A stretch of DNA of 64,000 bases from an uncultured Acidobacteriota bacterium (GTDB lineage Bacteria > Acidobacteriota > UBA6911 > RPQK01 > JAPXNP01). Shown in pieces: positions 1 to 64,000 of this stretch. Where the stretch lies: positions 1,087,914 to 1,151,913 of the forward strand of contig CAVZRV010000007.1 in the NCBI GenBank assembly GCA_963777605.1. The letters are read 5' to 3'. Position numbers and translations under genes: made by a program. Each line of letters opens with the position of its first letter. Position 1 is the stretch's first letter. The notes under the pieces are model-generated. The model ran no database searches and was not told the origin of the DNA. It saw nothing but the letters and a program-made list of their open reading frames with translations.

Positions 1-1652
1 AGCAGCTTCGGATCGGAGACACCGCCCTGAACCAGTTGATCCGCCAGTACGCCACTTCCTATGCGGCCAGGCAGATGGGCCTGGGCGTTGCTCCGGAGGA
101 ACTGGTTTCACAGATCTCTCGCCTGTTCCAGGAAAACGGTACGTTCATTGGAACCGAACGCTACAAGCAGATTCTGCGCTCGAACAACATGTCTTCCAAC
201 GAGTTCGAGGCAGCCATGAAGCGCGATCTGCTGGCCGAGAAATTTCGCGAAATCGTGACCGACGGTGTCATCGCCACGCCCTCGGAAATCAGGCAGCGAT
301 TTCTGGAGACCAACCAGAAAGTCAAGGTCGAGTACGTCAGTTTCGATCCTGCGAAGCTGGTTGCCGACAAGATTCCCGAAGACAAGCTGCAGCAGTACTA
401 CGACGAGCACAAAGAGGAATTCCGCGAGGACGAGCAGCGACAGGTCACTCTGCTGACAGTCTACGTCAAGCCGACCGACGTCAAGGTAACCGAGGATCAG
501 ATTCAGGCCGAGTTGGCGAACATTCCCAACGAAGAGCAGGTTCACGCCCGGCACATTCTGATCCGGACCGATCCAACCCCCTCCGAGGAGGAGTTGGCCG
601 CCGCCCGCAAGAAAGCGGAGGACATTCTGAAGCAGTTGCACCAGGGTGCTGACTTTGCCGAGATGGCGCGCAAGTACTCGGATGACACGGCAAGCGCTGC
701 CAAGGGAGGCGACCTGGGTTTCTTCGGGCGCGGTCAGATGGTTCCGGAGTTCGAGAAGGTGGCCTTCAGTCTCAAGCCCGGGCAGATCAGCGACGTCATC
801 AAGTCCCCATTCGGCTTCCACATTATCCAGACGCTGGCCATCTCGGGCCAGGGAGACACGACGCGGCGTCCCGCTGCCGAGTTCAATGCCCGGCTGAAGG
901 AAGCTCAGAAGGAAACCGTGGCTCTGGCCGGCAAAATTGAGCAGGAACTGAAGGATGGTAAATCGCTCGAGGAAGTGGCGAAGGAGCATTCCTTCGAGAC
1001 CGTCAATAGCGGGTTCTTCACCCGGGCCGACGGCCTGACCATGATCGGTGGAGGCCGGGCGTTGACGGACCAGATTTTCAACCTCTCCGTCGGCGGTGTT
1101 ACTCCGCCCCAGGAAACGGCGGCCGGCGATACCATCGCCCGCCTCGACGATATCAAGGCTTCAAGCATTCCGCCTTTGGCCGAGATCAAGGAGCAGGTGA
1201 TCGAGCAGTACAGGCAGCAGGAGGGGAACTCGATGGCCCGGGAGAAGGCCTTTGATTTCTTCCACGCTGCCGAAAAGACGAAATCGCTTGACGAAACTGC
1301 CAAACAGGAAAAGCTTCCTTCGGTGAAGACCGATTTCTTCACCAAGGGCGCCAACGTGGACGACACCTTGCGCTTTTCGCCGGAAGTTCACGAGCAGGCC
1401 TTCACGCTCCCCGTCGGCGGGATCAGTACTCCGATCCTGGTTGCGGGGAAGTACGTTGTCTTCGAAGTCCTGGAAAAGAGTGAAGTCAACGAGGCCGATT
1501 TCGAAACGGCCAAGGCGCAACTGGCTGAACAGTTGACCAACGAGAAGCGGACGGAGTTCTTCAACGCGTACGTACAGAACGTGGTGGACAAGCTCCAGAG
1601 CGAACAAAAGATCGTGATCAACCGCCAACTGCTCGACGACCTGACCAGCTAG
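1..1652 (+). CDS. SurA/PpiD-like periplasmic peptidyl-prolyl isomerase/chaperone (5' end outside window)
   Basis: Parvulin motifs HARHILI, DFAEMARKYSDD..SA.KGGDLGFF, MVPEFEKVAF, SPFGFHII; SurA_N-like region upstream; frame is open from the window start. Confidence 0.9.
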   Translation, partial: QLRIGDTALNQLIRQYATSYAARQMGLGVAPEELVSQISRLFQENGTFIGTERYKQILRSNNMSSNEFEAAMKRDLLAEKFREIVTDGVIATPSEIRQRFLETNQKVKVEYVSFDPAKLVADKIPEDKLQQYYDEHKEEFREDEQRQVTLLTVYVKPTDVKVTEDQIQAELANIPNEEQVHARHILIRTDPTPSEEELAAARKKAEDILKQLHQGADFAEMARKYSDDTASAAKGGDLGFFGRGQMVPEFEKVAFSLKPGQISDVIKSPFGFHIIQTLAISGQGDTTRRPAAEFNARLKEAQKETVALAGKIEQELKDGKSLEEVAKEHSFETVNSGFFTRADGLTMIGGGRALTDQIFNLSVGGVTPPQETAAGDTIARLDDIKASSIPPLAEIKEQVIEQYRQQEGNSMAREKAFDFFHAAEKTKSLDETAKQEKLPSVKTDFFTKGANVDDTLRFSPEVHEQAFTLPVGGISTPILVAGKYVVFEVLEKSEVNEADFETAKAQLAEQLTNEKRTEFFNAYVQNVVDKLQSEQKIVINRQLLDDLTS

Positions 1653-1678
1653 CCGGCGACGAACGGTTCTCAAATCGG

Positions 1679-1712
1679 CAGACTCCCCGGTTTGCTCAAG
1701 CTGGGGAGTTTG
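1679..1712 (+). terminator. Stem-loop after the PpiD-like gene (overlaps a possible tRNA promoter)
   Basis: cagactccccgg...ctggggagtttg inverted repeat; TTGCTC-18nt-TAGACT overlaps it. Confidence 0.45.
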
Positions 1713-1740
1713 CGGTAGACTCTTGATTCTTCGATTGCGT

Positions 1741-1816
1741 GGGGCTGTAGCTCAGCTGGAAGAGTACCTGAATGGCATTCAGGGGGCCACGGGTTCGAAT
1801 CCCGTCAGCTCCACCA
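1741..1816 (+). tRNA. tRNA-Ala(GGC)
   Basis: Acceptor GGGGCTG/CAGCTCC with G3:U70 pair, anticodon arm CCTGA-ATGGCAT-TCAGG, T-loop GTTCGAATC, encoded CCA. Confidence 0.97.
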
Positions 1817-1956
1817 ACCTGTTCAATAGTTTACGGTGACAACCCCAACCCACCAAAAGTCACCGGGTGCGGATAGGGAGCAGGCAGCAGAATTGTACAG
1901 AAAGTCGGCGGTGCAGGGCATCCTTGCGCACAACAGGTGCATGCGGATTTACGACT

Positions 1957-4542
1957 CTAGAACCGAACGGAATGTTTCCCTGTTGACAGTACACCGGCGC
2001 CCGAGGTTGTGGGAAAGTTCAATCGAACCTGAATCCCTTCCGGCACTTCCACCTGGAGGTGGCCCTCCTTCAGGTTCCACCGCACGGACAACCTGCCGGC
2101 AGGAGTCGGCAGGGAGCCCTCGATCTCGCTGAGACCGCACTCCGGACGCGAAAGTTCGACCTCCCTCAAGCCGGGTTTCAGGGGGCGGATACCCAAGACA
2201 TATTGACCGAACAGTGCGGGCGGGAAGGCACTCTCCGTCTGCGCGTCGCTGCGGGTGCGCTTCACGAACCTGCCGGTTCGGCCGGTGCCGTCGAGCCACC
2301 ACTCCTCCCAAAGCGTCTGATTGGTTTCAGGAAGCAGCATCTTGCCGAAGCGCTTCTCGAGCAGAGCCAGCGATTCCTTCACAAAGCCGTATCGGCACAA
2401 CCCGGCATGGAGGAACCAGGACATGGCGGGAGTCACCATGGTCATTCCACCGTCACGCCGGATGTAACTGCCGTCATCATCCAGGAGCAGTTGAGCGGCG
2501 ATCGCTCTGGCCTGCTCGCCGGTCGCAATTCCCATCGCGAGTGCCATGGCATTGGTCTGCTCACTGAACATGCCAGACTGCTTCTGATCAACCAGTGCAT
2601 CGCTGAAGAGTTGTCTTTCCGGGTTCCAGAACTTCTCTCGAAGAGCCTGGCGCAATCTCCCCGCCCTGAATCTGAATTCGTCCGCCCCCGACTCCTCCAG
2701 CCATTCGAGCAGATCAGCAAAGCTCTCCAGTGCTCCCAGGTACTGTCCGTTCATACAGAAGTTGGCGCCGCGCCGGTCGATCAGTGCATGGTCCAGCCAG
2801 TAGGGATAGGGCGGGTTGTCGAGCAGCCCCAGTTCATTCGTGTAGGCGATCAACAGGGACATCAGCTTCCGTCCGGCGGGGAGCAACTCCCGGGCAATCG
2901 CGTCGTCGCCGGAATAGAGCAGATAGTCCCGCAGCCCGCGAAGCCAGGCCGTGTTCGAATCCAGGATGACCATGTAATCGTCCCCAAAGCGGGGAGCGTA
3001 AGCCGGCATCATGCCATTGGCTTCCTGTTCCTCGGCCGCCTGTTTCAAACAGCGGCGTTGCAGGGCCAGATCTCCATAGGTCCAGTAATTGCCCAAGGCG
3101 GCGTAGTAGGCGGTCTGCACGTACTGTCGGCGTTCCCGATAGTTGTCCGTGTAAGCGTCGGTTGTGCAGACTTGAATCGTTTTTGCAGCCGCCTTCCAGC
3201 AGGCTTCAAGCCATGGGTTTCCCGGCGTTCGAAGACTCCCTTTCAGATCAAAGGGATAGGCCATCTGATGGATTCCGATCTCACGCAGGGTCACCGGACC
3301 GGTGGCTCCGCGGATAACGATGCCCATAAAACGTGTCGGCTTGAAATAGGTAGCCTCCCACCGGTCCCGCCTTCCGGAGAGAACGACGCGGTCGATCCAT
3401 TGCGAATCGACGATGTTGGCGGTGAACCGATCACCAACGATGTAAGGCCCACACATCACGTCAACGACTGTACCCGCCGGCCCCTCGATGTCGAGCCTCG
3501 GCATCCCGTTGAGGACAGTTCCCAGGTCATAAAGCAGAAACCAGCCTTCGCCACGAGCGGGTGGAATCACCAGGGAGCCGCTTCTGTCGAATGCCTGCTG
3601 GATGGCCGGGTCGATCCGACTGGTCAGGGCCACTGCCTTGATGATTCTGATCCCGTCTTTCTCCGGCATGCCAAATTCGAAAGCCTCGTCGGCAATCGGC
3701 AGGGCCTCGACCGGACGGGGAGTGGCCACATCCCGTTCTTTCAGGTAAGGAATATCGCGGCGCTCGAGCAGGGTCCAGGGCGGAGTCAGAGCGTGCGGTT
3801 TCGAGTCGGGCTGGGGAGCAGGCCAGCCGACGTTACGCATCAAAGGGGTAGCCCGATCCCACCCGGAATCATCATATCCGATGGATTTCCAATCCCCCGG
3901 CCGTCGACGCAGATCCACCCGGTCACACAGTTCCGGGTGAAAACGGCTCATGCGCGGCGAAGACGCATCCCAGGCCGGGTCTGCCAGGACCCGCCAACTT
4001 CGATCCGTGGCGATCGTCTTTTCCAGACCACCCAAATCCACATCCAGTTGGGCCAGCAGACCGGCCCGGCCGCTATGATGGTACGAGACCGTACCCTCCT
4101 GGTAATGCACACGGACCGCCAGGGTGTTGCGGCCTTCCCTGAGTTCCTGCGTGACGTCAATATCATCGTAAGACTGATGGTGCGGGGCACAGCGCGCCGG
4201 ACCGCGGCCGACGTAGCGGTCATTGACGTAAAGCTGGTAAACGGAGCTGGCTGTGATCCGAAGGCGGGCCGTTTCGGGAGCCTGGTGAAGCGTGAACTCG
4301 CGACGGGCGAGCAGCATCGAAGGTGCGGGTTCCCCGCCGAGCCAGATCCACTGGGCCAGCCAGCCTTCCTGCTTTACTTCAGTTTCTTGCTGGGCCTGCG
4401 CAGGCTCTGACCCACGGGTTCCTGCGGTCAGAAAAAGCAGCAGGAAGGAGCCGGCTAAAGCTTTGGTGCCACGAAGCAAGGCGTTCACGTTTGAACTCCT
4501 CCGTCTCGGCACGAAGGCATGTCCGGTACGAAGCTCCGTCAT
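1957..4542 (-). CDS. Secreted GH78 alpha-L-rhamnosidase-like glycoside hydrolase
   Basis: Signal-like hydrophobic N-region; WIW..ARREF, ARLRITASSVYQLYVN..VGRGP (rhamnosidase N-domain); TD...RERRQY; TLWEEW; GSLPTPAG.LSVRW C-terminus. Exact start uncertain. Confidence 0.85.
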   Translation of the reverse strand: MTELRTGHAFVPRRRSSNVNALLRGTKALAGSFLLLFLTAGTRGSEPAQAQQETEVKQEGWLAQWIWLGGEPAPSMLLARREFTLHQAPETARLRITASSVYQLYVNDRYVGRGPARCAPHHQSYDDIDVTQELREGRNTLAVRVHYQEGTVSYHHSGRAGLLAQLDVDLGGLEKTIATDRSWRVLADPAWDASSPRMSRFHPELCDRVDLRRRPGDWKSIGYDDSGWDRATPLMRNVGWPAPQPDSKPHALTPPWTLLERRDIPYLKERDVATPRPVEALPIADEAFEFGMPEKDGIRIIKAVALTSRIDPAIQQAFDRSGSLVIPPARGEGWFLLYDLGTVLNGMPRLDIEGPAGTVVDVMCGPYIVGDRFTANIVDSQWIDRVVLSGRRDRWEATYFKPTRFMGIVIRGATGPVTLREIGIHQMAYPFDLKGSLRTPGNPWLEACWKAAAKTIQVCTTDAYTDNYRERRQYVQTAYYAALGNYWTYGDLALQRRCLKQAAEEQEANGMMPAYAPRFGDDYMVILDSNTAWLRGLRDYLLYSGDDAIARELLPAGRKLMSLLIAYTNELGLLDNPPYPYWLDHALIDRRGANFCMNGQYLGALESFADLLEWLEESGADEFRFRAGRLRQALREKFWNPERQLFSDALVDQKQSGMFSEQTNAMALAMGIATGEQARAIAAQLLLDDDGSYIRRDGGMTMVTPAMSWFLHAGLCRYGFVKESLALLEKRFGKMLLPETNQTLWEEWWLDGTGRTGRFVKRTRSDAQTESAFPPALFGQYVLGIRPLKPGLREVELSRPECGLSEIEGSLPTPAGRLSVRWNLKEGHLQVEVPEGIQVRLNFPTTSGAGVLSTGKHSVRF

Positions 4543-4621
4543 GAACGTTTTCCTCCTGCAGGGGAGACTACCCTATTCTTGTGCGGTTGTGCCATGCTGC
4601 AGAAGAAGGAGATCCGACAAG

Positions 4622-4870
4622 ATGGGACTGAACCGCTTCAGACGGGCTGTGATAGGAATCGTGGTTGCCGGTTTGGTGTTTTGCGCGGCTCCAGCGGAAA
4701 GGAGGGACTCACCGCAAACGATGTCACTCGACGGGGTCTGGGAGATCGCCTTTGACCCGGACAACGTCGGACGGCGTGCAGGCTGGAGCGATGACGCCGT
4801 CTTTGCGTCCTTTGCCGGTCGACGGCGGATCCCTGTCCCAATCTGTTGGGAACTTCACGAGGCCGGTTGA
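4622..4870 (+). pseudogene. 5' fragment of a secreted GH2-like glycoside hydrolase
   Basis: Signal peptide followed by SLDGVWEIAFDP..G...W...IPVP..W (GH2 N-terminal signature); stops after 82 aa. Confidence 0.6.
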
Positions 4871-4899
4871 TTCAGGACCGCGCGTGTCGAGCGGAAGCT

Positions 4900-6246
4900 T
4901 CAACAACCGGGACCGGATTTCCCTGCGTGCGGGTGTAACGGCAGGATCAGTCGGGCTTCACAACCCGGGCCGTCGTTGCGGTTATCAAGTGTCATACTGC
5001 CGCCGTGGGTTTCAACAATCTGACGCGACACTACCAATCCGATTCCGGAACCATTGGGCTTCGTAGTAAAGAACGGTACAAAAAGATTACCCGTACTGGG
5101 CAAGCCGGGGCCCTCGTCCTTAACGGAGATTTCAACAGAACGCCCGTCAACCCTCCAGCTGACTTCAACGCCTCCGCCGGTTTCAATCGCAGCATCGACG
5201 GCATTCCGGATCAGATTGATCAACACCTGCTCAATCTGGTCTGCATCAGCGAGGACGGACACGGAAGGCCCGGGTGAGATCGCAACCTTGATTCGTGTCT
5301 CAAGCTCGGTGGCGGAGCGAACGCACGAAGCGAGGTCCATCTTGCCGAGCTGAGGTCGGGGCAGACGGGCCAGTTTGGAATAGGACGCCGTGAACCGACC
5401 CAGGGCTGCCGTTCGAGAGGCGATCACCTGGAGTCCACGCCGCATGTCCGCTTTCCATGCATCGGGATGCTCATTCTGGGACAACATCTTTTCGAGGCTG
5501 CCCGCGATTGACTTAATTGGAGTCAGTGAGTTGTTGAGCTCGTGCCCAAGGACCCGGATCAGACGTTGCCAGGCCTCCCGTTCCTGTTCTCGCAGCGGAC
5601 CACTCATGTCGGAGAGAACGAGCAACTCATGCGGCCGCCCCTTTTCGCGGAAGATCGTTCGATGGACGGCCCACCGTCCACGTCTCCCGGCGAACTCCCT
5701 GTCCAGAGTTGAGAGCGGTTGAGCGGTGAGGCAATCCTCCAACTGGACGTCAGCAGCGCTTCGACCAAGGACATCTATTGCCGATTTGAGGAGCAGTCTT
5801 TCCCCTGCGGGATTGATCAGACGCAGGCGCCGGTGAGCGTCAAAAGCGAACACCGCCACATCGATTTCATTCATCACCTTCTTGAGCAGGGCCCCCGCTT
5901 CGACAGCGCCAAGACGTTCGCGATGCAGCGTATCGCTCAAGGTATTCAGTTCCCGCACAAGTTCGGTGAGCCCTGATCCTTTCCGCGCAGAACGAGGGCG
6001 AACTGAAAAATCCCCTTCCCGGAGAGCCGCGATAATGTTGGAAAGGGTTTGCATTTCAAAGATCACACGGCCTCTAACCGCGACCGGGAGGCCGACCCAG
6101 AGCCCCAGGATCAGCAGGGTTAAAGTCCACCGGGATTCGATCGTATAGCCTCCTGTCCAGAGCAGGGCAATTGAGACAACTGCGGCGGGAAGTCCGGCTG
6201 CCAGTGCGAGGAGGAAGAGGCGGGATTCGAAGGTCGGTTTCTTCAC
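4900..6246 (-). CDS. Sensor histidine kinase (NtrY-like; PAS + HisKA + HATPase)
   Basis: Two TM segments, AWQRLIRVLGHELNNSLTP H-box, INLIRNA N-box, DEGPG and GSGIGL G-boxes; start overlaps the regulator stop. Confidence 0.93.
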   Translation of the reverse strand: MKKPTFESRLFLLALAAGLPAAVVSIALLWTGGYTIESRWTLTLLILGLWVGLPVAVRGRVIFEMQTLSNIIAALREGDFSVRPRSARKGSGLTELVRELNTLSDTLHRERLGAVEAGALLKKVMNEIDVAVFAFDAHRRLRLINPAGERLLLKSAIDVLGRSAADVQLEDCLTAQPLSTLDREFAGRRGRWAVHRTIFREKGRPHELLVLSDMSGPLREQEREAWQRLIRVLGHELNNSLTPIKSIAGSLEKMLSQNEHPDAWKADMRRGLQVIASRTAALGRFTASYSKLARLPRPQLGKMDLASCVRSATELETRIKVAISPGPSVSVLADADQIEQVLINLIRNAVDAAIETGGGVEVSWRVDGRSVEISVKDEGPGLPSTGNLFVPFFTTKPNGSGIGLVVSRQIVETHGGSMTLDNRNDGPGCEARLILPLHPHAGKSGPGC

Positions 6247-7613
6247 AGTCCGTACTTTTCCATCCGACGGTAAAGTGCACTACGGCTCAGGCCCAGCGAC
6301 TCGGCGGCTTCACTGACGTTTCCATTCGTTCGTTTCAGGACTCTCGAAATGACGAGACGCTCCGCTTTCTCGAGAGTCATCTCCTCCAGTCTTTCCAGCT
6401 TCTCTTCCCCGCCGACAAGCCCAAGCTCGTCGGCATGAATCACCTCGCCGCGGGCCATCAAGATGGTCCGTTCCACGACGTGATCGAGTTCACGCACATT
6501 CCCGGGCCAGGAGTATCTCGTCAATTCATTCAGCGCCGGTCTGTCGAACCTCGCCGCGCCTTTCTGATACTTCTGCGAATACTGGCCCAAGAAGTGCGTC
6601 GCAAGGCGCGGAATGTCTTCTCGTCGATCCCGCAGCGGTGGCAGGTGGATGTTCACGGTATTCAAGCGAAACAACAGATCTTCCCGGAATCGTCCTTCAC
6701 GGACGGCTGTCTTCAGGTCGGCGTTCGTTGCCGAAATAATGCGGGTGTTTACCCGAATCGTCCTGGAGGAACCAACCCGCTCCATCTCGCCTGTTTCCAA
6801 TACTCTGAGGAGGTTGGCCTGCTGGCTCATGGGAATATTGGCGATTTCATCCAGGAAGAGGGTCCCCTGGTCGGCAAGTTCGAATCGGCCGACCCGGTCC
6901 GTCCTGGCGTCGGTAAAGGCCCCTTTGACATGTCCGAAGAGTTCACTCAGGAAGAGGGTCTCGGAAAGACCACCGAGATTGACCGTAATCAACGGCCGAG
7001 AAGCTCGCTGAGACGCCGCATGGAGTGCTCGTGCGATCACTTCCTTTCCCGTCCCGTGTTCGCCGGTGATCAGGACATTGGCGTCAGAGGGGCCAACCCG
7101 GTCAATGAGGGCCAGAACCGGTTGCATGGCAGGCGAGCTCGCAATCAGAGTGACCGGCTGCTCGGAACGAAGCAACGCGTTCTCCGCCTCGAGACGAAGC
7201 CCCTGACGCAGTGCCTGGCAAAGTTCCACCTGGGTCCTCAAAACGGAAAGCAAACGCTCGTTGTCCCAGGGTTTCTGGATGAAATCCCGGGCCCCAAAAC
7301 GCATCGCTTCGACTGCTACCTCTACGCTGCCCCAGGCTGTCATCACAACCACCGGAAGTGTACTGTCCAGCGCTTGGAGCTTGGCCAGCAGGTCCAGCCC
7401 CTCACGCCCGGACGTAGTGTCCCTTGCGTAATTGAGGTCCATCAGGACGACGTCGAAATCCTTGCTTTTGACCGCTTCCAGGACCGCCCGAGGAGACTGG
7501 ACCCCTTCAATCTGATACTCCTCCGACCGGAGGAGCAGACGAAGGGATTCCAGGACGTCCACCTGGTCATCGGCAAGCAATATACGGGGCTCGGACGCGC
7601 CACGAGTAGTCAT
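6243..7613 (-). CDS. Sigma54-dependent response regulator (NtrC family)
   Basis: Receiver domain (LLADD, LMD), GEHGTGKE, ELFGHVKGAFTDA, LFLDEI, WPGNVREL, Fis HTH. Confidence 0.95.
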   Translation of the reverse strand: MTTRGASEPRILLADDQVDVLESLRLLLRSEEYQIEGVQSPRAVLEAVKSKDFDVVLMDLNYARDTTSGREGLDLLAKLQALDSTLPVVVMTAWGSVEVAVEAMRFGARDFIQKPWDNERLLSVLRTQVELCQALRQGLRLEAENALLRSEQPVTLIASSPAMQPVLALIDRVGPSDANVLITGEHGTGKEVIARALHAASQRASRPLITVNLGGLSETLFLSELFGHVKGAFTDARTDRVGRFELADQGTLFLDEIANIPMSQQANLLRVLETGEMERVGSSRTIRVNTRIISATNADLKTAVREGRFREDLLFRLNTVNIHLPPLRDRREDIPRLATHFLGQYSQKYQKGAARFDRPALNELTRYSWPGNVRELDHVVERTILMARGEVIHADELGLVGGEEKLERLEEMTLEKAERLVISRVLKRTNGNVSEAAESLGLSRSALYRRMEKYGL

Positions 7614-7727
7614 GACCTTCCGCCATCAACATTACACCGCAGGTCACCGTTTTGCGAGACCATCAGCCGCTCTCCAGCCAGCCGTCCCGCAAGGGGATCA
7701 TGCGGTTGCCGAAGGGCAGATTTCAGA

Positions 7728-10217
7728 TCATTCATTGCGCAAAGCTTCCAGAGGATCGATGCGGGCGGCCCGCCGGGCCGGGATGCAGGCGGCGGCGATG
7801 GCAGTGGCAAGCAGAACAGCTGCTCCTGCCGCATAGGTCAGCGGATCCCGGGTGCTGACCTCGAAGAGTTGACTCTCCAGAAGACGAGTCCCGGCGTAAG
7901 CGCAGCCGACTCCGACGACGAGACCCGGAACGACAAGGGCAAGACCCCGGGCGAGGACGCTGCGAATCACATCAAGACGGCTCCCTCCGAGGGCCATCCT
8001 GATCCCGATCTCCCGCGTCCGGCGGCCCACGTTGAAGGCCAGGACGCCATAGATCCCGATGATCGCCAGCACCAATGCTGTCCCGGCGAAGCAGGTGAAC
8101 AGATTGCCGTTGAATCGGCGGTCTGCCGTCGACGCGTCGATCCTTTCCGAGAGGACTCGAATATCCCGGATCGTGGTACGGGGAAGAGCGGAAGTGATGG
8201 CGGTCCGAACTGAGTTGGCTGCGGCCAACGGTTCGAGTTTTGTGCGCACGACCAGGTGCAGTCCAAGGGGAATCGGCCATTGATTCAGCGGAAGGTAGAA
8301 TTCCGTCGATTCACCCTGGTCGAGGCCCATTTGCACGGTGTTGCCGACTATGCCGACAACTTCGACCGTGGGCAGGCCCAGGCCCGGAGGACCCATGTGA
8401 AAACGTTTGCCGATCGGATCCTCTCCCGGCCAAAAACGCTCCGACATTTTCCGACTGATCAAGCCGGAGATCGTAAAGTCCTTGAAGAGGGCACCCAGAT
8501 TGTCTGGCGTCAGGACTGCACCCTCGGGCAAGGACGTACTCCGGCTCGGTTCCGTCGAAAAGGTGCCCTCGCAGGAGGGGAATCCCCATGGCTCGAAAGT
8601 AGCCCGGGCTGACCGAATGGGAGTGGGCGTAAGGAAATTGACCTGCCGCCGGCGTAGGTTGATCCTCACGGTAAAAGGAAAGGGTGCTGGAGCGCCCGGT
8701 GAAGGGAAGGTCCGAGGCCACTGCCGCCACATCGACCTCCGGCAAATGCTCGACCGAGGCGATAACCCTCTCGTAGTGTCGGGCGAAGCTTTGTGGATCC
8801 CGCTGGAACTGCTCGACGGGAGGTGCACCCACCTCGAGTGTGAGCACACGGCTCGCATCGTAGCCGGGATTGACCTCGAGCAGGTTCTGAAGGCTGCGGA
8901 TCAGGAGACCGGCGCCGACGAGCAGGATCAGAGCCAGCGCCACTTGGGCCACTACCAGTAGAGTCACTCATCCGGATGCGGCCGAACCAGGTGCGTCCCA
9001 GCCCTTCCCTTTGTTTAAGTGCCTCCGCCGGGCGCACGTGGGAAAGCTGCAACGCGGGCACCAGCCCGAAGCAGACCCCGGTCACGATCGTCAGGCCCAC
9101 GATGAAGAGGGCCATCCGCAGATCGAAGGATGCTGTCTCCAGAAACGACGCGCTGAATCTGTGTGGGCAGGAGCCGGCCAGCAAACCGGGTAGCCCCAGA
9201 CGCCAATCAAGGTTCCGGCGGCCTCCACCGGCGGTCGCGAGTACCAGGCTCTCGACGAGCAGTTGTCGCAAGAGTTGCAGGCCGGGATGCACCCAGCGAC
9301 GAGCGGATCGCCATCTCCCGCTCCCGCGCAAAGGAGCGGGCGAGGAGCATGTTGGCCACGTTGACGCAGGCAATGAGCAGGACCAGGACAACGGCTCCGA
9401 AGAGCAGGAATAGCTCAGTGCGTACGGAACCCGACATCCATTCACGCAGCGGCTCGACCTCCACGCCAACTCCCTTGTTCGCCTCGGCGATATTCATCGG
9501 AGAGGTGCGTGGCGATCAGTTTCAGGTTTGCCCGCGCCGCCTCCAGCGAGACTCCCGGCTCGAGACGCGCGATGACCTGGGTGTTGCTGCGATTCTGTCG
9601 TGTATCCAGGAAGAACTGGCGGGCAAAGGGTGCGATCGCCGTGATCAGATCGGTATTTCGGTAGAAGCGAAAACCGGGAGGCAGAATGCCGGCGACGGTA
9701 ATCGCTCTGGCCGTCAAGGACGATGGACCTTCCCACCAGGCTGGGATCATTTTCGAAGAAGCGCTCCCAGGCGCTATCCGTGACCCAGACTGCCCGTTCG
9801 GCGCCGACTCGGTCATCTTCCGACGTAAGACTTCGTCCTAAGGCAGGCCGGACATCCAGGACATCGAAAAAATCGGCGGAAACGTGGTCGACGGAGACAA
9901 TCTCCGAGCGTTCCCCGGTCTGGAGAGTACCGTCGGCTCCATGGAAGATGGCCAACCCGCTGAAAACCTCCTGCTGTTTGTGCCAGTCGAGAAAGTTCGG
10001 ATACGCGACCGATATCTCATTTCCTGACCTGTTGGTTTCGGAGACGTGCACGAGCCGGTCGGGTTCAGGATAGGGAAGCGTGTTCAGGAAGGCCGTATTG
10101 ATGAGGCTGAAAATGGCCGTGTTGGCGCCAATTCCGAGTCGCAAGCGAGAGCACCGCGATCGTGGTGAACCCGGGATTCCTGCTCAATTGACGAAGGGCA
10201 AACTTCAGATCGTTCAT
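7728..10217 (-). CDS. ADOP/MacB-type duplicated ABC permease, broken by several frameshifts
   Basis: MNDLKFALRQL..NPGFT, LGIGANTAIFSL, VLLIACVNVANMLLAR, VVAQVALALILLVGAGLLIRS, GIYGVLAF.V.RRTREIGIRMALG, PARRAARIDPLEALR spread over at least five ORF pieces. Confidence 0.88.
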
Positions 10218-10219
10218 AG

Positions 10220-11005
10220 GTAAGAGCCCTTGTTCTGTCTAACTGGATTCGGATTCGGTTGACGGACCCGAACCCGGAAACGTCGTGCGGATAGATCAGT
10301 TCCATCTCCGGCTTACAGGTCTCATCGACAATCTGACCGTCGAAGAGATGCACGGTACGTTCGGCATACTCGGCATACCGGGGATCGTGGGTAACCATGC
10401 AGACCGTCGCTCCTCCCTGGTGCAGTTCGAGAAGGAGATCCATGACGACCTGGCCATTACCCGAATCCAGATTCCCCGTCGGCTCATCGGCAAGAAGGAT
10501 CGAGGGATGCCCGACCAGGGCCCGTGCCACTGCAACGCGCTGCTGCTGACCGCCGGAAAGCTGGGCTGGATAGTGCCGGGCTCGATGCCCCATTCCGACT
10601 CGCTCCAACGCTTCCGCGACCCGCGCCTTTCGGTCGAGCCCCCGGCATCCCCCGGTAGGTCAAAGGTAGTTCGACGTTTTCGTAGACTGTCAGGTCGCCG
10701 ATGAGGTTGAATGCCTGGAAGACGAATCCGATTTCCCGGTTTCGCACCTTGGACCGTTGATAGGTCGATAACTCGGAGACCGACCTCTCCTTGAGGCGAT
10801 ACTCTCCCTCCGTCGGGGTATCGAGCAGGCCCATGAGAGACAACAGGGTTGACTTGCCGCAACCGGAAGGACCGGCAATGGTCACGAACTCGCCTTGATT
10901 GATCTCCAGGTAGATCTCGGAAAGGGCGTGCGTTTCAACCTCATCAGTGTAAAAGACCTTGGAAACGCTCTCCATGCGAATCAAAGGCTGTACGTTCTCG
11001 CTCAT
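10220..11005 (-). CDS. ABC transporter ATP-binding protein (LolD/MacB-like), frameshift near 10640; 3' end uncertain
   Basis: GPSGCGKST, IGFVFQAFNL in one frame; LSGGQQQRVAVARA, LLADEPTGNLD, VTHD in the next. Confidence 0.9.
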
Positions 11006-11056
11006 ACGGTTTCCTCTGCATCGGGCGACTTGAGGCCGCCTCTGTCATCTGGGTTA

Positions 11057-12313
11057 CTAATCGAGCCGGATGCGGTCGTATTCATCCCACCGGGAGGCGT
11101 CCGACAGGATGACTTCATCTCCCGGCTGCAAGCCCTCGAGCACTTCGATTTCGCTCACGGAACTGCGCCCAAACCGGACATGGACACGGTGCGCGTGGAC
11201 ACCGTCCGCCTCAATCCGAAACACGCTCACCGTTGAATTTTCCTGACCGAACGCTGGTCGGGGCATGTAGACGATGTCCATGAGGTGCTCCAGCTCAACC
11301 GTTCCATCAACCGGCAAATCGGGACGGGCACCTTTAGGCAACTCATCGGTCAGTTTAATGTCCACATTGACCAGTCCCTCCTGCACCGCCGGGTCGATGC
11401 GCGAGACCATCCCTGGAACGACCCCGTTCCGGGTATCGACCTGGGCTGTCTGGCCGACTTGAATGTCGCGGGCCTGAGTGGCGGCTACCCGGATTTCCGC
11501 CTTGAGGCGATCAGGAACGGCGACCCGTGCCAGATTGGTTCCCGGGGTCACCTGCTGCCCAACTTCCACCAGGATCTGCTGCAAGACGCCGGCAATTCCC
11601 GCGCGGACCCTCAGCGAATCGAGTTGACGCGCTCGAAGCCGATACAGGCCCCGTCTTTGAGCAACCTCCACTTCTTTGGCCTGAAGCTGCGCCGCAGATG
11701 CCTTGGAAAAGATCTCCAGCCGCTCCTTCTCAAGTAGGCGGCGCGTCGCCAGTGACTCAGCCCGAGCCTGTGAAATCCTGGCTGTCACACGGGACACCAG
11801 GCCGTCTTTGGACAATTCCTGGTCCGCTTCCGCCCGCAGACTGGCCTGGGTGAACTCGGACTCGATATCGGCAGCCTGCGCTTTCTGATTGATCAGCTGA
11901 CTCTCAAGCTGAACTTGCAGGTTCTCTTGTTCTGCCTGCGCCCGCTTGTGTTCACTTTCGGCTTCAAACACCGTTTGCTCCAGCTCCGGATTACTGAGGT
12001 CCAGAATCACAGAGTCCGCCGTTACGGTTGCGCCCGGCTGGAGAAGGATACGCTCAATTCTCCCGTTACTCCCAGCCGGAATCCAGCGAATCGTTTCCGG
12101 CACCAGCCGGCCGGCCCCGCGCACTTCTCGGATTATGTCGCCTTGCTTGACCTCGCCAGTCCAAACCGAACTTCGCTCCACTGTCGGAGCAGCCGGAGTC
12201 AACGTCGACAACCACGCGCTGATCGCGAGTATTCCAATCGCAGCCAGCAAGACATAACCGACTTTCCGAATCCGGCGGGACCGAGCAACGGTAGCGGGGC
12301 GCTGAATGTCCAT
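11057..12313 (-). CDS. HlyD/RND-type periplasmic adaptor subunit
   Basis: N-terminal TM, REVRGAGRLVP, coiled coil, VRAGIAG, GL.PGD.VI.SD C-terminus; first gene of the ABC operon. Confidence 0.9.
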   Translation of the reverse strand: MDIQRPATVARSRRIRKVGYVLLAAIGILAISAWLSTLTPAAPTVERSSVWTGEVKQGDIIREVRGAGRLVPETIRWIPAGSNGRIERILLQPGATVTADSVILDLSNPELEQTVFEAESEHKRAQAEQENLQVQLESQLINQKAQAADIESEFTQASLRAEADQELSKDGLVSRVTARISQARAESLATRRLLEKERLEIFSKASAAQLQAKEVEVAQRRGLYRLRARQLDSLRVRAGIAGVLQQILVEVGQQVTPGTNLARVAVPDRLKAEIRVAATQARDIQVGQTAQVDTRNGVVPGMVSRIDPAVQEGLVNVDIKLTDELPKGARPDLPVDGTVELEHLMDIVYMPRPAFGQENSTVSVFRIEADGVHAHRVHVRFGRSSVSEIEVLEGLQPGDEVILSDASRWDEYDRIRLD

Positions 12314-12332
12314 AACTATTTCTCTTCATAAG

Positions 12333-12347
12333 GCAGCTTCCGTACCA
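12333..12347 (-). promoter_or_regulatory. Sigma54 -24/-12 promoter of the HlyD-ABC operon
   Basis: Minus strand TGGTAC-GGAAG-CTGC (GG-N10-GC), ~20 nt upstream of the ATG. Confidence 0.75.
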
Positions 12348-12375
12348 GACTCGAGACTCTCCAGAAGATCCATGA

Positions 12376-12461
12376 TTTCAACTAGTTGTCCGGCAAAACA
12401 GAAACTCTCTACGCGGACCTTTTGTTCGATTCTGGGAATCGGTGTCCGAAAACGGACACCG
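12376..12461. promoter_or_regulatory. IHF-like site and palindromic upstream activator site
   Basis: TTTCAACTAGTTG at 12376-12388 (close to WATCAA-N4-TTR); perfect inverted repeat cggtgtccg-aaaa-cggacaccg at 12440-12461. Confidence 0.6.
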
Positions 12462-12622
12462 GAAGTCGCCCGTCAAAATCATCGTCTTCGAACCACACCA
12501 GTCTTCCCCGTTGGCCAACTTCAGAGTAACCGACTCAACGGTCAGGCGGTCCCACTCGAAAGTCTCCGTGGACGAGTGGTTGTATTGTTAAATGATTAAT
12601 TATAAATTCAAGGAGTACTTCT

Positions 12623-13075
12623 ATGGATACACAGGATTTTGTCCCATACCTAAACATAAAAGGTGCAAGTAAAGCGGTGGAATTTTATTCCAAAGTTTTT
12701 GAAACTTCACCATGGGTTATTCTAAATATGCCAGATGGCCGAGTAATGCACTGCGAGTTCCGTATAGGTGGTGCTCGACTCTTTTTAAGTGAGGAACTTC
12801 CTGAGCACGGTGGCTCACCAAGTCCGGAAACACTAGGTGCATCGAGCGTCGTAATTCATCATTATGTTTCAGACTGTGATCGCATGGTAGAAAAGATGCG
12901 AGCCCAGGGTTCTGAAGTTCTTATGGAACCAGTCGATATGTTTTTTGGAGAGAGGTTCGCTCGCGTTCGTGACCCATTCGGTCATGAGTGGGGAATAGCA
13001 ACAAAGACGAAAGAGATGAGCCCAGATGAACTTAAGTCGGCCGCAGAAAACTTTTTTAAAGAGAATAGTGAATAG
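12623..13075 (+). CDS. VOC/glyoxalase (PhnB-like) protein, low GC
   Basis: VPYL....A..AVEFY..VF, GRVMHCEF.IG, P.DMFFGER...VRDPFGHEW; AAGGAG RBS; visibly AT-rich. Confidence 0.9.
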   Translation: MDTQDFVPYLNIKGASKAVEFYSKVFETSPWVILNMPDGRVMHCEFRIGGARLFLSEELPEHGGSPSPETLGASSVVIHHYVSDCDRMVEKMRAQGSEVLMEPVDMFFGERFARVRDPFGHEWGIATKTKEMSPDELKSAAENFFKENSE

Positions 13076-13085
13076 CAACACCATC

Positions 13086-13120
13086 ATCTAAAGAATCACT
13101 GCACTGGATTTTTACTCCGC
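13086..13120 (+). mobile_element. Degenerate left half of an integron attC-like site
   Basis: ATCTAAA-GAATCACTGCACTGGATTTTTACTCCGC just after the VOC stop; GTTAAAT (GTTRRRY) at 12587-12593 upstream of the gene. Confidence 0.45.
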
Positions 13121-13194
13121 ATTTTGCAGCTCGGCTGATTTTTTTGACCTCACGATATTTTAGCGCGCTGCCAATTCCGCTACGAAAGAAGCCG

Positions 13195-14508
13195 CTAGGA
13201 ATCGAGCGTTTCGCGCACTTTTTTCAGGCGGCTCTCAAACCGCGCCCGGTCGTGCGGGGACTCGATGGTGCGTTCGGCCAATTCGGCGATCCATTGGAGC
13301 TCTTCGCGAAGCATGCGTCGCCGACTGGGACTTTCCGTAAGACTGCCGATGGTTTGCAGCGCGCCAAGCATCCGCAGGATCACGCCGACATTGCCGACGG
13401 CGCTGACTCGAATTTGATCGAAGGATTCGGCCACCAGGCCGGCAAAGGTCGGCCCGACGGTGATCACCCTCAGAACCCCTTCTTCATATCGATGCGATGA
13501 AGGAATGCTCCGAGAGGCCACCCGCGACAGAATCGCTGTCAGATAATCCACGCACATCACAGCCGTAGTGGTGTCATTGATGCCTGGGGAGAGTGCTCGC
13601 AGAGCCATGTCCACGAGCTGCCGGATGCCGAAAGCGGAATCCTGTTCCACCGTTCGATGGCGGGCGATGCCGCAGGCCGCCTGCAGGTCGGCGATGATCT
13701 CTTTTGCCGATGGCTCTTCAAGGGCGAGCGATGCGAGTGGGGTGCCGTGAACTAGAAATTCGCCGATGCCGCGTTCCATCCGTACGATGGTCTTGTGCTC
13801 CCGCGCCAACCGCAGGAGCGTCGCGTTATCCACGCTTTGAAGGTAACCATTCCCCTGAACCGGGACGACCTGCCATTTCCGTTCCAGCAGAGCGGGCGGG
13901 GTCTGATCTTCAGCGTCGTCTGACAACTCTTCTCCAAGCTTCTCCGGGAAGAGCCGGTCCACAGCCACCATGGTTTCCGCGGCTACCGAGGCAATAATGC
14001 TCGATGCCTGGATCGACGAGGCGATGTGATGAATGAAAAAAATGAGGGTGGCGATGCCGCCGATCGCCAGCACCACGGCGAAAGATACCGCCAGGCTTGG
14101 AACAAATGCGCCTTCGTCTCCGCTGCGGATGGTGCGCAAGACGATCAGGCAATAAGTGAAAATGCCCGTGAAGATTCCGAGCACGACCTGCACGACGCGG
14201 TCCCCCATAAAGTTCCGCATGATGCGCGAAGTGTATTGGCTGGAGGCCAGAGCCAGCGTCACCAGGGTCATTGAAAATGTGACCCCCACCACGGTCATCA
14301 TCGAACCCGAAATCGTCGAAAGCATGCCGCGCGCGCCCTCCGCGCCGGCCCCAAACATCCGTGGCCAGCGAGCCAGCCAGAGTTCACTCCCACTGGAATC
14401 CACTTCGATCAACGCCACCGCGAGAAGGATGCTGAGCGCGACAATCAGTGAAGGCACAAACCAAAAGCTCGTCCGCAAATTTCCCCAGAGCCGTTTGAGC
14501 TTATTCAT
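13195..14508 (-). CDS. DUF2254 family membrane protein
   Basis: SFWFVP, FSMTLVTL.LASSQYT.R, QD..FGIRQLVD.A.RALSPGINDTTTA motifs. Confidence 0.88.
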   Translation of the reverse strand: MNKLKRLWGNLRTSFWFVPSLIVALSILLAVALIEVDSSGSELWLARWPRMFGAGAEGARGMLSTISGSMMTVVGVTFSMTLVTLALASSQYTSRIMRNFMGDRVVQVVLGIFTGIFTYCLIVLRTIRSGDEGAFVPSLAVSFAVVLAIGGIATLIFFIHHIASSIQASSIIASVAAETMVAVDRLFPEKLGEELSDDAEDQTPPALLERKWQVVPVQGNGYLQSVDNATLLRLAREHKTIVRMERGIGEFLVHGTPLASLALEEPSAKEIIADLQAACGIARHRTVEQDSAFGIRQLVDMALRALSPGINDTTTAVMCVDYLTAILSRVASRSIPSSHRYEEGVLRVITVGPTFAGLVAESFDQIRVSAVGNVGVILRMLGALQTIGSLTESPSRRRMLREELQWIAELAERTIESPHDRARFESRLKKVRETLDS

Positions 14509-14538
14509 GAGTCAACCTTTCATCATCAGCGTTCGGCC

Positions 14539-15402
14539 TCAAAGCTCCTTGCGGATGGCCTGCAATTCCTTGCGGCGCGCCTTATCGACTGTCGGATAAC
14601 TCATCCCGAGTTCCTTCATGGTGTCGAGGATAATCTGCGAAACGATCAGCCGGGCGTTCTTCTTGTCGTCGGCGGGAACGACATACCAGGGCGCGTGAGC
14701 GGTGCTGGTCGCGTTCAGACACGCCTCATACGCATTCATGTAATCATCCCAGCGCTTCCTTTCACGCACGTCCGCGACGCTGAACTTCCAGTTCTTGTCC
14801 GGCTCATCGATGCGCGCCTGAAACCGCTTTCGTTGTTCGTCCTTCGACAGGTGGAGAAAGAATTTGATGATCCGGGTGCCGTTGCGGTGGAGATGCGCTT
14901 CGAAGTCCACGATCGAACGATATCGCTCCTCCCAAATGGCCTGCTTGGCGATTAACCCTTCCGGCAACCCCTGGCTGCGAAGTATTTCCGGATGGACGCG
15001 AACAACGAGCACCTCCTCGTAATAGGAACGATTGAAAATGCCGATCCGACCGCGTTCCGGCAGCCGGCAGGTCGTGCGCCACAGAAAATCGTGCTCCAGT
15101 TCTTCGGCACTCGGCTGTTTGAAACTGAACACCTGGCAGCCCTGCGGATTGACTCCGGACATAACGTGCCGAATCGCCCCGTCCTTGCCGGCTGCGTCCA
15201 TCGCCTGGAAGATCAGCAGGATCGCATGACGATTGGACGCGTAGTGCAGGCGTTGCAACTCGCTTAGTTCCTCAACGCCTTCATCGAGACGTTTATGATA
15301 GTGCTTCTTCGACTTGAAGAAAGGCTTCACCTTCGTCGCGCGCTTGCTGAGTTCGAACTCTCTTTCAGGAGGCACCTGGAAGTCTGCAGGATTGATTTTC
15401 AT
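14539..15402 (-). CDS. ppk2: Polyphosphate kinase 2 family protein
   Basis: [11 protein letters not shown] Walker [33 protein letters not shown]. Confidence 0.92.
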
Positions 15403-15537
15403 ATTGTTCCTTTCGGGCATGAAAGCCGTGGTAAACGTCCCAGACTATTTTCTTGCAGCTACCTTCGGTACGACAACGGAAATTTGTACCACACTCCTGC
15501 GGGAACCATTGGGTAGTCCTTGAGACTCTTCCGAAGC

Positions 15538-15925
15538 CTAACGGAGGTTTCTTGCGAGCATGATGTCGATCTCCTCCCGGTCCCGCACGACATAGCGGAA
15601 CGACTGTCCGTCGGCTGAGACCGACTGGGATGGTCCACTCATGTTAACGCGTGTCTTTTCCGGTAATTTGACAACCGTGGACAGCCTGTTGCTGCCGAAC
15701 GTGAGACAGTCAATACTCGGGCTGTGTCCGGGTGCGTCATCGATAACGCAAAGGCCATTGTCGTGAATTGACCAGAGATTTGGCATGCCTCGCGGAACTA
15801 CGAGCGACTCGCTGCCGCCGGCGACGGGTTTCCGCCAGATCCCCCGCTGATTCATCTTGGTGTAGTAGACGAAGAGTCCGTCCGACGATTCAGCTGCATC
15901 TGCACCCCCTCCGAAAAGACCTCCC
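15538..15925 (-). pseudogene. C-terminal fragment of a TolB/PD40-type beta-propeller protein
   Basis: SSDG.FVYYTK...GIWRKPVAGG.E, SVSADGQ..., DIML..N ending; no credible start. Confidence 0.55.
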
Positions 15926-16041
15926 GGATCCTTCTGTATTGCTGAGGTGTGAGTGCCCGCATATCCCGACGTTGAATGTTGTACCGCGGGAACCCGGGCC
16001 CCGAAACCTTTCCAGTCCCGGGTCCCGGGCATCAGGTACGC

Positions 16042-18129
16042 TTACTTCTTCTCGCCCTTGACGTATTTCCCGTACCACGCCAGGTACCGTTCCAGTCGGT
16101 CTTTCTGGTAGCTGGGGGTGCGGATTCCGTGGTGTTCTCCGGGGTAGACGACCAGTTCGGTTTTGCGACCGAGTTGGCGCAGTGACTGGTACATGTGCTC
16201 TGAACCGATGATGGGTACGTTCCAGTCGAGCGCGCCACCCATGTAGAGGGTGGGAGTGGTGATTTTCTCCACGTTATAGAAGGGGAAGGAGATCTTCTCC
16301 CAGATCGCGCGGTTGCGCCACGGAACGCCGAGTTCCGCGACGTATTCCCTCTGGTAGTGGTCATGCCCCCAGTGCGCCGTCCAGAGCGCTCCACCCGCGC
16401 CGGAGATGGCAGCCTTGAACCGGGTGGTGGTGGCGATGACGTAATTGGTCATCATTCCTCCGTACGACCAGCCTCCGACACCGAGGCGGTCCGCGTCAAC
16501 GTACCCCTGGGAGACGGCATAGTCCACGCCGGCCAGTACGTCCTGGACATCCTTGTTGCCCCAGTCGGCGAAGATGGCGCGCGAAAAATCCTGTCCGTAG
16601 CCCGAGGAACCACGGGGATTCACCATGATGACGATGTAACCATTGGCGGCGAAGAGCTGGGCCTCGAAGTTGAAGCTTTTGCTGAACTGGGCTACCGGTC
16701 CGCCGTGAATTCTCAGCAGGGCCGGATACTTCAATTCCGCTGTGAAGGCGGGCGGCTTGACGATGAATCCCTCGATCGGCGTGCCGTCCTTGCTCTGGAA
16801 GTGGACTTCTTCCATGTCGGCGAGCCGGACCTGCTCGAGGAACTTTTCATTGACGGTGGTCAACTGGTGAAGGGGTTCGTCACCCTGCAAAAAGATTTCG
16901 CCCGGAAGCTGAGGATCACTGATCAGGGCGGCAATCGCGCCATCCTTTCCGACGGTGAAGTCCTGCACCGTGCGAGGGCCGTCGATGGCGTGCGTTACCT
17001 CGCCCCCACCAGCGGGGGCCTTGGCGAGAAACTGCTCCCCGCTGTCCTCGAGCAGAAAATAGATCGACGATCCGTCGGGGGAGAATTCGGGTCCCCTGAC
17101 ATTGCGGTCGAGAGGCTCGGTGATCAGCAGCGGTGTGCCCGGGGTTCCCCCTGGCACCGGTGCCGTGGTGACGGCCAGATGGTTGGTCGAGTACCAGAGC
17201 AGTTCCGGGTGAATGCTGGTGACGAAGGCGATGTGTTTCCCGTCGGGACTCCAGGCCGGCTGGTTGTCCGAGCCGGGATTGGTGGTGACCTGGGCGAGAG
17301 TCTCTCCCTTGTCCGGGTTGTCGGCGGCAACCACCCAGATATTGGAATCGTAGTTGGCGTCGGGCTCCTCGGTTCGGTTGCTGACGAAGGCAAGGAAGCG
17401 ACTGTCCGGGCTCCAGACCGGTTGCTGGTCGTCGAAATCGCCCGAAGTGACCTGGGTCAGCTTCCGGGAGGCGACGTCGAAGACGTAAAGATGCGTCCGG
17501 CGGTGATCGAGGTAACCCTGGTAGTCGCGCTTGAACTGGAGTCGGTCAACGACTGCGGGAGGCGGAGTTTTCGACCGGATCGGACGGACTCCCTGCTCCC
17601 GCTGCTCGTTGGAGGTCACTTCCTCGGGGCTCGGGTCCCGAATCAGCAGCACCAGCCGGGAGCTGTCGGGGGACCAGTCGAATGACTGCACTCCCTGCAT
17701 GACCTCGGTCAATTGCTGAGCTTCACCGCCTCGCCGATCGAGCAGCCATACCTGTGACTTGGCCCGGTCGCCACCGCCGTTCCCTTTAGAGCGGGCGGAC
17801 AGGAAGGCCAGGTACTTCCCGTCCGGCGAGAACCGTGGCCGGGACGCCGAAGTCCCCTCGACGGTCATGGGCAGGGCATCGCCACCGGCGATCGGAATCA
17901 TCCAAAGGCGGCTCTCCGACTTCTCCTCCTTCAGATCGGTGGTGCCGACGGTGTAAGCAACCCAATTCCCATCCGGGCTGATCTGCGGGTCTCCGACACG
18001 CTTGATTTGAAAGAGGTCGTCAATGGTTATGTTTCGCTCTTGTGATGCGGTTGACTGGCCCTGGCCGGCCACCATTGCCGGCAACAGGAGCACAACCAGG
18101 ACAGAGAAAATGGCTAGGTGGCGCTTCAT
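16042..18129 (-). CDS. Secreted S9 family peptidase (acylaminoacyl/dipeptidyl-type)
   Basis: Signal peptide, WSPDG propeller repeats, IHGGP, NPRGSSGYG, GWSYGG nucleophile, YPGEHHG. Confidence 0.93.
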   Translation of the reverse strand: MKRHLAIFSVLVVLLLPAMVAGQGQSTASQERNITIDDLFQIKRVGDPQISPDGNWVAYTVGTTDLKEEKSESRLWMIPIAGGDALPMTVEGTSASRPRFSPDGKYLAFLSARSKGNGGGDRAKSQVWLLDRRGGEAQQLTEVMQGVQSFDWSPDSSRLVLLIRDPSPEEVTSNEQREQGVRPIRSKTPPPAVVDRLQFKRDYQGYLDHRRTHLYVFDVASRKLTQVTSGDFDDQQPVWSPDSRFLAFVSNRTEEPDANYDSNIWVVAADNPDKGETLAQVTTNPGSDNQPAWSPDGKHIAFVTSIHPELLWYSTNHLAVTTAPVPGGTPGTPLLITEPLDRNVRGPEFSPDGSSIYFLLEDSGEQFLAKAPAGGGEVTHAIDGPRTVQDFTVGKDGAIAALISDPQLPGEIFLQGDEPLHQLTTVNEKFLEQVRLADMEEVHFQSKDGTPIEGFIVKPPAFTAELKYPALLRIHGGPVAQFSKSFNFEAQLFAANGYIVIMVNPRGSSGYGQDFSRAIFADWGNKDVQDVLAGVDYAVSQGYVDADRLGVGGWSYGGMMTNYVIATTTRFKAAISGAGGALWTAHWGHDHYQREYVAELGVPWRNRAIWEKISFPFYNVEKITTPTLYMGGALDWNVPIIGSEHMYQSLRQLGRKTELVVYPGEHHGIRTPSYQKDRLERYLAWYGKYVKGEKK

Positions 18130-18199
18130 CTGGAATTTCCCCTTTGAGTCTGTCGTTTCCTTTTTGACCAATGCCGGCCGGAGAATACCACGCTCTCGG

Positions 18200-18499
18200 C
18201 TAGAACTCGATCACCATCAGCATCAAACCGAAATAGCTCACAAAGAGAAACAGGCTGCCCCAGACGAACGTTGCCCATTCCGATTCAAGGCGTGCTGATC
18301 CCGCTCCCCGTGAACGTTCCACCCGCCGCAGGACACTGCGATACCAAATAACGTCCGCGGCTACCAGGATTGCCCCGTAGGCGGCGAAGATGAGCATGAT
18401 CCCAAGGTGCCCGGACAGGTGGAGTTCGTGACGAAAAGCCGACAGGGTCAGGATCCCAAATGCGAAACCGAGTAGAAAGGAAGGCATTCCTCTGGGCAT
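18200..18499 (-). CDS. Small hypothetical membrane protein (about three TM segments)
   Basis: 99 aa ORF with three hydrophobic stretches filling the gap upstream of the peptidase. Confidence 0.5.
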   Translation of the reverse strand: MPRGMPSFLLGFAFGILTLSAFRHELHLSGHLGIMLIFAAYGAILVAADVIWYRSVLRRVERSRGAGSARLESEWATFVWGSLFLFVSYFGLMLMVIEF

Positions 18500-18681
18500 C
18501 AGGCAAATCTAGCCGAATTACTACCCGCTGGCAAAAGAGACCGGCATGCAAGGAGTTCACCTTGGATCGGGAGAGTGGTTGGGTAGGTGCGTACCCACTT
18601 CGGTTCCGTGGCTACCCATTACCGCCAGCCGTGTTTTCGCAAATGTGAAGAGATTCCTCGACTTATGGCCCGCCTCTAATC

Positions 18682-18696
18682 TGGCATCGGATTTGC
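18682..18696 (+). promoter_or_regulatory. Sigma54 promoter of the degenerate activator/SBBP genes
   Basis: TGGCAT-CGGAT-TTGC, 20 nt before ATG 18717. Confidence 0.8.
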
Positions 18697-18716
18697 TTCA
18701 TAATTGTCCGCGAAAG

Positions 18717-19676
18717 ATGGGGGAACGGCCATTGCTAGAGTTGGACAAACTGGAAATTGAGCTGCAAAAAGAGTTGGATTGCCCGAGCGACGCGATGAAA
18801 CGCGTCTACGCGCAGGTCGGGCGCATTGCCCGGACCGATCTCGATGTCCAGATCGTGGGAGAGCCAGGTGTCGGGAAGGCAACGATTGCCCGCCGCCTTC
18901 ACCGGGAATCTGATTACGCCTCGAGTCCGTTCGTCACAATTCAGGCCCCTCGTCTGGCTGCGGGCTGGATGGACTCCGCCTTCCTCGGTACCAAGGCGTA
19001 CGCCCCGGAGTGGGCTGCCCTGAAGGCCGGGGGGGCCGCGACTCTGTTCATCCCCGAATTGACCGAGCTCGAACCGAATGCCCAGGCCGCTCTGCAGCAC
19101 ATTCTCACCGACCGGGATTCACATTCCTCCCCGACCCGCCTGCGAGTTATCGCGGCCACTTCATCCGACCCGGACGAGGAAATCAGGGAAGGACATCTCC
19201 GGGAGGACCTGCTGCTTCGGCTCGGTGCCATCACTATCCGTGTGCCGGCGCTCCGGGACCGTCGGGAGGACCTGCTCCCACTACTGGAGCATTTTATCCA
19301 TCTGGCTTCTCGCGGGAACGGGAACGGCAGCGGGATCGACTTCCCCCGGTCCAGTTTTGCTCCGTTGCTGGGTTATCACTGGCCTGGAAATGTGAAGGAG
19401 TTGCGCGAGCTCTCCGAAGAACTCGTGCAAAGCGGGGCCGATCCCGCCTGTCTGGTTCCGGAGGAGAGACAGTCCGAGCAGGGCCCGCCTGAATCGGAGC
19501 ACAGCCCGGCAATGTCCCTGGCCGATGCTGCCCGGATCGCCAGCGAAGCGGTGGAGAGACAGCTCATCGTGCGGGCCCTGGAAGAGAACGGATGGAATCG
19601 AAAGCGGGCTTCTGAGAAATTGCACATCAGCTATCGAGTTCTCCTTGATAAAATCCGGCGGTTGGGGATTCGGTAG
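18717..19676 (+). CDS. Degenerate sigma54-activator-like AAA+/Fis-HTH protein (no sensor domain, no GAFTGA, broken Walker B)
   Basis: GEPGVGKA, RVIAAT, REDLLLRL, WPGNVKEL and HTH are present; GAFTGA region reads SAFLGTKAYAPE; Walker B reads LFIPE. Confidence 0.85.
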   Translation: MGERPLLELDKLEIELQKELDCPSDAMKRVYAQVGRIARTDLDVQIVGEPGVGKATIARRLHRESDYASSPFVTIQAPRLAAGWMDSAFLGTKAYAPEWAALKAGGAATLFIPELTELEPNAQAALQHILTDRDSHSSPTRLRVIAATSSDPDEEIREGHLREDLLLRLGAITIRVPALRDRREDLLPLLEHFIHLASRGNGNGSGIDFPRSSFAPLLGYHWPGNVKELRELSEELVQSGADPACLVPEERQSEQGPPESEHSPAMSLADAARIASEAVERQLIVRALEENGWNRKRASEKLHISYRVLLDKIRRLGIR

Positions 19677-19749
19677 GGGCGAGACAGTTCGAATTCCGGA
19701 CGTTGGTCTTCATTCATCGAAGTTGTGTGTTCTCCCAAGCGGGGCTGCC

Positions 19750-22700
19750 ATGAAACAGACTCTCATCATCTCGTTGTTTCTCTCGTTGTTGCTCCTTCCA
19801 GCCGGGGACGTGGAGGCCTCCACTGAAATGCCGGCACTCCCGTTGAGGTTCGAAGCGTTGCCCAACGGTGACCTGGTCAGTCGGGGAACCGGGTTTAAGG
19901 TCCTCCTGCCCGCAGGCTCTCCTGAGGTTCGCCTGGTCCTTCCCGGTTCCGGGGCGGCGCCACTTACCATGGAACTGGGAGGAAGCGATGGAGTGACCGG
20001 ATTCGCCGGCGAGGAGCCGCTCCCCTTCAGGACCCACTATTTCAAGGGGGAGGCCCGTTCCGGCTGGCGGACGGATGTCGCCGCTTTTGGGAAGGCTCGG
20101 GCCCGATCGGTCTATCCGGGAGTAGACCTGGTCTTTTACGGTTCCGGCAGGGAACTCGAATTCGACTTTGAAATTTCTCCAGAAAGCGATCCCTCTCAAA
20201 TCGCTCTGGGCTGGAACGGGGCTGCATCGCTTTCCGTCGCTCCGACGGGCGACCTGGTTTTCAACTCGCCCGGCCGCGAGTTCCGACTCCGGGCTCCCCG
20301 CGCGTTCCAGCGCGTCGGCGGGGGAGAGCGCCCGGTGGCCTGCCGATTCGCTCTTCTGAACGACCGTTCGGTCAGGTTCGTGGTCGGTGACTACGACAGG
20401 GCGCTCCCTCTGGTCATCGATCCGGTGCTCAGCTTCTCCACTTACCTCGGGTGGGCCGAATCGGATTCCCTCAGCGGAATCGTGCAGGACTCGGGCGGCA
20501 ACTACTATGTGGCCGGTTGGACCGATTCGGTGGGATTGCCGACCGGTAGCGTGCTGCAGGACGAGAAGGGCGGGGGGAAGGACGTCTTCGTCGCCAAACT
20601 GACGCCGGCCCGGCAGCTTTCGTGGATCACCTATATTGGCGGGGCGAAAGACGACCTGGCGTCGGACATCCGACTCGATTCGAAGGGCGGGATCTACGTA
20701 GTTGGTTCGACCGGGTCAACCGACTTTCCCGTAACCGAGGGAGTCAAGCAGGGAACCTACGGCGGAGGCGTCTCTGACGGATTTCTGCTCGAACTGAACT
20801 CTTCGGGTTCTGAATTGACCCTGTCAACCTACCTGGGCGGGTCGGGCGAGGACATCGCCAATACCCTTTCGTTTGCTGCAGCCGGAGACATTCTGGTTAC
20901 CGGGTCCACCCGTTCGAGCAACTTCCCCGTGACCAGCGGTGTTTTCCAGTCAACCTTTTTCGGCGGCACCGACGCGTTTGTCTCCCGCCTCTCTCCCAAT
21001 GCGTCGAGCATGGTTTTTTCGACCTATTTCGGAGGGAGGAGCAACGACAACCCGGTCGCCATCCTGGAACAGGGAGACGGCCTGATTCTGAGCGTCGGAA
21101 CCACCAACTCGGCCGACCTCCGTCTCGAAAGACCGATCCAGGACAGCCTTGGTGGGAGCAGCGACATCTACATTTCCCTGATCCGTTCCGACGGGAAGGG
21201 GATGGAGTTTTCCACCTTCCTGGGCGGCCGCGGTGCCGACACGGCCTACGCGGCGGCAATCGACGACAGGGGTGCCGTTGTCGTCGGGGGCGAGACGAGC
21301 AGTGACAACTTCCCGCTCGTCGATCCGATCCAGCCGATTTACAAGGGCGGTACGGACATGTTCATCGCCCGGCTGGAAGTGGATCTCAGCGGGATTTCGA
21401 TGTCCACCTACCTGGGCGGCCGCGGCTATGACTCCCTTCGTGGACTGGGCCTGCTTTCGAACGGCCGGGTCTATCTCGGGGGTGTTTCGAACTCGACCGA
21501 TCTGCCGTTGACCGGGGCGACCGCGCTCGACCGGGGCAACGCCGAAGTGGTCGCCGCCGCCGTGGACCTCGACCGGTCCTGGTTGGCCTACTGCACCTAC
21601 CTGGGTGGTTCGGGGAACGAGATCCCCGGCGGAATCTCGCTCGGGCTGCAGGAGAGACTCCTGATTGCCGGGGCGACCAATTCTCTCGACTTTCCCTCGG
21701 TTGCCGGGTTCCAGGCTTCGTTCGGAGGAACCGGGATCGTTCGATCAACAACGGGTGGTCAGCAGTGGGCCGAGACCGGGAGCGGCATCCCGGATCCCAA
21801 CATCCAGGCGATCAAGGTCGTGAAAGGTTCTGTCTACGCCGGAACACTCTCGTCCGGCATATACGTCTCCAGGGATCAGGGCGGCACCTGGGAGGCGATC
21901 GGCCCGGAGGGCCGGGGCGTAATCTCTATCGCCGTGGATCCCAACGACAACGATGTCGTCTATGCGGGCACGACCAGTGCACTGATGCAGACCACGGATG
22001 GCGGGGCGACCTGGCAGACCCTCAGCGACGGGGACCGCCTCCCATTTACATCGTTTACCGCTCTTGCCTTCGACCCCAAGAACAGCAGCGTGGTCTACGC
22101 GGGCACTTCCCAGACCGGCCTGTTCAAGACCGACAACGGGGGAGCAAAGTGGGTCCGGCAGACCAGTAGTCTCGATGCGGCCGGAAATGCGATCTACAGC
22201 ATAGTCGTCGATCCGGTGGACACGGCAACACTCTACATTGGGACCGCCGGAAGCGTCTACAAGTACATCCCCAACCCCCCGTCCGGTGAAGGTCCCTGGA
22301 AGAAGATGAGCGTGATCAGTTCCGACGGCATCAGGGGCCTGGGCATTGACCCGGCCAATCCCCAGCGCCTTTACGCCGCCGTCTATGTTCCGTCGGGTCC
22401 TCAGCCGGGCTACTACGTGGCGAGAACGGAGGATGCGGGAACGAACTGGAGAACTTCGGCCAATACCCTTCCGGCGGCGATCACCGGGCTGGCCGTCAGC
22501 CCGTCGGATCTGACCGTGATTTTCGCTGCCACCAATGGGGAGGGGATTTTCAAGAGCACCGACAGCGGCGAGTCGTGGAACGGGTTGAACCAGAACCTTG
22601 ATGTCCGGAAAGTCCTCACCTTCGCCGTGGACCCGCAGAGCGCCTCCCGGATGTACGCCGGCTACCAGAGCAGTTCCGACGGTTTCATGGCAGAACTGAA

Positions 22701-24184
22701 GCCGGTCAACCAGTTTTACTTCCCGCAGATCGCGGACGGCGTGCAGGTGCAGGGCCGGATCAAGTTCCAGACCGCTTTCGCGTTCGTCAATACCGGAGAC
22801 GACACCACGATCCGGATGGAGTTCTTCGACTCGGACGGGAAGCCTCTGGCGATCGCGGTCGGGTCGAACCCCCCTGCAGCCGAACTCGAGATTCCGGTCC
22901 AGGCCGGGGGTGCCTACTACGCCCAGACGCCGGCCGATCCCGGACTGCGGGTCGGCTACGCCCGGGTCACCGCGGGTCCGGGTGTTGACGGGACCGCTAT
23001 CTTCACGCGGACCGACAACTACTCGAAGATACCCCTTTACGAGGCGGGAGTCCCGGCTACCCGGGCCGCCGGCGATTTCGTCTTCCTGCTCGATTCACTG
23101 GGCGATCGGGATACCGGCATCGCCCTGGTCAACACCGCCGAGGGGCTTCCTGACGAGGAGGATCCTTCTACGATCGAGCTCTCTCTTCGGGATTCGGATG
23201 GATACCTGATTGAGGAAACCACGGTCAGCCTCGCCCGAGGGCACCACCTCGCGAAGTTTATCGGCGAGTTGTTCCCGTCGGTGGCCGCTCAGGTTTCGGA
23301 ACTGCGGGGCGTGATCACGGTCAAGTGCCCGGTTCCGGTCGCGGCCCTGACGCTGCGTCAGCGCGATAAGCCACTGGTGGAGTATCCGAACGAAGTGGCG
23401 TCGCTGACACCGTTTCCGGTCATGGCGCCGAGCAACCTGGGTTCTACGCTTTACTTCCCCCAGGTGGCTGACGGCCTCTTCGGGTCGGGTCTGACCCAGA
23501 GCGACCAGTTCCAGACCACCTTCTTCATCGCCAATCCCGGATCGGGAGGCTTCTCGACCAGCTTCGCGCTGGAGTTCTTCAATTCGGAAGGGCAACCGAT
23601 GTCTCTTGAGCTGGGCAGCGGGCCGGCGGTCAGCAAGGTCACCGGCAGCCTCGCCCCGGGCCGGTTCAGGGTTTTTGAAACCACCGGCACCGGCAACTCC
23701 GCAGATCGGTTACGCTCGCTTGACCGCGTCCAGTCCGGTGATTGGGGGTACGGCCGTGTTCACCCAACTCTCTCACAACCTGACCATGTTCGAGGCGGGG
23801 GTCGCCGCGACCCTGCCGAGGCGCAAGTTCAGCGTTTTTCTCGATTCGATCGGAGACCACGACACCGGCCTGGCACTGGTGAATACCTCCACGGAAGCTG
23901 CCGAAATCACGGTGCGCCTCTATGACATGGACACCAACCTGGTCTACGAAAAGACCCTCGATCCGCTGGAGCCCGGGCAGCACCTTCCGCAGTTCATCTT
24001 CCAGATGCTCCCGGAGGTTGCGGCCCAGGCATCGGAAATGCGGGGAGTCGTGACGGTGGAGAGCACCCAGCCCCTGGCCGCGGTCACCCTGCGGCAGAAG
24101 AACAAGGTTGGAGTGGAGTTCCCGACGGAAGTGCCGACGCTGACGACCTTCCCGGTCATCGCCGGGTTTGCCCCGATCGAGTAG
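19750..24184 (+). CDS. Large secreted SBBP-repeat/BNR beta-propeller protein with four C-terminal modules; frameshift near 23700
   Basis: Signal peptide; VYPGVDLVFYG...LEFDF and YDRALPLVIDP; repeated STYLGG/G.T.S.DFP; S.D.G.TW BNR repeats; YFPQ(I/V)ADG and DTG(I/L)ALVN modules; continues in the 23606..24184 frame. Confidence 0.85.
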
Positions 24185-24407
24185 GGTTCCGAGGTTCCGA
24201 GTGGAAAGAGTTCGTCCAGTCGGACGGTTCCGGTGTGGGACAGGCCGTCCGGCGCAGGCGTGTCTCTGGGGCAAAGTCCTCTTCGGCACGCCGTTTCTGG
24301 TTCCTTGCCCCGGGTAGCGAGATTTCCCGTCTCACGGTTGCCTATCTCAAATTCCACCTTCACAATCGGCGCGAAATAGGCCATCCTTATCGCCGGGGGG
24401 GCGAGGA

Positions 24408-24836
24408 TTGAAGGGTGTGATGCGTGTTGAGAGCAAACTGGGCAAGGTGATCATTCGGACCCGGGACAAGCGGGTCTTTCGGGGATTCTCCAAATCTGAT
24501 CTGATCAACGATCAGGTCAACCTCATCGATGCCAAGGGAAATCAGCAAGGCTTCGAACTGGACGAGTTGAAGGCAGTCTTCTTCGTCAAGGACTTCGACG
24601 GAGATCCTTCCTACCGCCCGGTCCGGTTTGTCAGGGGAAGCACCGTACCCCCATGGTTATGGGCCCAGGCTACCTTCTTCGACGGTGAAGTCATCGAGGG
24701 AAGGGTGCGCAACGAGATGAGCTTGTTCGACCCGCGGGGGATCTTCCTCTGGCTCTCCGACGAAGAGGCCAACAATGAAGTCGCCTTCGTGGTTCGATCC
24801 GCCCTGCGCGACTTTAGAATCGTCGGAATTGCCTGA
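24408..24836 (+). CDS. DUF6982-like hypothetical protein
   Basis: KVIIRT.D.RVFRG, LKAVFFVKDFDG, F.DGEVIEG pattern recalled from this family; start could be 24420. Confidence 0.65.
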   Translation: MKGVMRVESKLGKVIIRTRDKRVFRGFSKSDLINDQVNLIDAKGNQQGFELDELKAVFFVKDFDGDPSYRPVRFVRGSTVPPWLWAQATFFDGEVIEGRVRNEMSLFDPRGIFLWLSDEEANNEVAFVVRSALRDFRIVGIA

Positions 24837-24941
24837 TCCCTCAAATTCGAAAGCCGAAAACAGTGCTCCGCCCTGACGGAAGGTTGTTGCTCCGAGAAAT
24901 GCGAGGACAGCTGTCCCACCCGGAACCCGGAACCCCGAAAC

Positions 24942-26342
<1,401 letters not shown>

Positions 26343-26491
26343 TCCGCTCCCTCCCAGAAACCACCGCCAACAAAAGCTCCAGTCTAGATTTACATTGAAT
26401 TTGCTGTCAAGAAGGTAGTGGGAGCGGCAGAGGCGGTTTCTGGTTTTCTGGTTTCTGGTTTGACGTGTCTCGTCGGGATTCGGGAACCGCA

Positions 26492-26547
26492 AGGTAATCC
26501 AGGCAGCCCTGCCTGGAATGGCGCGCCAGGCAGCTTGCCTGGCGACA
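26492..26547. repeat. REP-like family C (GTAATCCAGGCAGC..TGCCTGG); also at ~52100-52125 and ~59478-59531
   Basis: Paired CCAGGCAG-n-TGCCTGG hairpins repeated at three intergenic sites. Confidence 0.75.
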
Positions 26548-27004
26548 GTCGACATCTACTCTCTACAATTCTAAATTTGTGATTGGGAAGCGAAATTCTT
26601 GAGGTGCACCGTTCGCCCATGTCGTTCCGCGGGGGGCCCAGGACTCGAGACAATGAACGAGAACCGGGCAACTCAGAACGTCGAATTGCGGACATTCGAA
26701 GTCGGGAATCCCGAACAGCGAACCCGAATGCCGAAGTTGAAGTGTGAAACCGAAATACGAAGTGCAAACTGGATGTCCGGATGAGAGGCAACGGAAGCTT
26801 TCGCTTCCTGATGGTGATCGAACCGTGCCGTGTCCGCAAAAGCGGAAGCTGCCGCTTCCGACACTCCAGATTGAGGTGCCGGCTGACCCGAAACGTTGAA
26901 CTTTGAACGAGGAACCAGGACACTCCCTGCCCGCTTCCCGCTTCCCGCCCTCCGCTTGACTTTCTCTCCCGCTGCGCCATGATCAGGGGACAGGGAGGCA
27001 CACC

Positions 27005-28225
27005 ATGCAGGAAGAACGGAGCCAGGTCAGTCGGAGAAACTTTTTCAAGGCGACGGCGGGCAGTGCTGTCGGCCTCAGCATCATGTCGTCCCGGACCGCG
27101 TTCGGGTCACAGGCCAACTCCAAGGTCACCATCGGAATGACCGGGTGTGGCGGCCGGGGAAACTTCGTGGCCGAGCGATTCGAGAAGCACAGCAACTCGA
27201 AGATCGTTGCACTTCACGACTACTTTGCCGACCGGGTCAACCGGACCGGTGACAAGTTTCAGGTCGATCCGAGCCGCCGCTATGTCGGGCTCGATGGATT
27301 CCGGGAGTTGCCGGCGTCCGACGTTGATGTCATCGCCGTCATGAGTCCTCCCACTTTTCATCCCGACCAGATCGTGTCCGGCATCGAAGCAGGCAAGCAT
27401 GTCTACATGGCCAAGCCGCTGGCGGTGGATGTGCCGGGGTGCCGGAAGATCCTGGAAGCCGCTCGCAAGGTGAAAGGAAAGCAGAGTCTTCTGGTCGACT
27501 TCCAGACTCGCAATCACCCGCTTTTCCGGGAGGCGGCTTCCCGGGTGCACCGTGGTGACATCGGGTTTCCCGTCCTTGGGCAGGTCTACTACCAGGCCGG
27601 CCGGCTGACTCCCCAGGCCCAGGGGCACTCTTCGATGGCGCGCCTGCGCAACTGGGTGTTCGATATCGCCCTCTCGGGCGACATCATCGTGGAGCAGAAT
27701 ATCCACGTGATCGACGTAGCCAACTGGTACACGAAGGCCCAGCCCTACAAGGCGCAGGGAACCGGGGGCCGCAAGGCCCGGACCGATGTAGGGGACTGCT
27801 GGGATCACTTTGTGGCCACGTTCTGGTATCCCGATGGAGTCTTGGCCAACTTCAGTTCGGGGCAGTACCTGAAGGGGTATGACGACCTCTGCATCCGCTT
27901 TTTCGGCTCGGAGGGAACGGTCGATTCTCACTACGGCGGGCCCGTCAAGATCACCGGGGACCATCCCTGGGAGGGCGGTTCGACCGAGGGGATCTACAAC
28001 GACGGAACAGTCAACAATATCAAGGATTTCCACGCCTCTGTTGCGGAAGGAAAACCGCTCTACGACACCGTCGAGGAGAGCATTCACAGCAACCTGACGG
28101 CGATCCTCGGCCGTATGGCGGCCTACAGCGGAGAACCGGTCACCTGGGACGAAATGTATCGTTCCACCGAGGTCCTGGAACCAAACCTGGACCTGCCTCC
28201 CGACGGCCCGAGCTGGAAACCATGA
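27005..28225 (+). CDS. Tat-exported Gfo/Idh/MocA oxidoreductase
   Basis: SRRNFFK twin-arginine signal, GCGGRG, AGKHVYMAKP, EQNIHVID. Confidence 0.9.
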   Translation: MQEERSQVSRRNFFKATAGSAVGLSIMSSRTAFGSQANSKVTIGMTGCGGRGNFVAERFEKHSNSKIVALHDYFADRVNRTGDKFQVDPSRRYVGLDGFRELPASDVDVIAVMSPPTFHPDQIVSGIEAGKHVYMAKPLAVDVPGCRKILEAARKVKGKQSLLVDFQTRNHPLFREAASRVHRGDIGFPVLGQVYYQAGRLTPQAQGHSSMARLRNWVFDIALSGDIIVEQNIHVIDVANWYTKAQPYKAQGTGGRKARTDVGDCWDHFVATFWYPDGVLANFSSGQYLKGYDDLCIRFFGSEGTVDSHYGGPVKITGDHPWEGGSTEGIYNDGTVNNIKDFHASVAEGKPLYDTVEESIHSNLTAILGRMAAYSGEPVTWDEMYRSTEVLEPNLDLPPDGPSWKP

Positions 28226-28515
28226 AGCATCTGTGATTTCTGACTTGAAACTTCACCTGAAGCTTGGACCCTGGGTCCATTTGAAACGTGGAATGGCACG
28301 GACACAGAGCCGGGGGTAAGGCGAAGCCGCGCCCCCGGGTTCGCGGACCCAGTTCACTCTCTGAATGATCCAGCGCCCGGGCCGTTGGCACTCCTTCCGG
28401 TGGCTACTGGACGTCCGGAGTAGCGCTCGTTCCTCTCGCGTTCAGAAATGCAGGCCCATGGTCCTGTCGAAAACTTGTCACGTTGATCATCGAACGCGGA
28501 ACGAGGACACTCTTA

Positions 28516-28568
28516 CCCGCTTCCCGCTTCCCGCTTCCCGCTTCCCGCTTCCCGCTTCCCGCTTCCCG
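28516..28568 (+). repeat. (CCCGCTT)n heptamer array, about seven copies, directly upstream of the putative extended -10 of metH
   Basis: Direct reading; TGcTAAAAT at 28574-28582. Confidence 0.9.
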
Positions 28569-28611
28569 TCTCCTGCTAAAATGATCCTTTTCACAGCAAC
28601 GCCAGGCGACT

Positions 28612-31600
28612 ATGACCGACCGGGAACGACTCCTTCGACAGCAACTGGGACAGCGAATCCTCGTCCTCGACGGTGCCATGGGGACGATGATCCAGTCTTA
28701 CCGGCTCGGCGAGGCCGAGTACCGCGGGACGCGGTTCGCTGAACACGCGGTTGACCTGAAGGGGAACAACGACCTTCTCAGCCTTACCCAGCCCCGGGTG
28801 ATTCGGGAGATCCACGACAAGTACCTGGCGGCCGGTGCCGACATTATCGAGACCAACACGTTCAACGGCACGGCGATCTCTCAGTCCGACTACCGGCTCG
28901 AGGCCCTGGCCTACGAAATCAACCTGGCCGCGGCGCAACTGGCCCGTGAAGCTGCGGACGCCTGCACCGCGCAAGATCCCAACCGGCCTCGCTTCGTGGC
29001 GGGAGCATTGGGACCGACCAACCGAACTGCCTCGATTTCCCCCGACGTCAACGACCCGGGTGCCCGCAACATTACGTTCCGTGAATTGGTCGAGGCTTAC
29101 CAGGAAGCTGCGCGGGGCTTGGCCGACGGTGGTGCCGACCTCCTCATGATCGAAACCATCTTCGACACTCTGAACGCCAAAGCCGCCATTTTCGCGGTAG
29201 AGAGTTGTTTCGAGGAGACCGGGGTGCGGCTTCCGGTCATTATTTCCGGCACTATCACGGACGCCAGCGGGCGGACGCTTTCGGGCCAGACCACGGAAGC
29301 CTTCTGGAATTCGATCCGTCACGCCCGCCCGCTGGCGGCCGGACTCAACTGCGCGCTTGGTGCTGGAGAACTGCGGCCCTACATTCAGGAGTTCTCCCGG
29401 ATTGCCGACGTCAACATTTCGGTCTATCCCAACGCCGGATTGCCGAACGAGTTCGGGGGTTACGACCAGAGCCCGGACCAGATGGCCCGCCACCTCGAGG
29501 AATTCGCCCGGGCCGGCTTCGTCAACCTGGTCGGGGGCTGCTGTGGGACGACGCCGGACCACATTCGGGCTATCCACGACCGGGTTAGCACCATTCCACC
29601 TCGAACCGTTCCCCGGATCGAACCGCGCTGCCGTCTCAGCGGACTCGAGCCCCTGAACATCGGCCCCGACACGATGTTCGTCAACATCGGGGAGCGAACC
29701 AACGTGACCGGATCGAGGAAGTTCGCCCGCCTGATCAAGGAAGAGGACTACGAGGTGGCACTGGACGTTGCCCGCCAGCAGGTCGAGAACGGGGCCCAGA
29801 TGATCGACGTCAACATGGACGAGGGGATGCTCGATTCGAAGGCGGCGATGGTGCGTTTCCTCAACCTGATCTCTTCGGAGCCCGACATCTGCCGCGTGCC
29901 GGTCATGCTGGATTCCTCCCGCTGGGAGGTAATCGAGGCCGGCCTGCGCTGCCTGCAGGGCCGCTCGGTGGTCAATTCGATCAGTTTAAAGGAAGGCGAG
30001 GAAGAGTTCCTCCGCCACGCCCGGTTGGCCCTGAAGTACGGGGCTGCCGTGATCGTGATGGCGTTTGACGAAACGGGGCAGGCCGATACCCGGGACCGCC
30101 GGATCGAAGTCTGCCGGCGGGCTTATCAGCTCTTGACCGAACGGATCGGTTTCCCCGCCGAGGACATCATTTTCGATCCGAACATTTTCGCGGTTGCTAC
30201 CGGGATCGAGGAACATCAGAACTACGCCGTCGATTTTCTGGAGGCAACCCGCGAAATCAAGCGCGCGCTTCCCCACGCCCGGATCAGCGGCGGACTGAGC
30301 AACCTCTCCTTCTCGTTCCGGGGCAACGACCCGGTGCGGGAGGCGATGCACTCGGTGTTTCTCTACCACGCGATTCAGGCCGGACTGGACATGGCCATCG
30401 TCAACGCCGGTCAGTTGGCGGTCTATGAAGACATCGAGCCGGTACTGCGGGAACGGGTCGAAGACGCCATCCTGAATCGCCGCCCCGACGCGACGGAGCG
30501 GTTGCTCGAAATCGCCGCCAACTACTCGGTTCGCGAGAAGAAAGAAGAGGAAGAGCAGGAGTGGCGGAGCCGGCCGGTGGGCGAGCGGTTGACCTATGCC
30601 CTGGTTCACGGGAATCCCGACTTTATTGAGGCCGACACCGAGCAGGCCCGCAAGGAGTTCGATCGGGCCATCCAGGTCATCGAAGGTCCGCTCATGGACG
30701 GCATGAACGTCGTCGGAGACCTTTTCGGAGCGGGCAAGATGTTTCTCCCCCAGGTCGTCAAGAGTGCCCGCGTCATGAAGCGTGCGGTGGCCTACCTGAT
30801 TCCTTTCGTCGAAGCGGAACAGTCCGAGACGGGAGTCCACAAGTCCAAGGGGAAGATCCTTCTGGCGACGGTCAAAGGGGACGTCCACGACATCGGGAAG
30901 AACATCGTGGGCGTAGTGCTCCGCTGCAACAATTACGATGTCATCGACTTGGGGGTCATGGTGCCGGCCTCCCGGATCCTCGAGGCCGCCCGCAGGGAAC
31001 AGGCGGACATCATCGGTCTGAGCGGGCTGATCACTCCGTCGCTGGACGAGATGTGCACGGTGGCCTCCGAGATGGAGCGGCAGGGGTTCCAGATTCCTCT
31101 GCTGATCGGAGGCGCAACGACCTCGTTGGCCCACACCGCGGTGAAGATCGCTCCCAACTATTCGGGGCCGGCCGTCTATGTGACCGACGCATCCAGGGGA
31201 GTGACGGCCGCCTCCAGCCTCCTCGGGGAGAACCCGCAGGCATTCATCCAGAAGACGGCCACCGATTACGAGGAACTCCGCCGGCGTCACGCGGGACGAA
31301 CCCGGAGCACCGAGTTTGTCTCCCTGGACGAGGCCCGCGCCAACCGGATCGACCTGGATTGGGAGTCCTACGTTCCCCCTGCCCCGGCTCACATCGGCGT
31401 GCGTGAGTGGGACGACTTTCCTCTCGCCGAGTTGGCCCGGTACGTCGACTGGAGCCCCTTCTTCAAGACCTGGGAGTTGCAGGGAAAGTACCCGGCGATC
31501 CTGGAGGACCCGGTGGTCGGCCAAGAGGCGTCGACGGTGCTGGCCGATGCCCGGGCGCTGCTCGATCGCATGATCCGGGAACGGCTCCTGCAGGCGCGTG

Positions 31601-32286
31601 GGGTTGCCGCTCTCTACCCGGCCAACTCAGTCGGAGACGATGTCGAGATCTACCGGGATGAGAAACGTCGCGGAATCCTGGGAGTGTTTCACTTCCTCCG
31701 CCAGCAGACTCGCAAGGGCGAGGGACGGCCCAATCGCTGTCTGGCCGACTTCATCGCTCCCCGCGACTCGGGAAAGATTGATTTTCTGGGCTTCTTCGCA
31801 GTGACGGCGGGACACGGCATTGACCAGGTCGTCGCCGGGTTCGAGTCGGAGTATGACGACTACGGAGCAATCATGGCAAAGGCGCTGGCGGACCGTTTGG
31901 CGGAAGCATTTGCCGAGCGCCTTCATGAACTCGTGCGGCACGAAGTCTGGGGCTATGCCCCGGAGGAAGGGTTGGAAAGCCAGGACTTGATTCGGGAACG
32001 TTACCGGGGAATCCGGCCTGCGCCCGGCTACCCGGCGTGCCCCGATCACACCGAAAAGGGTCCCCTGTTCCGCCTGCTCGACGCCCCCGGGCGGGCCGGA
32101 ATCCGGCTCACCGAAACCTATGCCATGGCGCCCGGCGCGTCGGTCAGCGGATTCTACTTCGCGCACCCGGAATCGTCCTATTTCGGTGTCGGCAAGATCG
32201 ACCGCGACCAGCTCGAAGACTACGCCCGCCGAAAAGGAATGGGAGTCCGGGAAGCCGAAAAATGGCTAAAGCCGAATTTGGAATAG
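28612..32286 (+). CDS. metH: Cobalamin-dependent methionine synthase
   Basis: [64 protein letters not shown]. Confidence 0.98.
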
Positions 32287-32321
32287 AAGGCAGAAGACAG
32301 AAGACCGGAGACAGCTGCATT

Positions 32322-32911
32322 TTACGATTTTGCGTGATTTCTGTGGGTGGCTGCCGAGTAGCGGTCCAGGAGTGCGGCAACTTGGTCAGCTAGGGATTCA
32401 AGTGAAGCGCACTCAGCGTATTCTAAGTCAGTAGGGCCCCCGGCGGCGCCGGACCATTCAGAGAGTGAAACTTGTACCCGGCGCCTTGTTTTCAGCTCAA
32501 GGCTTGCCCTGGGTCCGGGGTCCCGGCACCGTGATTGCGGCCTGTAGGATCGCGCCGGATTCCTCTCCACCGGAGAGGTGTCCAGCCCCTACAGGGCTGG
32601 ATTCTTGGTGGGGTGGACCGTGCCCCCAGGCAAATGCCCGGGCTGAAAACAGGCCCCCTTCAGGGGCCGGTCCGACGCCGATCCCAAGATCATCACCCTT
32701 TCACGTCTGGCACCTGACCCGGAGCCAGGATCCAGCCGAGAGCCACGGATTCTGAGTTCCACCGATCGCCCGAATCTCCGTCCAGACGCATCCAATTCGT
32801 CCAGGCCTTCTTGGGGAAATCCCGGGTGACCGAATAGACTTCCAGGACCAGGTTGTGGGCTTTTCTCCAAACCGCGAGATCTCGGAACGAACGTGCGTTT
32901 TCTTTTTCCAT
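32322..32911 (-). pseudogene. Disrupted four-helix-bundle (23S rRNA IVP-like) gene
   Basis: N-terminus SFRDLAVWRKAHNLVLEVYSVTRDFPK at 32911-32810; probable C-terminus DLEY...ADQVAALL at ~32430-32322; middle occupied by a REP module. Confidence 0.7.
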
Positions 32912-33022
32912 CTCACCTAATAACAACGTTCGTGCCGACAAATCTGCGAGACTTTTCGCGAAATTTCCTGCAAAACCCGCAGAACTTCCGACGTTTTCCT
33001 CCTGTCTCCCGTCTCCTGTCCC

Positions 33023-33862
33023 TCACCTTAACGCCTCCTCCAACGCTGTGGCGGCGTTTGTTCGGTCGTCCCGGTACTTGACGATCAGGGCGCAGGCGGC
33101 GTGGAGGCCGTTGTCGCGGGCAAAGGGGTTCCGCGTGACCGGGCGTGAGCCGGGGATCACGACGGCGTTTTCAGGGATTGTGAGCGGCCGGCCCGGTTCG
33201 GCTTTGAGGATCTGCTCGTGGACCAGGTCGTAAACCGGAATCGATGAGGTGAGGATGGTTCCCGCCCCCAGGACCGCCCGACGCTTGACCACGGTTCCTT
33301 CGTAGATGCCGCAGTTTCCGCCCACCATTACGTCGTCTTCAATAACGACCGGCACGGCTCCCACCGGCTCGAGCACTCCTCCGACCTGGGCGGCGGCGCT
33401 CAGGTGAACGCGGGCTCCGATCTGGGCACAGGATCCGACCAGCGCGTGGGAATCGATCATGGTGTCGGCTCCGACGTAACTCCCCACGTTGATGTAGGCG
33501 GGAGGCATGATGACAACACCCGGCGCCAGGTAACTTCCCGTCCTCGCACTGGTCCCTCCCGGCACGATCCGGACCGCTTCCGCGAGGCGAGTGGGGCGAA
33601 GCGGGTAGGTGTCCTTGTCGAAGTAACGGAAGTCGCCGCCCTGGGGATATTCGGTGAGATTGCCGTGCCGAAAGCCGAGAAGGATCCCCTTTTTCACCCA
33701 CGTGTTGGCCGTCCAGGTCCCGTCCCGCAGTTCAGCCGAACGGATCTCTCCACAGGTCAGCTGCGCAATGAAAATCGGAAACCACTCGTCAAAGTCGGCC
33801 GGTCGTTCCCGACCGGCGTCAAACGCCGCTTCAACCCGTTCTCGCAATACCCTTGCATTCAT
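33023..33862 (-). CDS. dapD: Tetrahydrodipicolinate N-succinyltransferase
   Basis: WVKKGILL.FR, YFDK, RIVP, TMIDSHALVGSCAQIG, GGVLEP. Confidence 0.95.
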   Translation of the reverse strand: MNARVLRERVEAAFDAGRERPADFDEWFPIFIAQLTCGEIRSAELRDGTWTANTWVKKGILLGFRHGNLTEYPQGGDFRYFDKDTYPLRPTRLAEAVRIVPGGTSARTGSYLAPGVVIMPPAYINVGSYVGADTMIDSHALVGSCAQIGARVHLSAAAQVGGVLEPVGAVPVVIEDDVMVGGNCGIYEGTVVKRRAVLGAGTILTSSIPVYDLVHEQILKAEPGRPLTIPENAVVIPGSRPVTRNPFARDNGLHAACALIVKYRDDRTNAATALEEALR

Positions 33863-33910
33863 ATGTCGACTCTCCGATAAGAATGGCCTTGGTCAAATTT
33901 CGTGGGACAC

Positions 33911-35745
33911 CATCCACCCGACTGCCCCACACCGGGTTCCCATCAACCCGACCGTGTCGCCTCGCGCCGGGCTCCCATCAACCCGACGGTGTCGCCTGGC
34001 GCCGGGTTCCCATCAACCCGACCGTGTCGCCTGGCGCCGGGTTCCCATCGGCCCAGACGTGGTGGCCGTCGTGGGTTTCCAATAACCTGGGCATGGCCCC
34101 CACCCGTGGGTGACCACCGGCCCGGCCCCTGAAGGGGGCCCGTTTCAGCCCAGGCATTTGCCTGGGTACCCGGGTCCCGCCCACCAAGATGCGGCCCTGA
34201 AGGGGCCGCCAACCCCGCCGGACGCCAACCCGGCGACCTTACAGGCCGCGATCGGGAGACCCGCCGCGAAACCCAGGGCAAGCCCCGGGCTGAAACACGG
34301 CGCCTTTCAGCGCCGAAATCGAGGCGTTCCAGAATTGGCGGCCATCAGCCCGACCGTGTCGCCTCGCGCCGGGTTCCCATCAACCCGACGGTGTCGCCTG
34401 GTGCCGGGTTCCCATCAACCCGACCGTGTCGCCTGGCGCCGGGTTCCCATCAAGCCCGACGGTGTCGCCTCGGCGCCGGGTTCCCATCAAGCCCGATCGT
34501 GTCGCCCGGCGGCGGGTTCCCATCAGCCCAGACGTGGTGGCCGTCGTGGGTTTCCAATAACCTGGGCATGGCCCCCACCCGTGGGTGACCACCGGCCCGG
34601 CCCCTGAAGGGGGCCCGTTTCAGCCCAGGCATTTGCCTGGGTACCCGGGTCCCGCCCACCAAGATGCGGCCCTGAAGGGGCCGACCACCGGCCCGGACGG
34701 CAATCCCCCGTAGATTCCCAAACTCGAACGTTACTTATATACGAAAGGAGCCGTCCATGTCGCAGTCGCTATCGTGCGTGATCATACACTTGGTGTTCTC
34801 GACCAAGTCCCGAATTCCCCTGATTTCCCTTCAACTCGAGAAGAGGCTGAAACCTACTCTTCAAAGGATCCTGCAATCCGAAGGCTGTGACCCCATCGCC
34901 GTAGGATGCTCGGACGACCATGTCCACACCCTCTCCTATCTCTCGCGAACCGTAACCATCAGCGGCCTGGTCGGGCGGGTCAAAGGGTTGTCGTCGAGTT
35001 GGGTCCACAATAGCTTTCGGATGCGGAGAAAGTTTGCCTGGCAGGCTGGTTACGCCGCGTTCTCGGTCAGTCCCTCCAAGCTCAAGGCCACGGCGAATTA
35101 TGTCGAAAATCAGAGAGAGCACCATCGACATCGAGGTTTTCAGGAGGAAGTCAGAGAACTTCTGCGTATCCACGACGTGAAATTCGACGAACGATACCTG
35201 TGGGATTGACACAACGGGATCCCGAGCCGACCGCCAACCCCGCCGGACGGAGACCCGGCGACCTTACAGGCCGCGATCGGGAGACCCGCCGCGAAACCCA
35301 GGGCAAGCCCTGGGCTGAAACACGGCGCCTTTCAGCGCCGAAATCGAGGCGTTCCAGAATTGGCGGCCATCAACCCGACCGTGTCGCTCGGTGCCGGCTT
35401 CCCACAAGCCCCACGTTGTCGCTCGGCGCCGGGTTCCCATCAACCCGACCGTGTCGCCCGGTGCCGGGTTCCCATCGGCCCAGACGTGGTGGCCGTCGTG
35501 GGTTTCCAATAACCTGGGCATGGCCCCCACCCGTGGGTGACCACCGGCCCGGCCCCTGAAGGGGGCCCGTTTCAGCCCAGGCATTTGCCTGGGTACCCGG
35601 GTCCCGCCCACCAAGATGCGGCCCTGAAGGGGCCGCCAACCCCGCCGGACGCCAACCCGGCGACCTTACAGGCCGCGATCGGGAGACCCGCCGCGAAACC
35701 CAGGGCAAGCCCCGGGCTGAAACACGGCGCCTTCAGCGCCGAAAT
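33911..35745. mobile_element. Repeat-module cluster around a Y1 transposase: [35-mer array]-A-B / [35-mer array]-A-tnpA-B / [35-mer array]-A-B
   Basis: Near-identical blocks at ~33911-34340, 34341-34690 plus 35235-35365, and 35366-35745; A (GGCCCCTGAAGGGGGCC...TTTCAGCCCAGG) and B (...GGGCTGAAACACGGCGCCTTTCAGCGCC) are imperfect inverted repeats. Confidence 0.85.
34757..35209 (+). CDS. tnpA: IS200/IS605-family HUH Y1 transposase, probably REP-associated (RAYT-like)
   Basis: IHLVFSTK.R, DHVH (HUH), K..SS.W, FAWQAGYAAFSVS, YVENQREHH; AAGGAG RBS. Confidence 0.92.
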   Translation: MSQSLSCVIIHLVFSTKSRIPLISLQLEKRLKPTLQRILQSEGCDPIAVGCSDDHVHTLSYLSRTVTISGLVGRVKGLSSSWVHNSFRMRRKFAWQAGYAAFSVSPSKLKATANYVENQREHHRHRGFQEEVRELLRIHDVKFDERYLWD

Positions 35746-35820
35746 CCCGCCGCGCCAAGACCCCGACCGAACCCCCAAGACCCTAAACCCCGGAACCCCG
35801 AAACCCGAAACCCGAAACCC

Positions 35821-36711
35821 CTACCCCACAAGTCCCAGTTCCGCCATAGCGCGTTGTAGCTTGGGACGGTTTGCCTCGGCGAGGGTTACCAAGGGAAGCC
35901 GGTACACTTCCTGGATTCTGCCAGTCATGGCCAGGGCCGCCTTGATCGGGATCGGGTTCGATTCAACGAAGCAGAGGTCCATCAGGGCCAGGAGCCGGTA
36001 ATGGATTTCGCGGGCTTTCTCCCAGTGGCCGTCGAGAGCGGCCCGGACCATTCTGGAGAAGGCACCCGGCACTGCGTTTGCCACGACCGAGATCGCGCCG
36101 TCGCCGCCCAGAGAGACCAGGGGCAAAGTAACCGCGTCGTCGCCCGAAAGGACCACGAACCCATCCGGCCGTTCCCGAATGATGTGCATGATCTGGGAGA
36201 AGTTGCCACTTGCTTCCTTGATCCCCACCACGTTGGGAAGCTGGGAGAGCCGCAAGGTCGTCTCCGCGCTGATGTTGGATCCGGTTCGCCCCGGGACGTT
36301 GTAGAGGAGTACCGGCAGAGAGGTCGATTCGGCAACCGCCTTGAAGTGCTGGAAGTAGCCCTCCTGGGTCGGCTTGTTGTAGTAGGGGCCGACCAGGAGA
36401 ACGCCGTCTGCGCCCAGTTTCCCGGCTTCGACGGTCAGGTGGATCGACTCGGTGGTGGAGTTGCTGCCGGTACCCGCGATGACCGGGCACTTGCCGGCGG
36501 CCTGTTCGATGATGACCTCGATCACGCGCAGGTGTTCCTCCATCGACATGGTGGCTGATTCGCCCGTCGTTCCTGTCGCCAGCAGGCAGTCGATGCCTTC
36601 CGATATTTGCCAGTCAACCAGGTCGCGAAGCGCCTTTTCGTCGACGGCACCCTTTTGGTCAAACGGAGTCACGAGGGCAACAGTAGCTCCGCGGAAGATT
36701 CCTCCGGTCAT
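35821..36711 (-). CDS. dapA: 4-hydroxy-tetrahydrodipicolinate synthase
   Basis: ALVTPF, GTTGES, PYYNKP, LYNVPGRTG, GIKEASG, SNPIPIK. Confidence 0.97.
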   Translation of the reverse strand: MTGGIFRGATVALVTPFDQKGAVDEKALRDLVDWQISEGIDCLLATGTTGESATMSMEEHLRVIEVIIEQAAGKCPVIAGTGSNSTTESIHLTVEAGKLGADGVLLVGPYYNKPTQEGYFQHFKAVAESTSLPVLLYNVPGRTGSNISAETTLRLSQLPNVVGIKEASGNFSQIMHIIRERPDGFVVLSGDDAVTLPLVSLGGDGAISVVANAVPGAFSRMVRAALDGHWEKAREIHYRLLALMDLCFVESNPIPIKAALAMTGRIQEVYRLPLVTLAEANRPKLQRAMAELGLVG

Positions 36712-36715
36712 GGTG

Positions 36716-37444
36716 TCACTCTTCTCTCCTGGACCACTCGCTGACGAAGTCGTCCATAGTAAAAATCCCCGATCGGCCCGCGAGCCACTCCCCAGCCAGA
36801 ACGGCACCCCGGGCGAATCCCTCGCGACCGTGGGCCTGGTGGGTGAGGGTGATGCTGTCGGACTCCGAGTCGAAACCAACCTGGTGAGTGCCGGGTATCC
36901 GGCCTGCGCGGGTCGAGGTGACGTGGAGTTCCGCGGGATCGATCCGACGGTCGCAGCTTTCCCCCAGCATGCGGTCTTTTCCCGGCAGTACATCGAGCAG
37001 GAGCGCAGCCAGTTTGCGGGCCGTACCGCTGGGGCTGTCGGCTTTCCCCGAATGATGCCACTCGTGAACATAGGTGTCGTAGTCGAGGCCTCCCAGCAGC
37101 TTCCCTGCTGTTTCCACCAGCCGCATGAACTGGTAGACGCCGATTGAGAAGTTGGGGCTGTGGACCATGGTGAGCCCGGGAATCGCCCGGACGTCGTCGA
37201 ACTGGTCGTACCACCCGGTGGTACCTTCGACTACCGGAACCCCAGCCGACGCGGCGACGCGCAAAACAGGCAATACGGCCCCGGCCAGCGAGAAATCGAT
37301 CAGGACCTCGACTCCCGCCAGCTCCCCAGGGCTTTCGATCGGCCGATCGACGTCGAAGACGGCCTGGACGAGGTGGTCCCGCTCGCGGGCGACCCGCTCC
37401 ACTTCCCGGCCCATTCGTCCATAGCCCACCAATGCAATATTCAT
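36716..37444 (-). CDS. dapB: 4-hydroxy-tetrahydrodipicolinate reductase
   Basis: GYGRMG, IDFS, GTTGW, E.HH..K.DSPSGTA, R.GFARGA. Confidence 0.95.
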   Translation of the reverse strand: MNIALVGYGRMGREVERVARERDHLVQAVFDVDRPIESPGELAGVEVLIDFSLAGAVLPVLRVAASAGVPVVEGTTGWYDQFDDVRAIPGLTMVHSPNFSIGVYQFMRLVETAGKLLGGLDYDTYVHEWHHSGKADSPSGTARKLAALLLDVLPGKDRMLGESCDRRIDPAELHVTSTRAGRIPGTHQVGFDSESDSITLTHQAHGREGFARGAVLAGEWLAGRSGIFTMDDFVSEWSRREE

Positions 37445-38826
37445 CGCGCGAAAATGGCCTCGTTCAGGTCCCGGGTGAAGAAAGAGTAGTGCAGTCGGTT
37501 GATCACTCTCGGGAGGTCTGCTTCATCAATAACAAAACTGACGTTAATTTTCGAGGCTCCCTGCGAAATCAGGTTGACCGCCACATCTACCAGTTGGGAG
37601 AAAACCTGTCCCGGAAGCCCCGGCTGGCGGCAGATGTTGGATCCGACCAGGCAGACCACAGCCTGTTCCCGGCGCATCTCCACCTGGGCGACCTCGGAAA
37701 GCTCCTTGATGATCTGGTCGATGTTCTCCAGGTTGTCGATTGTCAAAGAGACGCTGACTTCCGACGTGGCCACCAGGTCAACCGGTGTTTCGTAACGGTT
37801 GAATATTTCGAAGATGGTCGCCAAAAAGCCGTAGGCCATCAGCATCCGGCTGGACTTGATGTCGAGGACCGTCAGCCCTTCCTTGTACGCGATCGACTTG
37901 ACGACCGGGGCATCGGTTTCGGCGGTGCCGGTGTCGGGCAGGATTTCCGTCCCCGGCAGGGAGGGGTTCATGGAGTTCAGAACCCAGACCGAGATTCCCT
38001 CCTCGACTGCCGGAAGCAGGGTAGAGGGGTGCAACACCTTGGCCCCAAAGTAGGCCAGCTCAGCGGCTTCCTCGAAGGTCATTCGACGGATCCGCTTGAC
38101 GTCCCGAACCAGTGACGGGTCGGCCGTCATGATCCCGTCAACGTCGGTCCAGATCTCTACGGCGTCGACCGACAGCAGGCCGCCGAGGGCGGTGGCGCTG
38201 TAGTCCGAGCCTCCCCGACCGAAGGTCGTGATCCGTCCCCTGGCGTCGGAACCGATGAACCCCTGGACGACCGGCACCTCTCCGGCCTCAACGACGGGTC
38301 GAATTTGCCCCACCGCTCGCGGTCTCGACTCCCCCACTACCGGGCGGGCCTTGCCGAACCGGGAGTCGGTGAAGAAGACCTTTCGCGCGTCAACCCACCG
38401 GGCCGGGATGCCCTGCTTGCGAAGGAAACAGGGGAGGATGTTGCAGGAGAAATACTCTCCCCAGCTCAAGCAGTCGTCGAGAAGGTCCTTCTCGACCGAG
38501 CCGGCTTCGAACAGGCTTTCGGTTACCCGCACCAGCTCCGCGGTCACCTCGTCGAGGAGACGAATCATGGAGGGGTCATCCCGGAGTCCCAACTGGGACA
38601 GGATGACGACGTGTTTCTTAATGATCCAGTCAGCCAGCGCCGTCGCCTTCTCACGGTCGCGGGACGCGGCGGCGTGGGCGAGAGAAACCAGCTCATCGGT
38701 GGTTTTGGCGGTTGCCGACGAAACCACGACCGGGCGCCGGGAAAGCCGGCTGCGGATAATTTCAACGACTCTTTCAATCGCTTCGGCACTTCCCACCGAA
38801 GTGCCTCCGAACTTCATGACGATCAT
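37441..38826 (-). CDS. lysC: Aspartate kinase (AKIII-like)
   Basis: VMKFGGTSVG, GRGGSDYSA, IWTDVDG, ELAYFGAKVLHP, two ACT domains. Confidence 0.95.
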   Translation of the reverse strand: MIVMKFGGTSVGSAEAIERVVEIIRSRLSRRPVVVSSATAKTTDELVSLAHAAASRDREKATALADWIIKKHVVILSQLGLRDDPSMIRLLDEVTAELVRVTESLFEAGSVEKDLLDDCLSWGEYFSCNILPCFLRKQGIPARWVDARKVFFTDSRFGKARPVVGESRPRAVGQIRPVVEAGEVPVVQGFIGSDARGRITTFGRGGSDYSATALGGLLSVDAVEIWTDVDGIMTADPSLVRDVKRIRRMTFEEAAELAYFGAKVLHPSTLLPAVEEGISVWVLNSMNPSLPGTEILPDTGTAETDAPVVKSIAYKEGLTVLDIKSSRMLMAYGFLATIFEIFNRYETPVDLVATSEVSVSLTIDNLENIDQIIKELSEVAQVEMRREQAVVCLVGSNICRQPGLPGQVFSQLVDVAVNLISQGASKINVSFVIDEADLPRVINRLHYSFFTRDLNEAIFAR

Positions 38827-39039
38827 ATGCTCGAATACCCTACTCCTGCCGGTCCCCGCAGTTCAATTCAGCCAAAAACATTTATGACCTGCGATTTGTG
38901 ATTTGTGATTGGGAGGCCGGACGACCGGTGGCGGGGTTCAGGAGTTCCACGTTGAACGTGGAACCTCGAACCAGGACACTCTTAGCCCGCTTCCCGCTTC
39001 CCGCTTCCCGCTTCCCGTAACCAATCACAAATCAAAAAT

Positions 39040-39714
39040 CTAAAACCCAAATTCCGCGAGTTCCTCCATCCGGTCAAACACCAGCTCCGCTCCCTTCTCG
39101 AGGAGAAGACCGGCCAGGCCGGGGAAGCTGTGGCTGCCCCCGGTGAAGCCGAGCACCCGCATGCCTGCCGCTCGGGCTCCCTGGACGCCCGCCGGACTGT
39201 CTTCAACCACGGTGCAAGACTCCGGCGGCACCCCCATCTGCGTGGCTGCGAACAGGAACAGGTCGGGGTGCGGTTTCCCCCGGGGAACCTGGGTTGCGCT
39301 GAAGATATTCTCGTCGAAGAAGTGATCGAGGTGAGTCAGGTCAAGATTTCGGCGAAGGCGTTCGGGCCGGCTTCCGGATGCGACGCAGAGTCGGCAGGTC
39401 AAGTGCTCGAGGACGTGTTCGACTCCGGGGATCGCGTGCAACTCGCGCTCGAAGGCAGTAGCCACCAGGCGTTGGGTTGCGACAGCAAAGCCGGCAGGCA
39501 ACTCGACTCCCGAGCGGGCTGCCAGTTCTCTCCAGACTTCTTCTTCCTCGGTGCGGCCCAGGGCAGTTTCCAGGTACTCCTCGAAGCTGAGGCGGCAGCC
39601 GAGCTTGCGCAGTTGCTCGAGTTCGATCCGGGCACCAATCCCCTCACTGTCAATGAGCACCCCGTCGCAGTCGAAGATGAGCACCGCCACTGAGTTCGTC
39701 GTCGCCATAGTCAT
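39040..39714 (-). CDS. HAD family hydrolase
   Basis: IFDCDGVLIDSE, GKPHPDLF, VVEDS..GV..A.AAGM. Confidence 0.92.
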   Translation of the reverse strand: MTMATTNSVAVLIFDCDGVLIDSEGIGARIELEQLRKLGCRLSFEEYLETALGRTEEEEVWRELAARSGVELPAGFAVATQRLVATAFERELHAIPGVEHVLEHLTCRLCVASGSRPERLRRNLDLTHLDHFFDENIFSATQVPRGKPHPDLFLFAATQMGVPPESCTVVEDSPAGVQGARAAGMRVLGFTGGSHSFPGLAGLLLEKGAELVFDRMEELAEFGF

Positions 39715-39880
39715 ATGGGCACATATGATAGCGAAGGCGGGACGGTTTCGGGTGTGGGGCGCTTCTCCGGACCTCCATCCTTTGCTCTATCCTCACCGAC
39801 CCCGCCCACCCGGAACCCCGGAACCTCGGAACGCCTCCCCGTCCGGTTACCTTGAGCATGCGTCTTGGGGAGATTCATTT

Positions 39881-40242
39881 GGGGTGCGGAACCGAAAGGT
39901 TCCGCTTTGAAACCGGGCACGTCGAACGGAAGCGAAAGCTTCCGCCGTGCTGAACGACGAAGACGCCTTATGGGCGAAGCTGCAGGCCCGGAGTGATTCG
40001 GAAGTCTGAATTTCGAATGCGAATCCGAATAGCGAACTCGAAGGCCGAAACCGATGTGCGAACTCGGAATTTCACTCACCCTTTGCCCTTCCCACTTCGC
40101 AATTTGAAAAGGCTCCTTCACGAGGGCCAGCCGACCGCTCAACCACGCCCGAGGTGAGAGCCAACGGAAGCTTTCGCTTCCTGAGAACGGTCGAACCGTT
40201 CCACGTTGGACAAAAGCGGAAGCTGTCGCTTCCAGCACTCCA
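39881..40242. repeat. REPIN/MITE-like family B; further copies at 41551-41804, 47841-48203, 48397-48749, 54280-54531, 55937-56188, partial copies at 26781-26868 and 51977-52264
   Basis: Ends GG(A/G)GTGCGGAACC.A.AGGTTCCGCTTT and AAAGCGGAAGCTGTCGCTTCCAGCACTCCA; inner hairpins CGGAAGCGAAAGCTTCCG and CGGAAGCTTTCGCTTCC. Confidence 0.9.
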
Positions 40243-40404
40243 CATGAAAGTGTCGGTTTATCAGCGGTTTATAGAAATAGCAGCATTGAGCCTTTAAGGG
40301 CTTCCCCAGAATCAGCTGAAATCACGGTACTTCGCAACCGGACAAGGGTGCCCGAAACGTTGAACCCCGGAACCCGGAACCCCGTTATTGTTATACTTCC
40401 TCCC

Positions 40405-40782
40405 ATGTCTCACCGCTTGTTCAGCCTGGCCGAGGCACGGGCGCTCTTACCGCAGGTACGCCTGCTGGTGGAGCGCTGTCAGGAGATCCTCAAGCGGCTG
40501 CAGGCCTTTGGGCCTCAGGTGAAGGAGTTTGCCGACCAGGCGCCGCAGGACGCGGGCGGAGGGGCGGGAACGCTCTACGTGGAGTACCTGATCGTGCTCC
40601 AGTCGTACATATCCCGGATCCAGGAGCCGGGTTGCCTGGTAAAGGACCTCGAGGGGGGGCTGATCGACTTTCCCCACCTCAGGGACGGGCGGGAGGTCTA
40701 CCTCTGCTGGAAATACGGCGAAGAGGACATCGAGTACTGGCACGAAGTAGACGCCGGCTTCGCCGGTAGAACAAAACTATAG
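40405..40782 (+). CDS. DUF2203 family protein
   Basis: FSLAEARALLP, VKDLE.GLIDFP, VYLCWKYGE..I.YWH....GFAGR. Confidence 0.9.
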   Translation: MSHRLFSLAEARALLPQVRLLVERCQEILKRLQAFGPQVKEFADQAPQDAGGGAGTLYVEYLIVLQSYISRIQEPGCLVKDLEGGLIDFPHLRDGREVYLCWKYGEEDIEYWHEVDAGFAGRTKL

Positions 40783-40843
40783 AATATCTACAATTTGTGA
40801 TTTTTGATTTGTGATTTTAGCGATAAGGGAGACCAGCAAGACC

Positions 40844-41447
40844 ATGAAACGATCGGCAACATTCGCCCTGTTTGGGCTTTCCGCTGTCCTGGCCTTTTCG
40901 GCCTGTTCCAAGAATGAAGCGCCTCAGGGTGAAGAAGTCCCGGTGGCGGCCAACCCGAGTGCCATGGCGACCCGGGCAGACGCCGGAGGCGGTGTCACCC
41001 TGGTGGCACCCCAGGGATGGGTATCTGAGCAGCCTTCTTCGTCGATGCGGAAGTCGCAGTACCGGCTTCCCGGGCCGGACACCGGCGGTGATGCCGAGGT
41101 GGCGGTTTTTGCGGGGATCGGGGGCTCGGCCCAGGCCAATATCGACCGCTGGATTGGGCAGTTCAGCGGACCTGACGGGTCTCCGGCGAAGGATAGCCGC
41201 CAAGGTGACCGATAAGGAGATCGGCCAGTACAAGGTCACGATGCTCGATGTCTCGGGAACCTTCAGCGGCGGCATGGGCGGCCCCATGATGGGAGGGACT
41301 CCCACTCCCGAGAAGGACTACCGGATGCTGGCAGCCGTCATCGAGACCGGGCAGGGTCCCTGGTTCGTGAAGCTGACCGGGCCCGCCAAGACCGTGGCCA
41401 AGTGGCAGGGAACCTTCGACGAGTTCATCGACAGCATTGGCAAGTAA
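40844..41447 (+). CDS. Lipoprotein of unknown function, frameshift near 41200
   Basis: Lipobox FSAC; P.GW..E.P.S.MR..QY, GGS.QANIDRW.GQF; second frame gives LDVSGT, YRMLAAVIET..GPWFVKLTGP. Confidence 0.8.
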
Positions 41448-42132
41448 TTCTTGGGCGCAGAGCGCCGACTTTGGTCGGCGCTCCTTGCGTGTCGACTATT
41501 GCCCCCCACCCTCCGGTTACCGTGTGCGTGCGTCTTGTGGGAGATTCATATGGAGTGCGGAACCGAAAGGTTCCGCTTTGAAACCCGGCAGGTCGTACGG
41601 AAGCGAAAGCTTCCGCCGTGCTGAACGACGAAGCCGCCGTCACGGAAGCCGCCTGGGTTCTGCCGGCTGCCTCGCATCGGCAGGCAGCAGGAGGACCGGG
41701 CGAGCGCATACCGAGGTGAGAGGCAACGGAAGCTTTCGCTTCCTGATGACGGGCGAACCGTTCCGCGCCAGGCAAAAGCGGAAGCTGCCGCTTCCGACAC
41801 TCCACATTAATGCGTCGATTTATCAAAGGTGTGCGGAAACCACCTCGCGCAGCCCTTAAAAGCTTCCCCAAAATCAGCTGAAACCCCCGGTGCTTCAAAA
41901 CCGGCCACAAGTGCCCGGAACATTGGACGCGGAACCTGGAACGAGACCCTCCTGATTCCCGCTTCCCTTTTCCCGATTCCCGGCTCCCTTTTCCCTCAAA
42001 CCCACGCCTCCTAACCCACGCCCCGACAATCACTTGAAAGAACTTGTGATTGTGATCACCAGACTCGTGTGACGGTCGCCACACGGAATCCTGTCCACCT
42101 CCCCCTAAGCTGTGCGCGAACGGGAGAAATGG

Positions 42133-45100
42133 ATGACTCAACACCTTTGGAAATTCGATGTCCGGAAGCGCTGCTGCCGCACATTCCTTCTCATACTGCT
42201 CTTGACCATTGCCACAACCAGCGGACTCCAGGCGGGAGTAACCCTGCAGTGGGATGCCAACTCGGAATCGGATCTGGCCGGCTATAACCTCTACCGTTCG
42301 GGGTCATCCGGCGGGCCATACAGCAAGCTCAACGGCTCCCTGATCAGCACGACTTCCTACACCGACAACACGATTATTGCCGGGAATACCTATTACTATG
42401 TTTGCACTGCCGTTAACACGTCGGGCCTGGAGAGTGGCTACTCGAACCAGGAGAGCTACGTCCTCGACATTCCCAACGACCCTCCCGTTGCTGTCGACGA
42501 CTCAGCACTGACTGTGATGAACTACGGCGTGACGGTGAGCGTGCTGGCCAACGACACCGATCCCAACGGCGACGCCCTCCAGGTCACGGGCGTCACCCAG
42601 GGAGCACACGGCAGTGTCACTTTCACGGCCACGTCGGTTCGCTACACCCCCGCGATCAACTTTTTCGGGACCGACAGTTTCTCCTACTCGATCAGCGACG
42701 GACGGGGCGGAACCGACACGGCTCTCGTTTCGGTGGTCATCTCCAAGCCCAACACCGCCCCCAACGCCGTCAACGACAGTGCCACAGTTCCGACCAACAC
42801 GGCGACTCCTATCAGTGTTCTCGCGAATGACGTCGACGCAGACGGCGATTCATTCGTGATTGTTGCAGTCACTCAGCCCTCGCATGGAGCGACCTTCTAC
42901 GCGTCCAGTTCCGTAACCTACACCCCTGAGAACGATTACACGGGAATCGACAGCTTCACCTACACGATTGCCGACGGTAAGGGCGGCACCGATTCGGCCA
43001 CGGTCTCGGTTACCGTGACTTCGACCAACCATCCGCCGACGGCCGCCAATGACAGCGCGTCGGTGGCCGAGGACGGGACCGTGACGATCGCAGTGACGGC
43101 CAACGACAGCGATGTCGATGGGGACACCCTGACGATCTCGGGCGTTACCCAGGGGGCGCACGGAGCGGTGGCGATCAACGGCGGAACCACGGTGACCTAT
43201 ACGCCCCAGGCGGGCTACAGCGGTTCGGACAGTTTCAACTACACGATCAGTGACGGTCACGGAGGATCGGCGAGCGCCGCGGTTTCAGTCCAGGTCGTTC
43301 AGAACAACTCCCAGCCGGTGGCGGCCAACGATTCCGCCTCGGTCCTGGAAGACTCCTCGGTCGTCGTCAATGTAACCGCCAACGACAGCGATCCGGACGG
43401 TGACACCCTGACGGTGTCCTCGGCAGGGGCACCGCTGCACGGGAGCACTTCGGTGGTTTCTTCGACGAGCGTGCGCTACACCCCGTCGGCCAACTACAAC
43501 GGTTCGGACAGCTTCAGCTACACGATCTCTGACGGCAAGGGTGGCACGGCGACGGCGACGGTCGCGGTCACGGTCAGCGCGGTCAACGACTTCCCGTCCG
43601 CGCACAACGACAGTGCCTCGACCCAGGAAGACCACTCCGTCACGATCACGGTCCTCTCCAATGATGAAGACGTTGACGGCGACGTGTTGAACGTGACTTC
43701 GGTCGGAGCGCCCCAGCATGGCGCGGCGGTAAAGAACGGCGATGGTTCCGTGAGCTACACGCCGGCATCGAACTTCAGCGGCAGTGACAGCTTCTCTTAC
43801 GCGATCTCCGACGGTAAGGGGGGCACTTCGGCGGCTACCGTCTCGGTCACGGTAACCGGCGTCAACGACGCCCCGAGCGCGGTCAACGACGCTGTGACTC
43901 TCCAGGAAGACACCTCGGCCACGGTCAGCGTGCTGAACAACGACTCCGATCCCGATGGCGACAGCCTGACCGTCTCGGCGGCCGGCCAGCCCCAGCACGG
44001 CACTACCGCCGTCCAGAACGGGACCTCGGTTCGCTACACTCCCGCGGCCAACTACCATGGCTCGGACACTTTCACTTACACCATCTCGGACGGCAACGGC
44101 GGCACGGCAACAGCCGCCGTCGCGGTGACGGTCAACTCCGTGAACGACGTCCCAAAGGCTCAGAATGACACCGCCTCGACTCCGGAAGGGCAGTCGGTGA
44201 CGGTCGCGGTACTGGCTAACGATTCCGATGACGATGGCGACAGCCTGGCCCTCTCCAGTGTCGGCTCTCCTTCGCACGGTACGGCGGTCAAGAACGGCAA
44301 CAACACGGTGACCTACACCCCGTCGGCCAACTTCAACGGATCCGATGCCTTCACCTACGCGATTTCCGATGGGCAGGGCGGAACCGCCTCGGCGCTGGTC
44401 AACGTGACGGTCAGTTCGGTCAGTGACGCTCCGGTGGCCAACGACGATGTCGCCACGACTCCAGAAGATTCCTCGGCCGTGATCGGTGTGACCGCCAACG
44501 ACACCGATGCCGACGGAGACACCTTGACGGTAACGGCCGTGACCCAGCCCCAGCACGGGACGGCGGCGGTGGAAGCGACCGGATCGGTGCGCTACACTCC
44601 GGCAGCGAACTACTACGGCAGCGACGCGTTCAGCTACACCGTCAGCGACGGTTCCGAGTCTTCAACGGCCCAGGTGCTGGTGACGGTGACGTCGATCAAC
44701 GACGTTCCCACGGCCTCGGCCGACACCGTCACCACGCTCAAGAACCAGGCCGTTTCGGTACCGGTGCTCTCGAACGACAGCGACGTCGATGAGGACACCC
44801 TCACGGTGACTGGTGTCACCCAGCCGCAGCACGGCTCGGCGACGATTACCGGCGGAACAGCAGTCCAGTACACGCCCGCCGACAACTACAGTGGGAGCGA
44901 CACCTTCTCCTACACGGTCGGGGACGGCAACGGCGGAGTTGCCGGTGCTACCGTGACGGTCACGATTGCGGCGACCAACGATGGGCCGACTGCGGTTGCC
45001 GACACCGTTGTGATCTCCGAGGACCAGCCGTTAGTCTTCAATCCCGCGGCCAACGACACCGATCCCGACGGCGACGTGCTCTCGGTTCAGTCGGTCAGCC

Positions 45101-47431
45101 AGCCCTCTCACGGGACGGTTACGGTTGAGTCGGCGACATCGGTTCGCTACACTCCCGCGGCCGACTACAACGGCGCTGATTCCTTCGGCTACACGGTTGC
45201 CGACCCCGCCGGCCTGATTTCGTCGGCGACCGTTTCTGTGACGGTGACCCCGGTCAACGACGCACCGGTTGCGGGTGACGACGTGGCCACCGTAGCGCCG
45301 GGACAATCGGTGACGATCGCCATCCTGGTCAATGACAGTGACGTGGACGGTGACCAGCTTTCGATCTCTTCGATCAACAACGCTCCCCACGGAACGGTGA
45401 CGAAAGGGCCCGAACAGGTTTTGCTCTACACGCCGAAGAACGGCTACGAGGGAACCGACGCATTCAAGTACACCATCAGTGACGGCAATGGTGGAACGGC
45501 CTCGGCCAACGTTCAGATTACCGTGACGGCGAGTAGCAATCAGCCTCCAGAAGCTGTGGCCGATTCGGTGACGACAGCCGAGGACCAGTCCGTGACGATC
45601 CCGGTGCTGGGCAACGACAGTGATCCGGATGGAGACATCCTCTCCGTCTCGTCGCTCACGGCTCCCCAGCACGGTACTGCAACGCGGCAGTCCGGGGAAA
45701 CGGTACTCTACGTGCCGGCCTCCAATTACAACGGTTCTGACGCCTTCTCCTACACGGTAAGCGACGGCAAGGGCGGAAGCACAACCGGTACCGTCTCGGT
45801 GACGGTGACTCCGGTCAACGATCCTCCCCAGCCGGTTGCCGACAGCATTACGGTGGAACAAGGACGGATCGGTGTTGGTCTCTGTCCTGGACAACGACCA
45901 GGATCCGGATGGCGACGTCATTACAGTCAGTCGAGTGTTGGCACCACAGAATGGAACGGCGGTTCTCCAGGATGACGGACAGGTTCTCTACACTCCGTCC
46001 GCTGGATACGTGGGATCCGACAGCTTCCAGTACGAGGTGTCCGACGGAAGGGAAGCCAGGGGCGCTCAGGTCAGTGTCCAGGTCGTGGAACAGGTTCAGC
46101 AGACCAGCGCCCTGGTCTTCCCGGTCACCGTAGATACCGGTTCGTCCAGCTACCTCTCCGGCACATACGTGGGAGTCGGGCTCTTAAACCCGGGTTCCAG
46201 CTACGAAACGGTCAACGTGGCCGATCGGAGCACGGGTGGGAAGAGCCTGTCCGAGGTCCAGCTGGCCGACCAGCTGCCCCCGAAGGGACAGACCGCATTT
46301 CTGACCGGAGAACTGCCTTCGCTGAGTCCCGACTCGGTCTCACTGTCGATCTCCGCCTCCAGTTCGAGCCTGCAGGGCTTTTTCATGGTAGGCGATTTCG
46401 CTTCCCGGAGAATGGACGGAGTGGGTGCCCAGCTCGATGCTTCGACCACCCTCTACTTCCCGGTGGTCCACGAATCATCGGTTGACTCGACTCTGATTCA
46501 GTTGCTCAACCCCTCCGCAACGGAGACGACCTGGATCAGCCTGGAACTCCATCAGCCCAACGGCAAGATCGCGGCCCAGGTGAATGCGGCCATGGCCGCG
46601 GGCGGGTCCTTCATGGGGACCATCAAGGAGATCTTCGGGATCAAGGGCTCCATGAGCGAAGGTTTCGTGGCGGCCAAGGCCACCAGGGCGATCTCCGGCT
46701 ACGAAGTGGTCGCGAGCCAGAAGAGCCTGACCTCGGGTTCCGGCCGGAAGCCGGCCTCGAGCCAGCGACTGTTGGCGCCGCACTTCTTCGCCGATTCGGA
46801 CGGCGGAACGTCGGTGGTTCGGATTCTCAATGCCGGAACCCAGACGGCGATTGCAACCATCAACGTCCGCAACGACGCCGGTGAAACCATGGCCCGGAAA
46901 GAGGTGACTCTGCCGGCCAGCCAGTTGACGGTGGTCACGGCCGCACAGATCCTCAACCTGGGGAACAAGAAGCCGAGCCAACTCCTGACCGGGTCGATCG
47001 ACGTCTCGATTCCCCAGGCAACACCGGTCGTGGCCAGTCTCGAGTTCACCGGTTTTGCCGGCAAGTCCTCGACGGCCGCACCGATGGTGGAATCCGGGTA
47101 CGAAGACACAGTCTTCCCCCAGGTTGCCCAGACCACCGACGGTTCGATCTACACCGGCCTGGCGATTCTGAACCCGAACGAGACTTCGGTCAACGTGACG
47201 GTCGAAGCCTACACCGCCGACGGTCGCCTGGCCCGGAGGAAGTCGTTCGACCTTGACCCGCGGGCCCGCAAGATTGACCTCCTGTCCGGAGCCTCCTTCT
47301 TCGGCCCCGACTTTGCCCAGACCAAGGGCCACATCCGGGTCCGGTCCACCGGCAAGGTCGTCAGCTACGCCATCTTCGGCGACGCCCGGGGAGAGTACCT
47401 GTCCACCATCGAAGGACAACAAGCGAAGTAA
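42133..47431 (+). CDS. Large secreted adhesin: FN3-like domain + 13 tandem-95/cadherin-like repeats + four-module C-terminal region; frameshift near 45860
   Basis: Signal peptide; LQWDAN...AGYNLYRS...YYYVCTAVN..GLES; repeats N..P.A.ND....V..ND.D.DGD.L...HG...YTP..NY.G.D.F.Y.ISDG. Confidence 0.9.
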
Positions 47432-47779
47432 CATTTCTGATTGGTTGGGCCGGTTTTGTGGGGGCGCTGTGCGCGCTGGGTTGGGTTGCTTGTTTCTGGT
47501 TCCTGGTTTCTGGTTTCTGGTTCAACGGGCGACGTGATGTGGTTGTCCCCTGAATTATGGGCCCCTGGTGGGGAAGGCGAGTGTTGGTCGGCCGGACTAT
47601 CGCCCCGCATTTCTGAACGCGAGCGGCGAGCGCTTCTCCAGACCTTCATCCATCGCCCACCCTGGATTTTGCCCCTATCGCCAATTGCTCCGGTCTGCGG
47701 AATAGCTCAGGAGACCGGAGACAGGAGACCGGAGACCGTGAATCCAAACGCGCAACGCCGGAACCTCGGAACGCGGAAC

Positions 47780-48860
47780 CTCGGAACCCCGGAACCCACC
47801 ACCGTCCGGTTCAGTTGCGCGCACGTTTTGGGAATTCATTTGGAGTGCGGAACCGAGAGGTTCCGCTTTGAAACCCGGCACGTCGAACGGAAGCGAGAGC
47901 TTCCGCCGTGCTGAACGACGAAGACGCTTTGTGGGCGAAGCTGCAGGCCCGGAGTGATTCGGGAGTCTGAATTTCGAATGCGAATCCGAATAGCGAACTC
48001 GAAGGCCGAAACCGATGTGCGAACTCGGAATTTCACTCACCATTTGCCCTTCCCACTTCGCAATTTGAAAAGGCTCCTTCAAGAGGGCCAGCCGATCGCT
48101 CCACCGCGCCCGAGGTGAGAGGCAACGGAAGCTTTCGCTTCCTGATGACGGGCGAACCGTTCCGCGTTGGACAAAAGCGGAAGCTGTCGCTTCCAGCACT
48201 CCACATTAAAGTGTCGGTTTATTAACGATTTGCGGAAAAGCCAGCGCAGAGCCTCGTAGGACGTTCCAATAATCAACTGAACCCAGGACACTCCCTACCG
48301 GAACCCCGGAACCCCGGCACCCCGGAACCTTGGAACCCGGAACCCCGGAACCCACCACCGTCCGGTTCAGTTGCGCGCACGTTTTGGGAATTCATTTGGA
48401 GTGCGGAACCGAGAGGTTCCGCTTTGAAACCCGGCACGTCGAACGGAAGCGAAAGCTTCCGCCGTGCTGGACGACGAAGACGCTTTGTGGGCGAAGCTGC
48501 AGGCCCGGAGTGATTCGGAAGTCTGAATTTCGAATGCGAATCCGATCGAAGCTGAAACCGATGTGCGAACTCGGAATTTCACTCACCATTTGCCCTTCCC
48601 ACTTCGCAATTTGAAAAGGCTCCTTCAAGAGGGCCAGCCGATCGCTCCACCGCGCCCGCGGTGAGAGGCAACGGAAGCTTTCGCTTCCTGATGACGGGCG
48701 AATCGTTCCGCGTTGGACAAAAGCGGAAGCTGTCGCTTCCAGCACTCCACATTAAAGTGTCGGTTTATTAACGATTTGCGGGAAAGCCAGCGCAGAGCCT
48801 CGTAGGACGTTCCAATAATCAACTAAACCCAGGACACTCCCTACCGGAACCCCCGGAACC
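47780..48860 (+). repeat. Tandem duplication of a ~545 bp intergenic unit containing REPIN family B
   Basis: ~47780-48310 is nearly identical to ~48340-48860; units joined by GGAACCC heptamers. Confidence 0.9.
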
Positions 48861-48954
48861 CCGGAACCTACCGTGAACCACCGGAACCAGAACCGGAACC
48901 ACCAGGAACCAGGAACCTCGGAACCCGGAACCCCGGAACCCCCACACCGCACTG

Positions 48955-49045
48955 GGTATCGTGCCGGGAACCCGGGGCCGCGGCTTCGCCTTACCCCCGG
49001 CTCTGTGTCCGGCACCAAACCGCGCCACCGCCGGAACCCGGAACC
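48955..49045 (+). repeat. Repeat family D; also at ~60095-60190 and inverted at ~28298-28345
   Basis: GTGCCGGGAACCCGGGGCCGCGGCTTCGCCTTA.CCCCGGCTCTGTGTCCGGC.CCAAACCGCGCCACCGCCGG shared between sites. Confidence 0.85.
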
Positions 49046-49229
49046 CCGGAAGCTTCCCTTTTGATTTTGCCATCCCCTTTGGTTTACTATTCCCCCCGAA
49101 ATTCGAAATTCGAAATTCGACCTTCGGACTTTGCATTTCGAAATTTGAATTGCTTCACCTCGGGGGAGGAGGAAGCGTTGACTCCACGGACGGACCGACG
49201 CATCGCTGTCGCCAGGATACGTTCGGAAC

Positions 49230-51965
49230 ATGTTGCGTTGGATTCTTATAAGTCTTGCTCTTTGCCTCACCGGGCTGGTTCTCCCTGCCCGCGGTCAATC
49301 CGTCACTCTGCAGTGGGACCCGAGTCCTGACTCGAGCGTGGTCGGCTACAACGTCTACCGTTCGACGCGGTCGGGTACGGGCTACCAGCGTCTGAATTCC
49401 AGCCTGGTTTCCGCGGCCCGGTTCACCGATGCCACGCTTCAATATGACACCAGCTTCTTCTACGTCTGTACGGCCGTCAATGGAGCCGGCCTGGAGAGCG
49501 GTTACTCCAACGAGGTCTCCTACTTCGTGCGCCAGGAAAACGCGGCCCCGTCGGCGCAAAACGACGTCGCCGTAACCGCCGAAGACTCACCTCTTTCCAT
49601 TTTTCTACTGGCCAACGACAGCGACCCCAACGGAGACGCGCTGGCTGTTGTCGGGCTCGGGGTTCCGAGATTCGGAACGGTTTCACTTGTGGCCGGGGGG
49701 ACCGTTCTCTATCGCCCTGGCGCCAACTTCTTCGGCGCCGACTCGTTCACCTACACGGTCAGTGACGGCAGCGGCGGGACCGCGACCGGCAGCGTCTCCG
49801 TCACGGTGACCCCGGTCAACGACGTTCCCCTGCCGGAAACCGACCGTGCCACGACCAATTCCGACACGTCCGTTGTCATTGAACTGCTGGCCAACGACGT
49901 GGACGTGGACGGCGACTCCCTGTCGGTCGCTTCGGTCGATCCGCCCGCCAACGGCTCGGCCCGGCTTGAGGGAGGGACCGTCATATACACTCCTCGGACC
50001 GACTTCAGCGGATGGGACACCTTTGCCTACACGGTCGTCGATGCCCAGGGGGCACAGGCTGTCGGATCGGTGATGGTGCAGGTGATCAAAGTCGATCCTC
50101 CCCTGATGGCGGTTGCCGACGTGACCCGGGTTTCGGAGGATTCTTCGATCCTGGTCGATGTCACCGCCAACGATGTCGGCTCCCGCGAGGTTCCGTTCGT
50201 GGTCACAGTCGTTGAACCGCCCCGTTCGGGGAAGGCTGTGACGGCATCCGGAGGGGTGCGCTACACCCCTGTCGCCGACTACTTCGGTGCGGACGCGTTC
50301 ACCTACCAGATTCGGGACAAGGACGGAATGACCTCGAGCGCCCGGGTCAGCATCGACGTCACTCCGGTCAACGATCGCCCCGAGGCCCGTGCCGACGTTG
50401 CTCTCACCCAGGCTGGGAAGGCGCTCCGGATTGACGTTCTCCTCAACGACAACGATGTTGACCGGGACCCTCTGCAGGTGACTGCCACCACCCATCCCCA
50501 GTACGGGACGGTCACGACCGACGCGGACGGACAGCTCACCTACACACCGAGGGCCGGCTTTACCGGGATTGACCGGTTTCGTTACACCGTCACCGATGGG
50601 ACGGAGAGTTCGTCGGCCGAAGTGGAATTCCGGGTTGAGGCGCGGGATCCGGCGGGAGACCGGATCCTTCTCCCTTCGCGAATGGAGTCCCGCTCGGCGG
50701 TCTTCGACGATGTCTTTGTCGGGGTGGCCCTGCTCAATCTCCAGCCCTACTTCGACCGGGTCCGGCTCGACGGCTTCGGCGAGCAGGGGGAGAACCTGGC
50801 CGGCGTCACCGAGGAAGCGGCCCTGCCACCCGGCGGTCAGCGGGCCTTCCTGGCAGCCGAACTTCCCGGGGGTGACGGGGCGGCGGGATACCTGGCGGCG
50901 TCGGCTTATTCGCCAGGTCTCGAGGGCTTCTTCATGGTCGGCGACTACCAGTCGCGCCGGATCGACGGGATCGGTGCACGGCCGGCTTCCGGTCGGGAAC
51001 TCTTCCTTCCCGAAGCCGACATGTCGGCCGAGAGCGACACCTTCATCCAGGTGGTTAACCTGGAAGCGAAAGCCGGAAGGGTCCAGCTGGAACTCTACGG
51101 TCCGCAGAGCCGGACCCCCGTGCGCTGGTCGGGGGCACTTGTCCCATCGGGAACGCTTCGCGGTTCGATCTCCGACTTTTTCGGCTACCGGGCCGGGGTC
51201 ACGGGCTACCTGCGCATCAGCGCCGACGTCGAGATGCTTGCCTATGAGGTCGTTGCCGGGACCGAGTGGCTGGAAGCCCTGCCCAGCCTGGCCCCGAAGA
51301 CTTCCTCGTTCTGGATGGCGCCCCACATTTTTGCCGATCGACAGGGGGGCGACACCCTGATTCGGATTCTCAACAACAGCATCCTCACCGTCTCGGCGAC
51401 TGCGACGGTCTACAACGACGCCGGGGTCCAGATCGTCTCGCGGCCCGTCTACCTGCCGTCCCGGCAACTGACCACGATCTCCGCCACGAGCCTGTTCGGG
51501 GAGTACCTGATGCGGGAAGGGATCATCTCGGGTTCCCTGAAGGTGAGCTTTGGCAGTTCAGGAACTCCACCGGTCGTCGCTACCGTGACATACTCTTCCT
51601 CGCGCTTCCGGACCTCCCTGCCCATGGCCTCTGCCGGAAAGACCGAGGCGATCTTTCCCCAGGTAGCCCACTCGGCCGACGGGAGGATCTACACCGGGCT
51701 GGCGGTCTTCAACCCGACCGCCGGGTTCGCCACCGTGACGGTAGAGGTTTATGACGCCAACGGAAACCGGAAAGGAGTGACGTCGCTTCGGCTGGCGCCC
51801 AATGCGCGCCGCTCGGAACTGCTCAACGGGGCCTCCTATTTCGGTCCAGGATTCGAACAACTCGGCGGCCACGTCCGGGTCACCAGCGACCGCCCCGTCA
51901 TTAGCTACCTGACTTATGGAGACGCCAACGGGGAGTTCCTCTCCGCGCTCGAGTCAAGCAAGTAG
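49230..51965 (+). CDS. Paralogous adhesin: FN3-like domain + 4 tandem-95 repeats + four-module C-terminal region
   Basis: Same architecture as 42133..47431; shared motifs FVGVALLN, L.GFFMVGD..SRR.DG.GA, APH.F, FPQVA...DG.IYTGLA..NP, HVRV.S...V.SY...GD..GE.LS. Confidence 0.9.
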   Translation: MLRWILISLALCLTGLVLPARGQSVTLQWDPSPDSSVVGYNVYRSTRSGTGYQRLNSSLVSAARFTDATLQYDTSFFYVCTAVNGAGLESGYSNEVSYFVRQENAAPSAQNDVAVTAEDSPLSIFLLANDSDPNGDALAVVGLGVPRFGTVSLVAGGTVLYRPGANFFGADSFTYTVSDGSGGTATGSVSVTVTPVNDVPLPETDRATTNSDTSVVIELLANDVDVDGDSLSVASVDPPANGSARLEGGTVIYTPRTDFSGWDTFAYTVVDAQGAQAVGSVMVQVIKVDPPLMAVADVTRVSEDSSILVDVTANDVGSREVPFVVTVVEPPRSGKAVTASGGVRYTPVADYFGADAFTYQIRDKDGMTSSARVSIDVTPVNDRPEARADVALTQAGKALRIDVLLNDNDVDRDPLQVTATTHPQYGTVTTDADGQLTYTPRAGFTGIDRFRYTVTDGTESSSAEVEFRVEARDPAGDRILLPSRMESRSAVFDDVFVGVALLNLQPYFDRVRLDGFGEQGENLAGVTEEAALPPGGQRAFLAAELPGGDGAAGYLAASAYSPGLEGFFMVGDYQSRRIDGIGARPASGRELFLPEADMSAESDTFIQVVNLEAKAGRVQLELYGPQSRTPVRWSGALVPSGTLRGSISDFFGYRAGVTGYLRISADVEMLAYEVVAGTEWLEALPSLAPKTSSFWMAPHIFADRQGGDTLIRILNNSILTVSATATVYNDAGVQIVSRPVYLPSRQLTTISATSLFGEYLMREGIISGSLKVSFGSSGTPPVVATVTYSSSRFRTSLPMASAGKTEAIFPQVAHSADGRIYTGLAVFNPTAGFATVTVEVYDANGNRKGVTSLRLAPNARRSELLNGASYFGPGFEQLGGHVRVTSDRPVISYLTYGDANGEFLSALESSK

Positions 51966-52509
51966 CACGCATTCTGTGGAGATGCGGAAGCGAGAGCTTC
52001 CGCTTTGCCCCCGGCAGTTGGAACGGAAGCGAGAAATCTGGTTCCTGGTTCCTGGTTCCTGGTTCAACGTGTCTCGTCCGGATGGGGTCGGCAGCCGCAA
52101 GGTAATCCAGGCAGCTTGCCTGGCGGAAACCGACCCATTTGGTCGCCGGCAGACCTCGGGAAAGCCCTGACCCGTATCGGAGGCGACGGAAGCTTTCGCT
52201 TCCTGATGACGGGCGAACCGTTCCACGTTGGGCAAAAGCGGAAGCTTTCGCTTCCAGCACTCCAAATTGAGTTGCCGCCGAAACGTCGAACTTTGAACGT
52301 GAAACCCGGACACTCCTACCAGAAACCAGAAACCAGAAACCAGAAACCAGAAACCGGGCGCGGCGCGCGCGTTCCGGCACAGAATTGTAAAAAATCCCGA
52401 CGCCCCGGCGTCCTGTCACCCATCAGATGACGCTTTCAGAGTCCGGCATAGGTGCCAGGACAAGGCGCAGTTCGCAGGGAATGGCACGCCTTCGCCAGGA
52501 ACTGCGACA

Positions 52510-52968
52510 CTAGTTCTGATCGTTGAGACGCTGCTGGGCGAGTGAGGTGAGACTTGCCAGCGTATTCGCCTCAGTTGGGAAAACGGCGACCGCACCTTCG
52601 ATCGTGTCTTCGTCGCGGTTGGGGAAAGAGCGGGAAACCTCCTCGTTGAGCCGATCGAGGACGCGCAGGGCGCTTTCAGTGGTGGCGTGTTGAAGGATAA
52701 TGCCGACTGTGTCCGGGCTCAGCTTCCCCATAAAGTCGGTGGCACGAATACTTTGCCCGAGACACCGGACCAGTCTTTCGACTCGCTCATCGTCGCCGGA
52801 ACTCCGTACCCGGAACATCGCAAAGGCGGCGAAATGCCCGTAGCGGTTCGATTCAGCCAGTTCCCGCCTGAGGAAGTATTGAAATCCTTCCGCGCTGAAA
52901 CAGGACACCTCCGCCGGTAACGAGGGCTCCAGAATTGCTGCTACGTTTCCTTCCACCTGGAGATCCAT
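52510..52968 (-). CDS. Stand-alone degenerate GGDEF-like protein with RxxD I-site
   Basis: F...LRRELAES.RYG.F, SIRATDFMGKLSPDTVGIIL, A..V..RL, GAVAVFP..A.....L...A. Confidence 0.75.
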   Translation of the reverse strand: MDLQVEGNVAAILEPSLPAEVSCFSAEGFQYFLRRELAESNRYGHFAAFAMFRVRSSGDDERVERLVRCLGQSIRATDFMGKLSPDTVGIILQHATTESALRVLDRLNEEVSRSFPNRDEDTIEGAVAVFPTEANTLASLTSLAQQRLNDQN

Positions 52969-53021
52969 AGAATTTTGTCCATATTACACGACTGACATCA
53001 CATCCTTTATGTATCACTCGG

Positions 53022-53078
53022 CGCCGACGCGCGTTAATGCCCGGATGCCCGACGCCGACGCGTGTTAACGCCCGGATG
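53022..53078. repeat. Two 26 bp direct repeats (31 bp period) in the leader of the GGDEF-like gene
   Basis: CGCCGACGCG(C/T)GTTAA(T/C)GCCCGGATG at 53022-53047 and 53053-53078. Confidence 0.85.
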
Positions 53079-53086
53079 TCAACCAA

Positions 53087-53102
53087 TGCAATTGATGTTC
53101 CA
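53087..53102 (-). promoter_or_regulatory. Sigma54 promoter for the GGDEF-like gene
   Basis: Minus strand TGGAAC-ATCAA-TTGCA (GG-N10-GC). Confidence 0.65.
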
Positions 53103-53386
53103 GTTTGTGGGAACAAGGTATCCGAAGAGCAGGTGCCCCATGTGCCAAACGGCCGCCAGTACGCCGCAAGTGCTGTAAGGCCGGGGAGACGTCGGCCTAA
53201 GTAATGCCCGAAAAAGGATTTCGAGGCCGCCGTTCTGTCATGGAATCCGACACCAGTTGTGAACCTCTTGAAACATCATTGTGGGTAGTCTGTTTCACAG
53301 CAGGGCAGGCCTCGGAAGTCCTTTGAATGAGCTAAGAGTTTTCTTTTCAGTAGCTTAGGCCGTTGCGTATAGTGCAGGAGTGACTC

Positions 53387-53402
53387 TGGCACGGGCAATG
53401 CA
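53387..53402 (+). promoter_or_regulatory. Sigma54 promoter for the small secreted protein, with IHF-like site at 53345-53357
   Basis: TGGCACG-GGCA-ATGCA; TTTCAGTAGCTTA upstream. Confidence 0.75.
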
Positions 53403-53478
53403 ACTGTAAGCGGCTGTGAATAAAAATCTTGCACCAAATCGACGTCAGGTCTACAGTACGGTTCCAGCGGGGTTCTCA

Positions 53479-53946
53479 ATGAGCAGAAAAGCCTGGTTTG
53501 CATTCCTGGCATGTGTGTTGTTGTGTGTCGCTCCGGCCATGGCCGAGGATTCGGTTTCCGAAGCCGTGACACCAAGTAATGTCTACGTGGGCTCGAACGT
53601 CCTCCAGGTGAAAGACGCTAACGTATTCACGACCTTTACGCTGACCAACACTACATCGTTCTGGTTCAATCCGCGGATATACCTGATCAACCTGGATGGT
53701 GAGATCGTCCGGCAGTTTGCTCCCCTGATGAAGGCTTTCGGGTCCTGGCAGAAGACCAGCATCGACCTGATTGGTGACGACTTTCAGGGCAGCGTCTGGA
53801 TCGTTTCTCCCCAGCCGATCGTGGCATCGGCCTTCATTCACCAGCTCCACGACGACGGAACAGTCTCCCTGGTTACCACCAACAGCCTCCAAAGAATGGA
53901 TCGCGACGTCGCCGACGCAGTCATCCAGAACTTGTCGGAACGGTAA
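53479..53946 (+). CDS. Small secreted protein resembling one copy of the adhesin C-terminal module
   Basis: Signal peptide ending AMA; T.FTLTN....., IYL.N.DG..V, L...GS, F.GSVWIVS.QPIVA. Confidence 0.75.
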   Translation: MSRKAWFAFLACVLLCVAPAMAEDSVSEAVTPSNVYVGSNVLQVKDANVFTTFTLTNTTSFWFNPRIYLINLDGEIVRQFAPLMKAFGSWQKTSIDLIGDDFQGSVWIVSPQPIVASAFIHQLHDDGTVSLVTTNSLQRMDRDVADAVIQNLSER

Positions 53947-54099
53947 TGCGTCTGGGACGGGCGTCCCCGCCCGTCTCGTAGCGAGAGTTTTCTCGAGGTT
54001 CCCGGTTTCTGGTGCCTCGTGTGAGACAGGCGTCCTGCCTGTTGCTTCGGCCCAAGCCTGACTCCGCGTCCTGATTCTGGTTCCTGGCGCTGCATTCGT

Positions 54100-54720
54100 C
54101 GTTCAGCGTGACGCGGTTGTTGATGCGATTTTGCGGTGTCATTTCTGAACGCGAGTGGAGCTTCTCCAGACCTTCATCCACTGCCAACCCAGGATCTTGT
54201 CCCTGTCCTCACCGATCCCGCCCGCCCGGAACCTTTGAGCACCGTCCGGTTACCTCGCACGCGCGTTCAGGGATTCATTTGGGGTGCGGAACCGAGAGGT
54301 TCCGCTTTGAAACCCGGCACGTCGAACGGAAGCGAGAGCTTCCGCCGTGCTGAACGACGAAGACGCCGTCACGGAACCTGCCTGGATTCGGCCAACTACC
54401 TCGCATCGACAGGCAGCAGCCGATCGCTCCACCGCGCCCGAGGTGAAAGGCAACGGAAGCTTTCGCTTCCTGATGACGGGCGAACCGTTCCGCGTTGGAC
54501 AAAAGCGGAAGCTGTCGCTTCCAGCACTCCACATGAAAGTGTCGGTTTATTAACGATTTGCGGAAAAGCCAGCGCAGAGCCTCGTAGGACGTTCCAATAA
54601 TCAACTAAACCCAGGGTGCATCCAACCAGACACTGGCCCCCGCAACGTTGACCGTGAAACCGTGAACAGTGCCACGTCTCACCAGAAACCAGAAACCAGA
54701 AACCAGAAACCTTGAACCCC
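54100..54720 (+). repeat. Left ~620 bp direct repeat flanking the exosortase gene
   Basis: Nearly identical to 55755-56385. Confidence 0.92.
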
Positions 54721-54735
54721 ATAACCTCGGAACGC

Positions 54736-55647
54736 CTAACCCTCCGGCGCGAGCCGCCGTTCCACGACCTGCAACCCCTTGATGATCACCGCCATGATAA
54801 CGAGGGCGATCAGGAAGAAGACGATCCCCCCGTCGTGGTGAAGGTCGCCGTCGAGAAAACCGGGGTCAACGTGGATGGAAAGCAGGGTCAGCGTCACGAT
54901 CCGGATCCCGTTCTTGAGCACCGACATGGGGAAGAGCAGCAGAATCAAGACGAAGCGGCTCCAGGGGCGCTTGAGCATGAAGTAGCCTGCCAGCAGGCCG
55001 GTGATCACCAGGGCCAGGGTGGAGCGGATGCCGCTGCACTGCTCGGCTATTTCGATCGCCACTCCGGGCAGGCGAAAGGTGTATCCCTCTCGGAAGACCG
55101 GAGTGCCGACCAGTTTAAACATCCAGTCGGTGATCCAGGCCGATCCCCACAGCAGCGAGTCGGTTACGGACTCGAGCAGGGCAATCGGAGGTGGAATGAT
55201 GAGGAGAAGAAATCCAAGGGGGAAAAGCACCTTCCGGGCCGCCTGCCAGCCCAGGGCATAAATGAACCCGGCCCAGTATGCGGCCACGAAGGAGGCCATC
55301 CAGAGGGTGAGTGCTGCCGTGTCGGGAAGCTGCGCCGGGGACCGGAAGGCCAGGGCGGCAAAGAGGACTGCGGCGAGTGCCGGAAAAGCGGCGAGGGAAA
55401 TCCGGACGCGCGGAACCGATGCCAGTGCCTCCTTCTGGGTCCAGAGCAGGTAAAGAAAAATCAGCGGGATCAGCCCGATGTGACTATGGTGCGGGTCCTG
55501 TTCCAGAGTCAGCAGTGCCGTGTCCCAAAGTGGCTGCCAGTAAAGCGCCGCCACGGCCGCGCTCACGCCCAGCCAGCGCCAGAACGAAGCCGGCACCTGT
55601 TTCAACCGTTGCTCCAAAGCCATCGCCACTCCCATGACTGCAGACAC
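54736..55647 (-). CDS. Exosortase (EpsH/XrtA-like transpeptidase)
   Basis: Multi-TM protein; SH..LIP, G.PVFREG, IAEQCSGIRS (Cys), KNGIRI (Arg), LHH.GG (His). Start may be 55635 or 55623. Confidence 0.92.
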   Translation of the reverse strand: MSAVMGVAMALEQRLKQVPASFWRWLGVSAAVAALYWQPLWDTALLTLEQDPHHSHIGLIPLIFLYLLWTQKEALASVPRVRISLAAFPALAAVLFAALAFRSPAQLPDTAALTLWMASFVAAYWAGFIYALGWQAARKVLFPLGFLLLIIPPPIALLESVTDSLLWGSAWITDWMFKLVGTPVFREGYTFRLPGVAIEIAEQCSGIRSTLALVITGLLAGYFMLKRPWSRFVLILLLFPMSVLKNGIRIVTLTLLSIHVDPGFLDGDLHHDGGIVFFLIALVIMAVIIKGLQVVERRLAPEG

Positions 55648-55754
55648 TATATCGTCAAATTGTTCGAATGTAGTTAGGGGAGTGGGGGTTGGGGGCGCTG
55701 CGCGCCGTTTTGGGTTGATCGTTCCTGGTTTCTGGTTTCTGGTTACGGGTTATG

Positions 55755-56385
55755 CGTTCAGCGTGGCGTGGTTGTTGATGCGATTTTGCGGTGTCATTTC
55801 TGAACGCGAGTGGAGCGCTTCTCCCGACCTTCATCCACTGCCCACCCAGGATCTTGTCCCCGTCCTCACCGACCCCGCCCGCCCGGAACCTTTGAGCACC
55901 GTCCGGTTACCTCGCACGCGCGTTCAGGGATTCATTTGGGGTGCGGAACCGAGAGGTTCCGCTTTGAAACCCGGCACGTCGAACGGAAGCGAGAGCTTCC
56001 GCCGTGCTGAACGACGAAGACGCCGTCACGGAACCTGCCTGGATTCGGCCAACTGCCTCGCATCGACAGGCAGCAGCCGATCGCTCCACCGCGCCCGAGG
56101 TGAAAGGCAACGGAAGCTTTCGCTTCCTGATGACGGGCGAACCGTTCCGCGTTGGACAAAAGCGGAAGCTGTCGCTTCCAGCACTCCACATGAAAGTGTC
56201 GGTTTATTAACGATTTGCGGAAAAGCCAGCGCAGAGCCTCGTAGGACGTTCCAATAATCAACTGAACCCAGGGTGCATCCAACCAGACACTGGCCCCCGC
56301 AACGTTGACCGTGAAACCGTGAAACCGTGAACAGTGCCACGTCTCACCAGAAACCAGAAACCAGAAACCAGAAACCTTGAACCCC
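55755..56385 (+). repeat. Right ~630 bp direct repeat flanking the exosortase gene
   Basis: Nearly identical to 54100-54720; one extra ACCGTGA heptamer. Confidence 0.92.
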
Positions 56386-56630
56386 GGAACCTTACTTTCT
56401 TCCCAAAAACGGTTATAATCAGAATCCGTTGAGCCTTGGAGTTCCTTGAACTCCCAACCTATTGAATCTTGATGGCGTAAAGTCGCCATGTGTGAACCGC
56501 GGGAAACAAAACCATTAACCTGGCTACCCACCTTTGCCCTTGGGGGAGCGAAGCGTCGGGCCGGGAAAAGTGGTTCAAACCCTGCGTTCACGCCGGTTTC
56601 CGATCGAATGCACTGCATTTTAAGGAGCAC

Positions 56631-56645
56631 TGGCATGCCACGTGC
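56631..56645 (+). promoter_or_regulatory. Sigma54 promoter of the sugar transferase operon
   Basis: TGGCAT-GCCAC-GTGC (GG-N10-GC), ~180 nt upstream of the ATG. Confidence 0.65.
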
Positions 56646-56823
56646 GGAAATTGTGATCAACGTTACCGTTTCAGCCAGGCCCCGAAGTGGGATCGTGACT
56701 GACATGGCGAAGCTGTAGGTAAACGTGAGCGTTTGCAGAATCGTTGCGAAACCAGCCTCGTCAGGTGGCATAAGAAAGAGAGTAATCTAAGGTGAAACAG
56801 AATTCTCTTGGGGGAGAATTATT

Positions 56824-57973
56824 ATGAAGGCATCTACGGTGACGGACATGGGATGGACCCCGGTCCGGATCGACGAGCGGCCGCGCCAGGACGAGATCCT
56901 CTCCGAGTCGGCGTTTCAGAAGCTGGTCGTGTTGGAGCGGAAGCGTTCCGAACGCTCCGGGGACCCGTTCATCCTGGTCTGCGTTGACGTCTCGGCCCTG
57001 CGGGGCGACACGGGACAGGTTGACCCGGTCCTGCGCGATTCCATTTTTTCTCTGCTCCTGTGCACGTTTCGGGAAACCGACGTCGTCGGCTGGTACCAGC
57101 GGGACCGGATCGCGGCTGCCCTGCTCACCGAACTGGGCGACGTCGAAGCGGGACGACGTGCGCAAGGTGGTCCTGGAGAAGATCGAGCGCTGCCTGGGAT
57201 GCCGGCTGCCGAGTGAGGTTTCTTCGAAGTTGACGATCTCGGTCTACTACTTTCCCGACGAGGTGGCCGGCGAGACGTCGGTCGAGATCCGGGAAGTTCT
57301 CTATCCCGACCTGATGGGCCAGGAGCGCGACCGGAAGGGGGCTACGGCCCTGAAGCGGGCCGGCGACGTTCTGGTCAGCCTGACCCTGCTTCTGATCCTG
57401 TCTCCGATTCTCCTGCTGATCGCCGGCCTGATCAAGCTGACCTCGAAGGGGCCGGTGCTCTTCAGCCAGGAGCGACTGGGCCAGTTCGGCCAGCCGTTCC
57501 AGTTCCTGAAGTTTCGGTCGATGTACACCAATTCCGACTCCTCGGTTCACGAGCAGTACATCGAGGACTACATCAAAAACGGCAAGAGTTCGTCTTCCGA
57601 CCCCGACGGCAAGCCGGTCTTCAAGCTGGTCAAGGACGCCCGGGTCACGCCGGTGGGGCGTATCCTGCGGAAGACCAGCCTGGACGAGTTTCCGCAGTTC
57701 CTCAACGTCCTGCGGGGGGACATGTCGCTGGTCGGCCCGCGGCCGCCCATCCCCTACGAACTGCGCCAGTACGACATCTGGCACCGCCGCCGGATCCTCG
57801 AAGTCCGGCCCGGGATCACCGGTTTCTGGCAGGTCCACGGCCGCAGCCGAACGACCTTCGACGAGATGGTCCGCATGGACCTCCACTATGCCCGCCACTG
57901 GTCCTTCTGGCTCGACGTCAAGCTCCTCTTCCAGACTCCCCTCGCCGTAATCAAAGGCGACGGGGCGGTTTAG
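56824..57973 (+). CDS. Priming sugar-phosphate transferase (Bac_transf) with N-terminal degenerate GGDEF-like domain; frameshift near 57150
   Basis: KRAGD, GPVLFSQER.G, F.FLKFRSM, D.RVT.VGR.LRKTSLDEFPQF.NVL.GDMSLVGPRP, PGITG.WQV; N-terminus F...V.LERKRSERSG.PF...FRETDVVGW. Confidence 0.9.
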
Positions 57974-58376
57974 CGCTGCGGCGCGCGCGTTTCTGGTTCC
58001 TGGTTTCTGGGTCCTGGTGTGGCCAGGCATCTTGCCGGTGACCACCGCAAATCCGTGCGTGGGCGGGTTTCGGGTTCAGTTCTCACGTCGCACTTCGGTT
58101 TCGGCCTGCGTTTTCGTTATTCGTCCTCGCCAAGCTCGTACTCTTTTGGTCCCTGAACCCTGATTCGGCTGAGGCGGCGATCAACCTCGCCTCCCCGAAC
58201 GGAAGCACTCGGACCACGACACCCCTTGACCGCTGGATCGCGTTGAACCGGCGACACTGAATCGAAACCAGAAACCAGAAACCCGAAACGTCCCAGAAAG
58301 CCCAGAAACCCGAACCTACACTCCACTGTAAAGCCTGCACTCCAACTCTCCGATTATCAACCATGAAGGGAGAATC

Positions 58377-59378
58377 ATGATCAACATCGGCGTAATCGGA
58401 TACGGATACTGGGGTCCCAATATCGTTCGGAATTTCATGGCTCATTCCGACTGCCGCGTGACGGTGGTCTGTGACCAGAACCCGGCCTCGCTGGAGCGGG
58501 CCCAAAAGCTCTACCCCTCGCTCGAGCTCTGCTCGTCGGCTGAGGAGATGCTCCGGTCGCCCAACCTGGATGCCGTAGCCGTAATTACGCCGGTCTCGAC
58601 CCACTACCCTTTCGCCCGGATGGCGCTCGAGCACGGCAAGCACGTGTTCGTTGAGAAGCCCTTCACGCTGAATTCCGACGAGGCCCGCCAGCTCATCGAC
58701 CTGGCCGACGCCCGCAAGCTCGTCATCATGGTGGACCACACTTTCCTCTTTACCGGTGCGGTCCAGAAGATGAAGGAAGTGGTCGACTCGGGCCACCTCG
58801 GCAACCTCCTCTACTACGACTCCACCCGGGTCAACCTGGGACTTTTCCAGCACGATGTGAACGTGGTCTGGGACCTGGCCCCCCACGACCTCTCCATCAT
58901 GGACTTCCTGGTTTCGGGGCAGGCCGAGGCACTGGTGGCCACCGGACAGCGGCACTACAACGGCCACGAAGACCTGGCCTACATCACGGTCTACTACCCC
59001 GACTCCATGATCGCCCATTTCAACGTCAACTGGCTCTCGCCCGTCAAGGTCCGCATGACCCTGCTCGGCGGGGAGCGGAAGATGCTGGTCTGGAACGACC
59101 TGGAGCCGGACGAGAAGATCAAGATCTACGACAAGGGCGTGGACGTCAAACAGGCGGGCGACGTCTACAACCTCCTGGTCAGCTACCGCAGCGGCGACAT
59201 GGTGGCCCCCCGCGTCCCCCAGATCGAAGCTCTCAAAGCCGAAACCCGTTACTTCCTCGACTGCATCCAGAACGGCGAGCAACCCCACAACAACGGCCAG
59301 GCCGGCCTCCGGGTCGTGAAGATGCTGGAAGCCGCGGATCAGTCAATCCAGGACCGCGGGCGGCTGGTGGAGCTCTAG
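58377..59378 (+). CDS. Gfo/Idh/MocA oxidoreductase (WbpB/WlbA-like nucleotide-sugar dehydrogenase)
   Basis: GYGYWGPN, GKHVFVEKP, WDLAPHD, WLSPVKVR; EPS context. Confidence 0.88.
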   Translation: MINIGVIGYGYWGPNIVRNFMAHSDCRVTVVCDQNPASLERAQKLYPSLELCSSAEEMLRSPNLDAVAVITPVSTHYPFARMALEHGKHVFVEKPFTLNSDEARQLIDLADARKLVIMVDHTFLFTGAVQKMKEVVDSGHLGNLLYYDSTRVNLGLFQHDVNVVWDLAPHDLSIMDFLVSGQAEALVATGQRHYNGHEDLAYITVYYPDSMIAHFNVNWLSPVKVRMTLLGGERKMLVWNDLEPDEKIKIYDKGVDVKQAGDVYNLLVSYRSGDMVAPRVPQIEALKAETRYFLDCIQNGEQPHNNGQAGLRVVKMLEAADQSIQDRGRLVEL

Positions 59379-59669
59379 CGCGCGCAGCGCGCGTTTCAAG
59401 TGTGTGGGCGCTGCGAGTGGTTTCGGGTGTGAGGCGCTTGGCGCGGTCCCGGGTTTCGAGAGGGGGATCGGCCGCAAAGTAATCCAGGCAGCCCTGCCTG
59501 AGATGTCGGCCAGGCAGCTTGCCTGGCGACAGGCAACATCTGAGATCTACGATTGGTGATTGGTGATTGGTCGTGAAGAACCTTTCACACGAGCTTGAGA
59601 TCGAGTAGCCTTCGTACCCGAAACCCTCGAACGCGAAGAACCGGTGAACGCGATGGAACCGGCGGGCGG

Positions 59670-59875
59670 AGGCCCCTGAAGGGGGCCCTGTTTCAGCCCA
59701 GGCTTTAGCCTGGGAAAGACCCCGGCCCGCCACCGATCCGGCCCTGAAGGGGCCGGCGTTTCACCGGAATCGCGTCCCCGGGAAAGGGAAGCGCCCCTTC
59801 AGGGCGCACCTGGGGCGGCAGGCCCCGTGACCCAGGCTGAAGCCTGGGCTGAAACGACGGCGCCTTCAGCGCCGG
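59670..59875. repeat. Non-autonomous A-B REP module of the tnpA family; also at ~60688-60732, 60916-61045 and 32485-32670
   Basis: GGCCCCTGAAGGGGGCC..TTTCAGCCCAGGC....GCCTGGG ... GGGCTGAAACGACGGCGCC. Confidence 0.85.
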
Positions 59876-60201
59876 AGATCTCGCCGTACCGGGACCCCGG
59901 CCGAAGACGGTTTCCCGAGGCGGGTTTCGGGTGGAATCAGGAATGAAGAATCCCCTCCGCGAAACCTCAGCGCCACCGCGCCCCAGCGGTGAAAATCCGC
60001 AGAAGACCGGACCCAGGTTTGCACCAAGACGGAGGGCAGGAACCTTGAATCAGAAACCTGAACCCTGAAACCGGTAACCCGCCCACCGAACTGGGTGCCG
60101 TGCCGGGAACCCGGGGCCGCGGCTTCGCCTTAACCCCGGCTCTGTGTCCGGCGCCAAACCGCGCCACCGCCGGAACCCGGAACCCGGAACCGAAGGAACC
60201 C

Positions 60202-60669
60202 ATGGACAATCTCCAATCCCTCAACAACGTCACCCTCGGCAACGACGTCTACCTCGGTAAATTCATCAACCTCTACGGCTGCACGATTGGGGACCACTCC
60301 AAGATCGGGGCGTTCGTGGAGATCCAGAAGAACGCCGTCGTGGGCAGGAACTGCAAGATCTCGAGCCACACCTTCGTCTGCGAAGGGGTCACCATCGAAG
60401 ACGACTGTTTCATCGGCCACGGGGTCTGCTTCATCAACGACATCTACCCTCGGGCCACCGCCGAGGGGCAGCTCCAGACCGAAGCCGACTGGGTGGTCGA
60501 GAAGACCCTGGTCCGGCGCGGAGCCTCGATCGGCTCGGGAGCCACCATCCTCGCCAGGGTCACCATCGGCGAAGGCGCCATCGTCGGAGCGGGTGCGGTC
60601 GTCACCCGCGACGTCCCCCCCCGCACGGTCGTAGCCGGCAACCCGGCAAAGGTGCTGAGGGAACTGTAG
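60202..60669 (+). CDS. Hexapeptide-repeat N-acetyltransferase (WbpD/WlbB-like)
   Basis: IG..SKIG.FVEIQ, CKISSHTFVCEGV, F.ND.YPRA, GASIG.GATIL, VAGNPA. Confidence 0.9.
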   Translation: MDNLQSLNNVTLGNDVYLGKFINLYGCTIGDHSKIGAFVEIQKNAVVGRNCKISSHTFVCEGVTIEDDCFIGHGVCFINDIYPRATAEGQLQTEADWVVEKTLVRRGASIGSGATILARVTIGEGAIVGAGAVVTRDVPPRTVVAGNPAKVLREL

Positions 60670-61087
60670 GGCGCTCGGCGCCGGGCGGAGGCCCCTGAAG
60701 GGGGCCCCGTTTTCAGCCCAGGCTTTAGCCTGGTTTCTGGTTCAGGGTTCCGTGGTTTCTGGTTCCGGGTGGCAACGGGAATCGGGGATTGAAATGGCCG
60801 GGACGGGGAATTCTGGAGCCAGGCTCCACGGGTTGTGACGGGTTGCGATGAGAAAACGAGATAGAACCTCCGAAGGTGACAGAACCTCCGAACGCGAAAG
60901 AACCGGCGGACGAAGGCCCCTGCAGGGGGCCCCGTTTTTAGCCCAGGCTTTAGCCTGGGTAAAGGCCCTGGCCCGCCACCGATCCGGCCCTGAAGGGGCC
61001 GGTGGATCAAAGGAATGGCGTCCCCTGGGCTGAAACGACGGCGCCAAGAACCCGGAACCCGGCTCACCCGTAGTATCATATTTATAA

Positions 61088-61525
61088 ATGACTGATACCA
61101 GACCCAACCAAGACCGTCTTTCCGCCTCCGGCCGTTTCCTCCTCCGGATCGATCCGGGACTGCACGCGTGCCTCCGGGAGGCCGCCCGCGAAGCCGGACT
61201 TTCCCTGAACGACTACTGCGCCCGGAAACTGGCCGCTCCCTGCACCCAGATCGAAGGACCTGCCACTGAGTTCCTTGAACGCGCAGCCGCTCTGCTTGCA
61301 GACGCGTTGGTCGGGGTGGTCGCCTATGGTTCCTGGGCGCGGGAGGAAGCGACCGACCGTTCGGACGTGGACATGCTGGTGGTCGTTGCGGCCGGGACCG
61401 ACATCACCCGGGAACTTTACCGGCGCTGGGCTAAGCAGAAATCTCCTCAAGCAACAAACCGAAGGTCTTGCGGATATTGCGGACCCCACTATCGACCTTC
61501 AACGGATCAGGAACGAGAATCTTGA
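61088..61525 (+). CDS. HicB-like RHH fused to a minimal nucleotidyltransferase; probably truncated near 61430
   Basis: SGRFLLRIDP.LH..L...A...GLSLN; VVAYGSWAR.EA...SDVDMLVV. Confidence 0.75.
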   Translation: MTDTRPNQDRLSASGRFLLRIDPGLHACLREAAREAGLSLNDYCARKLAAPCTQIEGPATEFLERAAALLADALVGVVAYGSWAREEATDRSDVDMLVVVAAGTDITRELYRRWAKQKSPQATNRRSCGYCGPHYRPSTDQERES

Positions 61526-61775
61526 GTGCTACAAGCTTGCGTGCGGGTGTAGGAACTACTAGCCTTCGCATGAAATTCCTGACCAATCGCACCTACCTAA
61601 CCTACATAAACTGCCCATCTGAAATCTTGCGTTTGACATGTTTCAGTCGCTCAATGCAACGGGAACACCGCTCACTGCGATAGAAGTGTTCAAACCCCTG
61701 GTTGTCAATTCATACAAGGCGAACTTTGGCCGATCAACGCGAAATCCTATTTCGACGAGGTGGAACAAGCTCTTC
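61430..61775 (+). pseudogene. Internal fragment of a DUF262 (GmrS/SspE-like) gene, cut by IS21
   Basis: FDMFQSLNATGTPLTAIEVFKP matches the DUF262 F..LN..G..L...E..K motif; lower GC; frameshifted. Confidence 0.6.
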
Positions 61776-61846
61776 TGTCAACGGCGAGAAAGAATTCCTC
61801 GAATTCGGCGGGATAGAATTCCCCAGGACGGATGTTCTGTAAAGGG

Positions 61847-62613
<767 letters not shown>

Positions 62614-62633
<20 letters not shown>

Positions 62634-63888
62634 GGTCGGCCTCCACCCACGCTTCATACTGCCGCAGGGCACGTACTTCGACCTGCGGAGCTTGCCAGGA
62701 AAAAGTGAGCGGATCGGCAACGGGGAGTTGCACGGCCCCCGGCTTGGTGCGGCGCTGCGGTGGGTAGCGGAGACCGGCATAGTGGCCGGCCTGGACAATC
62801 CGTTGATGACGACCGGCGGCTAGGTGATGGGTCGCCACCTCGACCCCGTCCGGCGTGACAATGCGCAGTTCGTCCTGCTCACCTTCCTTGAGCACGAGCA
62901 CTTGCTGGGCAAAGCGAGCGGGCACCGAGTAGTAGTTGCCCTGGTAGCTCACCAGGCAATCTTTGCTGCTGCGCCGGTAGCTGGTGAGGCTGGTGTCGTA
63001 GGCCGGTTTGCCGGTCAACGGCGGCAACGCTTCCTGGGGCAAGCGAGTCAGGGGAACGGCTTGGGTGGTAGCGTGTAGCCGCACGTTAGCCACTGTATCG
63101 AGCCAGTGACGACACTGATGGTTGAGGTCGGCGAGGTCGCGGTAGACCAAACCGGGCCAGAAGTTGTAACGCAAATAGCGAATCCCGCGCTCGACCTTGC
63201 CCTTGGTCTGGGCCCGATAGGGTTGGCAGGCCCACGGACGAAAGCCGTAGTAGTCGGCGAAGTCCAGATAACGTGGGTGCCACTGGATGGGACCGGCGGC
63301 GCTGTGAGTGAGGACTGCGGTCTTGAGGTTGTCGTGCAGCAGCTCTTGCGGGACACCGCCAAAGTAGTCGAAGGCATGGATGTGACAGCGGAGCCACCAG
63401 GTGATGTCCATGGATACGGTGAACTCGACATACAGCATGCGTGACCAACTCAGCGTCATCACGAAGGCATAGAGACGATAGCGCCGACCCTGATGCTCGA
63501 TGAAGCCAAAGGCACCCCAGTCCACTTGCCCTTGTTGACCTGGCTCGGTCTCAAAACGCACCGTAGCTGGGGGCGGCTGTGCCTGCCGATAAGGGTGGAC
63601 AAAGGCGCGCACCTGTCGTTCTCCGCCTGGATAGCCCAGAGTTTTGATTTCCTGGTAGAGCTTCTGGGCGTTGAGCACCCCAGCGGCGATGCGCCGTTCC
63701 AAATAGTCGACGTACGGGTCGAGCTTGCGCAGCTTGGGTCGTCGCACTTTAGGAATCGCCGTCAGCGGTTCCCGCAACACCGTGCGAATAGTCTTGCGGT
63801 CGTGGCCTGTACGGCGGGCAATCTCACTAATGGAGACACCCTGACGATAGAGATCCTTAATCATGAATCGTTGCTCCACATTTAGCAT
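62614..63888 (-). CDS. istA: IS21 DDE transposase
   Basis: HTH N-terminus, RFETEPG.Q.QVDW, FGGVP...L.DN, PYRAQTKGKVER, N.YSVP. Confidence 0.95.
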
Positions 63889-64000
63889 CGGCTGCCCCCT
63901 CTCCTCCTTCCGGTCGACCACACCGTCTTGAGGATAAGGCACTTGCCGCTTCATGTGGGGAATTCTATTTCGCCGTTTTTGGGGAGTTTATCATCGCCAG

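What the first reader, a model, noticed from the sequence alone, without database searches (positions are those of the whole stretch)
52510..57973. Priming glycosyltransferase fused to an RxxD-retaining degenerate GGDEF domain, plus a free twin: candidate c-di-GMP gate on the first step of EPS synthesis
Seen: the sugar transferase N-terminus (F...LERKRSERSG.PF ... RETDVVGWYQRDR, RETD at 57070-57081) and the 152 aa protein at 52510-52968 (RATDFMGKLSPDTV) both follow the GGDEF fold pattern. Both have lost the GG(D/E)EF active site but keep RxxD at the canonical distance upstream of it. Established: RxxD I-sites in enzymatically dead GGDEF domains bind c-di-GMP (PelD, PopA). Characterised c-di-GMP control of EPS enzymes acts on synthase complexes (BcsA, Alg44, PelD), and I know of no characterised priming transferase with such a domain. 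Inference: direct allosteric control of the initiating transferase, possibly tuned by the free paralog.
Basis: partly seen in the sequence, partly recalled or inferred. Interest (0 to 1): 0.8.

Follow-up and report, generated by a model that had tools for sequence, protein, structure and literature searches.

The report
Dead cyclase domains on polysaccharide starter
The enzyme predicted to start this bacterium's surface polysaccharide carries an inactive copy of the domain that makes the biofilm signal c-di-GMP, and a second free copy lies 4 kb away; both keep the residues that bind the signal in known proteins, so the signal likely switches the first synthesis step directly, though binding is untested.

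Summary
Observation confirmed. Both domains have the GGDEF fold (PDB profile E 8e-9 and 2e-11; model Z 13.3 and 19.3) and have lost the catalytic motifs. The transferase gene is split here by one extra base near 57147, but the closest homologue (87% identical in the N-part) and 15 of 15 genome loci with the domain are single ORFs. Both families keep more than RxxD: the third primary-site R/K and the secondary cross-linking Arg, at 98-100%. Caveat: RxxD is also in 40 of 45 active cyclases of this lineage. The 'twin' is not a close paralog: it is a separate deep clade. It lies next to a sigma-54 activator in 8 of 15 related genomes but near the fusion in only 3, and 4 carriers show no fusion, so 'tunes the transferase' is only one option. 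Binding and regulation are untested. This scan already noted the fusion in at least 11 other genomes; three look-ups found no note on the free domain.

The parts
56824..57147 (+). 5' part of the fused gene: catalytically dead GGDEF-fold domain (from about residue 23). Primary I-site R83 (57070-57072) and D86 (57079-57081); secondary-site candidates R41 (56944-56946) and R44 (56953-56955)
57145..57150 (+). One-base frameshift in the loop before the last long helix of the domain; likely assembly error, not proven
   Evidence: P0005 (87% identical N-part) is one 382-aa ORF; 3 of about 46 genes tested in this assembly are frame-split; no reads of this strain
57149..57973 (+). 3' part: rest of the dead domain (conserved K at 57179-57181, the third primary-site position), LYPDL linker, then a small monotopic phosphoglycosyl transferase (priming glycosyltransferase) with intact motifs KRxxD, KFRSM, DxRxT, SLDExPQ, GxMSxVGPR
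   Evidence: PF02397 E 1.5e-66; TIGR03025 287.5 bits, under its 295.55 cut-off; motifs
52510..52968 (-). Free 152-aa dead GGDEF protein. R42 (52843-52845), R75 (52744-52746), D78 (52735-52737) and R106 (52651-52653) are invariant in its family
56631..56645 (+). Sigma-54 (-24/-12)-like promoter motif upstream of the fused gene
   Evidence: Same motif 234-266 nt upstream in 6 of 10 loci of the window's family and 6 of 31 overall; background 0.5% per 600 nt. Consensus recalled
53087..53103 (-). One-mismatch sigma-54-like motif upstream of the free gene
   Evidence: Read by eye; the strict pattern missed it here but found it 103-147 nt upstream in 4 of 15 orthologues
53387..53401 (+). Sigma-54-like motif upstream of the small unknown gene
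   Evidence: 3 of 6 orthologues
53479..53946 (+). Small protein with a signal-peptide-like N-terminus, no Pfam family; adjacent to the free gene in 6 genomes of the family
54736..55647 (-). Exosortase (EpsH family); also beside the fusion in G001, G007, G010, G014 and G021
   Evidence: PF09721 E 1e-46; TIGR02602 over cut-off
58377..60669 (+). Gfo/Idh/MocA sugar dehydrogenase (58377-59378) and hexapeptide acetyltransferase (about 60205-60669); they follow the fused gene in most homologous loci and likely make its nucleotide-sugar donor
24942..26333 (-). Sigma-54 REC-AAA-HTH activator: best genome match of the activators that flank the free dead domain in relatives; DUF6982 gene (24408-24833, +) beside it
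42112..51965 (+). Two large Ig-like (Big_9/cadherin-like) adhesin genes; the first is split by a frameshift near 45900. Adhesin homologues flank the free gene in 8 relatives

Best explanation
The gene at 56824-57973 encodes a priming phosphoglycosyl transferase fused to a GGDEF-fold domain that has lost its catalytic motifs and likely acts as a c-di-GMP receptor, which would switch the first step of a Wzx/Wzy-type polysaccharide pathway, probably on. Shown: the fusion across many lineages, the fold, loss of the active site, and retention of the primary site (R83, D86, K/R119) and secondary Arg (R44, R41). Inferred: a c-di-GMP dimer bridges the primary site of one domain and the secondary Arg of another, as in DgcR and PleD, pairing two transferases or closing tandem domains, and this changes activity. 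The one-base split in this assembly is likely an error. The free 152-aa protein is a separate, old family of dead GGDEF proteins with the same four binding residues. It is likely a second c-di-GMP receptor of the same sigma-54-controlled polysaccharide/adhesin module. Its target is unresolved: sigma-54 activator about 0.35, transferase in trans about 0.3, other about 0.35.
For: Fusion: 25 of 25 non-window proteins found with the N-domain carry PF02397. 15 single-ORF loci come from Acidobacteriota, a Fibrobacterota, a delta-proteobacterium, a Pseudomonadota and one unassigned MAG. 252 clusters at 50% identity score E<=1e-30. Conservation in 153 domains: R83 and D86 153/153, K/R119 99%, R41 99%, R44 98%, while the GGDEF positions vary freely. 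Free family: all four residues in 62 of 62 scored rows, versus 29 of 39 active cyclases. These map to DgcR R163, R206, D209 and R237 (alignment; residue roles from passages of bioRxiv 2020.08.28.271692); HHalign puts R44 on R42 and K119 on R106. Three proteins carry two tandem dead domains before the transferase, RxxD in all six. All 14 fusion-bearing genomes checked have full-length GGDEF domains; intact GG(D/E)EF motifs were read in the five near ones. PMC2952852 (passages) reports that only a small minority of degenerate GGDEF domains in hybrids keep RxxD, so the fold does not need it. Precedent for allosteric control of a priming transferase: EpsW-EpsZ (PMC12802240, passages).
Against: No binding or activity data. 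RxxD is ancestral here: 40 of 45 active domains have it, and R42- and R106-equivalents are at 80% and 81% in active domains, so part of the conservation may be structural. The 153 domains were picked by a profile in which these residues were already invariant. HMMER aligned the cyclases' third Arg one helical turn before K119, so that assignment needs a 3-4 residue loop insertion. Small monoPGTs are described as functional monomers (PMC12802240), so dimerisation need not activate. Other strictly kept residues (E38, G89, W90, P144) are not binding-site residues and point to a protein interface. The wzc-like gene of this genome is also frame-split, which fits pathway decay as well as assembly error.
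Confidence: 0.55

Rival explanations
1. The dead domain is a ligand-free scaffold or protein-interaction module, for example for Wzc or the sugar-supply enzymes; the Arg/Asp residues are kept for folding.
For: High local baseline of RxxD and of the other two arginines in active domains. A family-specific ERKRxERS helix and a GWY strand are as conserved as the binding residues. The fusion lies directly after wzc in G383, G296 and G207.
Against: Four surface-type charged residues stay at 98-100% in two separate deep clades, while every catalytic residue drifted. RxxD is lost from most degenerate domains of hybrids (PMC2952852).
Confidence: 0.2
2. The domain binds c-di-GMP, but the output is location, complex assembly or turnover of the transferase (PopA-like), not a change in catalytic rate.
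For: c-di-GMP binding at the PopA I-site changes its localisation (PMC2952852 and PMC12564702, passages). Small monoPGTs work as monomers. Free versions of the N-type domain occur beside fusions (G382, G342) and alone (G014).
Against: The domain is joined to the catalytic core by a short conserved linker (LYPDL; Y 94%, P 89%) of nearly fixed length, as expected for direct coupling.
Confidence: 0.17
3. The free protein acts on transcription: as a c-di-GMP-loaded partner of the sigma-54 activator it controls the polysaccharide/adhesin genes and does not touch the transferase. This concerns the free protein only and is compatible with the best explanation.
For: Adjacent to an orthologous activator in 8 of 15 carriers. 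In 5 of 5 stand-alone dead domains from more distant families of the phylum it follows two tandem activators, and wza lies close downstream in 4 of those 5. All 15 carriers have the activator, one of them frame-split. 4 of 15 carriers show no fusion. Sigma-54 motifs precede the fusion and the free gene in the window's family.
Against: In the window's close relatives it has moved away from the activator (26 kb here, other contigs in five genomes). Co-location may only mean co-regulation. In G029 a free dead domain with a membrane anchor directly precedes a small transferase gene. Outside the window's family the free and fused forms were never found together (6 versus 14 genomes of 401), as expected if the free form replaces the fusion.
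Confidence: 0.35
4. In this strain the fused gene is truly broken, so the system is decaying here whatever it does in relatives.
For: One-base frameshift in the assembly; the wzc-like gene and one adhesin are also split.
Against: Both parts keep all motifs and 76-87% identity to an intact homologue. Unrelated genes are split too (a C10 gene; IstB-like ORFs). Another long-contig relative (G010) is split at a different place.
Confidence: 0.15

Closest known systems
PelD (Pseudomonas aeruginosa Pel system) and BcsE: degenerate-GGDEF c-di-GMP receptors of synthase pathways
   Same: Dead GGDEF fold with RxxD plus a downstream Arg (PelD R367, D370, R402; PMC8461298 passage); linked to exopolysaccharide genes. 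PelD matches the models at Z 10.5 and 8.9.
   Different: Those are separate subunits of synthase-dependent systems. Here the domain is fused to the initiating enzyme of a Wzx/Wzy-type pathway, has no GAF domain or transmembrane bundle, and is structurally closer to active cyclases than to PelD.
Product-inhibition site of active diguanylate cyclases (DgcR, PleD)
   Same: Primary RxxD, third Arg and secondary Arg positions align with DgcR R206/D209, R237 and R163.
   Different: No catalytic site: the DxD motif, the FK-N-D-G-H segment and GG(D/E)EF are gone, so cross-linking would be an output, not feedback inhibition.
EpsW-EpsZ of Myxococcus xanthus
   Same: Proposed direct allosteric activation of the priming transferase of a Wzx/Wzy pathway through dimer formation (PMC12802240, passages).
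   Different: The signal is a phosphorylated free receiver domain acting on a large transferase; here it is a fused second-messenger domain on a small transferase.
HfsJ of Caulobacter crescentus
   Same: A holdfast glycosyltransferase stated to be allosterically activated by c-di-GMP (PMC8846402, one passage).
   Different: Recalled as a WecB/TagA-family enzyme without a GGDEF domain and not the priming transferase; not tested here.
FleQ-FleN control of pel genes
   Same: A sigma-54-type enhancer-binding protein plus a partner protein responds to c-di-GMP at polysaccharide genes (PMC3424551, listing and start of abstract); a possible model for the free protein.
   Different: FleQ binds the signal itself and FleN is an ATPase (recalled); a free dead GGDEF partner of an activator was not found in the searches.

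Membership tests
GGDEF fold | Sequence profile and structure match to diguanylate cyclase domains | tested here: met
   Z 19.3; Z 13.3
Active diguanylate cyclase | GG(D/E)EF loop and metal/substrate-binding residues | tested here: not met
   These positions are variable or deleted in both families
Degenerate-GGDEF I-site receptor (PelD/PopA type) | RxxD five residues before the GGDEF position | tested here: met
   153/153 and 63/63
Degenerate-GGDEF I-site receptor (PelD/PopA type) | Third basic residue (PleD R390 / PelD R402 / DgcR R237 position) | tested here: met
   Free family R106 63/63 at the canonical +31 spacing. Fused family K/R119 99%, assigned through HHalign with a 4-residue loop insertion; HMMER placed it one turn off
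Degenerate-GGDEF I-site receptor (PelD/PopA type) | Binds c-di-GMP through these residues | not testable with these tools
   Needs a binding assay
PelD proper | Transmembrane helices plus GAF domain, in a pel operon | tested here: not met
   152-aa soluble protein and a 140-residue domain fused to PF02397; no GAF hit; neighbours are exosortase, sugar-modifying, wza/wzc and activator genes
Small monotopic phosphoglycosyl transferase (Bac_transf) | PF02397 core with DE catalytic dyad and flanking motifs | tested here: met
   E 1.5e-66; motifs
Large monoPGT (WcaJ/WbaP/EpsZ) | N-terminal four-helix membrane bundle and nucleotide-binding-like domain | tested here: not met
   Only the C-terminal 200 positions of TIGR03022, TIGR03023 and NF041877 match, all under cut-off; the N-region is GGDEF-like
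Wzx/Wzy-dependent pathway | Genomic link to wza/wzc-type export genes | tested here: met
   The fusion follows wza-wzc in G383, G296 and G207. In the window's genome wza/wzc lie on another contig. wzx and wzy themselves were not searched

The most novel reading that the evidence does not exclude
These bacteria run a two-tier c-di-GMP switch built from dead cyclase domains. One is fused to the priming transferase and gates polysaccharide initiation by ligand-bridged pairing. A free one acts as a c-di-GMP-sensing partner of the sigma-54 activator that transcribes the same genes, or stands in for the fusion on ordinary priming transferases.
Probability: 0.25. Interest if true: 0.82.

Novelty: new variant of a known kind. 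Interest (0 to 1): 0.62.

Why it matters
A 2025 paper states that post-translational control of Wzx/Wzy pathways is incompletely understood, while c-di-GMP control is well described for synthase pathways (PMC12802240). A one-protein sensor-enzyme would give a direct route from c-di-GMP to the committed step that spends undecaprenyl phosphate. It can be tested with one purified protein and point mutants. Standard annotation misses the domain: no Pfam or NCBIfam hit, and sources name these proteins only as sugar transferases. It occurs in 20 of 401 sampled genomes of the phylum. The free family adds a candidate stand-alone receptor tied to sigma-54 activators at polysaccharide loci.

Tried and rejected
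Frameshift check: no run held half of the stretch's words and no RNA holder was listed; no contig of this strain bridged 57145-57150. Complex prediction of the free protein with the window's sigma-54 activator plus two c-di-GMP gave no answer (score 0.02, mark 0.32), which is no evidence either way; pairs with the transferase were not modelled. Tree of 53 rows (15 free, 16 fused, 22 of 45 active domains drawn at random): each dead family is a supported clade, but their joint separation from active domains is weak (93/44), so a common origin is not shown. A hybrid versus non-hybrid comparison of RxxD failed as a control: my EAL pattern over-called, and the four clear hybrids all keep RxxD. The metagenome locus search with the free-family alignment could not run, as no block was conserved enough. 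Foldseek searches never ran; the VIA-align searches did. Of 150 representatives, 50 show the transferase downstream, 80 end within 40 residues of the domain and 20 run into unrelated tails; I read these mostly as fragments and did not count them as fused. No sigma-54 motif was found upstream of 10 of 10 adhesin genes, or of the 21 fusion loci outside the window's family. The ESM Atlas gave GGDEF for the free protein (0.98) but only leads under 0.9 for the N-domain. O'Toole 2021 PNAS, the survey of monoPGT fusions, is not held; it or its supplements may list this fusion. Paper searches for the fusion or the free module listed no description of either; PMC11257628 has no occurrence of GGDEF or c-di-GMP in its main text.
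Full report
Observation. The window holds a 152-aa ORF at 52510-52968 (-) and a sugar-transferase gene split over two frames, 56824-57216 and a frame ending at 57973. The second frame is a Bac_transf domain (E 1.5e-66). The free protein hits Pfam GGDEF at E 1e-4, under the cut-off; the N-part hits nothing. Names of related loci and proteins point to Acidobacteriota.

The two halves are one gene. A search with the stretch after the break found P0005, a 382-aa protein 87% identical over the first 108 residues and 76% over the middle; the window has one extra base near 57147. Of 80 genome loci fetched with P0005, 15 carry the N-domain, and all 15 are single ORFs. All 25 non-window proteins found with the N-domain carry PF02397. 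Frame splits affect 3 of about 46 genes tested in this assembly, including a wzc-like gene. No reads of the strain were available. I put assembly error at about 85%.

Fold. Profiles of both families rank diguanylate cyclase chains first in the PDB (best E 8.1e-9 and 1.9e-11). AlphaFold2 models align to GGDEF domains at Z 13.3 and 19.3, above the first unrelated folds at 7.4 and 9.4. The N-domain model is of homologue L026. Both families have lost GG(D/E)EF and the substrate-binding segment after the first strand.

Binding residues. In 153 domains from 150 representatives, R83 and D86 are invariant, position 119 is K or R in 99%, R41 is at 99% and R44 at 98%, while the five GGDEF positions vary widely. 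In 63 free-family rows, some from the same genomes twice, R42, R75, D78 and R106 are invariant. The alignment to DgcR (20-residue tag offset inferred from its RKSD motif) puts these on R163, R206, D209 and R237. The DgcR preprint describes a c-di-GMP dimer bridging R206xxD209 of one subunit and R163 of the other, with R237 equivalent to PleD R390 (passages). HHalign carries the mapping to R44 and K119 of the fusion, though HMMER placed the third residue one turn earlier. That R41 equals PleD R313 is recalled, not tested. Three proteins have two tandem dead domains before the transferase. Control: active domains from the same order have RxxD in 40 of 45 and all four residues in 29 of 39. The motif is therefore ancestral, and the evidence is its retention while catalysis decayed, not its presence. 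The hits were also selected by a profile that favoured these residues.

Signal source. The genome has six intact cyclase domains. All 14 fusion-bearing genomes checked have full-length GGDEF domains.

The free protein. It is not a recent copy of the fused domain: tblastn finds no link, and the tree gives two long-branched clades with weak joint support. It occurs in 15 of 41 relatives; the fusion occurs in 13 of 41, and 4 carriers of the free gene (90-98% complete) show no fusion. It lies within 4.5 kb of the fusion in 3 of 15, beside adhesin genes in 9 of 15 (window included), and beside an orthologous sigma-54 activator in 8 of 15. That activator's best match in this genome is at window 24942-26333. 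Five stand-alone dead domains from more distant families of the phylum follow two tandem activators; wza lies close downstream in four, and an ordinary large transferase follows in three. In G029 a membrane-anchored dead domain directly precedes a small transferase. In 401 genomes of the phylum the free form was found in 12 and the fusion in 20, together only in the window's family (only 9-10 candidates were scored per genome). A sigma-54-like motif lies at a fixed distance upstream of the fusion in 6 of 10 family loci and of the free gene in 4 of 15, against 0.5% background. So the free protein belongs to a sigma-54-controlled polysaccharide/adhesin module, and gene order allows either the activator or a transferase as its target.

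Mechanism. Shown: fusion, fold, dead active site, retained binding residues, gene neighbourhood. Inferred: c-di-GMP binding (about 0.7); bridging of two domains; a direct change of transferase activity (overall 0.55); activation rather than inhibition (about 0.7, from the general link of c-di-GMP to polysaccharide output). Against simple activation by pairing, small monoPGTs are described as monomers. The dehydrogenase and acetyltransferase that follow the fusion in most loci likely supply a modified amino sugar; the donor was not determined.

Comparison and novelty. It works like PelD or BcsE but is not a member of those systems: no GAF domain or membrane bundle, and a different pathway class. 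Allosteric control of a priming transferase has a precedent in EpsW-EpsZ, and c-di-GMP activation of a holdfast glycosyltransferase in HfsJ. Six paper searches listed no description of this fusion or of the free module. I saw only listings and selected passages of the papers cited, and the main survey of monoPGT fusions was not available. This scan's own notes already describe the fusion in at least 11 other genomes (unchecked AI notes, not support). Look-ups for the free protein found none.

Verdict. A real, conserved and unannotated architecture: a new variant of the degenerate-GGDEF receptor, with function untested. Interest 0.62.

Noticed in passing
P0090, P0091, P0092: Priming transferases with two tandem dead GGDEF domains, RxxD kept in all six copies; P0152 has an aspartokinase-like region ahead of the fusion, possibly a read-through artefact.
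   Followed up: partly
L266:2594-5446 (G382), L268:4626-6142 (G342), L267:5087-5749 (G014): Free copies of the fused-type domain (not the 152-aa family): two beside the fusion in G382, one overlapping its start in G342 (possibly a split tandem), one alone in G014.
   Followed up: partly
L244:6020-7394 (G029): Membrane-anchored dead GGDEF gene between wza and a small priming transferase, its end overlapping the transferase start: a split version of the fusion logic.
   Followed up: partly
L239-L243: Order activator-activator-dead GGDEF in five genomes of distant families, with wza close downstream in four and wzc and a large transferase in three.
   Followed up: partly
window 24942-26333; alignment A4: The activator's receiver domain has Glu instead of the phospho-acceptor Asp in several orthologues, so it may respond to something other than phosphorylation. 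A DUF6982 gene lies next to it in 9 genomes.
   Followed up: partly
window 53950-54720 and 55660-56390: A non-coding stretch of about 630 bp occurs twice around the exosortase (97% identity), with shorter copies elsewhere on this contig and C27; intergenic regions also carry tandem AGAAACC repeats.
   Followed up: partly
window 61847-63954: IS21-like transposase pair (IstA/IstB, named from recall) at the contig end, IstB split in two frames; no second copy found in the assembly.
   Followed up: partly
window 61088-61525: HicB-like domain fused to a small nucleotidyltransferase domain (PF05534, PF01909).
   Followed up: no
window 53479-53946: Small protein of no known family with a signal-peptide-like start, conserved at 51-62% beside the free gene and adhesins in five relatives.
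   Followed up: partly
window 42112-51965: The adhesins share an unannotated C-terminal region of about 430 aa and, by eye, no PEP-CTERM-like tail, although an exosortase is adjacent; its substrate is unknown.
   Followed up: no
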